A stretch of DNA of 64,000 nt from contig DATGGK010000038.1 of the NCBI GenBank assembly GCA_035308565.1, forward strand, positions 19,023 to 83,022, in the 5' to 3' direction. Of the stretch, positions 1 to 64,000 are shown piece by piece. Within the stretch, counting starts at the first letter, position 1. Every line of letters starts with the position of its first letter. The notes below the pieces were generated by a model, which saw only the letters and a list, made by a program, of their open reading frames with translations, was not told the origin of the DNA and did not search any database. The position numbers were made by a program, and so were the translations under genes. The stretch comes from Planctomycetota bacterium (GTDB lineage: Bacteria; Planctomycetota; SZUA-567; H5-PLA8).

Positions 1-2619
1 TCCCAGCGGTCGCTCCTTGAAGAAGAATTCCTTCTTCCAACCCGGCAGCGACTCATCCAATTCAGCGACGCCTTCGAGTTCCGGTTTCCACGTCCAGCGC
101 GAGAAAACCGAGAAGTCCTTCTCGGGCGTGTTGACGATCTTCACCTTCGTACCATCAAAGCGCGGCGGCAGCACCGGCATCTTCACCGAGACTGGCTGCG
201 GATTCGGATTGACCGGCGCAACGTCGGTCCCGTTGTTGTTGGCCAGGATCGGCGCCGTCGCGTTGGGCCGCGTGGTGTTTTTCTTCTTTGAAATTCCAAC
301 CATCGCCAGATAGGGATCGAGCAGCGTTGTGAAATAGCCCACGGCCACCAGCGCCGCCGCCGTGCCGGTCGCGAACACGAACAGCTTGCGGAAAATCGAT
401 CCTTTATTCTGCGCGGAAGGAATCGCCGCCGCGCCGCCTTCGCCGTCCACGGCTTCGAGTTTCGCCGCGTCTTGAATCGGCGTCGAACCCATCAGCGTCA
501 AACAGCCGTTGCACGTGGCCTTGCCTTCGTGCATCGAAATTTCGTCTTCGTCAAAGAAGCGCAGGCACCATTCGCATTGAATATGCTGGCTCAATCCTTT
601 TCCGGTTTCCGAAACGCCGTGCGCCAGGAACCACGCGCGCAAGCGCTCCGCGCGCGGCCCTTCGGGATGCTCTTCCACATAGCGCCGGTACGACTTCAGC
701 GCCTTCGGGCTGTCGCCGCCTTTTTCGGCGCACTGCCCCAGGAAATAAAGCGCTTCCGCGGATTGCGGCTTCAAATCCAGCGCGCGCGAAAACGCATCCG
801 CCGCCCGCTCGAAATCCCCCAGCCGCATGTGCGCGCGGCCCAGCAAAATGTACGTGCGCACGTGGTCCGGATCTTCGACCAGAATTCGCTCGCAATCCTC
901 AACCGTTTGCCCGCCCGCGCACGTTTTGAATTTCTCCAGCGCCGACTGATACGCTTCGTCGGTCGGCGTCGCAATCGGTTCGGTGTCTTCATAGCCGTCA
1001 TCTTCGAACGACGGCGAGCCGTCCGCTTCAGCGACGCCTTTGACGTGCATGATCCACTGCCGCATCTTCGCGCCGTCCAGCGCGTCGGGCATCAGCCGCA
1101 GGAACGTTTCGTATACTTCCGCCGCTTCCACGTTGCGGTCCATTGCGCGCAGCGTAAAGCCCAGCACGTAATAGGGCGAAGGGTCCATCGGCGCCAACTG
1201 GATCGCCTTGTCCAGATGCTCGATTCCTTCCTTTAACTTCTCCTGCCGCACGTACGTCTTGCCCAAAGACGTGTGCGCCTCCGAGCATTCCGGGTCGCTC
1301 TCCAGCGCCTGTTGCGCGAGGTTCAGCGCCTCGTCGAGACTGCCCGCAGCGAATTGATCCAGACTCTGCTCCACCAGATTGATCGCGCGGTTCTTGTCTT
1401 CCGGTGTCGCTTCCTGCCCCGGCTTGCGAAAAACGCCCGTCGCCAGCGCCGGCACCTGCTGCGTGCGCAGCACCTTCGACACTTGCGTGCCCGTGTGCAG
1501 TCCCTGCGCCGCCGCGGCGGGAGCGCCGCCCTGCTCGTATTCGCCGATTGCGTTCATCGGCGCGGCCATCGCAGTGTTTCCCGCCGCCGCTTCCCATGCC
1601 GCCATCTTTTTGATTTTCGGTGCTTCCGCCGATTTCTTTTTCTTCGCTTCCGGCGCGCGTTCCGGCATTTCCAGCGCCGGGGCGGACGTCAATCCATTCT
1701 CGCTAAGAACTGTATTGATCCAATCGCTGATCCGCTCCGCTTCTTCGACTTCCGGCTCCAAATCCAGAAAGCGCCGGTATGCCGCGGCCGCTTGAAGATT
1801 GCTTCCCTGCCGGCGCAGCACGAATCCCAGATTGTTGTACGCTTCGCCATACGTCGCATCGCGGAAGATCGATTCGTACAGCGAAGCCATTGCTTCGTCG
1901 TAGCGTTCCAGATCGATCAGCACCATCGCCTTGTTGTTGTGCGCCATCGCGAAAGTCGGATCGGCGTTGATCGCTTCCTGATACACTTCCAGCGCCTGAT
2001 CGAATTCGCCGCGATCGAAATGATCCAGCCCGCGCTGCAAAAGCTGCTCAGCGTTCGCGCGCGAGGCTTGAGCCGCGGCCGGATCCGTTTCGTTTTGCGC
2101 CGCTGCGTGTTCTTGCTCCTGCTGCTCCTGCTCCTGTTGCTCCGCATTTTGTTCCTGCTGCTCGGCAAGCTTCTCGTCAAAATCCTCCTGTGTGGGCCGG
2201 CCCGTGTGCGTTTCAAGCGACGGCGTCTTCGGCGCGGTCTGCGTGAACATGCTCGCATTGGGCATGCTCGGTGCCGCGACCGGGCGCACCATTGCACTCA
2301 TCGCTGGAATCGCCCCTTGGCTGCGGATCGCCGACATCTTCGGCATCTGCTGCGACTTCAACATCACCGATTTTGTTTTGGAGCCGGGCACTTTCAATTT
2401 GCCCGAAATCAACGATGGCGCGCGCACGCTGCCCGGCGGCGGCGGCGCGATGTTTCCGGGAATTGCGGCCAATGACGCTTTAGGCTGAAACAGCGCCGAT
2501 TGCCCTTGTGCAGGAACCGGCTGCGGTAAATTCGGAGCGGCTGACGGAGCCGGCGCTGCCCCTGTCGCGCCATTTTTGCGCAACAAAAAGCTCGCTTGCG
2601 GTTTTGCATTATCGCCCAT
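1..2619 (-). CDS. TPR-repeat membrane protein with CxxC...CxxC zinc ribbon; 3' end runs off the left window edge; absent from the supplied ORF track
   Basis: My own reverse-complement translation. ATG at 2619 (GAGGA about 10 nt upstream) opens a stop-free frame down to position 1 (873 codons), starting MGDNAKPQASFLLRK. It contains a Q/E-rich linker and TPR-like helices (GEFDQALEVYQEAINADPTFAMAHNNKAMVL; GSLDEALNLAQQALESDPECSEAHTSLGKTY; GDFERAADAFSRALDLKPQSAEALYFLGQC). It also has a zinc ribbon CEWCLRFFDEDEISMHEGKATCNGC (~500-585) and one TM helix IFRKLFVFATGTAAALVAVGYF (~330-400). The listed plus-strand ORFs here are Arg-rich shadow frames. Confidence 0.75.
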   Translation of the reverse strand, partial: MGDNAKPQASFLLRKNGATGAAPAPSAAPNLPQPVPAQGQSALFQPKASLAAIPGNIAPPPPGSVRAPSLISGKLKVPGSKTKSVMLKSQQMPKMSAIRSQGAIPAMSAMVRPVAAPSMPNASMFTQTAPKTPSLETHTGRPTQEDFDEKLAEQQEQNAEQQEQEQQEQEHAAAQNETDPAAAQASRANAEQLLQRGLDHFDRGEFDQALEVYQEAINADPTFAMAHNNKAMVLIDLERYDEAMASLYESIFRDATYGEAYNNLGFVLRRQGSNLQAAAAYRRFLDLEPEVEEAERISDWINTVLSENGLTSAPALEMPERAPEAKKKKSAEAPKIKKMAAWEAAAGNTAMAAPMNAIGEYEQGGAPAAAAQGLHTGTQVSKVLRTQQVPALATGVFRKPGQEATPEDKNRAINLVEQSLDQFAAGSLDEALNLAQQALESDPECSEAHTSLGKTYVRQEKLKEGIEHLDKAIQLAPMDPSPYYVLGFTLRAMDRNVEAAEVYETFLRLMPDALDGAKMRQWIMHVKGVAEADGSPSFEDDGYEDTEPIATPTDEAYQSALEKFKTCAGGQTVEDCERILVEDPDHVRTYILLGRAHMRLGDFERAADAFSRALDLKPQSAEALYFLGQCAEKGGDSPKALKSYRRYVEEHPEGPRAERLRAWFLAHGVSETGKGLSQHIQCEWCLRFFDEDEISMHEGKATCNGCLTLMGSTPIQDAAKLEAVDGEGGAAAIPSAQNKGSIFRKLFVFATGTAAALVAVGYFTTLLDPYLAMVGISKKKNTTRPNATAPILANNNGTDVAPVNPNPQPVSVKMPVLPPRFDGTKVKIVNTPEKDFSVFSRWTWKPELEGVAELDESLPGWKKEFFFKERPLG

Positions 2620-2732
2620 GGGCGTCTATCCTCACGGTCTGCGGTCACAATTTGGCCACAAATTGTCAGTTCACGTGGCACCAGCAGAAAGGGAGCAAAC
2701 CCAACGCCAAGCGGTATGCGGCGTGATATAAA

Positions 2733-3824
2733 TCAGATCATATCGACATTTATTGTGCGGCCCGTTTCTTCCTTCAGCCGTTTCACGAAGTCCTCTCTTT
2801 CAACGGACTTACCATACGCTTCTTCCGGAGCGACCTTGTCGCTCTTCACCAATTCCACAAGTGAATCGTTGAGCGATACCATGCCCAATTTGCGCCCAAT
2901 CGACATCTGTGACGGAATTTGGTAGGTCTTCCCATCGCGAATCAACGACGACATTGCACTTGTGATTACCAATACTTCTAAAGCCGCGATACGTCCGCCC
3001 GTCTTTTTCTTCAGCAAATTCTGTGATACGACGCCCTTCAGCGATGTGCTCAGCATCGTGCGAATCTGCTGCTGCCGATCCGACGGGAATTGATCGATCA
3101 GCCGGTCCACGGTGCTCGCCGCCGTCGTCGTGTGCAGCGTTCCAAACACAAGATGCCCCGTCTCCGCCGTTTCGATTGCGATTTCAATCGTCTCCAAATC
3201 GCGCATTTCACCGATCAGCACGATGTCCGGCGATTCGCGCAGCGCCGCGCGCAGCGCGCGCTTGAAACTGGTTGTGTGCGCGTGAACCTCGCGCTGGTTG
3301 ACCAGCGCCATTTTGTTGGGATGCACAAATTCGATCGGATCTTCGATGGTGATGATGTGGCATTTGCGCTGGCGGTTGATGTAATCGACCATCGCGCACA
3401 ACGTCGTCGATTTTCCCGATCCCGTCGGGCCGGTCACGACGATGAGCCCTTTCTGCAATTTGCAGAAATCGATGATCGACTTGGGCAGCCCCAAATCTTC
3501 AGTCGTGACGATCTTGGTCGGAATCAAGCGGAACACGCCGCCCATGCCCAGCCGGTTGCGAAAGACATTGCAGCGAAATCGGCCGCAACCTGCCAGTTCG
3601 TACGCAAAATCGGTATCGTTCGTCTCCTTGAATTCATCGCGGTTGCGCTGCGGCATGATTTCGCTCAAGACCATCTCGGCCTCTTCCGCCGACACCTCGC
3701 CGAATTCCTCCAATTGCGCGATGTCGCCCGAAATCTTGAAGCACGGTTTGACGCCCACCGAGATCATCAAATCCGACGCCCCGCGTTCCAGCATGAGTTG
3801 AAAGAGAATATCGATCTGAGCCAT
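2733..3824 (-). CDS. pilT: Type IV pilus twitching-motility ATPase PilT
   Basis: 363 aa. Walker A GPTGSGKSTT, Walker B/Asp box DIVLIGEMRD, PilT-type motifs HLVFGTLHTT and VSQNLL. ATG at 3824. Confidence 0.93.
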   Translation of the reverse strand: MAQIDILFQLMLERGASDLMISVGVKPCFKISGDIAQLEEFGEVSAEEAEMVLSEIMPQRNRDEFKETNDTDFAYELAGCGRFRCNVFRNRLGMGGVFRLIPTKIVTTEDLGLPKSIIDFCKLQKGLIVVTGPTGSGKSTTLCAMVDYINRQRKCHIITIEDPIEFVHPNKMALVNQREVHAHTTSFKRALRAALRESPDIVLIGEMRDLETIEIAIETAETGHLVFGTLHTTTAASTVDRLIDQFPSDRQQQIRTMLSTSLKGVVSQNLLKKKTGGRIAALEVLVITSAMSSLIRDGKTYQIPSQMSIGRKLGMVSLNDSLVELVKSDKVAPEEAYGKSVEREDFVKRLKEETGRTINVDMI

Positions 3825-4020
3825 GTCGCCGCACCGTTCCCGTAATTCACCCGCGCCGATGCGGCGCGTTCAAATTATCTTCGGCGATTTTGAAGCCATA
3901 GCCAACAAATTCGAGCAGCGCGCGGCGCTTTTGCGCTGCACATGCGCGTATAAATCTTCTCTCGCAAAGAGGCAAAGTCGCGGAGAATCCGGCGGTTCTC
4001 TCTGCGCCTTTGCTGAACGC

Positions 4021-4236
4021 TCACTTTTCGATTTTCGCATTCGCAATCAACAAATCCGGAATCCCATCATTGTCGATCGCATACACCCGCCCGCAATCCT
4101 TGCAGTGCAACCCCGTCGGCGCTTCCACAGGCCCGCGCAATTCCAATTCGCCAAGCGCAAGCGTGGATTTGCCCTTCACGGGCCGGGTGACACAATGCGG
4201 GCAGGCCAGGTCTTTCACGAACTCAGGGTCGAACAT
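4021..4236 (-). CDS. Trm112/UPF0434 family small zinc-ribbon protein
   Basis: MFDPEFVKDLACPHCV...LHCKDCGRVYAIDNDGIPDLL has two CxxC pairs and the DGIPxLL signature. I prefer ATG 4236 over the track's TTG at 4269. Confidence 0.75.
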   Translation of the reverse strand: MFDPEFVKDLACPHCVTRPVKGKSTLALGELELRGPVEAPTGLHCKDCGRVYAIDNDGIPDLLIANAKIEK

Positions 4237-4398
4237 TCTTAATTTCTCTTTTGCAGAGCAGTCACGCAAGCTCCGTCGACTCCGCGCAGTGTAACTTACA
4301 ATCCAGCAGCTGCTGGCCTCAAACGCCGGAAGGATAAGCGTTCCTTCGCTTTTTTTCCACAGCGCAACACGCGGCGTCAGATTATTCTAAGCGATCAC

Positions 4399-5487
4399 AT
4401 GCCCACCTCCCTCCACCTCTCCACAGCCCGCTCCTGGCGCGGCGGCGAGAATCAGATTCACTTGCTCGTTCGCGGCCTGCTCACGAGTTGCGAGCGCGCG
4501 GTGGTCGTTGCGCCGCCTGGATCGCCGCTGCTGGCGCGGTGTGTGCGCGACAAAATCGAGTCACACCCCATTCACGTGCGCGCGGAGTGGGATATTTATG
4601 GCGCGTGGAAACTCTCGCGGCTGCTGCGAAAAGTGCGGCCGGATATTCTGCATCTGCATGACGGACACGCCGTGTTGCCGGGGAAAATGGCCGCGCGCAT
4701 GGCGGGGCTGAAAAACTTGAAGCTCGTCGCGCACCGCCGCACGGTTTTTAAATTGAAGAGCAAAAAAAAGTACGGCGGGCGCATCGATCGCGTTATCGCT
4801 ATCAGCCGAGCGGTAAAGGATCAATTGGCCGCGGCAGGAATTCCTGACGAGAAAATTCGCGTCGTGTACAGCGGCGTCGAATTTCCGGCACTGTTGGCGG
4901 CGGATGCGCCAGAAGTGCGGGCGCTGCGCGAGAAGCACGCGATTCCCGAAGCTGCATTCGTGCTCGCGCACGCGGCGGCGCTTACGCGGGAGAAACGACA
5001 GCGGGATATGATCGCTGCCATAGCGCAAGCGTCAGGCACCAAAGAGCTTCATTTGATCATCGCAGGCAGTGGTGAATTGCGTTCAGAACTGGAAGCATTC
5101 GCCGACACGGTTGCGCCGAAGCGCGTTCATTTTCTCGATTTTCTGAACGATCTCCGTCCGCTCTGGTCCATGTCTTCGCTCGCGATTTACGCGAGCGAAG
5201 CCGAAGGCCTCTGCACCGCGCTCATCGAAGCGCAGGGCGCCGGCCTTCCCGCCATCGTGTCGCGCGCAGGCGGAATGGTTGAAGTGGTTGAAGATAATGA
5301 AACGGGTGTTATCTTTAATGTCGGCGATACAGATGCGTTGAGCCGTGCGATCCTCTCTCTGCATGACGATCCCGCGCGCCGGTTGCGCATGGGCGAGAAA
5401 GCCCGTGTGCGGGCGCGTGCCTTGTTTTCAGCGGAGGCGATGGTTGAAGGCGTGGCGGCAGTCTATCGTGAATTGACGGAAGAATAG
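4399..5487 (+). CDS. Glycosyltransferase, GT4 (group 1) family
   Basis: 362 aa. The C-terminal half carries the GT4 signature (YASEAEGLCTALIEAQGAGLPAIVSRAGGMVEVVEDNETGVIF). ATG start. Confidence 0.85.
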   Translation: MPTSLHLSTARSWRGGENQIHLLVRGLLTSCERAVVVAPPGSPLLARCVRDKIESHPIHVRAEWDIYGAWKLSRLLRKVRPDILHLHDGHAVLPGKMAARMAGLKNLKLVAHRRTVFKLKSKKKYGGRIDRVIAISRAVKDQLAAAGIPDEKIRVVYSGVEFPALLAADAPEVRALREKHAIPEAAFVLAHAAALTREKRQRDMIAAIAQASGTKELHLIIAGSGELRSELEAFADTVAPKRVHFLDFLNDLRPLWSMSSLAIYASEAEGLCTALIEAQGAGLPAIVSRAGGMVEVVEDNETGVIFNVGDTDALSRAILSLHDDPARRLRMGEKARVRARALFSAEAMVEGVAAVYRELTEE

Positions 5488-5555
5488 TGCTGGGTGGGGC
5501 AGGCATTCCTGCCCGGCAGACAAAGAATGTCCGCCCCACCGGAGGAATTTTCGAA

Positions 5556-6653
5556 GTGAGCGACGGCAGTCCACGCATTTTGATTGTTCGATTGTCTGCA
5601 TTTGGCGACTGCCTGCATACGATTCCTTCGTTGGTTGCGCTGCGGCGCAGATTCCCCTCCGCGCACATCGGCTGGGCCATCGAAAAAGCGTCTCACGCGG
5701 TGCTCGAAGGCCATCCGATGGTGGACAAGTTCCACATTTTTCCAAGGCACGCATTCAAACTCGGCAGCACAAAATTGATGGATTCGATGCGTGACTTGAG
5801 CGCGTTTCGGCGCGAATTGGCCGCGGAAAAATACGAAATCGCGATCGACTTTCAAGGACTGACCAAAAGCGGCCTGGTCTCGTGGTGGTCGCGCGCGCCG
5901 CGGCGCATTGGGTTCAAAGGCGAAGACAGCCGCGAATTCAACATGGTCTTCGCCAACGAGCGCATCCGCCCGCCGGAAGAAGCCGTGCACGTCGTCGAGC
6001 GAAATCTCGCGCTGCTCAAGCCGCTCAACATTGAGTTGCCCGAAAAACCCAACAAGCCAGAATGGGTCATGCCCAATTATTCAAAAGAAGTCGAGGAGAT
6101 GCGCCCATTCCTCAAGAACTGCGGCCTGCTGGACGCAGCGGGCAACGTGAAGAAATTCGGCATCGTCAATCCCGGCGCGACGTGGTTTACGAAGCGCTAT
6201 CCGCCGGAGAAATTCGGCGAAGTGGCAAAAGGAATGGTGGAGCGGCTTCAGTTTCCCGTGATCGTGACCTGGGCTGGCGACGAGGAACTCGCGTCAGCGC
6301 AGACGATCGTAGACATCGCCGGCGGCCCATGGAAGAACGCGTTCCTTGCGCCAAAGACGAATTTGCGCGAGCTTGCGGCGCTCACGCAACAGACCGTGCT
6401 TTTCGTTGGCAACGACACCGGGCCATTGCATTTGGCGGTCGCGCTGAATGTGCGCACGGTGGCGATTTTCGGCGCGACCGATCCGCTGCGCAACGGCGCG
6501 TACGGCAGCGGGCATCGCGTGCAGACCGGCGGCGTGGATTGCCATCCCTGCTGGAAAACGACCTGCGAGCGGCAGGACCGGGCCTGTTTGATCTGGGTGA
6601 AACCGGAGGACGTGCTGACGAGCTGCAAACATATTTTGGATCGGATGGATTGA
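5556..6653 (+). CDS. Glycosyltransferase family 9 (heptosyltransferase-like, LPS core)
   Basis: ILIVRLSAFGDCLHTIPSLVALRRRFP near the N-terminus and GNDTGPLHLAVAL near the C-terminus are GT9 hallmarks. GTG 5556 follows GGAGGA by 9 nt. The alternative GTG 5487 overlaps the upstream stop (TAGTG) and adds 23 non-conserved residues. Confidence 0.8.
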   Translation: MSDGSPRILIVRLSAFGDCLHTIPSLVALRRRFPSAHIGWAIEKASHAVLEGHPMVDKFHIFPRHAFKLGSTKLMDSMRDLSAFRRELAAEKYEIAIDFQGLTKSGLVSWWSRAPRRIGFKGEDSREFNMVFANERIRPPEEAVHVVERNLALLKPLNIELPEKPNKPEWVMPNYSKEVEEMRPFLKNCGLLDAAGNVKKFGIVNPGATWFTKRYPPEKFGEVAKGMVERLQFPVIVTWAGDEELASAQTIVDIAGGPWKNAFLAPKTNLRELAALTQQTVLFVGNDTGPLHLAVALNVRTVAIFGATDPLRNGAYGSGHRVQTGGVDCHPCWKTTCERQDRACLIWVKPEDVLTSCKHILDRMD

Positions 6654-6667
6654 CGGCGGGTTTCAGA

Positions 6668-7633
6668 TTATTTTTTCCGCGCCATCATCCACGCCAAAAT
6701 CCCCGGCGTCTTCGACACAAAAAAAGCCACTTGCGCGGCGGTCGCCAGATCCGCTCCGCCGCTCAGCCGCGCCACACGTTCGAACACAAACGCAAACGCC
6801 GCCTGCCCCACGCCGATCGCGCCGAACGAGGCGAACGAGCAGACGAAATTCGCGATCAGCAGCGCGGCGAGGAACAAGCTCGCATCAAAACCGCTTTCTC
6901 CGCGCATTCCCAAACCCGACGCGAGCACGTACCCCGACGCGCTGCTGAGCGTGTGAACCCCCAGCGACATCAGCCAGCCTTCCAGCAGAAAAATCGGTGC
7001 CCCGCGAAACGCCTGCATTGATGAATATGCGCGCTCAACAGTGTGACCAAACGGCAGCTTCTTCAGGATCCAACTCAGCGGTCCCCAATTGTGCAAGCGC
7101 CGCGAAAAAAGCATCAGCGAACCGATCACCAGCCCCGCGCACACCGCCAGCAATCCAATCAAATATGGCCGCAGTGCGCCCTCCGACCAGAGAGATCCGA
7201 AACGCCAAGCCACCGCCGCTAGCGTCAACGTCAGCAACCCAAGCAGTCCCAGCAGACGATCGACTACCAGCACGCTCACCGCTTCGGTGCGCCGCCCAAG
7301 CGGAATTTGCTGCGCCAGATACCACGCCTTGATCGCGTCTCCGCCCACCGACGTGATCGAGACCGCGTCGAAAAACGCGCCCAGAAATGTCAGCTTTACG
7401 ATTGTCCAGAAACTTGGCGCCGGCCCATGCGCTCGCAGCAGCCGCTGCGTGCGCCAGGCGCTGACGATCAACTGCGCCGTCAATAGCCCCAGCGTCCCAA
7501 GCACGATGGCCGGGCTCAAGCTCAATTGCTTCAGCCGGCCAAAATCAATCTTGCCGCTGGCCAGCACATAGCCCACCAGCCCCGCCGCGACGGCGAGCTT
7601 CAAAAACAGGATCAGCCAATTCTTGAGTTTCAA
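6668..7633 (-). CDS. Flippase-like / lysyl-PG-synthase-TM-domain (UPF0104) integral membrane protein
   Basis: 321 aa and polytopic. N-terminus KLKNWLILFLKLAVAAGLVGYVLASGKIDF and multiple hydrophobic helices. TTG start at 7633 is the only in-frame start nearby. Confidence 0.7.
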   Translation of the reverse strand: MKLKNWLILFLKLAVAAGLVGYVLASGKIDFGRLKQLSLSPAIVLGTLGLLTAQLIVSAWRTQRLLRAHGPAPSFWTIVKLTFLGAFFDAVSITSVGGDAIKAWYLAQQIPLGRRTEAVSVLVVDRLLGLLGLLTLTLAAVAWRFGSLWSEGALRPYLIGLLAVCAGLVIGSLMLFSRRLHNWGPLSWILKKLPFGHTVERAYSSMQAFRGAPIFLLEGWLMSLGVHTLSSASGYVLASGLGMRGESGFDASLFLAALLIANFVCSFASFGAIGVGQAAFAFVFERVARLSGGADLATAAQVAFFVSKTPGILAWMMARKK

Positions 7634-7744
7634 AATGTTCTGCGCGTTTGTGGGAATCCACGCGAGATTTTAGCAACAACGGCGATTCGCGCTATCGCAT
7701 TGCAATGCGCAATTGCCTAGCGAAGCGTCCCCGCCCTGAAACGC

Positions 7745-7832
7745 TTTCAAAACCTTGCGAAGCGCAGCCGTTCTCCCTCTCCCCTTGGAGAGAGGGTGAG
7801 GGGTAGGCGCGCTTACGATTCGGCTTTTGAAA
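7745..7832 (-). terminator. Long imperfect palindrome directly downstream of the giant gene (candidate terminator)
   Basis: Outer arms tttcaaaa (7745-7752) / ttttgaaa (7825-7832). Core ccctctc (7775-7781) / gagaggg (7790-7796). No clear U-tract. Confidence 0.4.
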
Positions 7833-7839
7833 CAGTTTT

Positions 7840-10800
7840 TTAAAATTGCCCCGCGCCAGGCGTTGTCACGGTCGTCGCATTCCCTTTCCCCATTACCGGC
7901 ATCGCCGGATCGCCGAAGATCTGTTCCGTCCGGCTCAGATCGCCGTAGAAACTCCCGCCCTGCGAATACGCCCACTGCTGCGTCTTCATCAGCGCATCGC
8001 CCCACCGCCCGCCCGCACTCGCATTTTGCAATAGGCGGCTCATGAACGCGACGGCATACTCCGATTGCATATACGTCGATGTTCCGATCGACGCCGAGAT
8101 GCCGCCTTGCGGCTGCGTCAGTGCTTGTATCGCGATGCTGCGGTAACCCGTTTCGTTCTTCGCCATCCAATTGCCCGTGCACGTCGCTTGCAGGAATACA
8201 GCGTTGCCCGTCAGATTCTGCACGGTGTCGGCGGTGCTGTCGGTCTCCAAAATGCGCGGATCGTTCTTGCCCAGGCGCACCGCGTTTCCGTGTCCGACGT
8301 AGAACAAAATATCCGCGCCGCCGTTGGCCGCCTGCGTCAGCGCCGCGGTCACGTCCGGCGAACTTTGCGCAGTGACGCCGAGGTAATTGCGCTGCCACGC
8401 CAGCTCCGGATTGGCCGCCGCAATCGAATCCGCCTCCGCCGCGAAATCGCCGGCGATCGGATCGGCTTCATCGGCCACTGCGTGCACGCGCGCGCCGGTA
8501 GTCATGCCTTTGTTCGACAAAATGCGCGATACCGCGACGGACAATTCGCTGGGCGTATTCACCGGCAATCGCCCGACGACCACTTCCGGATAACCGCGGC
8601 CCAAATCGCCGAACATCGAATCGCTCGTCGCCTGCGACCAGAACGTCGTCGAGACCAGGAATGTCGGGCAAAGCGGATCGACGTTCAACCCGCTGTAATC
8701 AAGGTAGTCGTAGGTCGTGCGCCCCAACAGCAGCAAATATTTCGGCCGCACGGCGCGCACCGCGTTTTGAATTCCGTTCGGACCGTAGCGCCCGTAATTG
8801 TAGTAATCGAAAATCTGCTCCTGATCGGCGAACGACCCGCGCAAGCCTTCCTTCGAACGCTGCGCCAGCAGCGCTTGCGCGCCCGCGCTGAACTGGCTCG
8901 GCCCTATTGCCAGATACGTGAACGCCGCAAGCGGCTTCACCGCCCGCTTGCTCACCGCGATCGGTTTGTTTTCCATCCCGGCGGGCACAATCAGGAACTG
9001 GCCCGTCCCGCCGCTGGGCGCATTGAAGCGCAACGCAAACGTGCCGTCGTTCTGCGCCTGCGTTTCGTAAGGGATCAACGTCGCGCGGTCCGGGAAGCGC
9101 GCATCCACAACCCACGCGTCCGCGCTCGGCAGATGCTGCGCTTCAAAAAGCTGCGACGCGCCGCTCGGATTGTAAATCTCCAGCGGCGCCGCGCCGTTCA
9201 GCGCTTTTGTGTAGCTCGCCGTCATCGAATGCAGCAGCGCGATTTGCGTCGCGACGCCGTCAAGCTGCGGCGTCACCAATTCGATCGTGTTCGCGCCGTC
9301 CACCAAAATTCCCGGCGCGAGTTGGAACGCAAGCTGCACCATCGTGCCGCCGCCGCTCCACACCGCTTGCCCCGCGGGCTGGCCGTTAATGAACGCTTGC
9401 AGCGCGTGGTCGTTCGCAGTCCCGCTGGCTTGCGTCAAGCTCCACAGATTCACCGTCAGCGACGCTGGCCCGCCGCTGGCGTTGGGCGTGTTGAGCGTAA
9501 AGCTCTGCGTCGTCCCGCCGCTTAAATATTGATTCGAGAACCACGGCGCATAGTCGTACGGCCGCAGGTTGTCGAAATCGAAATACACGTCGTGGTAGCT
9601 CACCGTCGCCATCGCCGGCGAGGTCGTGTTCACGCTCTGCGCGCTCGCAAACAAGCCTTGCGCATGCGCGATTTGTCCCGCCGAAGTCGCCGCGTTCGTG
9701 CGGCGCAGGAACAGCGCGTCCTTGTTCGTGTAATCGTCAGCGTAGCCTTGGCCGTAGACAATCAGCCCGCTGGGCGAAAGCGCCAACGCGTTCAACGCGC
9801 GCCCTTCGCGCTGAATCGAGACATGCCCCGCATCGAATCCCGCCGGCAACGCGCTCGACGGAATCAGCAGCACGCCCGGCGTGTCGTACACTACTTTCAC
9901 TCCCGCGAAACTGCCGCCGCGCGCAGGCGCACTCGAGAACCAGCGCACGCCCGCGGATAAATTCGACGCGGGCGCGGGTGTCGGCGCGGGTGCCAAGGAG
10001 CGGTACCCCGCTCCTTGCTGTTGCGCGCGCGGATCATCTCCCAACGCGAGTAGTCCATCGTATTGCGTCGGCGTCAGCGCTCGCACCGACGCAGACATCG
10101 CAAGCTGTCCGCTCGCATCGACGAAAAGTCCCGCCGCGCGCAGCCGCTCCGCCGTAGAACGGAGCTCCCACTCCGTTCGATTTTCCGTCGCGCCAAAATT
10201 CTGCGTTGCGTCGGCTTGAACGGAGCGGGAGCTCCGTTCTACTTTCGCGAACTCGGCGCTCAACTCTTTGCCGCGCGCGTTCGCGCCAGCGAGCGCCACG
10301 CTTTCAAGCGCCGCATGCAACCCATCGCCACTCACCACACCGTTCTCATCCACGGCCACTGGCCCGGCGAGTGTAGAATGTGTCTCCGTAAATCCGCGAA
10401 TGCTCACGCTCTCCAATTTGTAGTCGTAAATGCCCGGCGCCGCCCAATCGTAGAAACAATACGCCTTCAAATCCGGATTCGTAATGCGTCCCGCGATCAG
10501 CGTGGAATTCGCCCGCGTCCACGCATCGGCTAATTTTGAATCTTGAATTTTGAATTTTGAATTACGTCGATAGACGTTGAATCCCGCGTTCTGGAATTCC
10601 GATACAGAATTCCACGTCACCAGCACTCCGCCGCCTTCCGCGCGCGCGGCGAAGGCTTCGAGCGTGACCGGCGTGACGTTGCTCGCGGTTGTGCGGACGA
10701 CCAGCGTGTCCGCCGGACTGCCCGCGCTCGGCGCGGATGCAAGATCGCTGCCGTTGAATTTGTACACAACCGCCCAGCCGCTCTGCAATCCTATTACCGT

Positions 10801-13800
10801 GGCGAAGCCCGAGGTCATTACACTGCTTCCGGTCGCGCCGGCGATGATCGGAATATCCGCGCCGCCGTTGGGTGCGGTGCCCGCATACGCGCCCGGCCCG
10901 ACGCCCAGCGACAAAACTGATGTGCCGCCCAGGGTCACAGTGCCGCCCGCGGCCACGTTGAGGAATTGCTTGTTTATCGTACCGGCGTTGACCGTCACGA
11001 TGGCCTTGAGCTTCCCGTCGCTGCTGAAGTCGATGTTTCCCGTGGGGGAAAGATTCATGCTTTCATCAGCCGCCATCGGCGTGGTCACAATGCTGGTTGT
11101 GCCCGGCCACACATTTGTAACGTTCAACTTCAGAGAACCCGTGACCGTTCCCGACCCGCGCAGGTCACCGCTGAGGGACTGCCCATTGCCATCAAGCGTT
11201 CCCGCGGCGGAGAGCGTTATGGCGGGCGCCGAGCCCAGCACGATGGGCGCACCAAGTCTCAAAGTGCCGCCCGCAACCGACATTTTCGTGCCGTCGGACA
11301 GTCCTCCCGTCGAGCCTCCGAGGAACAGAGTGCCTCCCGTTGTGCCGCCCGCGTTGAGCGTGATTGTACGCAACGTGCCGCCGTCGCTGAGCGCGCCGAG
11401 TGCGAGCGTGCCAATGCCGGTGCCGCTGTTGGCCACGTTGATTGTCGGATTGCCGTTAATCGTCGTCGCGCCAAATGTGAGGCTGTACAATGTGTTGCTC
11501 GCTGGCGTTCCGCCGGTGATGCTTAGCTTCTGCGAACCCATGGAAAGCGTGCCCAGCGTTGCAACACAAATGCCGCTGACATCGATTACCGAATTGGCGT
11601 TGACCGCTACGTTGTTGACCAGGTTGTCAAGCGACACGATCTCCACAGCGTTTACGCCGCAATTATTCGTGTCGCGCACTTGCGAAATGGTGAGCGTGCT
11701 GCCAGTCAAGTTGTCGAACAGCGCGTAATTGGCCGCCGGTATCGTCGCTGTCGTCGTTGCAGTCGTCTGAACGTATCTGGCGAACGGCGCGCCATTGCCG
11801 ATGGTGTTGAAATAATACGTCGTCGCGCCCACCGTCACATGCCCCTGCCGCCCGCCGCCGTCGGATTGCACGTACACGTACACGCGGTAATTCGCGTATG
11901 GAATGTTCGTGATCGTGATGGTGTTGGTCGTGTTGCCCGCGTTTGCGTTCGTGTCGAGGTACGAATTCATCAACTGCGCGTCCTGATTGGCCTGCGCCAC
12001 GCCGTAGACGCTGTAACTGACCGGCGCGCCGCTGAACGTCAGCGTGGTCGAAATAGCCGAGCCGCTGCTGTCGGTGAGCGCCACATTCGTTCCGGCGATG
12101 GTCTGGATGTTGTTCCAATTCGCAATCGGCACCACGCCCGCTACGCCGGTGACGTTTTCGATTTCCGTGGTGCGCCCCGCAGCAAAATTAATTCCAATGC
12201 ATCCCGCGATTGTGCCGCTGGCCAACTGCAGCGTGCTTCCGTTCAGATTGATCTGCCCGCTGCCCAGCGCCGTCTGCGTGCGCGCGGAAACCACGCCCGC
12301 ATTCAGCGTCGAACCGCCATTGAACGAATTGTTCGCGTTCAGGATCAGCGTTCCGGCGCCGTTCTTCGTCAACGTCCCGGTGCCGCTGATCGCGCCGGTG
12401 GTCGTGTTGCTGCCAACAATGTTGTAAATCAGCGCGCCGTTGTCGGTGATGCTGCCGATGATCGAACCGTCCACGGTGCCGTCGCCGATTTGCAGCGTGC
12501 CGGCGTTGACCGTCGTGCCGCCCGTGTACGTATTCGCCGCACTCAAGATCAATTTCCCCGGCGTCACGTTTGTGTCGCCCAGCGTCAAGCGCCCCACGCC
12601 GCCGTTTCCGATCGGATTGGCGTACGTCACTGTCTGTCCATTCGTATCAATGGCCGCTCCGCCCACGCCAATGGTGAAGGTGCGCCCGGATACGTCCATG
12701 TTGCTCGCGCCCGTTGCATAACGCAGCGTCCCGCCGCTGAACGACAGCGGCGCTACCGAGCCGGCCGCCGTCGAGCCGAGATGCGCATTGTCGCCGATGA
12801 TCAGCGTGCCGCCGTTGAGTGTTGTCGCGCCCGTATAAGAATTCGCGCTCTGCAATGTCACCGTGCCCGAGCCGCTCAGTTGCAGCCCCGTTGATCCGCT
12901 GATCCCAATCACGCCGCTGGCGTTGCTGAAGGTGTACGCGACGCCGCCAAGCGTGTTGTTGAAATTCACCAGAATCGGACGCACACCCGCAGCCTGAATT
13001 GAAATGTTGCTGTTGGTCACGTTGCCCGCGCCGCCCAGCATCGCGTCCTGAAACGTCACAAGACTCAAGTTGTTGTCCGCAAACTTCGCCGGCGCCGCGG
13101 TGGTCGTGTTGTACCAATTGGTCGAGGCCGTATCCCACAAGCTGTTGGTCGCGCCGGTCCAGGTCAGACTCGACGCGCCGCTGGACACCGTCAGGTCGAT
13201 TTCGTTGCCCACTTGCGAGAAGAAATACGACTTGCCGGCCAGCGGCGTGTTGCCCACGGTGAAACTGCTGCCCGCGTCGAAATTGAACAGCGTTCCTGTA
13301 AACGTGATCAGCTTGTACGTGCCCACGCCGAGAGCGCCGTTGCCGCCAGCGTTCGCGTTGTCGTTCAAATTAATCACCACGCTGCCGCTGCCGACCGTCG
13401 GCAGAACTACGTCGCCATTGACTGCGACGACGTCGCCATTACTGCCGGCCGCGGGAAGTCCCGTTCCGGGCGTTCCGAAGTCGAAATCGAGAATCGCGCC
13501 GGCGCCCAGCGTCAGCGTGCCGGTGGTAAGCGTGCCGATGCCGCCGCTGTTGTTCGCGCCCGGATTGACGCCCGGCGCCAGATGCCCGTTCGCTCCGCCG
13601 TTTCCCGCGTTAATGCTTGTCGCGCCGCCCAGCGTGCCGGTTCCCGACAGCGTCGGATTGCCTATGGCATTGACGCCGCCTGCCGTCACCGCACCCGACG
13701 ACGGCGCGCCAATAATGGAGCCAGTGACAACGAGCGTGCCCGTGTTCACGGTCGTCGCGCCGCTGTAGGTATTGGCGCCGCTGAGCGTCAACGAGCCCGT

Positions 13801-16800
13801 GCCGCCGGTGAGGATCGAACCGGTTCCGGAAATGACGCCGGAGAAATTTGACGACAAATTATCCAAGCTGCCGATGGTCAGCGCGTTTGCGCCCAGATTC
13901 ACGCTGCCGCCATTGGCCGCGGGCAGGAGTTGGCTGATGGTTTGGCTGGCGCCAAGGTTGAACACCGCACCCGCGGCCACGCTCACCTGCGTGGCAACGC
14001 CAAGCGCCGTTGAACTGTTCGAGTTCAAGATTCCGCCGTTGACAACGGCTTTTGTCCCCGTGGACAATGCGGCGGAGGACGCCGCCAGCGTCAGTGTTCC
14101 GCTTCCCGTCAAAGTGATCGTCCGCACCACGCCTCCGTCGTTCAACGCGCCCAGGGCGAGGATGCCGGCGCCCGAGCCGTTGTTGGCCACATTGAAGGTG
14201 GGATTGCCGGAAAAAGTCGCCGCGCCGAGATTGAGCCCATAACTTAGGTTTGCAGCCGTGGCGCCACCGGTGACAGCCAGCGTGTGGCTGCCCATGCTGA
14301 GCAGTCCCAGCGTGCCGCCGTCTGTGCCGGTCACGTCGATGGTCGAATTGGCGTTGATCACGACGTTGTTGCTTAGATCCTCCGACTCCGAAATGATTTG
14401 AATCCCACAGATTCCGTTGTTGTTCGAAGTTGCCTCGCGCGCCTGAACGATCGTCAGCGTGGGGCCGCTGAGATCGTCGAAGAGCGCATAGTTGGCCGCG
14501 GCGGACGCGGCCGCCGTAGTCGCGGTCGCCTGGATATATGACGCGAACGGGTTGATGTTGGTGGTGAAATAGTAGGTCGTCGAACCGACGGTGACGTGCC
14601 CGATGCGGCCGTTGCCGTCGGAGCCGACGTACACGATCGCGCGGAAACGCGCGTAGGGAATGTTGGCGACCGTCACTGTGATCGTCGAGGTGGCGTTGTT
14701 ATCGATGTACGAATTCATCAACTGCGCGTCCTGGTTGGTCTGCGACGCGCCGTAGACGCTGTAGGTGTTCGGCGAGCCTGTGAACGTCACGTTCGCCGGA
14801 GATGCCGCGCCGTTGCCATCCACCAAGGCCACATTGGCGCCGGTGATGCCTGGAACGTTGTTCCAGTTTTGCATCGGCACCACGCCGGCGGTGCCGGTGA
14901 CGTTGTCGATGTCCCCCACGTTGGCGCGGCCCGTCGAAAAGTGGATTCCGATCATTGCGTTCTCGCTGGCGGCCAGTTGCAGCGTCCCGCCGTTGAGATC
15001 CACCGTGCTCGTGCTCAGCGCGCCAGTCGTCTTGACCGATACCGTTCCCGCATTCACGTTCGTCACGCCGGTATAAGTGTTCGTGTTCGCGAAATTCAAA
15101 ACGCCAGGCCCGTCCTTGCTCACCGAGCCGCTCCCGCTGATCACGCCGCCATTTGCGTTGAGGGAGGCGACGTTGTAAATGAGCGCCGCGTTGTCCGCGA
15201 TATTTCCAGGAACCGTGCCGTCGATCGTTCCGTCGCCCAACTGCAGCGTTCCCGCGGCGATCGTCGAGCCGCCCGTGTAGCTGTTGGCTCCCGTGAGCAC
15301 CAGAATTCCAGGCGTGGCGTTCGAATCGTTGAGCGTCAAAGCTCCTGCACCGTTGGCGCCGATCCCCGATCCATACGTAATCGTCTGGCCATTTGGATCG
15401 AACGTCGCGCCGCCGGCGTTGATCGTCACCACGCGCCCCGAAATATCCGTATTGGTCGCGCTGGCCACGTAGCTCAGCGTCCCGCCGTTGAATGTAAGCG
15501 GCGCAATTGTGCCGGACATCGAGCCGAGCGCCGCGTTGTCCTTGATCTGCAGAATGCCGGCGTTGAGCTGCGTGGCGCCGATGTACGTATTGGGACTCTG
15601 CAAAATCACCGTGCCGCTGCCGTTGAGCACGAAACTGGTCGTTCCGGCGATTCCAATTACTCCGCTGGCGTTGCTGAACGTATACGGCACTGCCGCATTC
15701 GTGAAGATCACCGACAACGGGGACACGCCGCCGCTTTGAATTGTAATCGCATTATTCGTCACGTTAGCCGCGCCGGGCAGTTTCACGTCCTGAAAACTCA
15801 CGTGGCTCAGATTGTCCACGTAGTTCGTCGCCGCGCTGGCCGTCGTGCTGTACCAATTGACCGCGGACGTGTTCCACAACCCATTCGTCTGGCCTGTCCA
15901 CGCCATATCCTGCACGCCGCTGGTAATCGTCAGGTCGATCTCGTTTCCGATCGTCGTGAAAATGTAGCTCTTGCCGGCCAACGGCGTCGTACCGATCACG
16001 ATGCTGCCCGTCGGACTGAAATTGAACGCCTGTCCCGTAAACGAGAAGAGCTTGTACGTGCCTGTGCCGATGCTGCCGTTTCCACCGGCTGCGGCGTTGT
16101 CAGTGAGGTTAAGGGTGACGGTGCCCGTCGATGGGAAAGTCAAATCGCCCGCAATCGCAACCAAATCGTTAAAGCTTCCCGTCGAAGGTATGCCCGTTCC
16201 CGGCGTGCCGAAATCGAAATCCAGCACACTGTTCGCATTCAAACTCAACGGGCCCGTATTCAGCATTCCGATCGCGCCGCTGTTGCCGGTCGTGTTCACG
16301 CCCGGCGCGAGGTGCCCGGCCGCGCCGCCGTTGGCGCTGCTGATCGTCACCGCGCCGCTGACGTTCGCCGCGCCGGCCAGTGTGGGCGTGCCGCTCGCGG
16401 CTGCCCCTCCCACTGTCACCGCTCCGGACGTTGGCGTGCCCGTAATCGAACCGGTCACCATCAGGATGCCGCTGTTCACGGTAGTCGGGCCGCTGTAGGT
16501 ATTCGCGGCGCTCAGTGTCAAGGTATTCGTTCCCGCTTTGACCAGCCCTCCGGTGCCGGAGATCACGCCCGCGAAATCGGACGCGAGATTGTCCGTGCTG
16601 CCGATCGTCAGTGTGCTGTTCGCCTGCAAAATGACGTTGCCCGCGTTGGCCGACGGCGTCAGCGAACTGATCGTTTGACTGGCCCCAACGCCGAATGTCG
16701 CCCCGAGCGCCACCGTCACGCGCGCGGTCGTTCCGAGCGCCGTCGCGTTGTTCGAATTGAGCGTCCCGCCGGTCGCGTTCACCACCGGCCCCGCAACAAA

Positions 16801-19800
16801 GCCCGCTGCCGGCTGCGTCAACGTCACCGCGCCCGTGCCGCTCAGCGTAATGATGCGGGAGACGCCGCCGTCGCTTAAGCTCCCCAGATTGAGCGTCGCC
16901 AATCCGCCGCCGTTGTTCATCACGATGAACGTCGGATCGCCCGAGAACGTCGCCGCGCCCAGCGTCAGTGTGTACGGGAGTCCCGCGCCCAGGCTCCCTC
17001 CCGTCGCCGTCAGCGTCTGCGCTCCCATCGCGAGCGCGCCTGCGCTGCCCACGCTGCCAAAGCTGACGCCGGTTACGTCGATCGTGGAATTCTGCGTGAC
17101 CGAGACGTTGTTCGGCAAGGCCATGCCGATCGAAACAACCTCGATTCCGCAGATGCCGTTGTTTCCAGAATCGTGCTGCTGTGTGATCGTGACCGTGGAG
17201 CCGCTCAAATTGTCGAAAAGCACGTAATTTGCCGCGGCTGCGGCGCCCAGCGTCGTCGCCGTGCCTTGCGTGTATCCGGCGAACGCGGCTGCGTTGCCAA
17301 CCGTTGAAAAATAATACGTCGTCGCTCCGATGCTGACGTGTCCCGTGCGCCCAGCAGTGTCCGAATTCACGTAAACGTACACTCGGTAATTTGAGTAGGG
17401 AATACTGCTGAGCGTGATCGTGTTGACGGCCGCCAGGACGTTGGTGTCAAGATACGAATTTATCAATTGCCCGTCCTGCGATGCTTGCGGCGCACCGTAA
17501 GTGCTGTACGGATCCGTGCTGCCGCTGAACGTCAAGAGCATCGGCGAAGCGTTGCCGTTGGCATCATTCAAAGCAACGTTCGTGCCCGTCAGTGTCGCAA
17601 CATTGTTCCAGTTGCCCATCGGCACGACGCCGGCCGTGCCGGTCACATTTTCAATTTCAGTGCCGTTGCGCCCGTCCGAGAAATTGATTCCAACTTTCGC
17701 GCCGTCGCCGGCCAATTGAAGCGTGCCGCTGTTGAGCACCGCCAAGGCCGTGCCCAGCGCCGAATTGTTCCGCGCCGTAATTGTGCCGGCGTTGATGTTC
17801 GTCACGCCGCCGTACGTGTTCGTTCCGCCCAAGGTCAGTGTGCCCGCGCCGTTCTTCGTCAGGCTTCCGGTGCCGCTGATGACTTTGTTGTACGCCGCTG
17901 ATGAAGAGACGTTGAAGACCAGGGCGCTGTTGTTGACCGTGTTGCCCAGCAGCGTCGCATCCGTCGCGCCATTGCCAAGCTGCAATGTGCCGCTGGTGAC
18001 GGTCGTGTCCCCGGTGTACGTGACCGGCACTCCCAGAATCAGTGTGCCGGGCGTTGCATTCGTATCGGCCAGCGTCAACCCGCCCGGTCCGCCGTTGCCA
18101 ATCGCCGCTCCATACGTCACGGTCTGCCCGTTGGTGTCGATCGTCGCCCCGCCCAAGCTCATGGTGACCGTGCGCCCCGACACATCCGGATTCGTCGCCG
18201 CCGGCAAATAGGAAAGTGCCCCGCCATTGAAGACCAGCGGCGCAATCGTTCCGTTCGCGGCGCCGATGTCGGCGTTGTCCTTGATCTTCAACACACCCGC
18301 GTTGAGCACCGTCTGCCCTGTGTACGCATTCGGGCTTTGCAGTGTCACTGTCCCCGTTCCCGTGAGCGTAATTCCGCCCGTCCCGCCGATGCCCGCCGTC
18401 GTGGCGCTGAATGTGTACGGCACCGCCGCATTGTTGAACGTCACCGAAATCGGCGCCACTGGCGACGGAATCGAAATCGCGTTGTTGGTGACATTGGTCG
18501 CGCCGGGCAACTTCACGTCCTGGAACGTGATGATGCTCAGGTTGTCGATGTAATTGGTCGTCGTCGAATTGTCTGTGTTGAACCAGTTGGCCGCCGACGT
18601 ATTCCAGATGCTGCTCGCCGCGCCGTTCCAAGTCAGATTCGAAACGCCATTGGCAATCGTCAGATCGATTTCGTTGCCGATCAGCGAGAAGATGTAGAAC
18701 TTCCCGGCCAGCGGTGTGTTGCCAATCGTGAAACTGCTCGCGGAACTGAAATTGAATGTTTGCCCGGTGAACGTGAAAAGCTTATACGTCCCCGCGCCAA
18801 TGCTCCCGTTCCCGCCCGCATTGGCATTATCATACAAATTCACCGTGATCGTGCCCGATGTCGGCAGCGTCAAATTGCCGTTGATCGCGATGAGGTCGCC
18901 GGCATTTCCGGTCGAGGGCACGCCCGTCCCCGGCGTGCCGAGATCGAAATCCAGCGCTGCGCCCGCGCCGATCGCCATCGCGCCGGTGTTGAGCGTCCCG
19001 ATGCCGCCGGAATTGCCCGCCGTATTCACGCCCGGCGCGACATGCCCCGCCGCTCCGCCGTTGGCCGAACTTACATTCACCGCGCCGCTCACGTTGCCAT
19101 TGCCCGAGAGCGTCGGCGTTCCCGTTGCGCCAATACCCCCGACAGTCACGGCGCCGCTGATCAGCGCTGTGTCGCTCAGCACCCCACCATTAATGGTGGT
19201 CGCGCCGGAATAGGTATTGCCGGCCGAAAGAGTCAATACGCCCACACTCGTTTTGGTCAACACCCCGGTTCCGCCGATCGCACCGCCAATCGTGACCGCC
19301 CCAAAATTGTTTACCACCAACGTCCCGTTGTTGGTGATGCTGGCGCTTGCGATCGATCCATCGTGCCCGGTCGTGCCGTCGCCAAGTTGCAGAGTCCCCG
19401 CCGCAATCGTGGTCGCTCCCGAATACGTATTGGGGGCAGTAAAAATCCACAGACCGGCGTTGTTTTTATTGAGGATGACTTGCGTCGCATTGCCGTTGGC
19501 GATCACGCCGCTGACCGTGTTCGCACCCGTGTTGGTGCCGAGCAAATTGAGCGTCGCCGCCACCGGCGAATCTCCGCTGATCCCGCCGCCGAAATTCAGC
19601 AGCGAGCCGCCGTTCGGCGCGTTGTTCGTCAGCGTCAGCGTCGCGCCTTCAATTTTCAGCGGCGCATTCACCGCCTGAGTCTGCCCCGTGCCCGTATACG
19701 AGCTAAGTATCTGAATCACCCCGCCGTTGGTCATGAGCAACGCACTTCCAGCCAGCGTCAAGCCCCCGGTGTTGCCGTCGAACTTGATATTCGTTAGGTT

Positions 19801-25901: not shown

Positions 25902-28900
25902 TTACTCCTCTGTTGCGTCGCGTCCGCGAATTTCGCGAAACTGCTTGCTCAACACAATCGTTTCGATCGCCGCGCCGATGCGATACCCGTCCGCCGCCGT
26001 GCGCGCCTGCATCTCTTTCAACAGCGGCTCGTCCGACAACTGTACCCCTCGCCCGAGCGCATAGCCTAACAACTTCCGCGAAAATTGCTTCAAGAAAGCA
26101 TCGTGCCGCATTTCGAACAAATAGCCGCGCAACCCGTTAAAACCGTCAATCTCCGTACCGTCAAGCACCTTCGAGTGCGTGTCAATCGGTCGGTTGCCCA
26201 AATCCTTTTCGCGGAAGCGCCCGATCGCGTCGAAATTCTCGAGCGCAAATCCAAACGGATCGATGCGCTTGTGGCACACCGCGCAGCGCGCGTCGCTGCT
26301 GTGTTTCTCGGTGAGTTGACGCACGGTCAGCGTTTCGGCGGCTTCGTCTTCCGGCAGGCGTGGCACGTCTTTTGGCGGGCGCGGCAGTTTCTCACCGAGC
26401 AGCACTTCCGAAACCCAATTCCCGCGCAAAATAGGACTCGTCCGCGACGCGCCGGATTGCTTCGCGAGCGTCGCCGCCTGCGCGAGAATTCCGCCGCGCG
26501 AATATTTCTTCACGCCGTCCACGCGCCGCCATTCCCCGCCGCTCACGCCAGGAATTCCGTAATGCTTCGCCAGCGCTTCGTTCAAAAATGTGTAATCGCA
26601 ATCGAGAACGTTCAGCACCGATTGGTCACGCTGAACCAAGTCCGCAAAAAATCGAATCGGCTCCTCATACATATCCCCGCGCAAGCCCACAAATGTCGGA
26701 AAATGCCGCTCGCTCTTTTCGTTGAGCTCGTCGAAATCCTTGATGTGCATCCACGCGCAGCCAAATTCCTCGCCAAACCGCCGCACGCGCGCGTCCTGCA
26801 TCATGCGCCTGGTTTGCGCAACGAGCACATTCGAATCAAGCAGTTTCCTCGACGCCGCCAGCGCGCGCAATTCTGCGTCTGGCTGCGATGACCACAGAAA
26901 ATAACTGAGCCGGTTCGCCAGTTCGAACGCATTCACCGGCGCCTGTTTCGCGCCCGGCGCGGCGACTTCAGCGTGATACAAAAACGCCGGCGCAACCAAC
27001 ACGCGCGCGATCAGCAGCCGAATCGCTGCGTCATGCGCCAGTTCCTGATCGCGCAGTTTTTTGTATAGCCCGCGCAATTCGTTTTTCTCCACATCCGTCA
27101 TTGGACGCCGATACGCGCGCTCAGCAACTTCCAGCACGCTGTCCAAATGCTTCGGCTGCGTGTCGATCAGCAATTGCCTGAACGCCGCCGCGCGCTGCTT
27201 GATCGGCTCGCGCAGCGGCTCCCACACTTTCGGGTCCGCGTCCTGCGTCGAGAATTGATAAATCTGCTCGAACGCATCGACCGATGTGAGCGCATCCTGA
27301 GTGACGTAATGCAACTCGTCCCACAGTCGGTCCAGCTTCGCCTTCTGCGCGTCGTCGAGCATCAAGCGCGCGAGGTGATGATCTTCGCGATAAAAAAGCG
27401 TGAGCGTCACGACTTCATCGACCGGCACGATTTTCGTGTAACACAACGCCGCCGGAAAAAGCTGTCGATACTCGTCGTATGCCGCTTCGAACTTCTTGCG
27501 CGCCGCGCTCCCGTCGTTCACGATCACGGGCATCGCAATCGAAATCTGCCGGCTGTCGGATGTCCACGCCATCTTGGCGTCCGTCACCGTCACTTTGCTC
27601 GGAACCATCCCCGCTTTCGTCTCCGGCTTGCTCGACGACACCTGCAACTGCACGCTGCCCTCGGCCCCGCTCTCCTTATCGAGCGTTCCCGTCGTCACAA
27701 ATTCGCAGCCCGCGACAAGCTCTGCCGGAAGATGAATCTCGATCACCGCCGGCGCTTGCACGCACAGATTCGCCTCGCCAATCGCGCGCCCATTCGGATC
27801 TTTTCCGAATTGCGCGGGATCAAGCCCCCACGTTTGAGCGCCGTTCGCGGCGACCGGCGGATTCTGCGCGTTGGCATCTTTCTTAAGCCCGGCGAAGAGC
27901 GGCCCGCTTAGCGACGTCAATTGGCGGTACAATTTCGCATTCGCCGAATCTTTGTCCGCGGGCGGCACGCCAAGCAGCAGTTTCTGTACTTCGTCCGCGA
28001 GCGTGGCTTTCGTCTTCTCATCCGCCGCATTCTGCCATTTGCCCAGCAGCGATTCCGCCAGAATCGTCGTGCTCATTTCGCCGCCCTTGTCCGGCTCCGT
28101 GTAAAAATGCCACACCTCTTTATTGCCGAAGCGATCCGCGTGCGGATTTCCGGCGAGAATATCCGGCGACACATCCGCCGCCAGATTCCACACTCGCCCG
28201 CCTTCGCCGGAACTCGTGATGACAAGATTCACCGCGGTCAGTCCGCAGGCGTGATCGCTGTTGCGCGGACCGACTCGCACCGAAATCAAATCACCCGGTT
28301 GCACCGAAATTTCGAACGGGCCGGGCTTGAATTCACGCGCGTCCTGCGCGTGACCGTTCGCGAGACTTTGGCGCGTTGCGCCGCGCCTCATTTCGAGCGA
28401 CCACAGCGTCCCCGGCCCGCATGCGGAATGCGCGTGCTGTACGACGGCCTCCACTTTAACCGTCGCCGCAATCGGGCTGCGCCAGCCCACGCACGCCTGC
28501 AACTTTGGCGAGGGATGCAGCACAATTCCATGCGGCTTCGCATCGCCGGGAATGCGCACGAGCGTGTCGGATGAATTCGCGAGGATGTTCGGCGTGTCCT
28601 TCGGCCCCCAGCCCTTGATAAAATCGTATTTCGGCGTGCCGTCGATCTTTTCCGCAAAATAATTCTGAATCTTCACCGCATTCACATCGCCAACGCCCAG
28701 ATAAGCGAGCCACGCCGCAAGCGCGTCGGGATCGGCGTCGTATTTCCGCGCTAACTCCGCCACAGATTTTGAATCTTGAATTTTGAATTTTGAATCTTGA
28801 ATCCCCTCTGCCGCCGCGCGCAAACATTTCGCCGCGCCGCCAAACACACGCTCCCGCCGCGCCGCATAATCCGCGCTGATCGATCGCACATCTTTGAGCA

Positions 28901-30104
28901 GCATGTCGGGGCAACCCGGCGCAACCAGACGCGGACGTTCCCAAATCACAACATCGCCCGCGTTCCCGTCGCCGGCATCGCCTGCGACGAGGTACAGCGT
29001 CACGTCCTTTCCATCCGCGGGCGGCTGAATTTTCACGCGCACATCCTGCTTCGACGCCATCGGCGTGACCGGCTCCATCCACGCCTTCGGCCCGCCCGCC
29101 TTGCCGATGTGCCCGACGCTGGCGAATTTCCACAACGCGGATTGCCACTGCACAACTTCGGCAGTCAGCGCTGCCGCATCGTTCGGTTTAGCAGCGCGCC
29201 AATTCGCGCGCAATCCATCAAGCAACAGTGACGGCTTGTCGGACGTAAGCGCATTCATCAAGATGTCGAGATACTTTGCGCTTAGGCCGTGCTTGTGCGC
29301 GATCGCGTCAACCTCGCTCCCTTGCGGTCGCGACTCGTCGCGCAGTTCGATCGTCGCCGCGAAATATTTTTCGAGCGGCAATCTCCCGCCCCCATTCGTC
29401 TCGAAGACGATGCCCTGCAAATTGACTTTGTTCCCGCCGCTCTGATCCGAATATTCGCGATACAGCGCGCGAATTTCAGCGAGAATTTCCTCTGTCCAAT
29501 CGCGCCGCGTTGTCTTCGCCGAAAATCGAATTCCGTCCGGCAGCAGCAGTGCGTGCGTCGCGACTTCTTTTCCCGCGTCGAGGTATTTCGAAAGCAGCGT
29601 CGGCGACATCACCAGCGCTTGGCCCGTATTGGTGAATCCCTCGCCCGCCGCGCCGTCCGCCGGAAACTCTTTTCCGGGATCAAGCGAGTCCACGCCAGTC
29701 AGATCGCGAATCGTGTACTTGTATTCCGCGTTCGAAAGCCGCCGCAAGACCACCGGCCCCGGATCGCCCGCGTGTTCCAGCGCGATCGCGTCCAGCGTCT
29801 CGCGCGCCCAGTTCATCAGCCGCGACTTTTTCTCGGCGCTCGGCTGCGGCTTCTCCTTCGGCGGCATCTCGCCGTCGTTCAATTGCTCCCACACGCGCTG
29901 CAAGACTTTGGGCTGGCGTTTTATGCCGGCCAGCGTTGTGAATCGCTCCAGATCCAAGTCGCCCTTCTGCGCCTCTGTCGAGTGGCAAGTCAGGCACGAC
30001 TCTTTCAGAATCGGGCGGATGGATTTCTCAAAATCCTCCGCGCATGCCGCCGGCGCACAGATGAAGAGAGTCAACGAGAAGAGAATACAACGCGATGCAT
30101 TCAT
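25902..30104 (-). CDS. DUF1592/DUF1588/DUF1585-type protein with N-terminal planctomycete cytochrome-c-like motif
   Basis: CLTCHSTEAQKGDLDLERF near the N-terminus and CAVCHKRIDPFGFALENFDAIGRFR near the C-terminus. ATG 30104 gives the signal peptide MNASRCILFSLTLFICAPAACA and avoids overlap with the upstream gene. The track start at 30323 is over-extended. Confidence 0.85.
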   Translation of the reverse strand: MNASRCILFSLTLFICAPAACAEDFEKSIRPILKESCLTCHSTEAQKGDLDLERFTTLAGIKRQPKVLQRVWEQLNDGEMPPKEKPQPSAEKKSRLMNWARETLDAIALEHAGDPGPVVLRRLSNAEYKYTIRDLTGVDSLDPGKEFPADGAAGEGFTNTGQALVMSPTLLSKYLDAGKEVATHALLLPDGIRFSAKTTRRDWTEEILAEIRALYREYSDQSGGNKVNLQGIVFETNGGGRLPLEKYFAATIELRDESRPQGSEVDAIAHKHGLSAKYLDILMNALTSDKPSLLLDGLRANWRAAKPNDAAALTAEVVQWQSALWKFASVGHIGKAGGPKAWMEPVTPMASKQDVRVKIQPPADGKDVTLYLVAGDAGDGNAGDVVIWERPRLVAPGCPDMLLKDVRSISADYAARRERVFGGAAKCLRAAAEGIQDSKFKIQDSKSVAELARKYDADPDALAAWLAYLGVGDVNAVKIQNYFAEKIDGTPKYDFIKGWGPKDTPNILANSSDTLVRIPGDAKPHGIVLHPSPKLQACVGWRSPIAATVKVEAVVQHAHSACGPGTLWSLEMRRGATRQSLANGHAQDAREFKPGPFEISVQPGDLISVRVGPRNSDHACGLTAVNLVITSSGEGGRVWNLAADVSPDILAGNPHADRFGNKEVWHFYTEPDKGGEMSTTILAESLLGKWQNAADEKTKATLADEVQKLLLGVPPADKDSANAKLYRQLTSLSGPLFAGLKKDANAQNPPVAANGAQTWGLDPAQFGKDPNGRAIGEANLCVQAPAVIEIHLPAELVAGCEFVTTGTLDKESGAEGSVQLQVSSSKPETKAGMVPSKVTVTDAKMAWTSDSRQISIAMPVIVNDGSAARKKFEAAYDEYRQLFPAALCYTKIVPVDEVVTLTLFYREDHHLARLMLDDAQKAKLDRLWDELHYVTQDALTSVDAFEQIYQFSTQDADPKVWEPLREPIKQRAAAFRQLLIDTQPKHLDSVLEVAERAYRRPMTDVEKNELRGLYKKLRDQELAHDAAIRLLIARVLVAPAFLYHAEVAAPGAKQAPVNAFELANRLSYFLWSSQPDAELRALAASRKLLDSNVLVAQTRRMMQDARVRRFGEEFGCAWMHIKDFDELNEKSERHFPTFVGLRGDMYEEPIRFFADLVQRDQSVLNVLDCDYTFLNEALAKHYGIPGVSGGEWRRVDGVKKYSRGGILAQAATLAKQSGASRTSPILRGNWVSEVLLGEKLPRPPKDVPRLPEDEAAETLTVRQLTEKHSSDARCAVCHKRIDPFGFALENFDAIGRFREKDLGNRPIDTHSKVLDGTEIDGFNGLRGYLFEMRHDAFLKQFSRKLLGYALGRGVQLSDEPLLKEMQARTAADGYRIGAAIETIVLSKQFREIRGRDATEE
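28766..28804 (-). repeat. In-frame tandem heptamer array (aattcaa family) inside the DUF1592 gene
   Basis: Plus strand attttgaatcttgaattttgaattttgaatcttgaatcc. It encodes EGIQDSKFKIQDSKSVAE. Confidence 0.85.
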
Positions 30105-30139
30105 GAGGAAAACCGGAGCGATCTGGCGGGAGTTTCGTG

Positions 30140-30667
30140 CTAACGCCGCCATTGTTTTATGCGAGTATACACCGCGCGCGCAAAAACAACGAGCAGCGCC
30201 GCCAGCGATCCGGCGGCGATCCACATCACCGGTTGTTGCGTTTGCCACCCGCGGACAAAGACTGCAATCCCATCCTGGCAAACGGCAGCAACGTTTCCGC
30301 CGTCTTTCGAAAATTGCAGCCACACGATTTTGTGCTCGTTCTTCAAATGCGCCTTCAACACGCTGAACTCGCCTTTCGCATCCTTCGAAAACACGTCAAT
30401 GCCCGCCCCATCCGTCGCCACGCGCGCGCACTCGCTGCCATTTGCCGAGTAAGCTCGCGCATTAATCAGGTCCTCGACGGACGGCAATTGGTAGCGCGGC
30501 TCGCGCGACCCGCCCGACAAAGTCCGGTTCAGCACGCAGTCAAAATCGATGTCCGGTACGAAACGTTCGAAGTGCCATTCGTTGCGCATGACGCTCAAGC
30601 CGAGCATCGCGCCGGAAAAAATGCAGCCGAGCAGCAAAGTCGAGAGGTGAAAGGATGGAAGTTTCAT
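30140..30667 (-). CDS. Hypothetical membrane-anchored protein (TM helix at each end)
   Basis: 175 aa. N-terminal LSTLLLGCIFSGAMLGLSV and C-terminal VMWIAAGSLAALLVVFARAV hydrophobic helices. Lies 35 nt upstream of the DUF1592 gene. Confidence 0.55.
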   Translation of the reverse strand: MKLPSFHLSTLLLGCIFSGAMLGLSVMRNEWHFERFVPDIDFDCVLNRTLSGGSREPRYQLPSVEDLINARAYSANGSECARVATDGAGIDVFSKDAKGEFSVLKAHLKNEHKIVWLQFSKDGGNVAAVCQDGIAVFVRGWQTQQPVMWIAAGSLAALLVVFARAVYTRIKQWRR

Positions 30668-30765
30668 CGCGGCCCGCGCTGAAATCCGAACGAATAGTTG
30701 CTCATTTCACTCAGTTGCGGCGTTTATAACTTTATCAGGTTTTCTTTTACTGCGGAATAATATCC

Positions 30766-31911
30766 ATGCCTGCGCCAACGCGACTCACACTGCTCTGCGT
30801 GCTCTTAACTGCGGCGTTCGTTTCACTTCGCGCCGAGGACAAAAAAGACGACCCCGCTTCGGCGCGCGCCAAGCTCCAGGAGTACGTCCGCTTGAGTGCT
30901 GAACTCAAGGCTCTCTTTGATCAAAAAAAGTACGCCGAGGCGGCCGGCATTTGCCGCAAGCTCAGCGAACTCGCTCCGCGCGATGGCGTACCGCACTACA
31001 ATCTCGCGTGCGCGCTGGCGCATCAATCGAAGAAAGACGACGCGCTCGCCGAACTGGCCAAGTCGGCGGAACTCGGCTTCAGCGACGCGGCGCTGGCCGA
31101 GAAGGACGAAGATCTCGCATCGCTTCGCAGCGAAACGCGTTTCAAAGAAATTCTGGCGAAGATCAAAACCAACGACGAAGCGCGCGTCGAGAACGGCAAA
31201 GATATTCCCGGCGTGAAGACCGTCGAAGGCGCGCCCGCTATCGGATTGCGATATCGCCTGCGCATGTCGCCGTCGGCGTCGAAGGAAAAACCGCAGCGCC
31301 TGATCGTCTGGATGCATCCGTCGGGCGGTTCGATGAATGCAACGATTGAGGCGCTTTCCCCGCGCTTTATCAAGGATGGCTTCGCGTTGATGGTTTTTAC
31401 GAAGAAAACTTTTGCCGGCTGGAGCGGTGACGATGCCGCGAAAATCGCGGCAGCGCTCGATGACGTTGTGAAAACGGCAGGCATTTCCGACGACCGCCCC
31501 ATATTAATGGGCTTCAGCGCCGGCGGACAAATGGCGCTTGAATTGTGGACGAGTGTCGGCGCTGGTCTCGGCGGACTTGTGCTCGACGCCGCTTACCCCG
31601 TGCGCATGGGCGCCGGAGGCAAGTTCGCAAAGATGGATCCGCCAAAAGATGACGCCGCGCTCAAAACGCCCATGTTCGTGCTCGTGGGCACGGCGGACGG
31701 CGGCTCGCAGGTCTGGAAGCAATCCGAGGATGCGTACAAAAAAAGCGGCATTCCGCTGACGATCGCGTACCTCGAAGGCCGCAAGCACGAATGGCTTTTC
31801 GGTAAAAGCGAACTCGACGCGCTCGACAAATGGCTGGCCGATCTCGCCGCGAAGCCTTCGGCCGATGGAAAATCGAGCCGCTGGCGGCCCGTCTCGGGCG
31901 ACAAGTTCTGA
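30766..31911 (+). CDS. Secreted TPR-like plus alpha/beta-hydrolase (esterase) protein
   Basis: Signal peptide and a TPR-like segment (YNLACALAHQSKKDDALAELAKSAELGF). Hydrolase core LIVWMHPSGG...GFSAGGQMA carries GxSxG. Confidence 0.7.
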   Translation: MPAPTRLTLLCVLLTAAFVSLRAEDKKDDPASARAKLQEYVRLSAELKALFDQKKYAEAAGICRKLSELAPRDGVPHYNLACALAHQSKKDDALAELAKSAELGFSDAALAEKDEDLASLRSETRFKEILAKIKTNDEARVENGKDIPGVKTVEGAPAIGLRYRLRMSPSASKEKPQRLIVWMHPSGGSMNATIEALSPRFIKDGFALMVFTKKTFAGWSGDDAAKIAAALDDVVKTAGISDDRPILMGFSAGGQMALELWTSVGAGLGGLVLDAAYPVRMGAGGKFAKMDPPKDDAALKTPMFVLVGTADGGSQVWKQSEDAYKKSGIPLTIAYLEGRKHEWLFGKSELDALDKWLADLAAKPSADGKSSRWRPVSGDKF

Positions 31912-31962
31912 TTTTTTAACACGCTCTGGTTTATCCTAATCTGCACGAGGAGAGGATTTAGT

Positions 31963-33093
31963 ATGTTAAGCCGTTGTGCTGCAGTTATTGTTCTTGCCGC
32001 GTTTCTTTTTATTCACGCCAGCGCCGCCGAACCGGAGCTGCCGCCGAAATCGCTCGACGATCAGCTAAAATACCTCGAAGGCGCGCTCGCCGAGAGCTTG
32101 CGCACGCGCGATCTGGCGATGCTCGACATGACCGTCAAAGGATTCAAAGCCGCGAAACTTTCCCCGCCGGAACTTGAGCTTTTCGTTCTGCGCGCGGAAC
32201 GCAATGCGGCGTGGTCCAACGCGGCGCCCGGTTATTTGCAATCCACGCCCGTGCCGTGCCTCGAAGCGTGGGGCCAGCTTGCGCGCGCGAAATTGGGCGA
32301 CGACCGCGCGCTGCCCGCGTTGCGCCAAATGAGCGCCGACTTACCGCCGGTGCCGGCGCCCGTTCCGGCGCTCGGCAAGATTCCCGCGCCGGAATATGTG
32401 GCGGCGAAAAAAGCTGTGGACGATTACGCCAGCCGCGCCGCGCGCAGGCAGTACGCCATCCTCGCGCTGGCGCTGCTCAACGAACCCGGCATCGCCGACA
32501 AAGCGCTTGCCGCGCTTCCGACGAAAGAGGACAACGGCAGCCAGGGCGTGAGCACTTGGCTGTACGGCCGCGATGTGTCGCCGGAAATGCTGGCGGTGCT
32601 CGCCGCCGATCCGCAGAACGGTCTCGACCGCCTCGCGGCGCGGCTTTCGGATCCCAAAATTGCGGTCAAAGAACAGGCGTACGAATTGTACGAGCTTTAC
32701 AAACTCGCGTTCAATTCCGGCGGTGGCGCGCCCTCACCAGACGAATCGTTTTCCGCGATGAGCGAGATTCGCCGCAAGCTGCCGAAGGAGACGCCGGCAA
32801 AACTCATCGCGGCGTACACGTCGATTTTGAAGCGCTACAGCGTGGATACAAAACAGTCCTACGACCCGGTCGTTCAATTGCTGATGACGTTCGGCAGCGG
32901 CATTCCGCCGAAATCGATGCCGCCTGAAGGCATCGCCGCAGTCGAAGAATTCGCAGCGAAGATGCCGAAGGAAAGCAGTGCTCGCTACCGCCAGATGTTC
33001 GATAATCTGCTGCGCCGCCAGGGCAAGGAACCCGCGCCACAGCCAAAACCATCAACGCCTGTTAAACCGCCGAAGGCGCCGGACGAAAGATGA
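31963..33093 (+). CDS. Hypothetical secreted protein, Pro-rich C-terminus
   Basis: 376 aa. Signal-like N-terminus AAVIVLAAFLFIHASAA. No domain recognised. Composition is consistent with coding. Confidence 0.6.
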   Translation: MLSRCAAVIVLAAFLFIHASAAEPELPPKSLDDQLKYLEGALAESLRTRDLAMLDMTVKGFKAAKLSPPELELFVLRAERNAAWSNAAPGYLQSTPVPCLEAWGQLARAKLGDDRALPALRQMSADLPPVPAPVPALGKIPAPEYVAAKKAVDDYASRAARRQYAILALALLNEPGIADKALAALPTKEDNGSQGVSTWLYGRDVSPEMLAVLAADPQNGLDRLAARLSDPKIAVKEQAYELYELYKLAFNSGGGAPSPDESFSAMSEIRRKLPKETPAKLIAAYTSILKRYSVDTKQSYDPVVQLLMTFGSGIPPKSMPPEGIAAVEEFAAKMPKESSARYRQMFDNLLRRQGKEPAPQPKPSTPVKPPKAPDER

Positions 33094-33102
33094 GGCTTCG
33101 CC

Positions 33103-33873
33103 ATGATCGTCTCGCTGAAAAACAAAATCGCAATTGTCACCGGCGCCGCGTCCGGAATCGGGCTGGCGATTGTCGAACAATTTCTCGACTCCGAAGCCAG
33201 CGGCGTGATCGCCGTCGATATTTCGCCGTCGCTCGACGACGCGCTGGCGCCGTGCAAAAATCAATATGGTGCGCGCCTTCAATCCGTGCACGGCGACGTG
33301 TCACAAGAATCCGCGGCGATCGCATTCACGCGTGCGGCGCTGGACCATTTCGGGCGCATCGACATCCTCGTCAACAACGCCGGCACGCACTGCACCAAAG
33401 CGCTGCATGAACACACGCCCGACGAGTGGGACCGCGTGATGAACATCAACGCGAAGTCTGTCTATTGGGCCGCGCGACACGTGATTCCGGTGATGGTCAA
33501 AAACGGCGGCGGCGTGATCCTCAATACCGGTTCGATTTCGGGCGTGATTGGCATCCCCGGACAGGGCGCGTACGCGCCGTCGAAGGGCGCGCTGCACCAG
33601 CTCACGCGGCAGATGGCGATCGAATACGCGCCGCACAGGATTCGGGTCAATGCGGTCGGCTGCGGCACCGTCGATACGCCGCTGGTCCACAACGCCGCAA
33701 AAGACAGCGGCGACCCCGCGAAATTCTGGACGATGTTGCGCGACAACCACCCCATCGGCCGCATCGCCACGCCCGATGAAATCGCGAGTTTTTTCACGTA
33801 CCTCGCCAGCGATCACGCTAGTTTTTTCACGGGCGCGATTCTGATGCTCGATGGCGGATACTCGGCAAAGTGA
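33103..33873 (+). CDS. Short-chain dehydrogenase/reductase (SDR)
   Basis: TGAASGIGLA cofactor motif, NNAG, and the YAPSKGAL catalytic Y-x3-K. Confidence 0.88.
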   Translation: MIVSLKNKIAIVTGAASGIGLAIVEQFLDSEASGVIAVDISPSLDDALAPCKNQYGARLQSVHGDVSQESAAIAFTRAALDHFGRIDILVNNAGTHCTKALHEHTPDEWDRVMNINAKSVYWAARHVIPVMVKNGGGVILNTGSISGVIGIPGQGAYAPSKGALHQLTRQMAIEYAPHRIRVNAVGCGTVDTPLVHNAAKDSGDPAKFWTMLRDNHPIGRIATPDEIASFFTYLASDHASFFTGAILMLDGGYSAK

Positions 33874-33902
33874 CGAGCGCTGAGTCCTTAGTCTGCGGCG
33901 AT

Positions 33903-36900
33903 TTATCTTTTAAGCGCCCATTCCAGCATCAGCTTCAAATCAGCGTCGTCTTCAGTTTTCTCCGCGGATTCGATCGCGCTGCGCGAGGCGGGCGTGTTGA
34001 TCCGCGCCAGCAGATGATATGCGCGCGCGCGGACAGTTTTCACTTTCGATTCCAGATCGCTTTTGAGCAACTCGAGCGCGTCGCTCCGTGCGGCGATCAA
34101 GTCGCCGGCGTAGCTTTGCATGGGCTGGTTTTCATCGTGGTAGATTTTCATCAAATAATCTTTCGCCGTGTCGGAGTCGGACGCGGCCAGCGCTTCCAGA
34201 CCTGCGCGCTGTTCCATATAAATATTTGAATTGGCCAATTTCATAATGTCGGCGAAATAGCGCTGATTGCCGGAAATGGCCAGCGCCTTCATCCAGCGCG
34301 CATCGACTTTGAACATGCCCAGCGCCGCTTTGCTCGCCGCCACGCACGCGTCCTTGTCGCGCAGTTCGCCGAGCGCCTGCGCGGCCGCGGCTTTCACGTC
34401 GTCGTCGAAATCGTCGAGCAATTTCACGAGCAGATCGAGCGCCGATTTTGCTTTGCGCTTGCCGAGCGACTCCGCCGCGTAATAGCGCACGAGCGAAGAG
34501 TCGTCGGAGAGTGCGGTGAGCAATTTCGCGCGCATCTGCGCGTCGTTGTACCAATCCGGTTTGCGCGAGAGAATCCACACGGCCGCAGCGCGCGTCGTGT
34601 TGTTGAGGCTCTCAAGCATCTGGCCCAGCACGGCGCCGTCGTCGGCGTTGAGCAGCGGTTCCAGAACATGCGTCAGGTCAAGCCAGGTGTAGCGGTCGGA
34701 TTTGTCGAGCGCTTTGACGAGGCCGGGAATCGCGGCGCGCTCGCGGCGCAGCGACAGCGCGCGCGCAGCCGTCTCGCGAATGCGGGCTTCGGGCGAATCG
34801 TTGAGCAGTTTCAGCAGCGCGGCGTTGCCGTCGTCGCGCGCGCACAGCGCAATCAGCGCGGAACGCAGCAGGTTGTACACGGATTGCGGATCGTCGGCTT
34901 TGGGCGGCGCGTCAGGGTCGGGCGCATCGGTCTTCAGCGCGCCGTCCACGATCTCGTTCAAATACGCAAGACTGTCCGGCTCTTTGCTCGCCAAACCCAG
35001 GCACAGCACGCCAAGACGTTTCAGCGGATGAGTGGGAACGAGATCGGATGATTTGAGCCACGCGGCGATCGCTTTCACGCCATCCGTATTTGAGCCGGCC
35101 GACGAATTCGGCGCGGCGAGCGAGAGCAGTGAGAGCGCGCGTGCCAGCGGCGGTTCAGCGTCGTCCTTCGAGCTGAGGCGCTTGACCAGATCGGCGGTGA
35201 GCGCGGACGAACCCAGTGATCCAATCAAGCCGCGCGCGCGGTCGCGCAGGCGTCCCTGCGTGAGCATTTTTTTCCAGAACGCATCGTCGGCGCCGCGCTC
35301 CGCGATCAGCACGCCGAACGCTGCCTCGGAAATGTCGCTGTCCTCAGCCAGCGCCAGCGCTTCCAGTTTCGCCATGCGCGCACTGTCGTCGAGCGAACCG
35401 TACACGCGCAGGCGCGTTGCTTCGCCGGGGAAAATGGCGTACGGGTTCACGGGCGTGGTGACGAAGAGCGGTTTGAAAGTGTGGCGCGCGCCTTCCCACC
35501 AGCCTCGCAGATGACGGCGCGCCGTGTCTTGATCTTCCACCGGTTCGTGCAGGGACAAACCGAACGTGCGCGCGGTCAGCGTGTAGATATTTTTCGTGCA
35601 ATCCTCCGGTTCGAATTGCCCGCGCGCGGCGCAGGCGTCGAGCATCGCGACGATGCCGTCGGGCTGCGAGAGCGCACCGACGGCGGACTCGGCTTCGCGG
35701 CGCAGCGACGCATCGCGTTCGGCGAGGTGCGCGCGGATCAGAGGCCACAGAGCAGAGTTGAGTCGCGAACTTTTTGCGCAGAGCGCGGCCAGCGCTTCCA
35801 GCGCTGCGCGCCTGCCACTGGCACTGTCGCGGCCAAGGCGTTCGACGAGGAACGGCGCGACCAGCGGCGTGTTCCACGCAGCCAAGTCGTCTTCACCGAA
35901 ATTCGCGGAGGCTTTCGCGTTCAACAAAAACGGCGACGCCGAAACAACCGCAATGCCGCCAGGCATGCCGCGCAGCGTGTCGAGGAATTTGTGACGGTCG
36001 TCGTAATTATCGGCTTGAGCCAGGCCGCGCGCGGCGGCTTCGGCGGCGTCGCGCCGTGCGTCTTCGTTGAACTTCGAGCCGGCATCCTTCCACCACGTTT
36101 GGAATTCGTCGATATCGCGCACAGGTTTAAGCGCCATGCGCCGCAACAAAAGAAAAGCGTGGTCGCGGCTGTCGAAGAGACGGTCTTGGGCGAGCTCGAT
36201 CAACGCCGGCACACTCTCCACCGGCGCCACGGCCATGCACGCATCCAGCGCCGCGCGAGAGAGCTTTTCACTGGGCGAATGCGCGATCTCGAGCAGCGTG
36301 CGCGCGACTTTGGGCGCGTCAATGAACGGGCCGCTCATTTGTGCGAGGTTGATCGCTTGAAGCGCCACGGATTCGGTCTTGGTTTGATCGGTGTCACTCA
36401 GCGCGCCGGTGCCATTTTTTGATGCCGCCGAATTCTTCCGGGTCCATTCAAGCAGCGCGGGAATGGAATCGGCGTCGCGCAGCAGGGTCAGCGCGCGCGC
36501 GGCTTCGCGCGCGACGGTTTTTTTGTCGTCGGCCAGCAGCGAACGCAGCGCGCCAATCGCGGCGGGCGTGCCGATTTTTCCGAGCGCTTCGATGGAGCGC
36601 ACGCGCAGCTTGAGCAGCTTGTCCTTTGACGCCTCGACTAATAAGGGGAGCGCCGATTCTTCGTGCAGCGAGCCGGCCATTTCAACGGCGATGTAGCGCG
36701 ATTCAATTTCGCCCTGCTCCCATAGGCCGCGCAAATACGCGCCAGCGCGCGACGGCGTTTTTCCTGACGCGTTGCGTTCGATCAGCAGAGAGAGCCCTTC
36801 TTCCAGTGCGCCGGATTTCACAGGAAAACGCAGCGGCGGATCGCCGAACGCGACCATCACGCCATCCGAAGTGATCGCAAAGCGCGGTGCGGCGGGTGTC

Positions 36901-37340
36901 AGCGGCACGAAGACGCCGGGGCGTTCGGTCTTCGACAAAAACATGACAACTTGCGTGCCCGCCTGCAAGCCGTGATGAACCGTGTCCCAATTGAAACTGT
37001 TGAAGCCTTCGAGTTCGATAAATTTCGGCGCTTCGCCGCGCAGCGTTTTTTTGACGAGCGCGACGGCACGGAACGGGCCGCCCGCGACGATTTCGACTTC
37101 GGCGATCACGTCGGACGCAAGAACCGACACATCAAAGCCGGGATCGGGCGGCGGTTCGATGTTCATGGCGCTGGCTGTGAATGTAAAGAACAGAAGTGCC
37201 GCCACGCAGGCACGCGCGTTCGTGTTTCGCGTGAGGTGTGGGAGGGGCTTCTTGTCGCTGCGCGGCCCACCCCGCTGGGTTGGGCCACCCACGGCGCGCG
37301 TTTGCGCGTCAAAAATTCGAGTGGCTGGATTTTTGATCAT
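33903..37340 (-). CDS. HEAT/PBS-lyase-type repeat protein (about 1,145 aa)
   Basis: Recurrent HEAT-like units (VRYYAAESLGKRKAKSALDLLVKLLDDFDDDVKAAAAQALGELRD; RIRETAARALSLRRERAAIPGLVKAL). ATG 37340 overlaps the upstream TGA as ATGA. Alternative ATG at 37370. Confidence 0.8.
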   Translation of the reverse strand: MIKNPATRIFDAQTRAVGGPTQRGGPRSDKKPLPHLTRNTNARACVAALLFFTFTASAMNIEPPPDPGFDVSVLASDVIAEVEIVAGGPFRAVALVKKTLRGEAPKFIELEGFNSFNWDTVHHGLQAGTQVVMFLSKTERPGVFVPLTPAAPRFAITSDGVMVAFGDPPLRFPVKSGALEEGLSLLIERNASGKTPSRAGAYLRGLWEQGEIESRYIAVEMAGSLHEESALPLLVEASKDKLLKLRVRSIEALGKIGTPAAIGALRSLLADDKKTVAREAARALTLLRDADSIPALLEWTRKNSAASKNGTGALSDTDQTKTESVALQAINLAQMSGPFIDAPKVARTLLEIAHSPSEKLSRAALDACMAVAPVESVPALIELAQDRLFDSRDHAFLLLRRMALKPVRDIDEFQTWWKDAGSKFNEDARRDAAEAAARGLAQADNYDDRHKFLDTLRGMPGGIAVVSASPFLLNAKASANFGEDDLAAWNTPLVAPFLVERLGRDSASGRRAALEALAALCAKSSRLNSALWPLIRAHLAERDASLRREAESAVGALSQPDGIVAMLDACAARGQFEPEDCTKNIYTLTARTFGLSLHEPVEDQDTARRHLRGWWEGARHTFKPLFVTTPVNPYAIFPGEATRLRVYGSLDDSARMAKLEALALAEDSDISEAAFGVLIAERGADDAFWKKMLTQGRLRDRARGLIGSLGSSALTADLVKRLSSKDDAEPPLARALSLLSLAAPNSSAGSNTDGVKAIAAWLKSSDLVPTHPLKRLGVLCLGLASKEPDSLAYLNEIVDGALKTDAPDPDAPPKADDPQSVYNLLRSALIALCARDDGNAALLKLLNDSPEARIRETAARALSLRRERAAIPGLVKALDKSDRYTWLDLTHVLEPLLNADDGAVLGQMLESLNNTTRAAAVWILSRKPDWYNDAQMRAKLLTALSDDSSLVRYYAAESLGKRKAKSALDLLVKLLDDFDDDVKAAAAQALGELRDKDACVAASKAALGMFKVDARWMKALAISGNQRYFADIMKLANSNIYMEQRAGLEALAASDSDTAKDYLMKIYHDENQPMQSYAGDLIAARSDALELLKSDLESKVKTVRARAYHLLARINTPASRSAIESAEKTEDDADLKLMLEWALKR

Positions 37341-39793
37341 GGCATTCCGCTCCGTTTGCGCAGAAACCATTCGCCGCAGAACAGCGCGACGATCAGGACA
37401 AAAATCCAGGGGCGGTCCCAGAGGTCGCTGTCGCGGTGCGTGATGATCGGGTGGGTGGCTTCTTGCAGATTCTTGGGAAGCTCGGCGATTTTCTCGATCG
37501 GAAAATACTTTCCGCCGCTTTTTTCGGCGAGCATTTTGAGCAGCTCAACGTTCTGACCGGTCTGGCGCAACTCAGCCGTGGCGGGGCGGACTTGCAGAAT
37601 GGCTTTGTCGCGGCCGAGTTCTTCCTTACCGAGCTTCGCGACGGCTTCGATTTCGTAGCGCCCGACGCCGCCGAGGTCCAGCTTGCGGAAATACATGCCG
37701 GGGTCTTCGATCTTGGCAAAGGCGTTGACCGTCTGCGATTTTCCGTCGGGGCCGGTGAGCGTCAGTTTCACTTCGGCTTCGGTAGTCGGATCGAGGTCCT
37801 GGTTGAGCACCTTCACGTACACATCGGGGACTTCGCCGCGTCCGTACACGAGACGATCGGTCTCGATGTTCACAAGTTGGTTCGGCGCTTTCATGCGGTA
37901 TTCGGCGAGCCAGCGCACGGCGTTTTTCCAGAAATTCTTATAGTACAAATTGCGGTTCTGCAAATCCGTCTCGCCGGGCGGGCCCCACGAATCTTCCCAT
38001 TCGGTGCCCCAGCTTCCGGTCGTGTCGGTGGTGAAGGCCATCGAGCGGCCGGCACCGTATTGCTGAGCTGCGAGCAGGATTGCAGGGCCGTAAATTGTGT
38101 CGTATTGGTCGTCGGCGACGACGGCAAGGGGAATCACGGTGGGTTTGGGACGAGTCGTCTTGGAAAAGCCATGAAAAATCGGCAAGCGATCCCAGGCCTT
38201 GCGCGATTTCTCCTCGTCTTTGCTCGAATCCACCAGCAAGAGCGGGTGCGGCGTGCCATTGGCACCGGCGTGCCACGCTTCTTCCGGAATCTTCCATCGG
38301 AAATCTTCATGGTCCACGTGATCATCGTTCGCGTTCATTTCAACGGGAAGCATACGGTCGATGATAGTCCCGGCGTATTTGCCTTCGCCGAACGCATCGT
38401 AGCCGCCGACCATGGCGAAGCCGCCACCGTGCTTGCCCACGAAATCGACCTGCGCCTGAATCTGCTCTTCGGTGAAAAAATCATACGGAATGTCGGAACT
38501 GATGATCACGTCGTATTGATAAAGCTCCTTCTTCGTCTTCGGAAAACCTTCCTTAACGTCTTTAATGTCGTCAATCGGATTGTTCGGATCCGGCGTCCAG
38601 TTTTTGTTTTTGGCAAGAAAATCCATTTCGATGTCGCCGTCTTCCTCGACAGCCCTCTGGAGAAATTGGTGTTCCCACCAGTGCTGCATCGGATGGCTGT
38701 AGTACATGCCTTCGGATTTGCTGTCGTAAACTTTGTGGATGAACATGCTGCCTTCCATGTAGAGCACTTTCAATTTGCGCGAAAAGGCGACGAAGCCGAA
38801 GCCCATGGTGTTGTTGGCGATCACCAATTCGCCGGGGAACGGCTCGACGGTCGCTTCGTATTCGAGGAAGCCTTGCGCGTCCGAGGGCGGTTTGACGGCG
38901 TCGAAGAGCGCGGTCCCCAAGCCATTTTTCAATTCGACATCCTGCGTGTATTGAACCTGGCCGTTGCGCGAGATCGTGACTTTGTGCTTGCCATCGGGCA
39001 GGCCGGTCGCGCGCACGTCCACGGCGATGCGCGCGAGCGTGTCCTTGCTGACGACGCGGTTGCAGCGCACTTGCGTGATCGCAAGGTCCTGCTGGTCGAG
39101 CGCGCCGACTCCGACCGTGTAGATGGGAATGCCGAGGCGTTTATATTGAGCGGCGACGCGCTCGATTTCGCCGCGCGCGGTGTCCGCGCCGTCGGTGACG
39201 ACGATCAGCCCGCCGGCGTCGGGGCCTTTGAGACGCGCGAGCGATTCGCTCAGCGCGCGCGCGATGTCGGTGCTTTCGCCGAGAGCTTTGAGATCGCCGC
39301 TGAAAACCGCGACGTCATAGGCGCTGTTCTGCGGCATCATGCGCGACGCGCCGCTGAAGGCTTCCATCTGCACGGCGAAACTTTTGGTCAGCGCGGGAAG
39401 CAGTGCGTCGCGGTCCGGCGGGACGGGCTCGCGCGCGTCCGCGGATTTCGCCAGCGCCAGTTCGCCGGCCAGCGCCGATTTGACGCGCTCCATGCGCGAG
39501 GGGCCTTTGCGCGCATCGGCGAAGGACATGCTTTCGCTGTCGTCGATAAGCACGGTCAGGCGGCTCTTTTTGTCTTCAGACGAGAATTGGCGCTGAATCG
39601 GATCGAGCAGGCACAAGAGCAGCAGCGTCCACGCGGCGATGCGCATCCATTTAAGCAGCTTCAAGCGCGCGGGCTTGACTTCCGTCGCGCGGCGGCGATA
39701 GCCGCGCAGCGTAAAGTAGCCTGTGCCCGCGCCCAGCAGGACAATCGACCACCAGGGCCAGGGAGTACCGAGTAAGAGGGGGAATTGATCCAT
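37337..39793 (-). CDS. BatA-like membrane protein: N-terminal double-TM domain, VWA domain, C-terminal amidotransferase-like domain
   Basis: MDQFPLLLGTPWPWWSIVLL plus a second TM helix. MIDAS-like LTVLIDDSESMS and GLIVVTDGADT. 818 aa. Confidence 0.8.
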   Translation of the reverse strand: MDQFPLLLGTPWPWWSIVLLGAGTGYFTLRGYRRRATEVKPARLKLLKWMRIAAWTLLLLCLLDPIQRQFSSEDKKSRLTVLIDDSESMSFADARKGPSRMERVKSALAGELALAKSADAREPVPPDRDALLPALTKSFAVQMEAFSGASRMMPQNSAYDVAVFSGDLKALGESTDIARALSESLARLKGPDAGGLIVVTDGADTARGEIERVAAQYKRLGIPIYTVGVGALDQQDLAITQVRCNRVVSKDTLARIAVDVRATGLPDGKHKVTISRNGQVQYTQDVELKNGLGTALFDAVKPPSDAQGFLEYEATVEPFPGELVIANNTMGFGFVAFSRKLKVLYMEGSMFIHKVYDSKSEGMYYSHPMQHWWEHQFLQRAVEEDGDIEMDFLAKNKNWTPDPNNPIDDIKDVKEGFPKTKKELYQYDVIISSDIPYDFFTEEQIQAQVDFVGKHGGGFAMVGGYDAFGEGKYAGTIIDRMLPVEMNANDDHVDHEDFRWKIPEEAWHAGANGTPHPLLLVDSSKDEEKSRKAWDRLPIFHGFSKTTRPKPTVIPLAVVADDQYDTIYGPAILLAAQQYGAGRSMAFTTDTTGSWGTEWEDSWGPPGETDLQNRNLYYKNFWKNAVRWLAEYRMKAPNQLVNIETDRLVYGRGEVPDVYVKVLNQDLDPTTEAEVKLTLTGPDGKSQTVNAFAKIEDPGMYFRKLDLGGVGRYEIEAVAKLGKEELGRDKAILQVRPATAELRQTGQNVELLKMLAEKSGGKYFPIEKIAELPKNLQEATHPIITHRDSDLWDRPWIFVLIVALFCGEWFLRKRSGMP

Positions 39794-39801
39794 GAAACTG
39801 C

Positions 39802-39930
39802 CTATTTGTCATTTGTCATTGGGCATTTGTCATTTGGCATTTTTAATCGAGTTGCGCCAAATAACAAATGGAGAGCGTGCGCGGCGGTTCAATGACAAAT
39901 GACAAATGACAAATCAAAAATGACAAATGG
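39802..39930. repeat. Heptamer-stem hairpin, atttgtc family, copy 1
   Basis: The left arm is rich in atttgtc units (ctatttgtcatttgtcattgggcatttgtcatttggca). The right arm is aatgacaaatgacaaatgacaaatcaaaaatgacaaatgg. The centre contains ccaaataacaaatgg. It fills the 144-nt gap between the DUF4175-like and VWA genes. Confidence 0.8.
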
Positions 39931-39937
39931 TCAGTTG

Positions 39938-42900
39938 CTACTTCCGTTCTTCTTCGTTGTCCTTTGAAAGCGCCTCGTAATATTTCTCGACCAGCACGCG
40001 GTAGTCGCGCGGCGCTTCTTCGGTTTCGTCGGATTTGATCGGGCGCGCTTTCAGCAAGCGTTCCTGGCGTTCGAGCGCGCCTTGAGCGATGTCGTCCATG
40101 TTGCGGCGGATGTGTTCAAAGTTTGCGCCGCCCATGTTTTTCTGGCCGAGCTGCGGCGGGCCTTCGGGCTTGGAGGAATTGTTTTCGTTTTTCTGCGCCG
40201 CTTGCTCCATCGCGCCCATCGCCTCTTTCATTTTCAAGCGTTCTGGCGCGTTGGGTTCGAGGCGCTCAAGCTTCAACTTCAGCTTTTCCATCTGCTGCTT
40301 GAGCTGCTCCTTGCGTTCCTCAGCGAGCTTCTTCGCGGCCTCGGAATTTTCCTGTGCCTGCGGCTGTTCATTCTTCGCTTCAGTTTTGCGATTCGGATCG
40401 GGCTTCGTCGGGTCGTTGGCTTTGGTCGCATCCTTTGGATCGCCCTGCTTGTTCGCCTGCGACGGATTGTTCGATTGATTGTTGGCCTGCTGATTCTGCG
40501 AATTCTGCTGAGGATTGTTGGCCTGCTGATTCTTCTGGTTCTCATTCTTTTGATCCGAATTCTTCTGATCGTTGGGCTTCGCGTTCGGATCGTTCTTTTC
40601 GAGCGCCTTTGCGGTTTCGGCGGCTTGGCGCGCGGCCTCTTCCATCGCCTTGAGGCGCTCAAGCTGCGAGTTGCGTGCTTCCGCGGCGAAGTCGTCGATC
40701 TGCTTGTCCACCTTGTTGAGCGTCTGGATGAAATCCTCGCCCTTCTTCGCGGCTTCGGTCGGCGTCTTCGCGCTGGTTTGGTCGTCGGGTTTCTTGTCGG
40801 TGCCGAAGCGCTTCATGTCGCCGGCGTTCTTTTCCATGTTCTTGGGCAATTCAGTTTTCTGCGTCAAATCGCGCGCTTCGGCCGCGGCCTGGCTCGCAGC
40901 CGGGTTGGCGTCTTTGGCCATTTCCTTCAAACCTTCGAGCGCTTGATCGAGCTTGCGCGCGTCGCGCGCGGCTTGATCCTGTTTGTTCGCGGCCTCGTCG
41001 CGCTTGGCGGCTTCGGGCTGGTCGAGTTTGGCGCCGGCCGGCTTGTCGGGGACGTCCTTGATAGCGTTGTTGGCTTTCTCCTGATTTTCCTTCGCGGCGT
41101 TGGCGAGGGCCTTGGCTTCCTTGGCTTTTTCTTCCATGGTTTTGCCCGCGGCGCGTTCGTAATCGGCGACCGCCTGATTCAGCGCTTGCTCGGTTTTTTC
41201 CGCGGCGGACTTCGCGGTGGAATCGTTGCGTTCGCGCATCGCCTGCGCGGCTTGGTCGGCTTGCTTGGCGGCGTGTTCCAGGATGTTCTTCGCGTCGTCG
41301 TGCAGATTCTGATGGCGCAACGTCTGGAGCTTGGTGGAGGCGTCGGCCAGTTCGCGCGCGGCGTCGCCCACTTTGTCCTGGCGGTTGGGAAGGTCGGGCG
41401 CGTTGTGTTTGTCTTTGTCGGCGAGGTCCTTGCCGATGTCGCCTTGTTCTTTCTGCGCGGCTTGGAGCTTTTTCATGGCGGCGGCCATCTGTTTCATGTC
41501 GCCGGCGTCAGTGTTCTGTTTGGCTTGCTGAAGTTTTTCGGCAAGCTGCTGCAGCGCTTTCTCGGCGTTCTTCGCTTCGCGCGCGGCTTCGTCCTGCTTG
41601 CCCGAACTCATCGCCTGCGCGGCTTTGTCGGCCGCCTGATTCGCAGGAGAATTTTCGTTGCTCTGCCGCTTGGCCTGTTCGATGTCGTTTGCGCCGCCCA
41701 AGCCCTCCTCTTGGGCTTTGTCGCCAAGACTCTTCAGCGTTTCGTTGAGCGCGGCGAGATCATTTTTGACGTCGGCCTGCTTCGCCGCCTGCTCGCGCAT
41801 CGTTTGTTCGGCGCTGGGCTGGCCTCCCTGACCTTGTTGTTGAGCGGTCTGCTCACCCTTCTTGGACTCGCCGCCCTGTTGTTGAGCGCTCTGTTGCTCG
41901 CCCTTCTTGGGTTCGCCGCCTTGCTGCTGCGCGGATTGCTGTTCGCCTTTTTGTGGCTGCTGGCCGTTTTGCTGCTGAGCGCTCTGTTTTTCGCCGCTCT
42001 TTTGCTCGCCGTTTTGCTGCTGTTCGTTTTTGGCGGATTGCGGCTGGCCTTCCTTCTTTTCAGCATTCTGCTCGTTCTTCTGCTGGCCTTTTTGCTGCTC
42101 GTTTTGAGCCTGCTGCATTTTTTCGGCGATATCCTGCTGGCGGTTGGCGAGTTCCTCGGCTTGCTTCTGAGCGTTGTCCAATTGTTGGCGCGTTTGTTTT
42201 TGCAGCGCTTGCTCCAGCGCGCGCTTGGCTTCGCGGCTGTTCTGTTGCGCCTGACGGTTTTGGTCTTTCGCATTCTCCAGACTGCGCGGCTGGTTGGGCT
42301 GCTTAAGTTCGTTTTGAGCCTGCTTGGCTTTGTCCGCGGCCTGCTGCATTTTGTCCTGAGCGGGCTTCAGATCGTCGTTGCGATCAGCCAAATCTTCAAG
42401 CTTGCGCGCGCGATCCTCGGCCTCCTTGGCGAGCTTCTCGGCGGCGTCTTCAGCCTTCTTCTGCAATTCGCGCTTCTGTTCTTCCTGCTGCTTGCGCTCT
42501 TCGGATTGCGGGTCGCCCTGCGGCGGCTGCTGTTTCTTCTCGTTGAGTTCCTCAAGCTGCCGGTCGAGTTCCTTCTGGCGCTCCATCATCGGCGGCATCT
42601 GCGTCAGTTGCTCTTTGGCCTGCTGCTGGTCCTGTTGCTGTTGCTCCTGATCCTTCTTCTGATTCTTCTTCGAATTTTTGTTCATTGCCATCTTGAAGCG
42701 CGGGTCGCCTTCCTTGTCGGAGAGCAACAGGCGGCGCGTTTCGCTCAAGTGCCGCAGCGCTTCGTTCATCGGCTTGACGGCGGCGGGCGTGTCGGGCTTC
42801 TTCAATTCGGCTTCGGCCAGCGCCATCTTCACGATGGCGTCTTCCATGTGCTTCATTTCTTTTTCGCCGAGCGCGGGTTTGTGCTGCTCGCCGCCGGGCT

Positions 42901-44803
42901 GCGGGTCGCCTTCTTTCGGCTTTGCTTCAGCTTCAGGATTCGCGGCCTGTTCGAGTTCTTTCTTGACTTCGTCGATCAACTTTTCGACGCGCGCGCGCAG
43001 TTGCGCTTGGCCCTCGTTGGTCTTCGACGCCGCCACCTTTTCGCCGTCGGCAGCTTTGGCGCGGTCGGCTTCCTCTTTATCGCGCAAACTTTCGTGCTGG
43101 CGCGCCTGAGCGAAATCGTCTTTCAGGATTTTCTTCTGCGCATCGATGAGCTTGTCGAGCTGCTTGATTTCGGGCGGCGTGCCCTGCTGCTTCTTATCTT
43201 TCTTCTTGGGATCTTTTTCGTTGTCGTATTTTTCCTCGTCGTAGACGGTGATGAAATGAATGTCGCTCTTGCTCATCTTCGGTCCGCCGGCGGTGACGGT
43301 GTCGTTGTCCATCGCGTAGGCGTAATAGCTGATCACTTCGCCGCCTTTCAAATCCATCTGGCCGAGTTCCCAGACGAGTTTGCCATCCACGTGAAGCGGG
43401 GTCGGGTCGAGGCGCCGCACCATTAATTGTTTCTCTTCCATGCCGAGGCTGTGGAAGATGCCGATTTCGCGCACGCCGATGTCGTCGTCAGCGCTGATTT
43501 CGACTTCGACCGTCTGTTCCTTGTGGACCATCAAATCTTTTTCGGGCTTCTTGATGCGCACGGTCGGGTAGCGGTCTTTGAGCGCTTTGATTTGGAACAG
43601 CGCGCCCGCGCCGGGATTGCCGTCAGCGTCGGCGATCTTCACCTGATAGTCGTCGTCTTTGTCCACATCGAAAACAATCGAAGCCTTGCGCGCTTCGGCG
43701 GATTCAAACGAGCCGGGCACTTCGGCGCGCTTCGATTTGAACGCGATGGAGGCGCGGCCGAGATCGACGTTGGATTTCACATCGACGTGAATTTTGCTGC
43801 CGCGCAGCGCGCGCACGTCGCCGGTGCCGGGCGGAAGGGCTTCGATGCCTTTGCCGGTGTAGGCCGGGTGTTCGATGCGCAGCGCGAATTCGGTGATCTC
43901 AGGCTTCTTGTATACTTTGATTCTGTATTCATCGGATTCGGTGTCGCCGGCGTGAATCTTGTAGCGCGCGGTGTCAAGCAAGCGGCGCAGCGTGGCTTTG
44001 TACAAGCCGTCTTCGGCGCGGTCCATGGGGCGGTCTTCCCAATGGCTTTCCTTCTCGTCGCCGATCAGGACGGAGAGCGTCGCGGTCTCGGGAAGCTTGC
44101 CGTCGAGCTGGACTTTGATTTCGACACTGGATTCGATCTCGGCTTTGTCGTTGCCCGGATAGACGTTTTTGATTTCAGTGAGCGTCGGCGCGGCGATGTT
44201 GGCGGTTGGCTTCATGAAGCGCGCCCACGTGATCGCGAAGAGCCGGCTGTTTTTCGCGGCGTAAAGGGCCATGAGCGCCGCGAGCACGAAGGCGATGCCG
44301 AAGGCGCAGGCGAGTTGCTTCCAGCGGATGGTGCGTTTGAAATCGAGCGGTTCGGAACGTTCGCCGGCTTGATTAACCAGCGCCGCGACCAAAAGAGGGC
44401 TTGCGAATTTGCGGGCTTTTTCTTTATCGGCGCCGAATTCGAGCGCTGTTGAAAGCTGCTGTTCGAGCTGCGGGTAGACGCCTTCGACTTCGCGCGCCGA
44501 TTGGATTGTGTTGCCGAGTTTGCGCCAGGGGCGATAGACGAAATGGAAGAGCGAGAAGGCCACGGCGATGACTGTGGAGAGCAGCACGAAGACGCGCGTG
44601 CCGACCGCGAGCTTGAAGACAATATCCGCCGCGCTGAAGCCGAGGAACGCCGCGACGAAGACCGCGAGTGCCGCGAGCAGGCCGGTGCCGAGGTATTTGG
44701 CGCGCTGGCGGTTGCGCACGCCATCCACGCGCGAGCGGATGCGCCGCCAGGAACGGTCGGCGGATTCTTCAAGGACCTGCGGAGTGGTGCCAGTCGAGAG
44801 CAT
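39938..44803 (-). CDS. DUF4175-like membrane protein with ~1,000-aa K/E/Q/A-rich coiled-coil/low-complexity region
   Basis: N-terminal TM helices (YLGTGLLAALAVFVAAFLGFSAADIVF...VFVLLSTVIAVAFSLF), then an Ig-like region, then extreme charged low complexity. ATG 44803 has GGAGA 9 nt upstream; the track start at 44812 is TTG. Confidence 0.8.
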   Translation of the reverse strand: MLSTGTTPQVLEESADRSWRRIRSRVDGVRNRQRAKYLGTGLLAALAVFVAAFLGFSAADIVFKLAVGTRVFVLLSTVIAVAFSLFHFVYRPWRKLGNTIQSAREVEGVYPQLEQQLSTALEFGADKEKARKFASPLLVAALVNQAGERSEPLDFKRTIRWKQLACAFGIAFVLAALMALYAAKNSRLFAITWARFMKPTANIAAPTLTEIKNVYPGNDKAEIESSVEIKVQLDGKLPETATLSVLIGDEKESHWEDRPMDRAEDGLYKATLRRLLDTARYKIHAGDTESDEYRIKVYKKPEITEFALRIEHPAYTGKGIEALPPGTGDVRALRGSKIHVDVKSNVDLGRASIAFKSKRAEVPGSFESAEARKASIVFDVDKDDDYQVKIADADGNPGAGALFQIKALKDRYPTVRIKKPEKDLMVHKEQTVEVEISADDDIGVREIGIFHSLGMEEKQLMVRRLDPTPLHVDGKLVWELGQMDLKGGEVISYYAYAMDNDTVTAGGPKMSKSDIHFITVYDEEKYDNEKDPKKKDKKQQGTPPEIKQLDKLIDAQKKILKDDFAQARQHESLRDKEEADRAKAADGEKVAASKTNEGQAQLRARVEKLIDEVKKELEQAANPEAEAKPKEGDPQPGGEQHKPALGEKEMKHMEDAIVKMALAEAELKKPDTPAAVKPMNEALRHLSETRRLLLSDKEGDPRFKMAMNKNSKKNQKKDQEQQQQDQQQAKEQLTQMPPMMERQKELDRQLEELNEKKQQPPQGDPQSEERKQQEEQKRELQKKAEDAAEKLAKEAEDRARKLEDLADRNDDLKPAQDKMQQAADKAKQAQNELKQPNQPRSLENAKDQNRQAQQNSREAKRALEQALQKQTRQQLDNAQKQAEELANRQQDIAEKMQQAQNEQQKGQQKNEQNAEKKEGQPQSAKNEQQQNGEQKSGEKQSAQQQNGQQPQKGEQQSAQQQGGEPKKGEQQSAQQQGGESKKGEQTAQQQGQGGQPSAEQTMREQAAKQADVKNDLAALNETLKSLGDKAQEEGLGGANDIEQAKRQSNENSPANQAADKAAQAMSSGKQDEAAREAKNAEKALQQLAEKLQQAKQNTDAGDMKQMAAAMKKLQAAQKEQGDIGKDLADKDKHNAPDLPNRQDKVGDAARELADASTKLQTLRHQNLHDDAKNILEHAAKQADQAAQAMRERNDSTAKSAAEKTEQALNQAVADYERAAGKTMEEKAKEAKALANAAKENQEKANNAIKDVPDKPAGAKLDQPEAAKRDEAANKQDQAARDARKLDQALEGLKEMAKDANPAASQAAAEARDLTQKTELPKNMEKNAGDMKRFGTDKKPDDQTSAKTPTEAAKKGEDFIQTLNKVDKQIDDFAAEARNSQLERLKAMEEAARQAAETAKALEKNDPNAKPNDQKNSDQKNENQKNQQANNPQQNSQNQQANNQSNNPSQANKQGDPKDATKANDPTKPDPNRKTEAKNEQPQAQENSEAAKKLAEERKEQLKQQMEKLKLKLERLEPNAPERLKMKEAMGAMEQAAQKNENNSSKPEGPPQLGQKNMGGANFEHIRRNMDDIAQGALERQERLLKARPIKSDETEEAPRDYRVLVEKYYEALSKDNEEERK
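41830..42010 (-). repeat. About 42-nt (14-aa) tandem repeat within the DUF4175-like gene
   Basis: About 4 units of KGEQQSAQQQGGE(P/S)K: SGEKQSAQQQNGQQPQ / KGEQQSAQQQGGEPK / KGEQQSAQQQGGESK / KGEQTAQQQGQGGQP. Confidence 0.7.
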
Positions 44804-44942
44804 GGGCGTCAATCTCCGTGAGCACGGCGCTGCAAGTGAACCCTAAGAGCGTAGTGCGCTTTGTGGGCGGGTCAATACCTAAGATGAGTAAACACCGAAA
44901 ATGGGATTAGGACACGCTAAATTAACGATGAATGATGAATGA

Positions 44943-44979
44943 GGAACGATGAATAATTGCGTCCGAAAATTCATCGTTC
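44943..44979. repeat. Hairpin at the coaB 3' end (word gatgaat/aacgat)
   Basis: gaacgatgaat (44944-44954) pairs perfectly with attcatcgttc (44969-44979), with a 14-nt loop. It is flanked by the gatgaatgatgaatgag array (from ~44925). It overlaps the coaB stop at 44978. Confidence 0.65.
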
Positions 44980-45745
44980 ATCGTTTATCGCCTCGTTCCT
45001 TTGTTAGACGCAGTTGCGCGGCGAATCGAACCAGCTTTTTCGCGAAAATTTCTTTTGTGCCGGGCATGGGGATGGGGTCGGCGCCGGGTTGGATCAGGAG
45101 GAAATCGCCGGATCGGGCGCCGATGGTGCCGGGGGAGTTGAGGATAATGGCGTCGAGGTTTTTGGATTCGAGTTTGTGGAGCGCGGACTTCAACGCGGAA
45201 CGGCGGCGTGCGGCGGGCGTGCGGCCGGAACCGGTTTCGAGGGCGAAGCCGATCAGGACGAGGTTTTTGTGCGCGCGCTTGTAGCGACCGAGTTCTTTCA
45301 AGATGTCTCGCGTGGGCTTCAATTTCAGCAGGAAGCTGCCCTTCTTTTTGATTTTGATCGCTGAAAATCGCGCGGCTTGAAAATCGGCGACGGCAGCGTT
45401 CATGATCACGATGTCAGCGGTTTTGACGCATTCGAAGACCACGGCGCGCATCATTTCGGCGGTGCGGATAGGGAGCAGCGCGACTTTTTTTGGCGCGGCG
45501 CGAATGAGGTCGTCGCTGACTGGGCCGTGGACGAGGCGCACGCGATGGCCGGCTTTCACCGCGGCTTTGGCGAGCGCGAAGCCGAGCGTGCCGGAGGCGC
45601 GATTGGAGATGAAGCGGACGGGGTCGAGGGGTTCGACGGTGGGGCCGGCGGTGAAGAGGAAACGAATTTTTGGTTTTTTCACAGCCGACTTTGGAATCAC
45701 ATTACCTTGCCTGGGTACTTTCAAGCCTGATTTGTTCAAGCTCAT
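44978..45745 (-). CDS. coaB: Phosphopantothenate-cysteine ligase (CoaB half of Dfp), stand-alone
   Basis: KIRFLFTAGPTVEPLDPVRFISNRASGTLGFALAKAA...AAVADF is the CoaB signature. The start is uncertain. ATG 45745 overlaps the upstream gene by 44 nt. GTG 45700 lies 1 nt after its TAA. The track's 45907 start is over-extended. Confidence 0.8.
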   Translation of the reverse strand: MSLNKSGLKVPRQGNVIPKSAVKKPKIRFLFTAGPTVEPLDPVRFISNRASGTLGFALAKAAVKAGHRVRLVHGPVSDDLIRAAPKKVALLPIRTAEMMRAVVFECVKTADIVIMNAAVADFQAARFSAIKIKKKGSFLLKLKPTRDILKELGRYKRAHKNLVLIGFALETGSGRTPAARRRSALKSALHKLESKNLDAIILNSPGTIGARSGDFLLIQPGADPIPMPGTKEIFAKKLVRFAAQLRLTKERGDKR

Positions 45746-46259
45746 CGCGAAGGGTAAATTCTCGAAAATGCAGATCGGAATGTAGTCGAAATTCCTCGGG
45801 AGTCGGGCTTTCGTGCAATCTCTTATGACTATCAAGCTGCTTATCCATTGCCGCCAATCGTTGTCGTGCAATGGGCAATTCTTCAATAATTGCCGCTTCT
45901 TTTCCAACTGCCTTGATACGGTCTTGGTATTCCGGGAAACCTTTTATCGTGTCACTGAAATCATTGAATTCAGAGGATGTCAATCCTTTTCTTTTTTCGA
46001 TCGCGTCGTCGTAAATCTTGTTCCAGATTTTTTCCCTACGCTTCAACTCTTTCCATTGCCGGTCGCCTTCCTCCCGTGTCTTGCGGACTACCTCCGCGAC
46101 TTTTGCTTTATTTTCGGCTTCATTCGCTATGCGGTTATCCTCCTCGACTCTCGCAGCAGTAGCAGCAATGGCGCTCCAAATTGAAAGTCCAAGGACAACG
46201 CCGAACGCTATAATAATTATGAGCCGAATGGCTCCAAATCGAGTTCCAGATGGCTCCAT
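45702..46259 (-). CDS. Hypothetical single-pass membrane protein with charged coiled-coil (island gene 3)
   Basis: ATG 46259 preceded by GGAAGGAGA. MEPSGTRFGAIRLIIIIAFGVVLGLSIWSAIAATA (TM helix), then a K/E-rich helical region. AT-rich codons. Confidence 0.6.
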   Translation of the reverse strand: MEPSGTRFGAIRLIIIIAFGVVLGLSIWSAIAATAARVEEDNRIANEAENKAKVAEVVRKTREEGDRQWKELKRREKIWNKIYDDAIEKRKGLTSSEFNDFSDTIKGFPEYQDRIKAVGKEAAIIEELPIARQRLAAMDKQLDSHKRLHESPTPEEFRLHSDLHFREFTLRDELEQIRLESTQAR

Positions 46260-46290
46260 GGGTAATCTCCTTCCCAATTCTCTGCATTAT

Positions 46291-46509
46291 TTAATAGTCT
46301 TTATTTCCGCAATAGATTTTGCCGCCTTTCCCGATATACAGCCACATCGTTTTTCCTTGACTCCCGCGCGACGAAAATGTGCGGTCATCGAAGCGTTCAA
46401 AATCCATATACTGCGCTTGCTCGAAATACTGTCCGCGCGTCGCAGTTAGGCCAAGTTCCGCGCCGGGTGCAATAGAGCGTAATGAACGGATCGCCTCGTC
46501 GAAGCTCAT
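46291..46509 (-). CDS. Hypothetical 72-aa protein (island gene 2)
   Basis: ATG 46509 preceded by GGAGGAG. MSFDEAIRSLRSIAPGAELGLTATRGQYFEQAQYMDFERFDDRTFSSRGSQGKTMWLYIGKGGKIYCGNKDY. The longer 135-aa track ORF would overlap the upstream gene. Confidence 0.5.
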   Translation of the reverse strand: MSFDEAIRSLRSIAPGAELGLTATRGQYFEQAQYMDFERFDDRTFSSRGSQGKTMWLYIGKGGKIYCGNKDY

Positions 46510-46528
46510 GAAAAAATCTCCTCCAGCA

Positions 46529-47089
46529 CTATGCTGCGGCCGCGCCAAATTGCCGCGCAAATGCCGCGGCGTATTCCGCGTCGGCGACGATTTCCTTTGC
46601 TTCTTCGTCGCTGCGGCCGACCGCGTGCAAAATGTCGGTGAGTGGAATGGCGCGAGACGACTTCGGCACGTAGTTTCGCTTCCATTCGGGGAATTCATGC
46701 GTCAATTCGACGACGTTCCATGAACTTCGCGCGCGGTACTTTTGTGCAATTTGCTTGAGGATCGCAACATCAAATTGCGACAGCGCATCGACGCCCGGAT
46801 TCTTCGTTAGAATTAATAAGTTGGGGCCTTTTGTGGAGAAGAACTTTGACCACTTGTCGTCGTGCTGAATGCCACGCATCAAGTCAAGCGCGTGACTCAG
46901 CACCGGGCCGTGCTGCATGGCGCACAATTTATCGCCTACAATGGGCCGTCCAGTTAAGCGCAGACTCTCACGTTCTGCCAGATAAAGCAACTTCTGAATG
47001 CGCAGGCGGTCGAGTTGCTTGGCTTTATGCTCGCTGATGAGCAGCGCTGTCGCGGCAATGGCCTTTTCGAGTTCGAATGGGAAATGCAT
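46529..47089 (-). CDS. Panacea/DUF4065 domain protein (PanA/SocA-type antitoxin-like; island gene 1)
   Basis: 186 aa. IQKLLYLAERESLRLTGRPIVGDKLCAMQHGPVLS and ELTHEFPEWK fit the DUF4065 pattern (KLQKLLY...G.P...HGPV...TH..PW). Confidence 0.75.
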   Translation of the reverse strand: MHFPFELEKAIAATALLISEHKAKQLDRLRIQKLLYLAERESLRLTGRPIVGDKLCAMQHGPVLSHALDLMRGIQHDDKWSKFFSTKGPNLLILTKNPGVDALSQFDVAILKQIAQKYRARSSWNVVELTHEFPEWKRNYVPKSSRAIPLTDILHAVGRSDEEAKEIVADAEYAAAFARQFGAAAA

Positions 47090-47116
47090 AGGATGAACCG
47101 TTCCCCGCCTGCGATT

Positions 47117-47145
47117 AGATTAGCTCTAGTTTTAGCTCTTGTCAA
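47117..47145 (-). promoter_or_regulatory. Sigma70-like promoter for the island
   Basis: On the minus strand: TTGACA (47145-47140), a 17-nt spacer, then TAATCT (47122-47117), about 28 nt upstream of the Panacea ATG. The -35 element overlaps the coaC stop codon (47142-47144). Confidence 0.45.
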
Positions 47146-47693
47146 ATTCTCGCGCCGCACACTGCTTCGACAATCCCCTGCGGCTCCATCAACCGCCCCG
47201 CGCCTTCCATGCCGCAGGCCAGCGCGCCGCTGTCGGGCCCGAGGATGGTGTGGCCGTATTTTTTCAGCGTGGCGACGTTGGCTTGCGTGGCAGGATGCTC
47301 CCACATGCGCACGTTCATCGCCGGACAGACGAAGACCGGGCAGCGGACGCTGAGAATGAAGGCGCTGAGCAGATCGTTGCTGAAGCCGTGCGCGAGGCGC
47401 GCGATCAGGCCCGCTGTGGCGGGGGCGAGAATCACGGCGTCGGCACCTGTAGCGGGGTCGATGTGCGGGTACGCGCTTTCGCCAGCGCGGATGCGTTTAA
47501 AAAAACGCGTGAAACAGGGCTGGCTGGTGAGCGCTTCGAAGGTGTATGGCGTGACGAACTTCAGCGCGCCTTTGGTCAGGATGGTCGTGACAACCGCGCC
47601 TTCCTTGACCAGGCGCGAGGCGAGGTCGCAGGCTTTGTAGGCGGCGATGCCGCCGGAGACGCCGAGGACGATTTTCTTTTTTGCGAGACGCAT
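47142..47693 (-). CDS. coaC: Phosphopantothenoylcysteine decarboxylase (CoaC flavoprotein half of Dfp), stand-alone
   Basis: KIVLGVSGGIAAYKACDLASRLVKEG...APATAGLIARLAHGFSNDLL...PAMNVRMWEHPATQANV...GALACGMEGAGRL is the canonical CoaC sequence. 183 aa, ending at the interdomain boundary. Confidence 0.88.
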   Translation of the reverse strand: MRLAKKKIVLGVSGGIAAYKACDLASRLVKEGAVVTTILTKGALKFVTPYTFEALTSQPCFTRFFKRIRAGESAYPHIDPATGADAVILAPATAGLIARLAHGFSNDLLSAFILSVRCPVFVCPAMNVRMWEHPATQANVATLKKYGHTILGPDSGALACGMEGAGRLMEPQGIVEAVCGARI

Positions 47694-47697
47694 ACGT

Positions 47698-47794
47698 GCA
47701 ATTCAAAATTCAAAATTCAAAATTCAAAATTCAAAATTCAAAGTCGCGCTCGAACTCCATCCTTGAATCTTGAATCCTTGAACTTTGAATTTGC
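47698..47794 (-). repeat. Heptamer-stem hairpin, aattcaa family, filling the rpoZ-coaC gap
   Basis: Left arm gca + (attcaaa)x6. Right arm cttgaatcttgaatccttgaactttgaatttgc. About 31 bp pair, with 2 one-nt bulges. All 4 mismatches are A/C on the plus strand, which become U-G wobbles on the minus-strand RNA. Confidence 0.8.
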
Positions 47795-47796
47795 AG

Positions 47797-48117
47797 TTAA
47801 TCCGCTTTGGCTTCGAGCGCCTTGGCTTCCTTCGCTTCGCGGGCCTTGTTTTTGTCGGCCTTGTCGGCCTTTTCGGCTTCTTCGCTTTCGCGCAGCGCCA
47901 ATTCCTTGCGCATCTGGTCGGCTTCTTCGCCCATGATCAGATCGACCTTGGATTCCATGATCTCTTTGGAGACCACGTCCCACAGGTTCGTGGAGTCGAT
48001 GTTCACCAGACGCGGCATGCCGCGCTGCAGTTCGCGCATGCGCTTCTGGAAGAGCGTGACGAGTTTGTATTTTCCGCCGACCTTGTTGAGCAATTCTTCG
48101 AGCTGCCTGGGTTCCAT
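47797..48117 (-). CDS. rpoZ: RNA polymerase omega subunit with charged C-terminal tail
   Basis: LLNKVGGKYKLVTLFQKRMRELQRG is the omega core. The position after gmk is the conserved gmk-rpoZ order. Confidence 0.8.
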   Translation of the reverse strand: MEPRQLEELLNKVGGKYKLVTLFQKRMRELQRGMPRLVNIDSTNLWDVVSKEIMESKVDLIMGEEADQMRKELALRESEEAEKADKADKNKAREAKEAKALEAKAD

Positions 48118-48156
48118 CGAGTTCTCCTATAGAAAAAAGTGCTGAGTGCTGAGTTC

Positions 48157-48224
48157 GTAGTCCCGCCTTTAGGCGGAATGCCGCTACGGTGCCTATCCGC
48201 CCTTCCGCCTAAAGGCGGGACTAC
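48157..48224. repeat. Perfect 20-bp inverted repeat in the gmk-rpoZ gap
   Basis: gtagtcccgcctttaggcgg (48157-48176) and ccgcctaaaggcgggactac (48205-48224) are exact reverse complements. Each arm is itself a small palindrome (ccgcc-ttta-ggcgg). A gtgctgagtgctgag half-array precedes it (48139-48153). The right arm overlaps the gmk stop. Confidence 0.85.
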
Positions 48225-48796
48225 AAACTGTGTTCCATGTGTCGAATCTCTTTCAATCTCGCCACGGCCTTATCCACGTCGTCGTTGATCACGGTGTACT
48301 TGAATTCTTTCGCGCGCGCCAGTTCGCTTTCGGCCGATCTTAAACGCGCGGAAAGCGACGTATCGGATTCGGATTTGCGTCCTTCAAGACGCTTCAACAA
48401 TTCCTCTTGCGACGGCGGCAGCACGAATATTCCAGTCCAGCGTCCTTTCAACGCCGGGTGTTTCGCGATTTGATCGACGCCTTGAACGTCGATATCCTTC
48501 ACCACATCTATGCCCGCATCCAATTTATCCAGCACAAACGCGGCCGGCGTGCCGTAATGCGCGCCGCCATGAATCTTCGCATGTTCCAAAAACATTCCCT
48601 GCGCGACCGCGTCCATGAAGCGCGCTTCGTCCCAGAAAAAATAATCCACGCCGTCCATTTCGTTCTGCCGCGGCGCGCGCGTCGTCACCGAGATGGCTTT
48701 GACCAAATTCTTCTCTTCGGCGACAAGGCGTTTCAAGAGCGTCGTCTTGCCTACACCGGCGGGGCCGGCGACGAGAAAGAAAATGCCGTTGGTCAT
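48221..48796 (-). CDS. gmk: Guanylate kinase
   Basis: GPAGVGKTTL P-loop, ISVTTRAPRQNEMDGVDYFF, and 191 aa. Confidence 0.92.
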   Translation of the reverse strand: MTNGIFFLVAGPAGVGKTTLLKRLVAEEKNLVKAISVTTRAPRQNEMDGVDYFFWDEARFMDAVAQGMFLEHAKIHGGAHYGTPAAFVLDKLDAGIDVVKDIDVQGVDQIAKHPALKGRWTGIFVLPPSQEELLKRLEGRKSESDTSLSARLRSAESELARAKEFKYTVINDDVDKAVARLKEIRHMEHSL

Positions 48797-48836
48797 AATT
48801 CAAAATTCAAGAATCCGCGCGACTCCCCTCACCCCG

Positions 48837-48887
48837 CGAGAGCGCAAACAGCCGCGCTCTCGTCGGCCCTCTCCCGGAGGGAGAGGG
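48837..48887. repeat. Two adjacent small GC hairpins in the yicC-gmk gap
   Basis: cgagagcgc (48837-48845) / gcgctctcg (48854-48862). ccctctccc (48867-48875) gga gggagaggg (48879-48887). Preceded by aattcaaaattcaagaatcc (from ~48798). Confidence 0.7.
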
Positions 48888-48912
48888 GAACGGTATCGAC
48901 GCCAAGCCTTAG

Positions 48913-49836
48913 TTACTCCAAGTTTTGCACCTGCTCCCTGATTTTCTCGATCAAGCCTTTCATGTCCACTACGCGGTGCGTGATGCGCTCATCATTTACT
49001 TTCGAACCGATCGTGTTCGTTTCGCGAAAGAGTTCCTGGGTCAGGAAATCGAGTTTTTTCCCCGTTTCGCCGCCGCCGGCCAGGGTCGATTCCATCTGCT
49101 GAAAATGGCTTTCCAGGCGCGCGAGTTCCTCGCTTACATCCGTGCGGTCAGTGGCGAGGACTACTTCACGTTCGATCACGTCGGGATTCAGCGGCGCATT
49201 GACACCGGCGTCTTGCAACAATTTCTGAATGCGGTCCTTGAAGCGCTGGATTGTCGCCTTGAGCGCTTCGGGCACGGCGGACTTGATCGCGTCGCGGTGC
49301 GCGGCCAGTCGCGCGAGTTGCGCGCGGACGTCCTCGGCAATCGAGGCGCCTTCTTTTTCGCGCATCTGAGCAAAATGAGTCAGTGCTTTTTCGAGCGCTT
49401 TCTTGCTCATCGCCCAGGCGTGTTCGATGTCGTCGGCCGCGTCTGCGCGCTTGACGGCGCCGGGCAGCGGGAGTAGCGCGGAAAGCTGCACGCCGCCTTT
49501 AAGTTTGAGCTTTTTCGCGACAGCGGCGGCTTGTTTGGCGTACGCGGCAAGCGCGGTTTCGTTCAAGGCGCTGCCGCCTTCGTCGGACATGTCTTCGAAA
49601 AAGAGGTTCACGTCGATGCTGCCGCGCTTGACGCCGTGTTCGTTGAGCAGCGTTTTGATGCGGTCTTCGAGCGCGCCGTAGCGGCCGGGAACTTTGACGC
49701 CGAGCTTGAAAAAGCGGCCGTTGACCGAACGGATTTCAGCCGTAACTTTCTGGCCGTCTTCGGCGACGGCGCGACCGTAGCCGGTCATGGAACGGACGGG
49801 AGGGGATTTGGTTTTCGATGCCGCGGAATGAGCCAT
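48913..49836 (-). CDS. yicC: YicC/YloC family protein
   Basis: SMTGYGRA near the N-terminus and FLTQELFRETNTIGSK near the C-terminus. Conserved yicC-gmk-rpoZ-coaBC neighbourhood. Confidence 0.85.
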   Translation of the reverse strand: MAHSAASKTKSPPVRSMTGYGRAVAEDGQKVTAEIRSVNGRFFKLGVKVPGRYGALEDRIKTLLNEHGVKRGSIDVNLFFEDMSDEGGSALNETALAAYAKQAAAVAKKLKLKGGVQLSALLPLPGAVKRADAADDIEHAWAMSKKALEKALTHFAQMREKEGASIAEDVRAQLARLAAHRDAIKSAVPEALKATIQRFKDRIQKLLQDAGVNAPLNPDVIEREVVLATDRTDVSEELARLESHFQQMESTLAGGGETGKKLDFLTQELFRETNTIGSKVNDERITHRVVDMKGLIEKIREQVQNLE

Positions 49837-49850
49837 TGGTTTGATTTACG

Positions 49851-49963
49851 GTTGACTGATTGACTATTTACCATTGACGATCGCGATGCTCGAAAATGAA
49901 AATTGACTATTGCCGCCATCGCATTGCGACAATAGTCAATCGTCAACTAGCCAATCGTCAATG
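49851..49963. repeat. Nested inverted repeats (word ttgac[tg]a) in the secG-yicC gap
   Basis: Inner: attgactattg (49902-49912) / caatagtcaat (49930-49940). Outer: cattgacgat (~49872) / atcgtcaatg (~49954). Confidence 0.7.
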
Positions 49964-49970
49964 TTCGTTG

Positions 49971-50555
49971 CTACTTCTGTTCAGGCGCCTTTGTGTCGGG
50001 CTTGGCTTGTTCAGCCGGTTTTGCAGGCTCGGTCTTCGCCGGTTCGGTCTTGTTGGCGTCGGTCTTCGGCGCCTCGGTCTTGCCGGGTTCGTTCTTTGCC
50101 GGTTCGGCTTTCTGGGCGTCCGGCTTGGTCGCGTCCGGCTTTGCGCCGTCTGGCGCTTTTTCGGTTGTCGTCTTTGGCGTGGTGGCGTTGTTCGCCGGCA
50201 CCGTATTAATGGTCGGGACCGCCGGAACAACGGCAGGCGCCGCCACAGTCGCCGACGGGCCGGATTCGTTGCTCGTGGCAGCCGTGGGCGTTTCTTCGTC
50301 GCCGCCGCCAGTTGGAATCGTCGAGGCCGTGGGCCGGTTTACGACGCCCAGCACAATGGCCAGCAAGAAGAACAGCGCCGCCATGTAGCCCGTCGCGCGC
50401 CTAATAGGATTCGTCACGCCTTCGATGCCCGCGGCTTTAGTTCCGCCCAATGCCGCCAATCCGCCGCCCTTCCCCTCCTGCAACATGATCAGAAACGTCA
50501 TTAATCCGCCAGTGATCACCAGGATCACCGTCAAGATTGTATTCACACTACCCAT
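49971..50555 (-). CDS. secG: Preprotein translocase subunit SecG with ~120-aa low-complexity C-terminal extension
   Basis: The first ~75 aa are SecG-like (ILTVILVITGGLMTFLIMLQEGKGGGLAALGG...YMAALFFLLAIVLGVV), followed by a P/T/A/K/E-rich tail. tpiA-secG order is conserved. Confidence 0.8.
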   Translation of the reverse strand: MGSVNTILTVILVITGGLMTFLIMLQEGKGGGLAALGGTKAAGIEGVTNPIRRATGYMAALFFLLAIVLGVVNRPTASTIPTGGGDEETPTAATSNESGPSATVAAPAVVPAVPTINTVPANNATTPKTTTEKAPDGAKPDATKPDAQKAEPAKNEPGKTEAPKTDANKTEPAKTEPAKPAEQAKPDTKAPEQK

Positions 50556-50694
50556 TCATTGTTTCTCCAACGTTGGCCTATAGTCTAGGGGCAAACGAGC
50601 GATAATTCAAGAGCCATTCCGCGTCCGAGACCCCTACAAACTCATAACATCAACGTGTTATTGATGTTAAAATCGCGTCAAAAACGACTCCAGT

Positions 50695-51450
50695 TTACTT
50701 CGCGGCCTTCACAATTGCCTCAAAATCGGCTGCGACAAGGCTCCCGCCACCCACCAGCGCGCCGTCGATGTCGGCTTGAGAAAGCAGTTCCTTGGCGTTG
50801 TCAGGTTTGACAGAACCGCCGTATTGGATTCTCACATTCTCCGAAACGCTGGCGTGGAATTGGTTCTTCACCAGTGCCCGAATAAATGCGTGGACCTCCT
50901 GCGCCTGCGCGGGAGTTGCCGTCAGCCCGGTCCCGATCGCCCAAACCGGCTCGTAAGCGATGGTGATGCTGGCCATCTGATCTGGCGTGAGGCCTTTGAG
51001 CGCGCCTTCGACCTGGGTGCGGACGACGCCTTCCGTGACGTTGTTCAAGCGCTGGTCCTTGGTCTCGCCGACGCAGACGATAATCTTGAGCTTGTGTGCC
51101 AGCGCGGCATAAATGCGCTTGTTGACCTTCTCGTCGGTGTCGCCGAAATACTGGCGGCGTTCACTGTGGCCGACGATCACGTACTGCACGCCGGCATCGA
51201 CCAGCATCTGCGGCGAAATCGCGCCGGTGTACGCGCCGGACTTTTCCCAGAACATATTCTGCGCGCCGACGGCCAGGTTGCTCCCCTTTAAGACCTCGGC
51301 CACGACCGCGATGCTCAAATACGTCGGACACACGGCAATTTCGCACTTGCCATAGCCCTCCAAGCGAGTGCGCAGTTCCTGCGCGAGTGCGCGCGACTCG
51401 GTCGGCGTCTTGTTCATCTTCCAGTTACCGGCTACGAATGATCTTCTCAT
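50695..51450 (-). CDS. tpiA: Triosephosphate isomerase
   Basis: AGNWKMN, VGHSERR, AYEPVWAIGTG, QYGGSV. Confidence 0.95.
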   Translation of the reverse strand: MRRSFVAGNWKMNKTPTESRALAQELRTRLEGYGKCEIAVCPTYLSIAVVAEVLKGSNLAVGAQNMFWEKSGAYTGAISPQMLVDAGVQYVIVGHSERRQYFGDTDEKVNKRIYAALAHKLKIIVCVGETKDQRLNNVTEGVVRTQVEGALKGLTPDQMASITIAYEPVWAIGTGLTATPAQAQEVHAFIRALVKNQFHASVSENVRIQYGGSVKPDNAKELLSQADIDGALVGGGSLVAADFEAIVKAAK

Positions 51451-51470
51451 GTGAATTCTCCTTTCGTCTT

Positions 51471-51533
51471 GGGAGGAGGGAGCAGGGAGGAGGGAGGAGA
51501 AAGAAATCCGCCTCTTCCCCCCTCCCTCTTCCC
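51471..51533. repeat. Purine-arm/pyrimidine-arm hairpin (word gggagga) in the pheA-tpiA gap
   Basis: gggaggagggagcagggaggagggaggag (51471-51499) faces cctcttcccccctccctcttccc (51511-51533). The arms are imperfectly complementary. Confidence 0.65.
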
Positions 51534-52699
51534 TACGAAATATGCACCGCCTTGTTCAACGTCGAGGCCGTCGGCAGCCGCTCGGACATCGGGTAGCTGC
51601 CGAGCACTTCGAGATGCCGCACGGTCGGTTCGATTTCGCGCAGAGTCTTCTGCACGGCTTCGTCCGCCACGTGGCCTTCGATGTCCAGATAGAAATTGTA
51701 CTCCCACGCGCGGCGCTTGCTCGGGCGCGATTCGATGCGCGTGAGATTAATCTTATTGTCGTCGAATGCCTTCAACAAGCGACGCAATCCGCCCGGTTCG
51801 TCTTTGATTGAAATGACGAGGCTGGTTTTGTCCTTGCCCGTGCGTTCGGCCATGCGCTCGGCGATGACGAAGAAGCGCGTGATGTTGTAGGGCGAATCTT
51901 CGATGTGCTCGTGGATGATCGGCACGCCATAAAGCTCCGCGGCGAGCGACCCGGCGACGGCGGCGACGTGCTCCTCTTTGCTCGCGCGTTCAGCGGCTTC
52001 GGCCGTCGAGCCGACTTCGCGCTTCTCGACGTTGGCCAAGTGGCCTTGCAGCCAGTTGCGGCACTGCGCGAACGGCTGCGGGTGGCTGTAGATCAGCCTG
52101 ATCTCCTCAATCTTGCATTTGCAAAGCAGATGGTGATGAATCGGCAGATAGATTTCGCTTGCGATCTTGAGCTTGGTGTCGGCGAACATGTCGATGGACT
52201 GGTTGACGCCGCCTTCGGTCGAGTTTTCGATGGGCACGAGGCCGTAGTCCGCCTCGCCGCGCTGCACGCAACTGAAGACTTCGCGGATGTCCTTGGTCGG
52301 GATGTACTCGACCGACGAACCGAATTTCGTGCGCGCGGCCAGATGCGTGAACGTCCCCGCCTGCCCGAAGAACGCGACGCGCGTGGGCCGTTCCAGCGCG
52401 ATGGAGGCGGACATGATTTCGCGATAGATCGCCTTGATCGCGTCGTCTTTGAGCGGGCCCTTGTTTTGAGCCGCCACCTTCTTATAGACCTGCTGTTCGC
52501 GAGCGGAACTGTACGGCCGCACGCCGTCCTTGGCCTTGAGCGCGCCAATTTTCTGCGCGGCGGCCGCGCGCGCGTTGATCAGCGCCACGATCTGCGCGTC
52601 GAGATCGTCGATGCCGTGGCGCAGCGTGTCGATCTCGGCCTGCGGGGTGGCCGGCTGGTCGGCGGACTGGGGCTTGAGTTTGGTGGAGGGCTTTTTCAT
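51533..52699 (-). CDS. pheA: Bifunctional chorismate mutase / prephenate dehydratase (P-protein)
   Basis: CM helix LRHGIDDLDAQIVALINARAAAAQKIG, PDT RVAFFGQAGTFTHLAA, and an ACT region TSLVISIKDEPGGL. The first ATG is 52699. The track start at 52723 is a TTG inside the repeat. Confidence 0.9.
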   Translation of the reverse strand: MKKPSTKLKPQSADQPATPQAEIDTLRHGIDDLDAQIVALINARAAAAQKIGALKAKDGVRPYSSAREQQVYKKVAAQNKGPLKDDAIKAIYREIMSASIALERPTRVAFFGQAGTFTHLAARTKFGSSVEYIPTKDIREVFSCVQRGEADYGLVPIENSTEGGVNQSIDMFADTKLKIASEIYLPIHHHLLCKCKIEEIRLIYSHPQPFAQCRNWLQGHLANVEKREVGSTAEAAERASKEEHVAAVAGSLAAELYGVPIIHEHIEDSPYNITRFFVIAERMAERTGKDKTSLVISIKDEPGGLRRLLKAFDDNKINLTRIESRPSKRRAWEYNFYLDIEGHVADEAVQKTLREIEPTVRHLEVLGSYPMSERLPTASTLNKAVHIS

Positions 52700-52709
52700 C
52701 AAAACCAAT

Positions 52710-52792
52710 GGTCCAAGGTCCAAAGTCTAAAGTCCAAGGTCAAACGTCCAGTCATTCGAAAGACTTTGGACGTTTGACCTTGGACCTTGGAC
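52710..52792. repeat. Heptamer-stem hairpin (word ggtccaa) in the greA-pheA gap
   Basis: Perfect 18-bp stem tccaaggtcaaacgtcca (52733-52750) / tggacgtttgaccttgga (52767-52784). Flanking ggtccaa-type units extend both arms. Confidence 0.85.
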
Positions 52793-53262
52793 TATTTATA
52801 TTCCACCTTCAATATCTCAAACTTCACCGCCCCTTTCGGCGTGGGCACTTCGATCGTGTCGCCGACTTTCCGCGTCAACAGCGCCTGTCCCATGGGACTG
52901 GTCGTGAGGATGCGGTTGCTGAACGGATCGTTCTCGCCTTCGCCGACCAGCGTGAATTCCTCGATTTCGCCGTCCGTGAAGCATTTCAGCTTCACCGTCG
53001 CGCCGAAGACGATCGCATCGCCGCCGATTTTGGATTTGTCCACGATCGCGGCGCGGCCGATCTTGTCCTTCAGGATGCGGATCTGGTTTTCGAGCATCGA
53101 GAGGTCTTCGCGCGCCGCATGGTATTCGGCGTTCTCGGACAAGTCGCCCTTCTCGCGCGCTTCCTTAATCTGCAGCAAGACCTTCGGGCGGCGCTCCTCA
53201 TGAACGAGCAAATCCGCCTTCAGTTTGTCGAGACCCTCTTGGGTCATCGGCACGGTAGACAT
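52792..53262 (-). CDS. greA: Transcription elongation factor GreA
   Basis: MTQEGLDKLKADL...DLSENAEYHAAREDLSMLENQIRILKDKI and a C-terminal FKBP-like domain. GGAGAG SD. Confidence 0.93.
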   Translation of the reverse strand: MSTVPMTQEGLDKLKADLLVHEERRPKVLLQIKEAREKGDLSENAEYHAAREDLSMLENQIRILKDKIGRAAIVDKSKIGGDAIVFGATVKLKCFTDGEIEEFTLVGEGENDPFSNRILTTSPMGQALLTRKVGDTIEVPTPKGAVKFEILKVEYK

Positions 53263-53299
53263 GTTGCTAACTCTCCATTATTCTTAAATCTTTAAACGA

Positions 53300-53402
53300 C
53301 CATTTGTCATTTGGCAGTTGTCATTTGTGAGTTGTCATTTTCGTTGGTCTGCGGCACCAATAACAAATGACAAGTCACAAATGCCAAATGACAAATGATT
53401 TG
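53300..53402. repeat. Heptamer-stem hairpin, atttgtc family, copy 2
   Basis: ccatttgtcatttggcagttgtcatttgtgagttgtcatttt faces aacaaatgacaagtcacaaatgccaaatgacaaatgatttg. It shares catttgtcatttggca and ccaataacaaatg with the copy at 39802-39930. Confidence 0.8.
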
Positions 53403-53408
53403 TAGCGG

Positions 53409-54611
53409 CTACGCATTCAACAACTTCTCCAACCGTCCCAGCCCCTTCTCAATCAACTCCATGCTCGTCGCATAGCTCAACCGCACATGCTGCGACGAAC
53501 CAAACGCCTCGCCCGGCACCACGGCCACGCCCGCCTGCTCCAACGCCACGGCGCAGAAGTCCATCGGCGTCTTCACCGTCACGCCGTTGATCGTGCGGCC
53601 AAAGACGCCGGACACATTCGGAAAGCAATAGAACGCGCCGAGCGGTTCCAAACACTTGACGCCATTGAGCTTGTTCAAGCGCGCATGCATCAATTTGCGC
53701 CGCGCGTCGAACTGCGCTTTCATCGACGCCACCGCCGCATTTGACGTTTCCGTTTTCACATACGCTTCCGCCGCGCCGGCTTGGCTGAACGCCGCGGGGT
53801 CGCTGGTGGCATGGCCTTGGAATTTCGAGATGGCTTTCATGATCTCCGCCGGCCCCGCCGCCCAGCCGATACGCCAGCCAGTCATGGAGAAGGACTTCGA
53901 ACAACCGTTGACCGTGAAGACCTGATTTTTCAATCCGTCAACCGCCGCCAAAGACAGAGGTTGTATGTCTCCGTAAATCAAATGCTCGTAAATCTCGTCC
54001 GAGATCGCCAGCACGCCAGTCTCTTGCAAAACTGCACCTAGTGCGCTAATCTCGGCTGGCGTGTACACCGTCCCCGTCGGATTCGACGGACTGTTGTGCA
54101 TGAAAAGCCGCGTGTGCGGCGTGATCGCCTTACGAAGCTGCTCGGCTGTGATCTTGAACGCGGTCTTTTCATCCGTGCTCAAAATCACCGGCTTCCCACC
54201 CGCCAGCCGCACTTGCTCCAGATAGCTCACCCAATAAGGAGCCGGGATGATGACCTCGTCGCCTTCGTCCACCACCACTTGCAAAATATTGTAGAGACTC
54301 TGCTTCGCCCCGTTGCTGACGACGATGTCTTCGGGCTTGTACTCGAGGTTGTTCTCGCGCTTGAGCTTCTCGACGATGGCTTTCTTCAATTCCGCGCCGC
54401 GCTTGGCCGCGTATTTCGTATCGCCGGACTTGATCGCCTTGCACGCCGCCTCGCAGATGTGCTCCGGCGTGTTGAAATCTGGTTCGCCCACGCCGTACCC
54501 AATGATGTCCTTGCCTTGAGCCTGCAACGCTTTCGCTTTCGAATCCACCGCCAGCGTCGCGCTCGGCTGCACTTCGCAAATGCGGCGCGCCAGTTTGTAA
54601 GAGACCGCCAT
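53409..54611 (-). CDS. Pyridoxal-phosphate-dependent aminotransferase (aspartate/prephenate aminotransferase class I)
   Basis: MAVSYKLARRICEVQPSATLAVDSKAKALQAQGKDIIGYGVGEPDF, NPSNPTG, and SKSFSMTGWRIGW (PLP lysine). ATG 54611 follows AAGGA. The track start at 54740 is over-extended. Confidence 0.9.
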   Translation of the reverse strand: MAVSYKLARRICEVQPSATLAVDSKAKALQAQGKDIIGYGVGEPDFNTPEHICEAACKAIKSGDTKYAAKRGAELKKAIVEKLKRENNLEYKPEDIVVSNGAKQSLYNILQVVVDEGDEVIIPAPYWVSYLEQVRLAGGKPVILSTDEKTAFKITAEQLRKAITPHTRLFMHNSPSNPTGTVYTPAEISALGAVLQETGVLAISDEIYEHLIYGDIQPLSLAAVDGLKNQVFTVNGCSKSFSMTGWRIGWAAGPAEIMKAISKFQGHATSDPAAFSQAGAAEAYVKTETSNAAVASMKAQFDARRKLMHARLNKLNGVKCLEPLGAFYCFPNVSGVFGRTINGVTVKTPMDFCAVALEQAGVAVVPGEAFGSSQHVRLSYATSMELIEKGLGRLEKLLNA

Positions 54612-54692
54612 GTCGTTTTCCTTATGTGTCAAAAAAACACCCGCCGCGCCAACCCGTGAGAATCGACGCGGCTTCTTTTTCCGAATCAGTGC

Positions 54693-54724
54693 AAAAAAAA
54701 GCAAGACCGTCCTTTTGGACGGTC
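54693..54724 (-). terminator. Rho-independent-terminator-like hairpin plus U-tract, oriented on the minus strand, upstream of the aminotransferase start
   Basis: Minus-strand RNA: GACCGUCC-AAAA-GGACGGUC (54724-54705), then UUGC and eight U (54700-54693). There is no minus-strand gene immediately upstream of it. Confidence 0.5.
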
Positions 54725-54937
54725 CTGCGTAGCGATACACTACCTTATTTTTCTCACTGGCGCAAGAGCTTAGTCGTGATTTTTTTGATCGAACGCCGAG
54801 GTGGCTTATAAAACTGCACGATGTGTTGAGCGGGAGCGTCCGGGATTTTCCTGTATAAATGGAATGGTATTATTTCCCAGCCCACGCACACCCTTTGCTT
54901 CCAAGTGATCCAGGAAATCAGCGGAAGGGAGATCCCT

Positions 54938-55156
54938 ATGCGCAGTTCAATTCTCATCGGCGTATTGCTCATCGTTCTCGGCGTCGCAGCACTTTCCTAC
55001 AACGGCTTTAGGTACACGAAGCAAAAGGAAGTCTTCCACGCCGGCCCGATCAAAGCCTTCGAAGACAAACACGAAACCATATCCATTCCGCCGATCCTCG
55101 GAGGCATTGCCATCGCCGGCGGAATCGCGCTCCTTATATTCGGCCGCCGCGGATAA
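54938..55156 (+). CDS. Small two-TM membrane protein
   Basis: ATG 54938 follows GGAAGGGAGA. MRSSILIGVLLIVLGVAALSY...PPILGGIAIAGGIALLIFGRRG. AT-richer local composition. Confidence 0.55.
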   Translation: MRSSILIGVLLIVLGVAALSYNGFRYTKQKEVFHAGPIKAFEDKHETISIPPILGGIAIAGGIALLIFGRRG

Positions 55157-55389
55157 AATCGCCTCCTCTTAAACTAAATTAAATTGCCACGGTCCGCGTC
55201 TCCGCGAGAAAATAAATCGACGCGCAGACAATGGCATCCCCCAGTTGAGTCCCAATCAGCCTAGTCCAATAAGCTTAGGCACATTGAGGTATGAAAAAAC
55301 TTCATTTTTTGGTAGCTTTTATGCCCGTTGTGCAGTCATAATGTGGACAGGAATGCACGATGTTCCTCTCTCAATAAAGGACTCGCCCT

Positions 55390-56199
55390 ATGACCAAGCT
55401 TTTCGCGCTGATCGCCTGCCTCTCATTCTCCTTCGCCACTCTTCGAGCCGACGATGGCAAGGACCTCGAAATCCAAATCTCCGCGCCGCTTCAAGCTGTT
55501 GATGCCGTCAACAACACCGTCACCGTTCTAGGCCTGACCATCGCCGTGCCGGCGTCCGTGCTGACCGATGGCGTCGCAGCCGGGCAGTTCGTCACCATCC
55601 ATTTGGCCAGCGACACCGCGCCGCTTGCCGCCGTCTCACTGTCTCTCAGTGGTGCCTACGCCAGCGCCGTCACAGTCCAAGCGCCGCTCCAAGCCGTGGA
55701 CGGCTCCGCCAACACCGTCACCCTGCTGGGCCTCGCGATCGACATCTCCTCCGCTGCCATCTGCGGCTGCAACGACAACAGCACCCAGACGACGCCCTGT
55801 CCCGTGTCGGCACTCACCGCCGGCCAAAGCGCCGAAGTGGTGCTCGATTCGTCCAAGCTGCCCGCGCTCGCAGCGCTCAAAGTTGCGGTGAAGAATTTCA
55901 CGAATCAAGTCGGCGTGGTGCTCTGCGACGGCCACGGTAACGAAATCGCCGATCCAAACGGCACCAGCATCAACGTCACGCAATCCTTGAAAGTCAAGGA
56001 TTCACTCAGCGGAAAAATGTCGCACAAAACCGTGAACCTGCATTCCACGACCACCGGCGGCGATCTTAGCCTCGCCGGCCTGGCCCCAGGCCGCGCCACG
56101 TTCACGATCACCCGCAACGGCAAAACCTTCCGCAAAACAATCACCGTCGGCGCCAACGACTCCGAAACGCTGAAGGTGAAAGTACCAGTGAAAAACTAG
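55390..56199 (+). CDS. Secreted repeat protein (DUF5666-like duplicated motif plus Ig-like C-terminus)
   Basis: Signal peptide MTKLFALIACLSFSFATLRA. Duplicated APLQAVD..NTVT(V/L)LGL(T/A)I motif. C-terminal beta-rich region. Confidence 0.6.
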   Translation: MTKLFALIACLSFSFATLRADDGKDLEIQISAPLQAVDAVNNTVTVLGLTIAVPASVLTDGVAAGQFVTIHLASDTAPLAAVSLSLSGAYASAVTVQAPLQAVDGSANTVTLLGLAIDISSAAICGCNDNSTQTTPCPVSALTAGQSAEVVLDSSKLPALAALKVAVKNFTNQVGVVLCDGHGNEIADPNGTSINVTQSLKVKDSLSGKMSHKTVNLHSTTTGGDLSLAGLAPGRATFTITRNGKTFRKTITVGANDSETLKVKVPVKN

Positions 56200-56200
56200 G

Positions 56201-56326
56201 AATCAGGAGTCAGGAGTCAGGAGTCAGAAATCAGAAAACCGCGACGCGGTTTTGCCGCCTACCCCTACTCCCCACTCCCTACCCCCTACTCCCTACGCCC
56301 CACTCCACCCCTGCCCCTACTTCCCC
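56201..56326. repeat. Two different heptamer arrays flanking a small A/T-flanked hairpin between convergent genes
   Basis: (caggagt)n at 56201-56234. aaaaccg-cgacg-cggtttt at 56235-56253. (ctac[ct]cc)-type C-rich array at 56259-56326, running into the 3' end of the 755-aa gene. Confidence 0.7.
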
Positions 56327-58584
56327 TTCTTCGGATTATTGGGATCGTTCGGATTGCTTGGATCGTACGGAGCTCCCGTCTTCGGGTTCAGCGGCCAGTT
56401 GTTCGGATTATTTCCAGTGGGCTTTTTGTTGCCCCGTTCCGCCGCAGCATCCTGCTGAGCTTTCAGGCGCGCGGCGCGCTCAGCATCCAACTTCGCTTTG
56501 CGTTCAGCTTCCAACTCCGCTGCCGTGTTGCTGTTCGCCGGCGGATTGTTCGCGTTGCTGTTATTTGCCGGCGGATTGTTGCGACCATTGAGCCGCGACT
56601 GGCGGTCCGCTTCAAGCTGTGCGCGCTGTTTGGCGGCCAACTCGGACTGCGCTTTGATGTTGGCTTCGCGCGCGGTGCGGTCGGCGTCGAGCTTGGCCTT
56701 CCGTTCCGCTTCCGAGGCAAGCTGCTTCGCTTCAACGTCGTTCTTCGCCGTGGCCTTGGCTGCGGCAATCTTCGCAGCCTGATCCTGGCGCGCCTTTTGG
56801 GATTGCAGCGCCGCATCGCGCTGAGCCTGTTCGCGGGCGGCGCGTTGAGCGGCGAGCTGCGCCTTGGTTGCTTCCGCGGCTTTCAGCGACTCCGTCGTCG
56901 CCGTGGCGCGTGCCACGCGGTCGCGTTCCGCCGTCAATTGATCAGCCAGCTTGCGCTGCTCGACAGCCTGCTTCTGTATCGATTCTTTCTGTAAGCGCGC
57001 GTCTTCGGCGCGTTTGCGTTCGTCGGCCAGTTTGGCGGCCAGCGCCGCTTTTTGCTCCGCCGTATTGGCCGTCGCCATCGCCTTGTTGATCTTCATTTGC
57101 TCAAAATCGGAACGTTTCGCCGCGGCTTCTTCGATCCGTTCGGATTGCCCCAGCAACATCTCCTGGCGGCGCGCGTCCTGCGTGGCGAATTGGCGTTCGC
57201 GCAATTCGTCGGCGCGCGCGGCCGCGGCCAGCACTTTCGGATTGGCCACGGGCGTCACGTGCGCTTCGTATTTGGCCAGTTGCAGCGCCGCGATTTCTTT
57301 CGGAGAGACAATCGGGCCTTTGTTGACGTGCGGGCGATACACGGTCAGCACGCCATTGCGTTCAAACGTCCCGCGGCCAAGAATTGCCCCGGCGCGAACC
57401 TCGTTGTCGGCGAGACGAACCTGAATCAGGTCGTGGTGCGTGGCGGCGATGACCAGTTCGGCGCGCGGACCGTGCACGAAAATCGCGGCCCGGTCGTAGG
57501 TAATGCTGTTTTGGATAATGACGGTCTGGCGGTAGATGGCGTAGTGGCGTTCCGGCGGAACGAGGAACGCGGTGAAGCTGACATCCACAAAATGTTCGCG
57601 CGGCACGAAGGCATAATCGGCATAGCCAAGACCGAAATCGTAGCCGGCGCCAATGTTCAAGCCCCAATTTCTGCCGCCGATGTGGAAGCCCACCCCGATA
57701 GCGGCGTCGGTTTCAAAACGCGCGGCCGGCGGCAGCGGCGCCCAACCCCACACCGCATCGCTTTCGCGCCAGTTCACCCACGCCGGACCCCACACCGTGT
57801 CCGGCGCCCAAAGCCAGCCGTACCCCGGCGCGCGGAACCAGCGCCCATAATGAAACGGCGCCCAGCCCCACGAATAATCCGACGCCCAGCACCAGCCGCT
57901 GTCCGTCCACACCCAATGCCCGCGGTGGCAGTACGGCCGCCAACTCGGATCGCCCGCGCACACACTGGGTTGCCAGCACCACGTCCCGTCAATGTCCACC
58001 CAGGTTCCGTAAGGCGTCAGCGTTTCGTAGAAATGTGAAATCGTGCAGTCGGTGCACGCCTCCACCGGCGTCGGAGCCGCCACCGTTTCGCGAACTGTGT
58101 CTGACGCCGTAATCAATTCCGGCGTGCTGCTGGTGTCGCCGGTGAGCGGCGAGGCGTACGTGACAGGCTCGGTACCCTGCGCGTTTGGATCGGCCGCAAC
58201 CGCCGGGTCCACCACGGGCGTCGGTGCATTGGGGTCCGGCGCGTTGGGATCGGCCACAACGGGAGTCGTGGTGTCGAGCGGCTTGAGATTGGCGTCGTCA
58301 GCGACGACAACGGGCGCTTTGCCCGCGCGGATGTCGTTGCCGTGATCCATGATCGATTGGATCATCTTATCCGAAACGCCGACGTCGCGAAGATACACGA
58401 TTTCATCGATGCCCAGTTGATACGCCACCGGTGACGCTTGAATAAAGGCCAGCAGGACATCATCGCCCACGCCCGATTTGGCGAGCTTGGCGATGTCGTC
58501 AAATCCCTCGGACCCAACCGCCAACCCGCAGCTTATCATAAGACCCAAAATGGCGCTCAAACACAGTGCCCACAGTGTACGCAT
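56317..58584 (-). CDS. Secreted Trp-rich domain protein (DUF6600-like) with long TolA-like A/K/E/Q coiled coil
   Basis: Signal peptide. YGTWVDIDGTWCWQP...HWVWTDSGWCWASDYSWGWAPFHYGRWFRAPGYGWLWAPDTVWGPAWVNWR. About 250 aa of AAKLADERKRAEDARLQKE-type coiled coil. N/P-rich tail. Confidence 0.7.
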   Translation of the reverse strand: MRTLWALCLSAILGLMISCGLAVGSEGFDDIAKLAKSGVGDDVLLAFIQASPVAYQLGIDEIVYLRDVGVSDKMIQSIMDHGNDIRAGKAPVVVADDANLKPLDTTTPVVADPNAPDPNAPTPVVDPAVAADPNAQGTEPVTYASPLTGDTSSTPELITASDTVRETVAAPTPVEACTDCTISHFYETLTPYGTWVDIDGTWCWQPSVCAGDPSWRPYCHRGHWVWTDSGWCWASDYSWGWAPFHYGRWFRAPGYGWLWAPDTVWGPAWVNWRESDAVWGWAPLPPAARFETDAAIGVGFHIGGRNWGLNIGAGYDFGLGYADYAFVPREHFVDVSFTAFLVPPERHYAIYRQTVIIQNSITYDRAAIFVHGPRAELVIAATHHDLIQVRLADNEVRAGAILGRGTFERNGVLTVYRPHVNKGPIVSPKEIAALQLAKYEAHVTPVANPKVLAAAARADELRERQFATQDARRQEMLLGQSERIEEAAAKRSDFEQMKINKAMATANTAEQKAALAAKLADERKRAEDARLQKESIQKQAVEQRKLADQLTAERDRVARATATTESLKAAEATKAQLAAQRAAREQAQRDAALQSQKARQDQAAKIAAAKATAKNDVEAKQLASEAERKAKLDADRTAREANIKAQSELAAKQRAQLEADRQSRLNGRNNPPANNSNANNPPANSNTAAELEAERKAKLDAERAARLKAQQDAAAERGNKKPTGNNPNNWPLNPKTGAPYDPSNPNDPNNPKKGK

Positions 58585-58783
58585 GATTCTCCCTTCAAAA
58601 GGTGATTGAATTCAGTCTACAACATCCAAAAGGCTTACGCAAACAAGACGTTCTCGCCCTTGATACATTCGGCATTTTTCAAAAAATAATGCAGCAGGCA
58701 CACGCTGTGCATAACGGTTTCATTGCACGCGCCGCGCGGCATAAGTGTATGTATTTGCGGCAGATTATGGAGGAGAATCCCAC

Positions 58784-59269
58784 ATGCGTTCAGTATTCGC
58801 GCTCTCTTTTGTCACCTTGGCGTTCTTCTTCTCGTCAGTGGCCTACGCCGGCGGCAAAGGGAAAAAAGGCAATAAGAACAATTCCAATGATACGATCGAA
58901 TTCATTCTCGAACATTCCGCCGATTTGAAGCTGACTCAGGAGCAAATTCAGAAACTCCAAGCGCTGCAAGCCGCCGAGGAAAAAGCCATGGGCGATCCGG
59001 CGGTCGTGGCGATCATGCAAAAAGTGAAGGAAGCGCGCCAGGCCGGCAATCAAGCCGGTCTCGCCGAACAACGTGACCGCCTCAACGACAAAATCAAGCT
59101 GATCACCGGCGGGCAATTCGGATTGCTGGGTGTCGAACTCAACAAAATCCTGACCGCCGACCAGCAAACGACGTTGGCCGCGTTGCGCAAGAAAAACGCG
59201 CCCAAGGATGGCGCTGCGCCCGCCGACCCCAAAGCGCCGGACAAAGGCGTGAATCCGTTCGACCTATAG
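58784..59269 (+). CDS. Periplasmic Spy/CpxP-like LTxxQ-motif protein
   Basis: ATG 58784 follows GGAGGAG. Signal peptide MRSVFALSFVTLAFFFSSVAYA. LKLTQEQIQKL and LTADQQTTL motifs. Confidence 0.6.
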   Translation: MRSVFALSFVTLAFFFSSVAYAGGKGKKGNKNNSNDTIEFILEHSADLKLTQEQIQKLQALQAAEEKAMGDPAVVAIMQKVKEARQAGNQAGLAEQRDRLNDKIKLITGGQFGLLGVELNKILTADQQTTLAALRKKNAPKDGAAPADPKAPDKGVNPFDL

Positions 59270-59413
59270 CCGACGCCCCCCATTCATTTCCTGGCATCGG
59301 TCCCAGGGCCTTTCATTTCCGAATTCTGGCCCCAGCGCGTGCTTGGCCAAATCGCACGAACTCCCTTTGGCCCATTGGACCTATACGCCCTATTTACCCG
59401 CGCCGAAGAATAG

Positions 59414-59443
59414 TTGACTCGAAGGCTGCGAACACGGTATCAT
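59414..59443 (+). promoter_or_regulatory. Sigma70-like promoter placing the TSS at or next to the dapF ATG
   Basis: TTGACT (59414-59419), an 18-nt spacer, TATCAT (59438-59443), then 7 nt (ctcaatc) before ATG 59451. No SD is visible. Confidence 0.45.
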
Positions 59444-59450
59444 CTCAATC

Positions 59451-60278
59451 ATGAAAACTGCCATCCCCTTCGTCAAAATGTCCGGCACCGGCAACGATTT
59501 CATCATGATCGATAACCGCGCCGGCCTGCTCAAAGAGGGCGACGCACCGCTGCTCGCAAAGGCCGCCTGCCCGCGCCGCGTGAGTGTCGGCGCCGACGGC
59601 GTGATCCTGATCGAGAAACCCAGCAAGCCCGGCCACGATCTGCGCATGCGCATCTTCAACGCCGACGGTTCCGAAGCCGAAATGTGCGGCAACGGCTCGC
59701 GCTGCTTTGCGATTTTTGCGGCGCAAATCGGCGCAGCGGGACGCGAACAGAAAATCGACGTAATTCCCGGAACGCTGAACGCCGTCGTCGCGCCCGATGG
59801 CCTATCGGCGCGCGTCCAGCTGTCGCAGCCGTCGCGCATCGAGAAAAAAACGGCCGTCAAAGTTTTCGACGACAGCGTGGATTTGTATTTCGTGAACACC
59901 GGCGTGCCCCACGCGATTCAATTTGTCGTTGACGTCTCAAAAATCGACATCCGAAAAACCGGCGCGTGCATCCGCTACCACGACGTCTTCAAGCCCAAAG
60001 GCGCCAACGCTAATTTCGCGCAACTTCTCGGCAACAACACAATCCGCATCCGCACCTACGAACGCGGCGTCGAAGACGAAACGCTGGCCTGCGGCACCGG
60101 CGCCACCGCCGCGGCCATCGCATCAGCCTTCGCGCACGGCTTCAGATCGCCGGTGAAAGTCCTAGTCGCCGGCGGCGCGCTGACGATTCATTTCGAATTG
60201 AACGGCGATCAAGCGAGCCGGCCGTATTTGGAAGGCGGGGTGGATACGGTTTACAAGGGTGAGTATTTCTGGCGATAA
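59451..60278 (+). CDS. dapF: Diaminopimelate epimerase
   Basis: FVKMSGTGNDFIMID, the first catalytic Cys in MCGNGSRCF, and the second in ETLACGTGATAAA. Confidence 0.93.
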   Translation: MKTAIPFVKMSGTGNDFIMIDNRAGLLKEGDAPLLAKAACPRRVSVGADGVILIEKPSKPGHDLRMRIFNADGSEAEMCGNGSRCFAIFAAQIGAAGREQKIDVIPGTLNAVVAPDGLSARVQLSQPSRIEKKTAVKVFDDSVDLYFVNTGVPHAIQFVVDVSKIDIRKTGACIRYHDVFKPKGANANFAQLLGNNTIRIRTYERGVEDETLACGTGATAAAIASAFAHGFRSPVKVLVAGGALTIHFELNGDQASRPYLEGGVDTVYKGEYFWR

Positions 60279-60383
60279 ATTCAAAATTCAAAATGCAAAA
60301 TTGAACAGCGTGGACTCGAAGATTTTGGCGCGAAGCGCCGCCGCCGTTAATTTTGAATTTTGCATTTTTAATTTTGAATTTAC
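60277..60383. repeat. Heptamer-stem hairpin, aattcaa family, between convergent dapF and fabG-like genes
   Basis: aaattcaaaattcaaaatgcaaaattgaac faces gttaattttgaattttgcatttttaattttgaatttac. The loop holds ggcgc-gaa-gcgcc. The arms overlap both stop codons (60276-78 and 60380-82). Confidence 0.85.
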
Positions 60384-61129
60384 AGCCCGCCCGTCACTTC
60401 CAGCACCGATCCCGTAATATACGCCGCTTCCTTCGACGCTAGAAATAGCACGCAATTCGCCACATCCTGCGGCGCGCCGAATTTCTTCAGCGGGACTTGC
60501 TCCACATATTTCTCGCGCAGCTTCTCCGGCAAATCGCCGATCAATTCCGTCGAAATAAATCCCGGCGAAACGCAATTCACGGTGATGCCGCGCGTGGCAA
60601 CTTCCTTGCTCAAACTTCGCGTCAACGCGACTTGCCCCGCCTTCGAGGCCGCATAATTCGCCTGTCCTTCGAATCCAAATTTGCCGCAGGGCGACGTGAT
60701 ATTAACGATGCGTCCGTAACGCTTCCGCATCATGGAAAGCACCGCGAATTTCGAGACATTGAACGTGCCCGTGAGATTGACATCCAACACCGCGCGCCAA
60801 TCTTCGGACTTCATCATTGCCAGCACCGCATCCTTGCGAATGCCGGAATTGTTCACCACAATCTGCAAGCCTTGCGGATGCAGCGTCTCGAATTCCTTGA
60901 ACAGCGCCTCAACCTGTTCGTAAATTGAGACGTCGCATTTTTTAAGAATCAAACGCTCCGCATGGCTATGCAGCACCTCTTTCATTTTCGAAGCCGCGCC
61001 ATCGTTGCCCCCGTAAACGGCGATCACACGCGCGCCCGCATTCAAGAACGCTTCAGTAATAGCGCGACCGATGCCCCGTGTGCCTCCGGTGACGAGAACG
61101 GTTTGGTTGGTGAAATCGAATTTAACCAT
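60380..61129 (-). CDS. fabG: 3-oxoacyl-ACP reductase-like SDR
   Basis: [33 protein letters not shown], and [12 protein letters not shown] at the C-terminus. ATG 61129 overlaps the upstream stop (ATGGTTAA). Confidence 0.85.
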
Positions 61130-62546
61130 GTTTCGCTGCGGCCTCGCGTACATACTTATCCACGTTATTCGCCACAATCACTCCATAGTTCACCGCGCCC
61201 AGCCATCCCGACATGATGATCCCAACCGACCCGGCGTGGAACAGGCCGTGAACTTGGTTGGGCAAATCCATGCTGACCTTCAGCCCCTCGAACTTCGTCC
61301 CGAACGACGCGCCGTGCATGTGCATGGTATAATGTTCGAAAGTTTTCGGTGTGCTGGCTTCGAGATGGTCGATCTTCGGGCGCACGTCTGGCAGGTATTT
61401 TTCAAGCGCCGCGACGGTTTCGTCGATCAGCTTATGCTTCTCAGCTTCGTATTCTTCCGGAGATAGACTGGCCCAATCGCTGTAGTTCGCGTTGGTGGAC
61501 GACACAATCGAATAGCGGTCAGTTCCTGGGCGGATGTCGGGATAGTAGACGGAAAACGTGCGGCTGGTCACGTCGCGCGCGCACAGCGCTTCCGAACTGA
61601 AATGCGGCAGCCTTGAAGTGAAAAGCAAATCGCCGACGTGGTCGATCCGCTCGCCCTTGCGGATGCCGATGTACACCTGGCAGCTCGAATTGTTGAGCCG
61701 CACGGCGTTTGTTTCGTCGAGGAAATTCTTTGAAAGATGCTCCGGCCCAACCATCTTCAAAATCGTATTCTTCAAATTCGCGTTACTGAGCACACTTTTG
61801 GCTCGGATGTCGCGCCCGTTGGCGCGCACGCCTGTCACGTGCCTGCCATCGACCAGGATTCGTTCAACGCACGCATTGGTCTTGAGCGTGACGCCGTTGC
61901 GCATCGCTTCGGCGCGCATTTTTTTGATGAGCTTGTCGGTACCGCCTTGAAACGTATAAACGCCTTTGCTCATGAAATTGGAAAAGACGATGCCATACGT
62001 GATCGCCGGGTCGTCCATCGTCGAACCGTTGGCGTAAGCGATCGGTTCCATCAACAGGCGTACGACGTCGTCGCGGCCTGGAAAGAATTTCTCAAATAGT
62101 TCGCGCGTCGTCATCGCCTGATCGTCGTAAAAATTCATCGCGCGCACGGTGGTGAAAAACGTGTCCACGGTTTCCTGCGGGATTTCAAAACGCGTTTTGA
62201 GGATGTGTTTGAAGTCATTGATATCGAAGGTCGTTTCGAGCGAAAACTGCGGGTTGTCGAAGCGGATGTGTTTGAGCTGGACGATCGAATCGGCGATCTC
62301 CTGCGTCCAGTATTTGCGGCAGGATTTGATCATGCCGATGGGAAAACCGTGCAGCGAAATGTCGAAGACGTGCCCGCCCGGCCGCGTGAACCACGTGGCC
62401 ATGCCGCCGTAGTTGGCGTGTTGTTCGAGCAGCAGGACGCGGTGGCCGATTTTGGCGAGCGTGTTGGCGGCGGTGAGTCCCGCCAGACCGCCGCCGATGA
62501 CGATAATGTCGTACTCGTTGTCGATGCCTTGTAACCAATCGCGCAT
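61122..62546 (-). CDS. FAD-dependent oxidoreductase, phytoene-desaturase (CrtI)-like family
   Basis: The dinucleotide-binding N-terminus [37 protein letters not shown] and the C-terminal [19 protein letters not shown]. Confidence 0.8.
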
Positions 62547-62558
62547 GGCGTGTTCCGA

Positions 62559-62798
62559 TTATGCGGACTTCGCCAAATGCAGCGCGATCTTCTTTCCGAT
62601 TGTCGGTGGCGGCAGTGGCTTTCCGTCCTTCTTCATCGTCGCAATCCATTCATCGACGATCTGGCAGAGGTCCGCATACACTTTGGCCTCGTCATCGCCG
62701 TGACAACAAGGGCCTACGATGCCCGGACACTGGCCAATGAAACAAGCGTCCTCTTCGGACCATTCAACGATTTTGATGTAATGCGCGCTTTCCTTCAC
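62559..62798 (-). CDS. hicB: HicB-like antitoxin
   Basis: 79 aa. YIKIVEWSEEDACFIGQCPGIVGPCCHGDDEAKVYADLCQIVDEWI resembles the HicB N-terminal fold. The GTG start overlaps the hicA stop as GTGA. Confidence 0.7.
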   Translation of the reverse strand: MKESAHYIKIVEWSEEDACFIGQCPGIVGPCCHGDDEAKVYADLCQIVDEWIATMKKDGKPLPPPTIGKKIALHLAKSA

Positions 62799-63001
62799 TG
62801 CTTGGACTCCATGATCTTTCTTTGAACTTCACGCTCCTGGTACCGCTTTGCATCGTCACCAGTTTTCCCGGAAATCGTAAGGCGAATGCCCTTGGAATGC
62901 TCAAAATTTCGGTGGCTTCCTTTTCCGCCGCGATTGATAAAGCCGGCCCGTTCCAAATCCGAAATAAGCTCGCGAATTTTTCGAGGCATATACGCTGCCA
63001 C
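62795..63001 (-). CDS. hicA: HicA-family mRNA interferase toxin
   Basis: PRKIRELISDLERAGFINRGGKGSHRNFEH is the HicA/YcfA pattern with the conserved G-S-H. The start is GTG 63001 or ATG 62989. Confidence 0.8.
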   Translation of the reverse strand: MAAYMPRKIRELISDLERAGFINRGGKGSHRNFEHSKGIRLTISGKTGDDAKRYQEREVQRKIMESKQ

Positions 63002-63066
63002 TCAGTTGTTTGGCATGAAATAGCAGCCTATCAGCATAAGAACCCTAATTGATTTTTCAAGCGTGC

Positions 63067-64000
63067 TTATCCGCCCTTTGCCAACACATGCACATTCGCC
63101 ATCGCCACGCCGCTGACCATCGCGCCGACGATGCCGAGAAAACCTTGATCGGTGCCGCAGAGAAACAAGTTGCTGAACGGCGTCTTTCCGTCCGGGCGTT
63201 TTTGAGGCGCGCCGTAGACGGCGCCGTTGAAATGGCTGGTGAATCTGCGCACGGTCAGCGGCGTAAACGTGTCGATGAATTTCACGCGCGCGCGAAAATC
63301 GGGCATGAACTTCACGGCCTCTTCGATGCTGCGGCGATAACACACCTCTTTTTTCGACGCGTATTGTTCACGCGGCAGCGAGTGCCAGCGCTCGTAATTC
63401 GCGATATTCGTTACGCGCACGAGTCCTTCGCTGAGCGGCTCATCGTATTTGTAATTATTCGGACAGCAGATCACGCCGCTGGCGGGGTCGATCAATTCTT
63501 CCGATGGATGGTAGCGGAATTCGTCGGAGTTGTTGAAGAAAGTGATGGTCGTTGTTTGCCCGAGATACTCGGGCAACGTGTCGAGTACCGATATGGATTC
63601 CATGAACGTCATCACGCCCGCCTGCGCTTGCGCGGACGCATCGGATTTCGAACACAGCGCGAGCGTTTCCGCAGCGCCGATGGAGGAAAGAATTCTGTCA
63701 GCCGTCAGTGTCTCGCCGTTGTCGAGCAAAACCGATTCGACGCGCCCGTGCGCAACGTTGAACGCGCGCACGCCGGTCTTCATTCGCAGTTCGCCATGAT
63801 TGGCCTTGTATTTTTTCAAAAGCGTCGAAACAATTTGCCGCACGCCAATGCGCGGGCGCGCGAAGCCTTCGAAAAAAAGACTGCGGAACATGATGCAAAA
63901 TTGTTCGAAATCCATATCGTCGGGCGTGGCGCTGCCGTAGTACATCACGGGGCAGAGCAGCATTTCGATGAGCGTTTGATCGCTGAGATATTCGCCGAGA
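63067..64000 (-). CDS. Second CrtI-like FAD-dependent oxidoreductase, C-terminal part (5' end beyond the right window edge)
   Basis: The frame stays open from 63963 to 64000 (…LGEYLSDQTLIEMLLCPVMYYGSA). The C-terminus NLFLCGTDQGFLGIVGAMVSGVAMAN parallels the paralog at 61122-62546. Confidence 0.75.
   Translation of the reverse strand, partial: LGEYLSDQTLIEMLLCPVMYYGSATPDDMDFEQFCIMFRSLFFEGFARPRIGVRQIVSTLLKKYKANHGELRMKTGVRAFNVAHGRVESVLLDNGETLTADRILSSIGAAETLALCSKSDASAQAQAGVMTFMESISVLDTLPEYLGQTTTITFFNNSDEFRYHPSEELIDPASGVICCPNNYKYDEPLSEGLVRVTNIANYERWHSLPREQYASKKEVCYRRSIEEAVKFMPDFRARVKFIDTFTPLTVRRFTSHFNGAVYGAPQKRPDGKTPFSNLFLCGTDQGFLGIVGAMVSGVAMANVHVLAKGG

Follow-up and report, generated by a model that had tools for sequence, protein, structure and literature searches.

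The locus raises the question of what a bacterium does with a secreted protein of more than 4,000 residues, in which adhesin-type β-strand repeats are followed by a cysteine protease at the very C-terminus, and whether so large and repetitive a gene is real. The gene was found on the minus strand of the window (the whole 64-kb stretch of DNA analysed), of which it spans 12,792 nt, or 20% (7840–20631), with the stop codon at 7840–7842 and an ATG at 20631 that has GAGGG 7 nt upstream. Translation could also start from in-frame TTG codons (20739 and 20682), although this would bury the signal peptide. An earlier note on this DNA had described a single open reading frame of 4,263 aa, and the same product was obtained from a second, independent assembly (ENA ERZ27279685, contig k141_90740). 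This contig is 99.993% identical to the window across 15,358 nt, with a single mismatch in the 15.4 kb compared, and its gene call also comprises 4,263 aa with PATR and Peptidase_C25. An exact-sequence look-up of the protein returned no match. The internal repetition of the gene and its origin in a metagenome assembled from short reads would speak for collapsed, expanded or chimeric repeats. Such an artefact is nevertheless extremely improbable, given that the longest exact repeat inside the gene is 27 bp, that its super-modules (see below) share just 66–67% DNA identity, and that other genomes hold paralogues of 3,000 to >4,400 aa. The independent assembly excludes collapse, and the low identity among module copies, together with the shortness of the exact repeats, makes a long-read check largely unnecessary. 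The 4,263-residue protein of this uncultured planctomycete is real. The window was assigned to Planctomycetota through the PSCyt, PSD and DUF1552 genes that neighbour the giant and through NCBI protein names.

As previously proposed, the protein starts with a Sec-type signal peptide, which was read from the sequence (aa 1–30; 20542–20631, minus strand), with predicted cleavage after AFA, so that the N-terminus reads MTRSQFDRSVGSWVVLCLCALLTAGRSAFA followed by ATTA. It is the only segment of the protein with a Kyte–Doolittle hydropathy of at least 1.6 over 19 residues, and the same scan found no C-terminal hydrophobic segment. Pfam and NCBIfam gave no model match in the protein for an autotransporter barrel, PEP-CTERM, LPXTG, a GlyGly-CTERM-like signal or a T9SS CTD. 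Anchors such as PEP-CTERM, LPXTG and GlyGly-CTERM combine a signature motif with a TM helix at the C-terminus and a basic cluster. The statement of the earlier note that no anchor is recognizable thus stands for known signals only, as the protein has a conserved G-x-F-COOH tail. It most likely acts beyond the cytoplasmic membrane, at the surface or extracellularly, and would be exported past the periplasm.

Type Va autotransporters are marked by a C-terminal 12-stranded β-barrel translocator. As PATR repeats are characteristic of the passengers of autotransporters, the 13 PATR/TIGR02601 stretches found here, along with a weak match to the passenger repeats of fusolisin, would fit an adhesin or protease of the classical type V autotransporter kind. 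Neither Pfam nor NCBIfam detected a β-barrel translocator domain, however; in the structural model, the C-terminal 940 aa consist of sandwiches and a caspase-like domain, and the order of domains is passenger, protease, end. We consider this assignment very improbable and, for want of the barrel, already refuted.

The first ~3,300 aa, hereafter the passenger, matched PATR (PF12951) and TIGR02601 in 13 stretches each (E 2e-52 and 8e-61, respectively), the former well over its cut-off. This agrees with the more than 3,000 aa of β-strand repeats claimed earlier, except that the region is not uniform, as it includes four non-PATR domains of ~190 aa, termed X domains, and amounts to about three super-modules. 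Two of the three peptides quoted in support of that claim are present exactly, and the third reads GSLTLSGANTYSGATTVNTGTLVVTG, not GTLTLS... BLAST self-comparison, which gave no matches with the whole protein, became informative once the protein was cut into chunks. It revealed a super-module of ~915 aa that is present in 3.5 diverged copies, each headed by an X domain. The first full super-module starts at ~aa 445, and the first super-module region matches aa 1350+ and aa 2263+ at 55–64% identity.

From the N-terminus (all positions on the minus strand), X domain copy 1 (aa 31–222; 19966–20541), assigned as a CBM-like β-jelly-roll, is followed by β-helix/PATR stretch 1 with a cap-like element (aa 223–979; 17695–19965), X domain copy 2 (aa 980–1167; 17131–17694), β-helix/PATR stretch 2 (aa 1168–1893; 14953–17130), X domain copy 3 (aa 1894–2082; 14386–14952), β-helix/PATR stretch 3 (aa 2083–2810; 12202–14385) and X domain copy 4 (aa 2811–3000; 11632–12201). 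The X domains were delimited as internal repeats, with an AlphaFold2 (AF2) model and Foldseek used in addition for copy 2, and the β-helical stretches by PATR matches and self-comparison. A last β-helix segment with the passenger cap (aa 3001–3321; 10669–11631) was assigned through its self-similarity to the post-X segments; this pre-Ig segment is kept in some paralogues.

The X domains are 46–51% identical to each other and have no Pfam match, even at permissive E-values. The AF2 model of copy 2 is a jelly-roll (pLDDT 82) with weak Foldseek matches to CBM61/6/35/36 (E ~1e-3, TM 0.3–0.5). On the strength of this model, the X domains are probably CBM-like and may bind glycans or other polymers. 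Proteins of ~250 aa (P0041–P0053) that consist of a signal peptide, one X domain (29–39% identical) and a PEP-CTERM anchor, and are hence surface proteins, provide a parallel, and the β-helical passenger is shared with PATR surface proteins of PVC bacteria. In these two groups the C-terminus is a barrel or a PEP-CTERM anchor, whereas in the giant it is a protease cassette. Among the family members compared, only the giant has four X domains within ~915-aa super-modules; P0058 has one X domain. No further C25 or X-domain paralogue was found inside the 64-kb window.

A conserved cassette makes up the last ~940 aa. It was modelled by AF2 with a pLDDT of 78 and a pTM of 0.71 and comprises an Ig-like sandwich, a helical/disordered linker, β-sandwich domains, the C25 peptidase and a tail. 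Its start (aa 3322–3430; 10342–10668, minus strand, as are all positions below) coincides with the Ig-like stretch noticed earlier and is indeed an Ig/FN3-like β-sandwich in the model, with strands across cassette positions 2–106, which is conserved across 99 family members. An alignment of the Ig-like motif with the PorU CTD (conditional E 0.036) was treated as chance. The linker (aa 3431–3575; 9907–10341) closes with a conserved RWF motif according to the family consensus and was modelled as a long helix followed by a disordered part with pLDDT <50 at cassette positions 204–250. The ensuing β-sandwich domains (aa 3576–3905; 8917–9906; pLDDT ~90) resemble the N-terminal domains of PorU according to AF2, Foldseek, NF033707 and a PDB profile search; Pfam at permissive E-values gave sub-threshold CBM-like or BetaGal matches only.

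The catalytic domain (aa 3906–4244; 7900–8916) lies at the extreme C-terminus, as the earlier note had held. Peptidase_C25 (PF01364) matched aa 3906–4245 over profile positions 1–373 of 374 (E 3e-45), with 155.4 bits against a cut-off of 23. The catalytic dyad, His4114 in a GHG motif (codon 8290–8292) and Cys4151 in ATC (codon 8179–8181), is invariant in 26 homologues and aligns to H211/C244 of RgpB and to the GHG/TC motifs of PorU. The structure prediction concurred: searched with Foldseek, the cassette model matched PorU (E 4e-22) and Kgp (E 6e-8), as well as separase and SAVED-CHAT, both of clan CD. The domain is an intact member of peptidase family C25 (MEROPS C25, clan CD) with a caspase-like fold, and would be expected to be proteolytically active.

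Relatives in the PDB required a profile search, as phmmer, run on PDB sequences with the protease region as a single query, returned just chance matches to FMN reductase. The profile search scored PorU at 95 bits (E 2.9e-26) and gingipain at 51 bits, so that the closest relative by both sequence profile and fold is PorU, the T9SS sortase, and not the gingipains. The Porphyromonas gingivalis enzyme, a C-terminal signal peptidase/sortase (PDB 6ZA2), shares the GHG, TC and AD..D motifs with the giant. The alignment spans the sandwich and catalytic domains (up to 804 columns in Foldseek; PorU residues 322–793 in the HMM), and β-sandwich domains precede the catalytic domain in both proteins. The giant is nonetheless not PorU proper: NCBIfam NF033707 (T9SS sortase; E 3e-34, profile positions 161–732 of 1095) reached 117.9 bits, far under its equivalog cut-off of 420, and there is no T9SS CTD. 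The C-terminal third of PorU is absent from the giant, which ends 19 aa past the C25 domain; in PorU, the CTD is the tether to the attachment complex (PMC11285876). Moreover, PorU is a single machine component, whereas proteins of the giant's type are multi-copy, and the giant, unlike PorU, has a 3,300-aa passenger in front and a G-x-F tail at the end. The 64-kb window contains neither T9SS machinery nor CTD cargo. To our knowledge, T9SS is confined to Bacteroidota and relatives, and the host phylum is not known to have it.

The gingipains RgpB and Kgp have the Pfam family, the caspase-like clan CD fold and the aligned His/Cys dyad in common with the giant, but are more weakly related by the scores above. 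Pfam and NCBIfam gave no matches to Propeptide_C25, hemagglutinin or a CTD in the giant. Further, the gingipain catalytic domain is N-terminal of the IgSF, adhesin and CTD regions, whereas it comes last here. Assignment as a gingipain was rejected, there being no prodomain and no domains after the catalytic domain. The column of the RgpB S1-pocket residue Asp163 is not Asp in the giant's family, although the alignment is uncertain at that column. The greater closeness of the protease to PorU had been missed in the earlier note.

At E≤1e-30, searches with the cassette yielded a family of 7,479 cluster representatives; a single related Planctomycetota metagenome-assembled genome has no fewer than 15 paralogues. 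The cassette is conserved and always C-terminal, whereas the passengers differ between members and include PA14, discoidin and TIG domains in some of them. Several members are similar in size to the giant and some are larger. The architecture is therefore less unusual than first portrayed: P0002, P0017 and P0021, deposited as 'C25 family cysteine peptidase [Planctomycetota bacterium]', combine PATR with a C-terminal C25 as the giant does, and P0063 is an unannotated giant of 4,198 aa with 10 PATR matches and C25. The cassettes of the deposited homologues are 50–67% identical to that of the giant and most end in G-x-F, whereas the passenger is different. The giant is thus an ordinary member of a very large family, i.e. 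a new member of a known but uncharacterized type of protein, and taken alone is of limited significance. Planctomycetota commonly have genes for giant surface proteins (PMC5177795), and we found nothing relevant in the literature on planctomycete C25 or PorU-like proteins. The family is of greater interest, as it comprises thousands of uncharacterized proteins in which giant, exchangeable passengers are followed by a PorU-like peptidase of clan CD, in phyla not known to have T9SS.

On balance, we favour by a narrow measure the explanation that the giant is a substrate-targeted cysteine protease that operates outside the cytoplasmic membrane. The chromosomal gene of this uncultured Planctomycetota bacterium would give rise to a Sec-exported modular protein, whose passenger would form a long PATR-type β-helical stalk, apparently the product of 3.5 old tandem duplications of the super-module. 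The stalk would display the four CBM-like jelly-rolls, which probably bind glycans or other polymers according to the modelling, and the PorU-like peptidase with its intact dyad lies at the C-terminal end of the cassette, ahead of the tail. With the cassette kept and the passenger swapped within a paralogous family, each paralogue would bring a like protease to a different target or surface. If so, the family is probably a major factor in how these heterotrophs, which are abundant in soil and freshwater, attack complex organic matter. Self-processing would also fit the presence of a separate protease on every paralogue.

The flexible tail (aa 4245–4263; 7843–7899) has the sequence PVMGKGNATTVTTPGAGQF and ends in G-Q-F-COOH, an instance of the family motif G-x-F-COOH. 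We regard it as rather doubtful that the tail, with its clade-specific last residue, is a new functional signal, which could be a product-like plug in the S1 site of its own or a sibling's protease and confer latency, or else a tag that a PDZ-type or outer-membrane factor would read for sorting or retention. Such a role would be compatible with a targeted protease and with self-processing alike. Among 86 family members with tails of 9–60 aa, the last residue is F in 45 and E in 30, with G-x-F-COOH in the giant's clade and E-COOH in a distant one. The tails are rich in P/G/S/T, with a minimum length of ~17 aa, and 20 of the 21 ORFs of at least 200 aa that end in G-x-F in related loci are C25 tails. 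In addition, the residue at catalytic Cys+4 tracks the last residue, as it is W or Y in all 45 F-tail members and R in 28 of the 30 E-tail members. Against a signal, each of the two tail types is confined to one or two clades, and W or Y persists in tail-less relatives within the F clade, which means that the correlation may be purely phylogenetic; 48 relatives lack any tail, AF2 left that of the giant undocked with pLDDT <50, and no precedent was found in the literature. The conserved tail seems not to have been described before, and a regulatory or sorting role may be envisaged. It is a speculative proposal, to which we attach a low probability, that F/E tails of at least 17 aa are an undescribed functional element of non-Bacteroidota C25 peptidases, either as a P1-reporting autoinhibitory plug or as a sorting/retention tag for giant Planctomycetota surface proteins with a PorU-like sortase-type reaction outside T9SS.

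The alternative to a targeted digestive protease is that the cassette acts in cis, as a module for processing or attachment, a possibility that we judge unlikely, if still to be taken seriously. The protein would then cleave itself, probably in the linker between the Ig-like and sandwich domains, and the passenger would be released or moved to a surface acceptor, after the model of PorU as a sortase-type transpeptidase or of the clan-CD CPD of MARTX/TcdB toxins. In MARTX, TcdA and TcdB toxins, a cis-acting clan CD cysteine protease domain (C80) lies within a giant secreted protein of several domains. This likeness is an analogy for self-processing, as C80 is a different family from C25 and no sequence or fold match between C80-type protease domains and the giant was obtained. 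The primacy of PorU over the gingipains in profile (95 vs 51 bits) and fold (E 4e-22 over 804 columns vs 6e-8), plus the NF033707 match (E 3e-34), is in keeping with such a module, as are the invariably C-terminal, conserved cassette with its own copy in each of at least 15 paralogues despite varying passengers, and the conserved disordered linker with an RWF motif ahead of the sandwich domains. However, fold similarity does not specify the reaction, and PorU acts on T9SS CTD cargo in trans, within the attachment complex (PMC11285876, PMC4560394), whereas the giant has no CTD and scores 118 against 420 with NF033707. If the cassette were a self-processing or attachment module, or the F/E tail a latency or sorting device, this would be a new way to handle giant surface proteins and would make it practicable to study how the PorU sortase evolved.

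The gene neighbourhoods weigh against a targeted protease as well as against a cis-acting module, as no conserved genes that point to a pathway, acceptor or partner were found next to the family members examined. The giant itself is flanked by genes for an LPG_synthase_TM-like flippase, GT9, GT4 and PilT; a PorU-like link to LPS attachment through these neighbours was discarded, as none recurs beside the paralogues.

The ORF of the 4,263-aa protein (window 7840–20631) was located on the minus strand, with its stop codon at 7840–7842 and a TTG at 20739 as the most upstream start. The ATG at 20631, preceded by GAGGG 7 nt upstream, yields the single product, covering 20% of the window, that the earlier note had described. 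From this ATG, the N-terminus reads MTRSQFDRSVGSWVVLCLCALLTAGRSAFA/ATTA, a canonical Sec signal, and only this segment attains a Kyte-Doolittle mean of at least 1.6 over 19 residues; both observations uphold the proposed signal peptide. The composition is 56% G+T+A+S+N, with 10 cysteines. Profile searches recovered the anticipated modules: the autotransporter-associated beta strand repeat (PATR) of Pfam in 13 stretches (E 2e-52), matched by NCBIfam TIGR02601, likewise in 13 stretches, and one full-length Peptidase_C25 at aa 3906–4245 (E 3e-45; score 155 bits, cut-off 23). The previously quoted peptides occur in the protein, except that a single residue of one had been copied wrongly. Models for a barrel, PEP-CTERM, LPXTG or a T9SS CTD in Pfam and NCBIfam gave no match, in agreement with the claim of no recognisable anchor, and a classical autotransporter is effectively excluded as no barrel model matched.

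An assembly artefact was also effectively excluded. Self-comparison revealed a super-module of ~915 aa in three copies (register 445, 1350 and 2263) with 55–64% amino-acid identity. The DNA identity between the copies is only 66–67% and the longest exact repeat within the gene is 27 bp, so there is nothing for short-read assemblers to collapse. Moreover, an independent assembly (ENA ERZ27279685, contig k141_90740) agrees with window 12074–27431 at 99.993% identity across 15,358 nt, with a single nucleotide difference, and its gene call is likewise 4,263 aa, with PATR and C25. An exact-sequence look-up matched the neighbouring SDR, TIM and GH127 proteins, and returned no match for the giant protein or for the PheA-type protein (window 51533–52723).

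The C-terminal cassette (aa 3322–4263) was modelled with AF2 (pLDDT 78, pTM 0.71) as an Ig/FN3-like sandwich, which corresponds to the Ig-like stretch noted earlier, followed by a long helix, a disordered linker, well-modelled beta-sandwich domains, an alpha/beta catalytic domain and a disordered tail. Foldseek with this model returned as best match PorU, the Porphyromonas gingivalis T9SS C-terminal signal peptidase/sortase (6ZA2; E 4e-22, up to 804 aligned columns), followed by the gingipain Kgp (6e-8) and then by clan-CD separase and SAVED-CHAT. Searching PDB sequences with the family profile ranked PorU (E 2.9e-26, 95 bits) ahead of the gingipain RgpB (4e-13, 51 bits), with the His and Cys motifs aligning to both. 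Across an alignment of 26 sequences, neither the GHG motif (His4114) nor Cys4151 varies. The protease therefore truly belongs to C25 and stands nearer to PorU than to the gingipains. It is not itself PorU: the NCBIfam PorU model NF033707 matched with E 3e-34, yet scored 118 bits where the cut-off is 420. In contrast to PorU, the protein lacks a CTD and the C-terminal third of that enzyme, and its protease type is multi-copy. The host phylum has no known T9SS.

A cassette search yielded ~37 close homologues with 50–67% identity; PATR repeats occur in several, and several bear the name 'C25 family cysteine peptidase [Planctomycetota bacterium]'. A scan of species-representative genomes found 38 loci, nearly all in uncultured Planctomycetota MAGs, with at least 15 paralogues in MAG ELA667. 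Many paralogues are giant too, one being complete at 3,212 aa and several reaching at least 4,200–4,400 aa; all share the order Ig, linker, sandwich and C25, while their passengers differ. The cassette profile, run against 1.84 billion cluster representatives, matched 7,479 proteins with E≤1e-30, a number that rises to 48,712 with E≤1e-3. Among the best 150 matches, the cassette lies nearly always at the C-terminal end, in proteins of up to 6,272 aa. One homologue, P0063 (4,198 aa; 10 PATR and C25), has essentially the same architecture. Given the family size, these similarly sized relatives and this matching architecture, the protein, though large, is ordinary within a big family that is uncharacterised. 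Planctomycetota are known for giant surface-protein genes (PMC5177795). The finding is hence real and was correctly read, but is not exceptional, its kind being already annotated though uncharacterised; the remaining interest is at the family level, namely a PorU-like enzyme outside T9SS and a conserved F/E-terminated tail. One cassette homologue lies on a contig binned as Hyphomicrobiales (JANYFM010000080.1), whereas all other close matches are from Planctomycetota, which probably reflects mis-binning and not transfer.

The affinity to PorU, together with the logic of a conserved C-terminal cassette joined to a variable passenger, suggests as the main alternative a cis-acting processing or attachment module, which we regard as rather unlikely. 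Slightly favoured on balance is an exported, passenger-targeted PorU-like peptidase acting on external substrates. The protein would be exported via Sec and then reach the cell surface or the medium, where the predicted catalytically competent C25 peptidase would cleave external proteins. The beta-helical passenger (the first ~3,300 aa), with four CBM-like domains, would serve as stalk and targeting device, and paralogues with differing passengers would widen the target range.

These four domains of ~190 aa each, termed X, occupy aa 31–222, 980–1167, 1894–2082 and 2811–3000 (window 19966–20541, 17131–17694, 14386–14952 and 11632–12201, minus strand), are 46–61% identical in pairwise self-comparison and have no Pfam match. 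Modelling from an alignment with 13 homologues gave a confident beta-jelly-roll (pLDDT 82), whose closest PDB folds were CBM61, CBM6, CBM35, CBM36 and Cry-toxin domain III, all weak (E ~1e-3). X may represent a new family of surface or CBM-like domains. Its sequence homologues (P0041–P0053) are proteins of ~250 aa comprising a signal peptide, one X and a PEP-CTERM anchor, so that X is a surface-displayed module elsewhere. Successive X copies are separated by beta-helix-like stretches containing PATR, together with a cap-like element. In the corresponding region, PA14, discoidin and TIG domains occur in other members of the family, which fits, though it does not prove, a passenger role in ligand or glycan binding.

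Although the absence of an anchor holds for known signals, the earlier note had missed a conserved C-terminal tail. Beyond the end of the C25 domain (GDPAM), a flexible tail of 19 residues (window 7843–7899, minus strand) ends in G-Q-F. Complete close homologues nearly all end in G-x-F (e.g., PGTF, AGTF, AGQF, PGNF); in related loci, 21 of 416 ORFs of at least 200 aa do so, 20 of them C25 tails. The tail observations cover loci L001–L031 and proteins P0001–P0191. Of 146 family members whose domain end could be recognised, 48 lack a tail and 86 carry one of 9–60 aa, rich in P/G/S/T and with a minimum length of ~17 aa. The last residue is F in 45 and E in 30 of these 86, the E-ending ones belonging to a clade further removed. 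In another sub-clade, an additional domain of ~180 aa closes with G-(T/R/K)-F-(R/K)-K. Position +4 from the catalytic cysteine is occupied by W/Y in all 45 F-tail members and by R in 28 of 30 E-tail members. Each tail type falls into one or two clades, and tail-less relatives within the F clade retain W/Y, so phylogeny alone may explain this correlation. No docking of the tail was seen in the AF2 cassette model, and we found no description of such a C-terminal signal in the literature. A role as latency plug or sorting tag, compatible with either external or cis action, appears improbable.

The gene is chromosomal. Housekeeping genes in the window include those for TIM, PheA and an aminotransferase, and the database entries for its TIM and SDR proteins, on a 136-kb contig, are MAG proteins labelled 'Planctomycetota bacterium'. 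The immediate neighbours of the giant gene encode a flippase-like LPG_synthase_TM protein, GT9 (heptosyltransferase-like) and GT4 glycosyltransferases, and an aldo-keto reductase, none conserved beside the paralogues; the first three, envelope-glycan genes, lie directly downstream (window 4399–7633). The sole secretion- or pilus-related gene nearby encodes a PilT/PilU-family type IVa pilus retraction ATPase (window 2733–3824, minus strand; TIGR01420, 441 bits), with a 42%-identical match (149 aa aligned) at paralogue locus L001. Window 24574–30323 (minus strand) contains a typical planctomycete pair, in which a DUF1552 (HXXSHH) protein comes after a giant PSCyt1/PSD2-5/PSCyt3 protein of 1,473 aa; such a pair also adjoins the C25 paralogue of locus L018, probably by coincidence. 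A 1,624-aa A/K/Q/E-rich, coiled-coil-like protein (window 39938–44812, minus strand), with an N-terminal TM region and a weak DUF4175 match, adjoins a VWA/GATase1-like protein (window 37337–39793) and clusters with a HEAT-repeat protein (window 33903–37370), a group resembling a Bat/aerotolerance-type cluster. The 1,624-aa protein coincides with a stretch at 40–44 kb where AT skew is extreme (−0.47 to −0.60).
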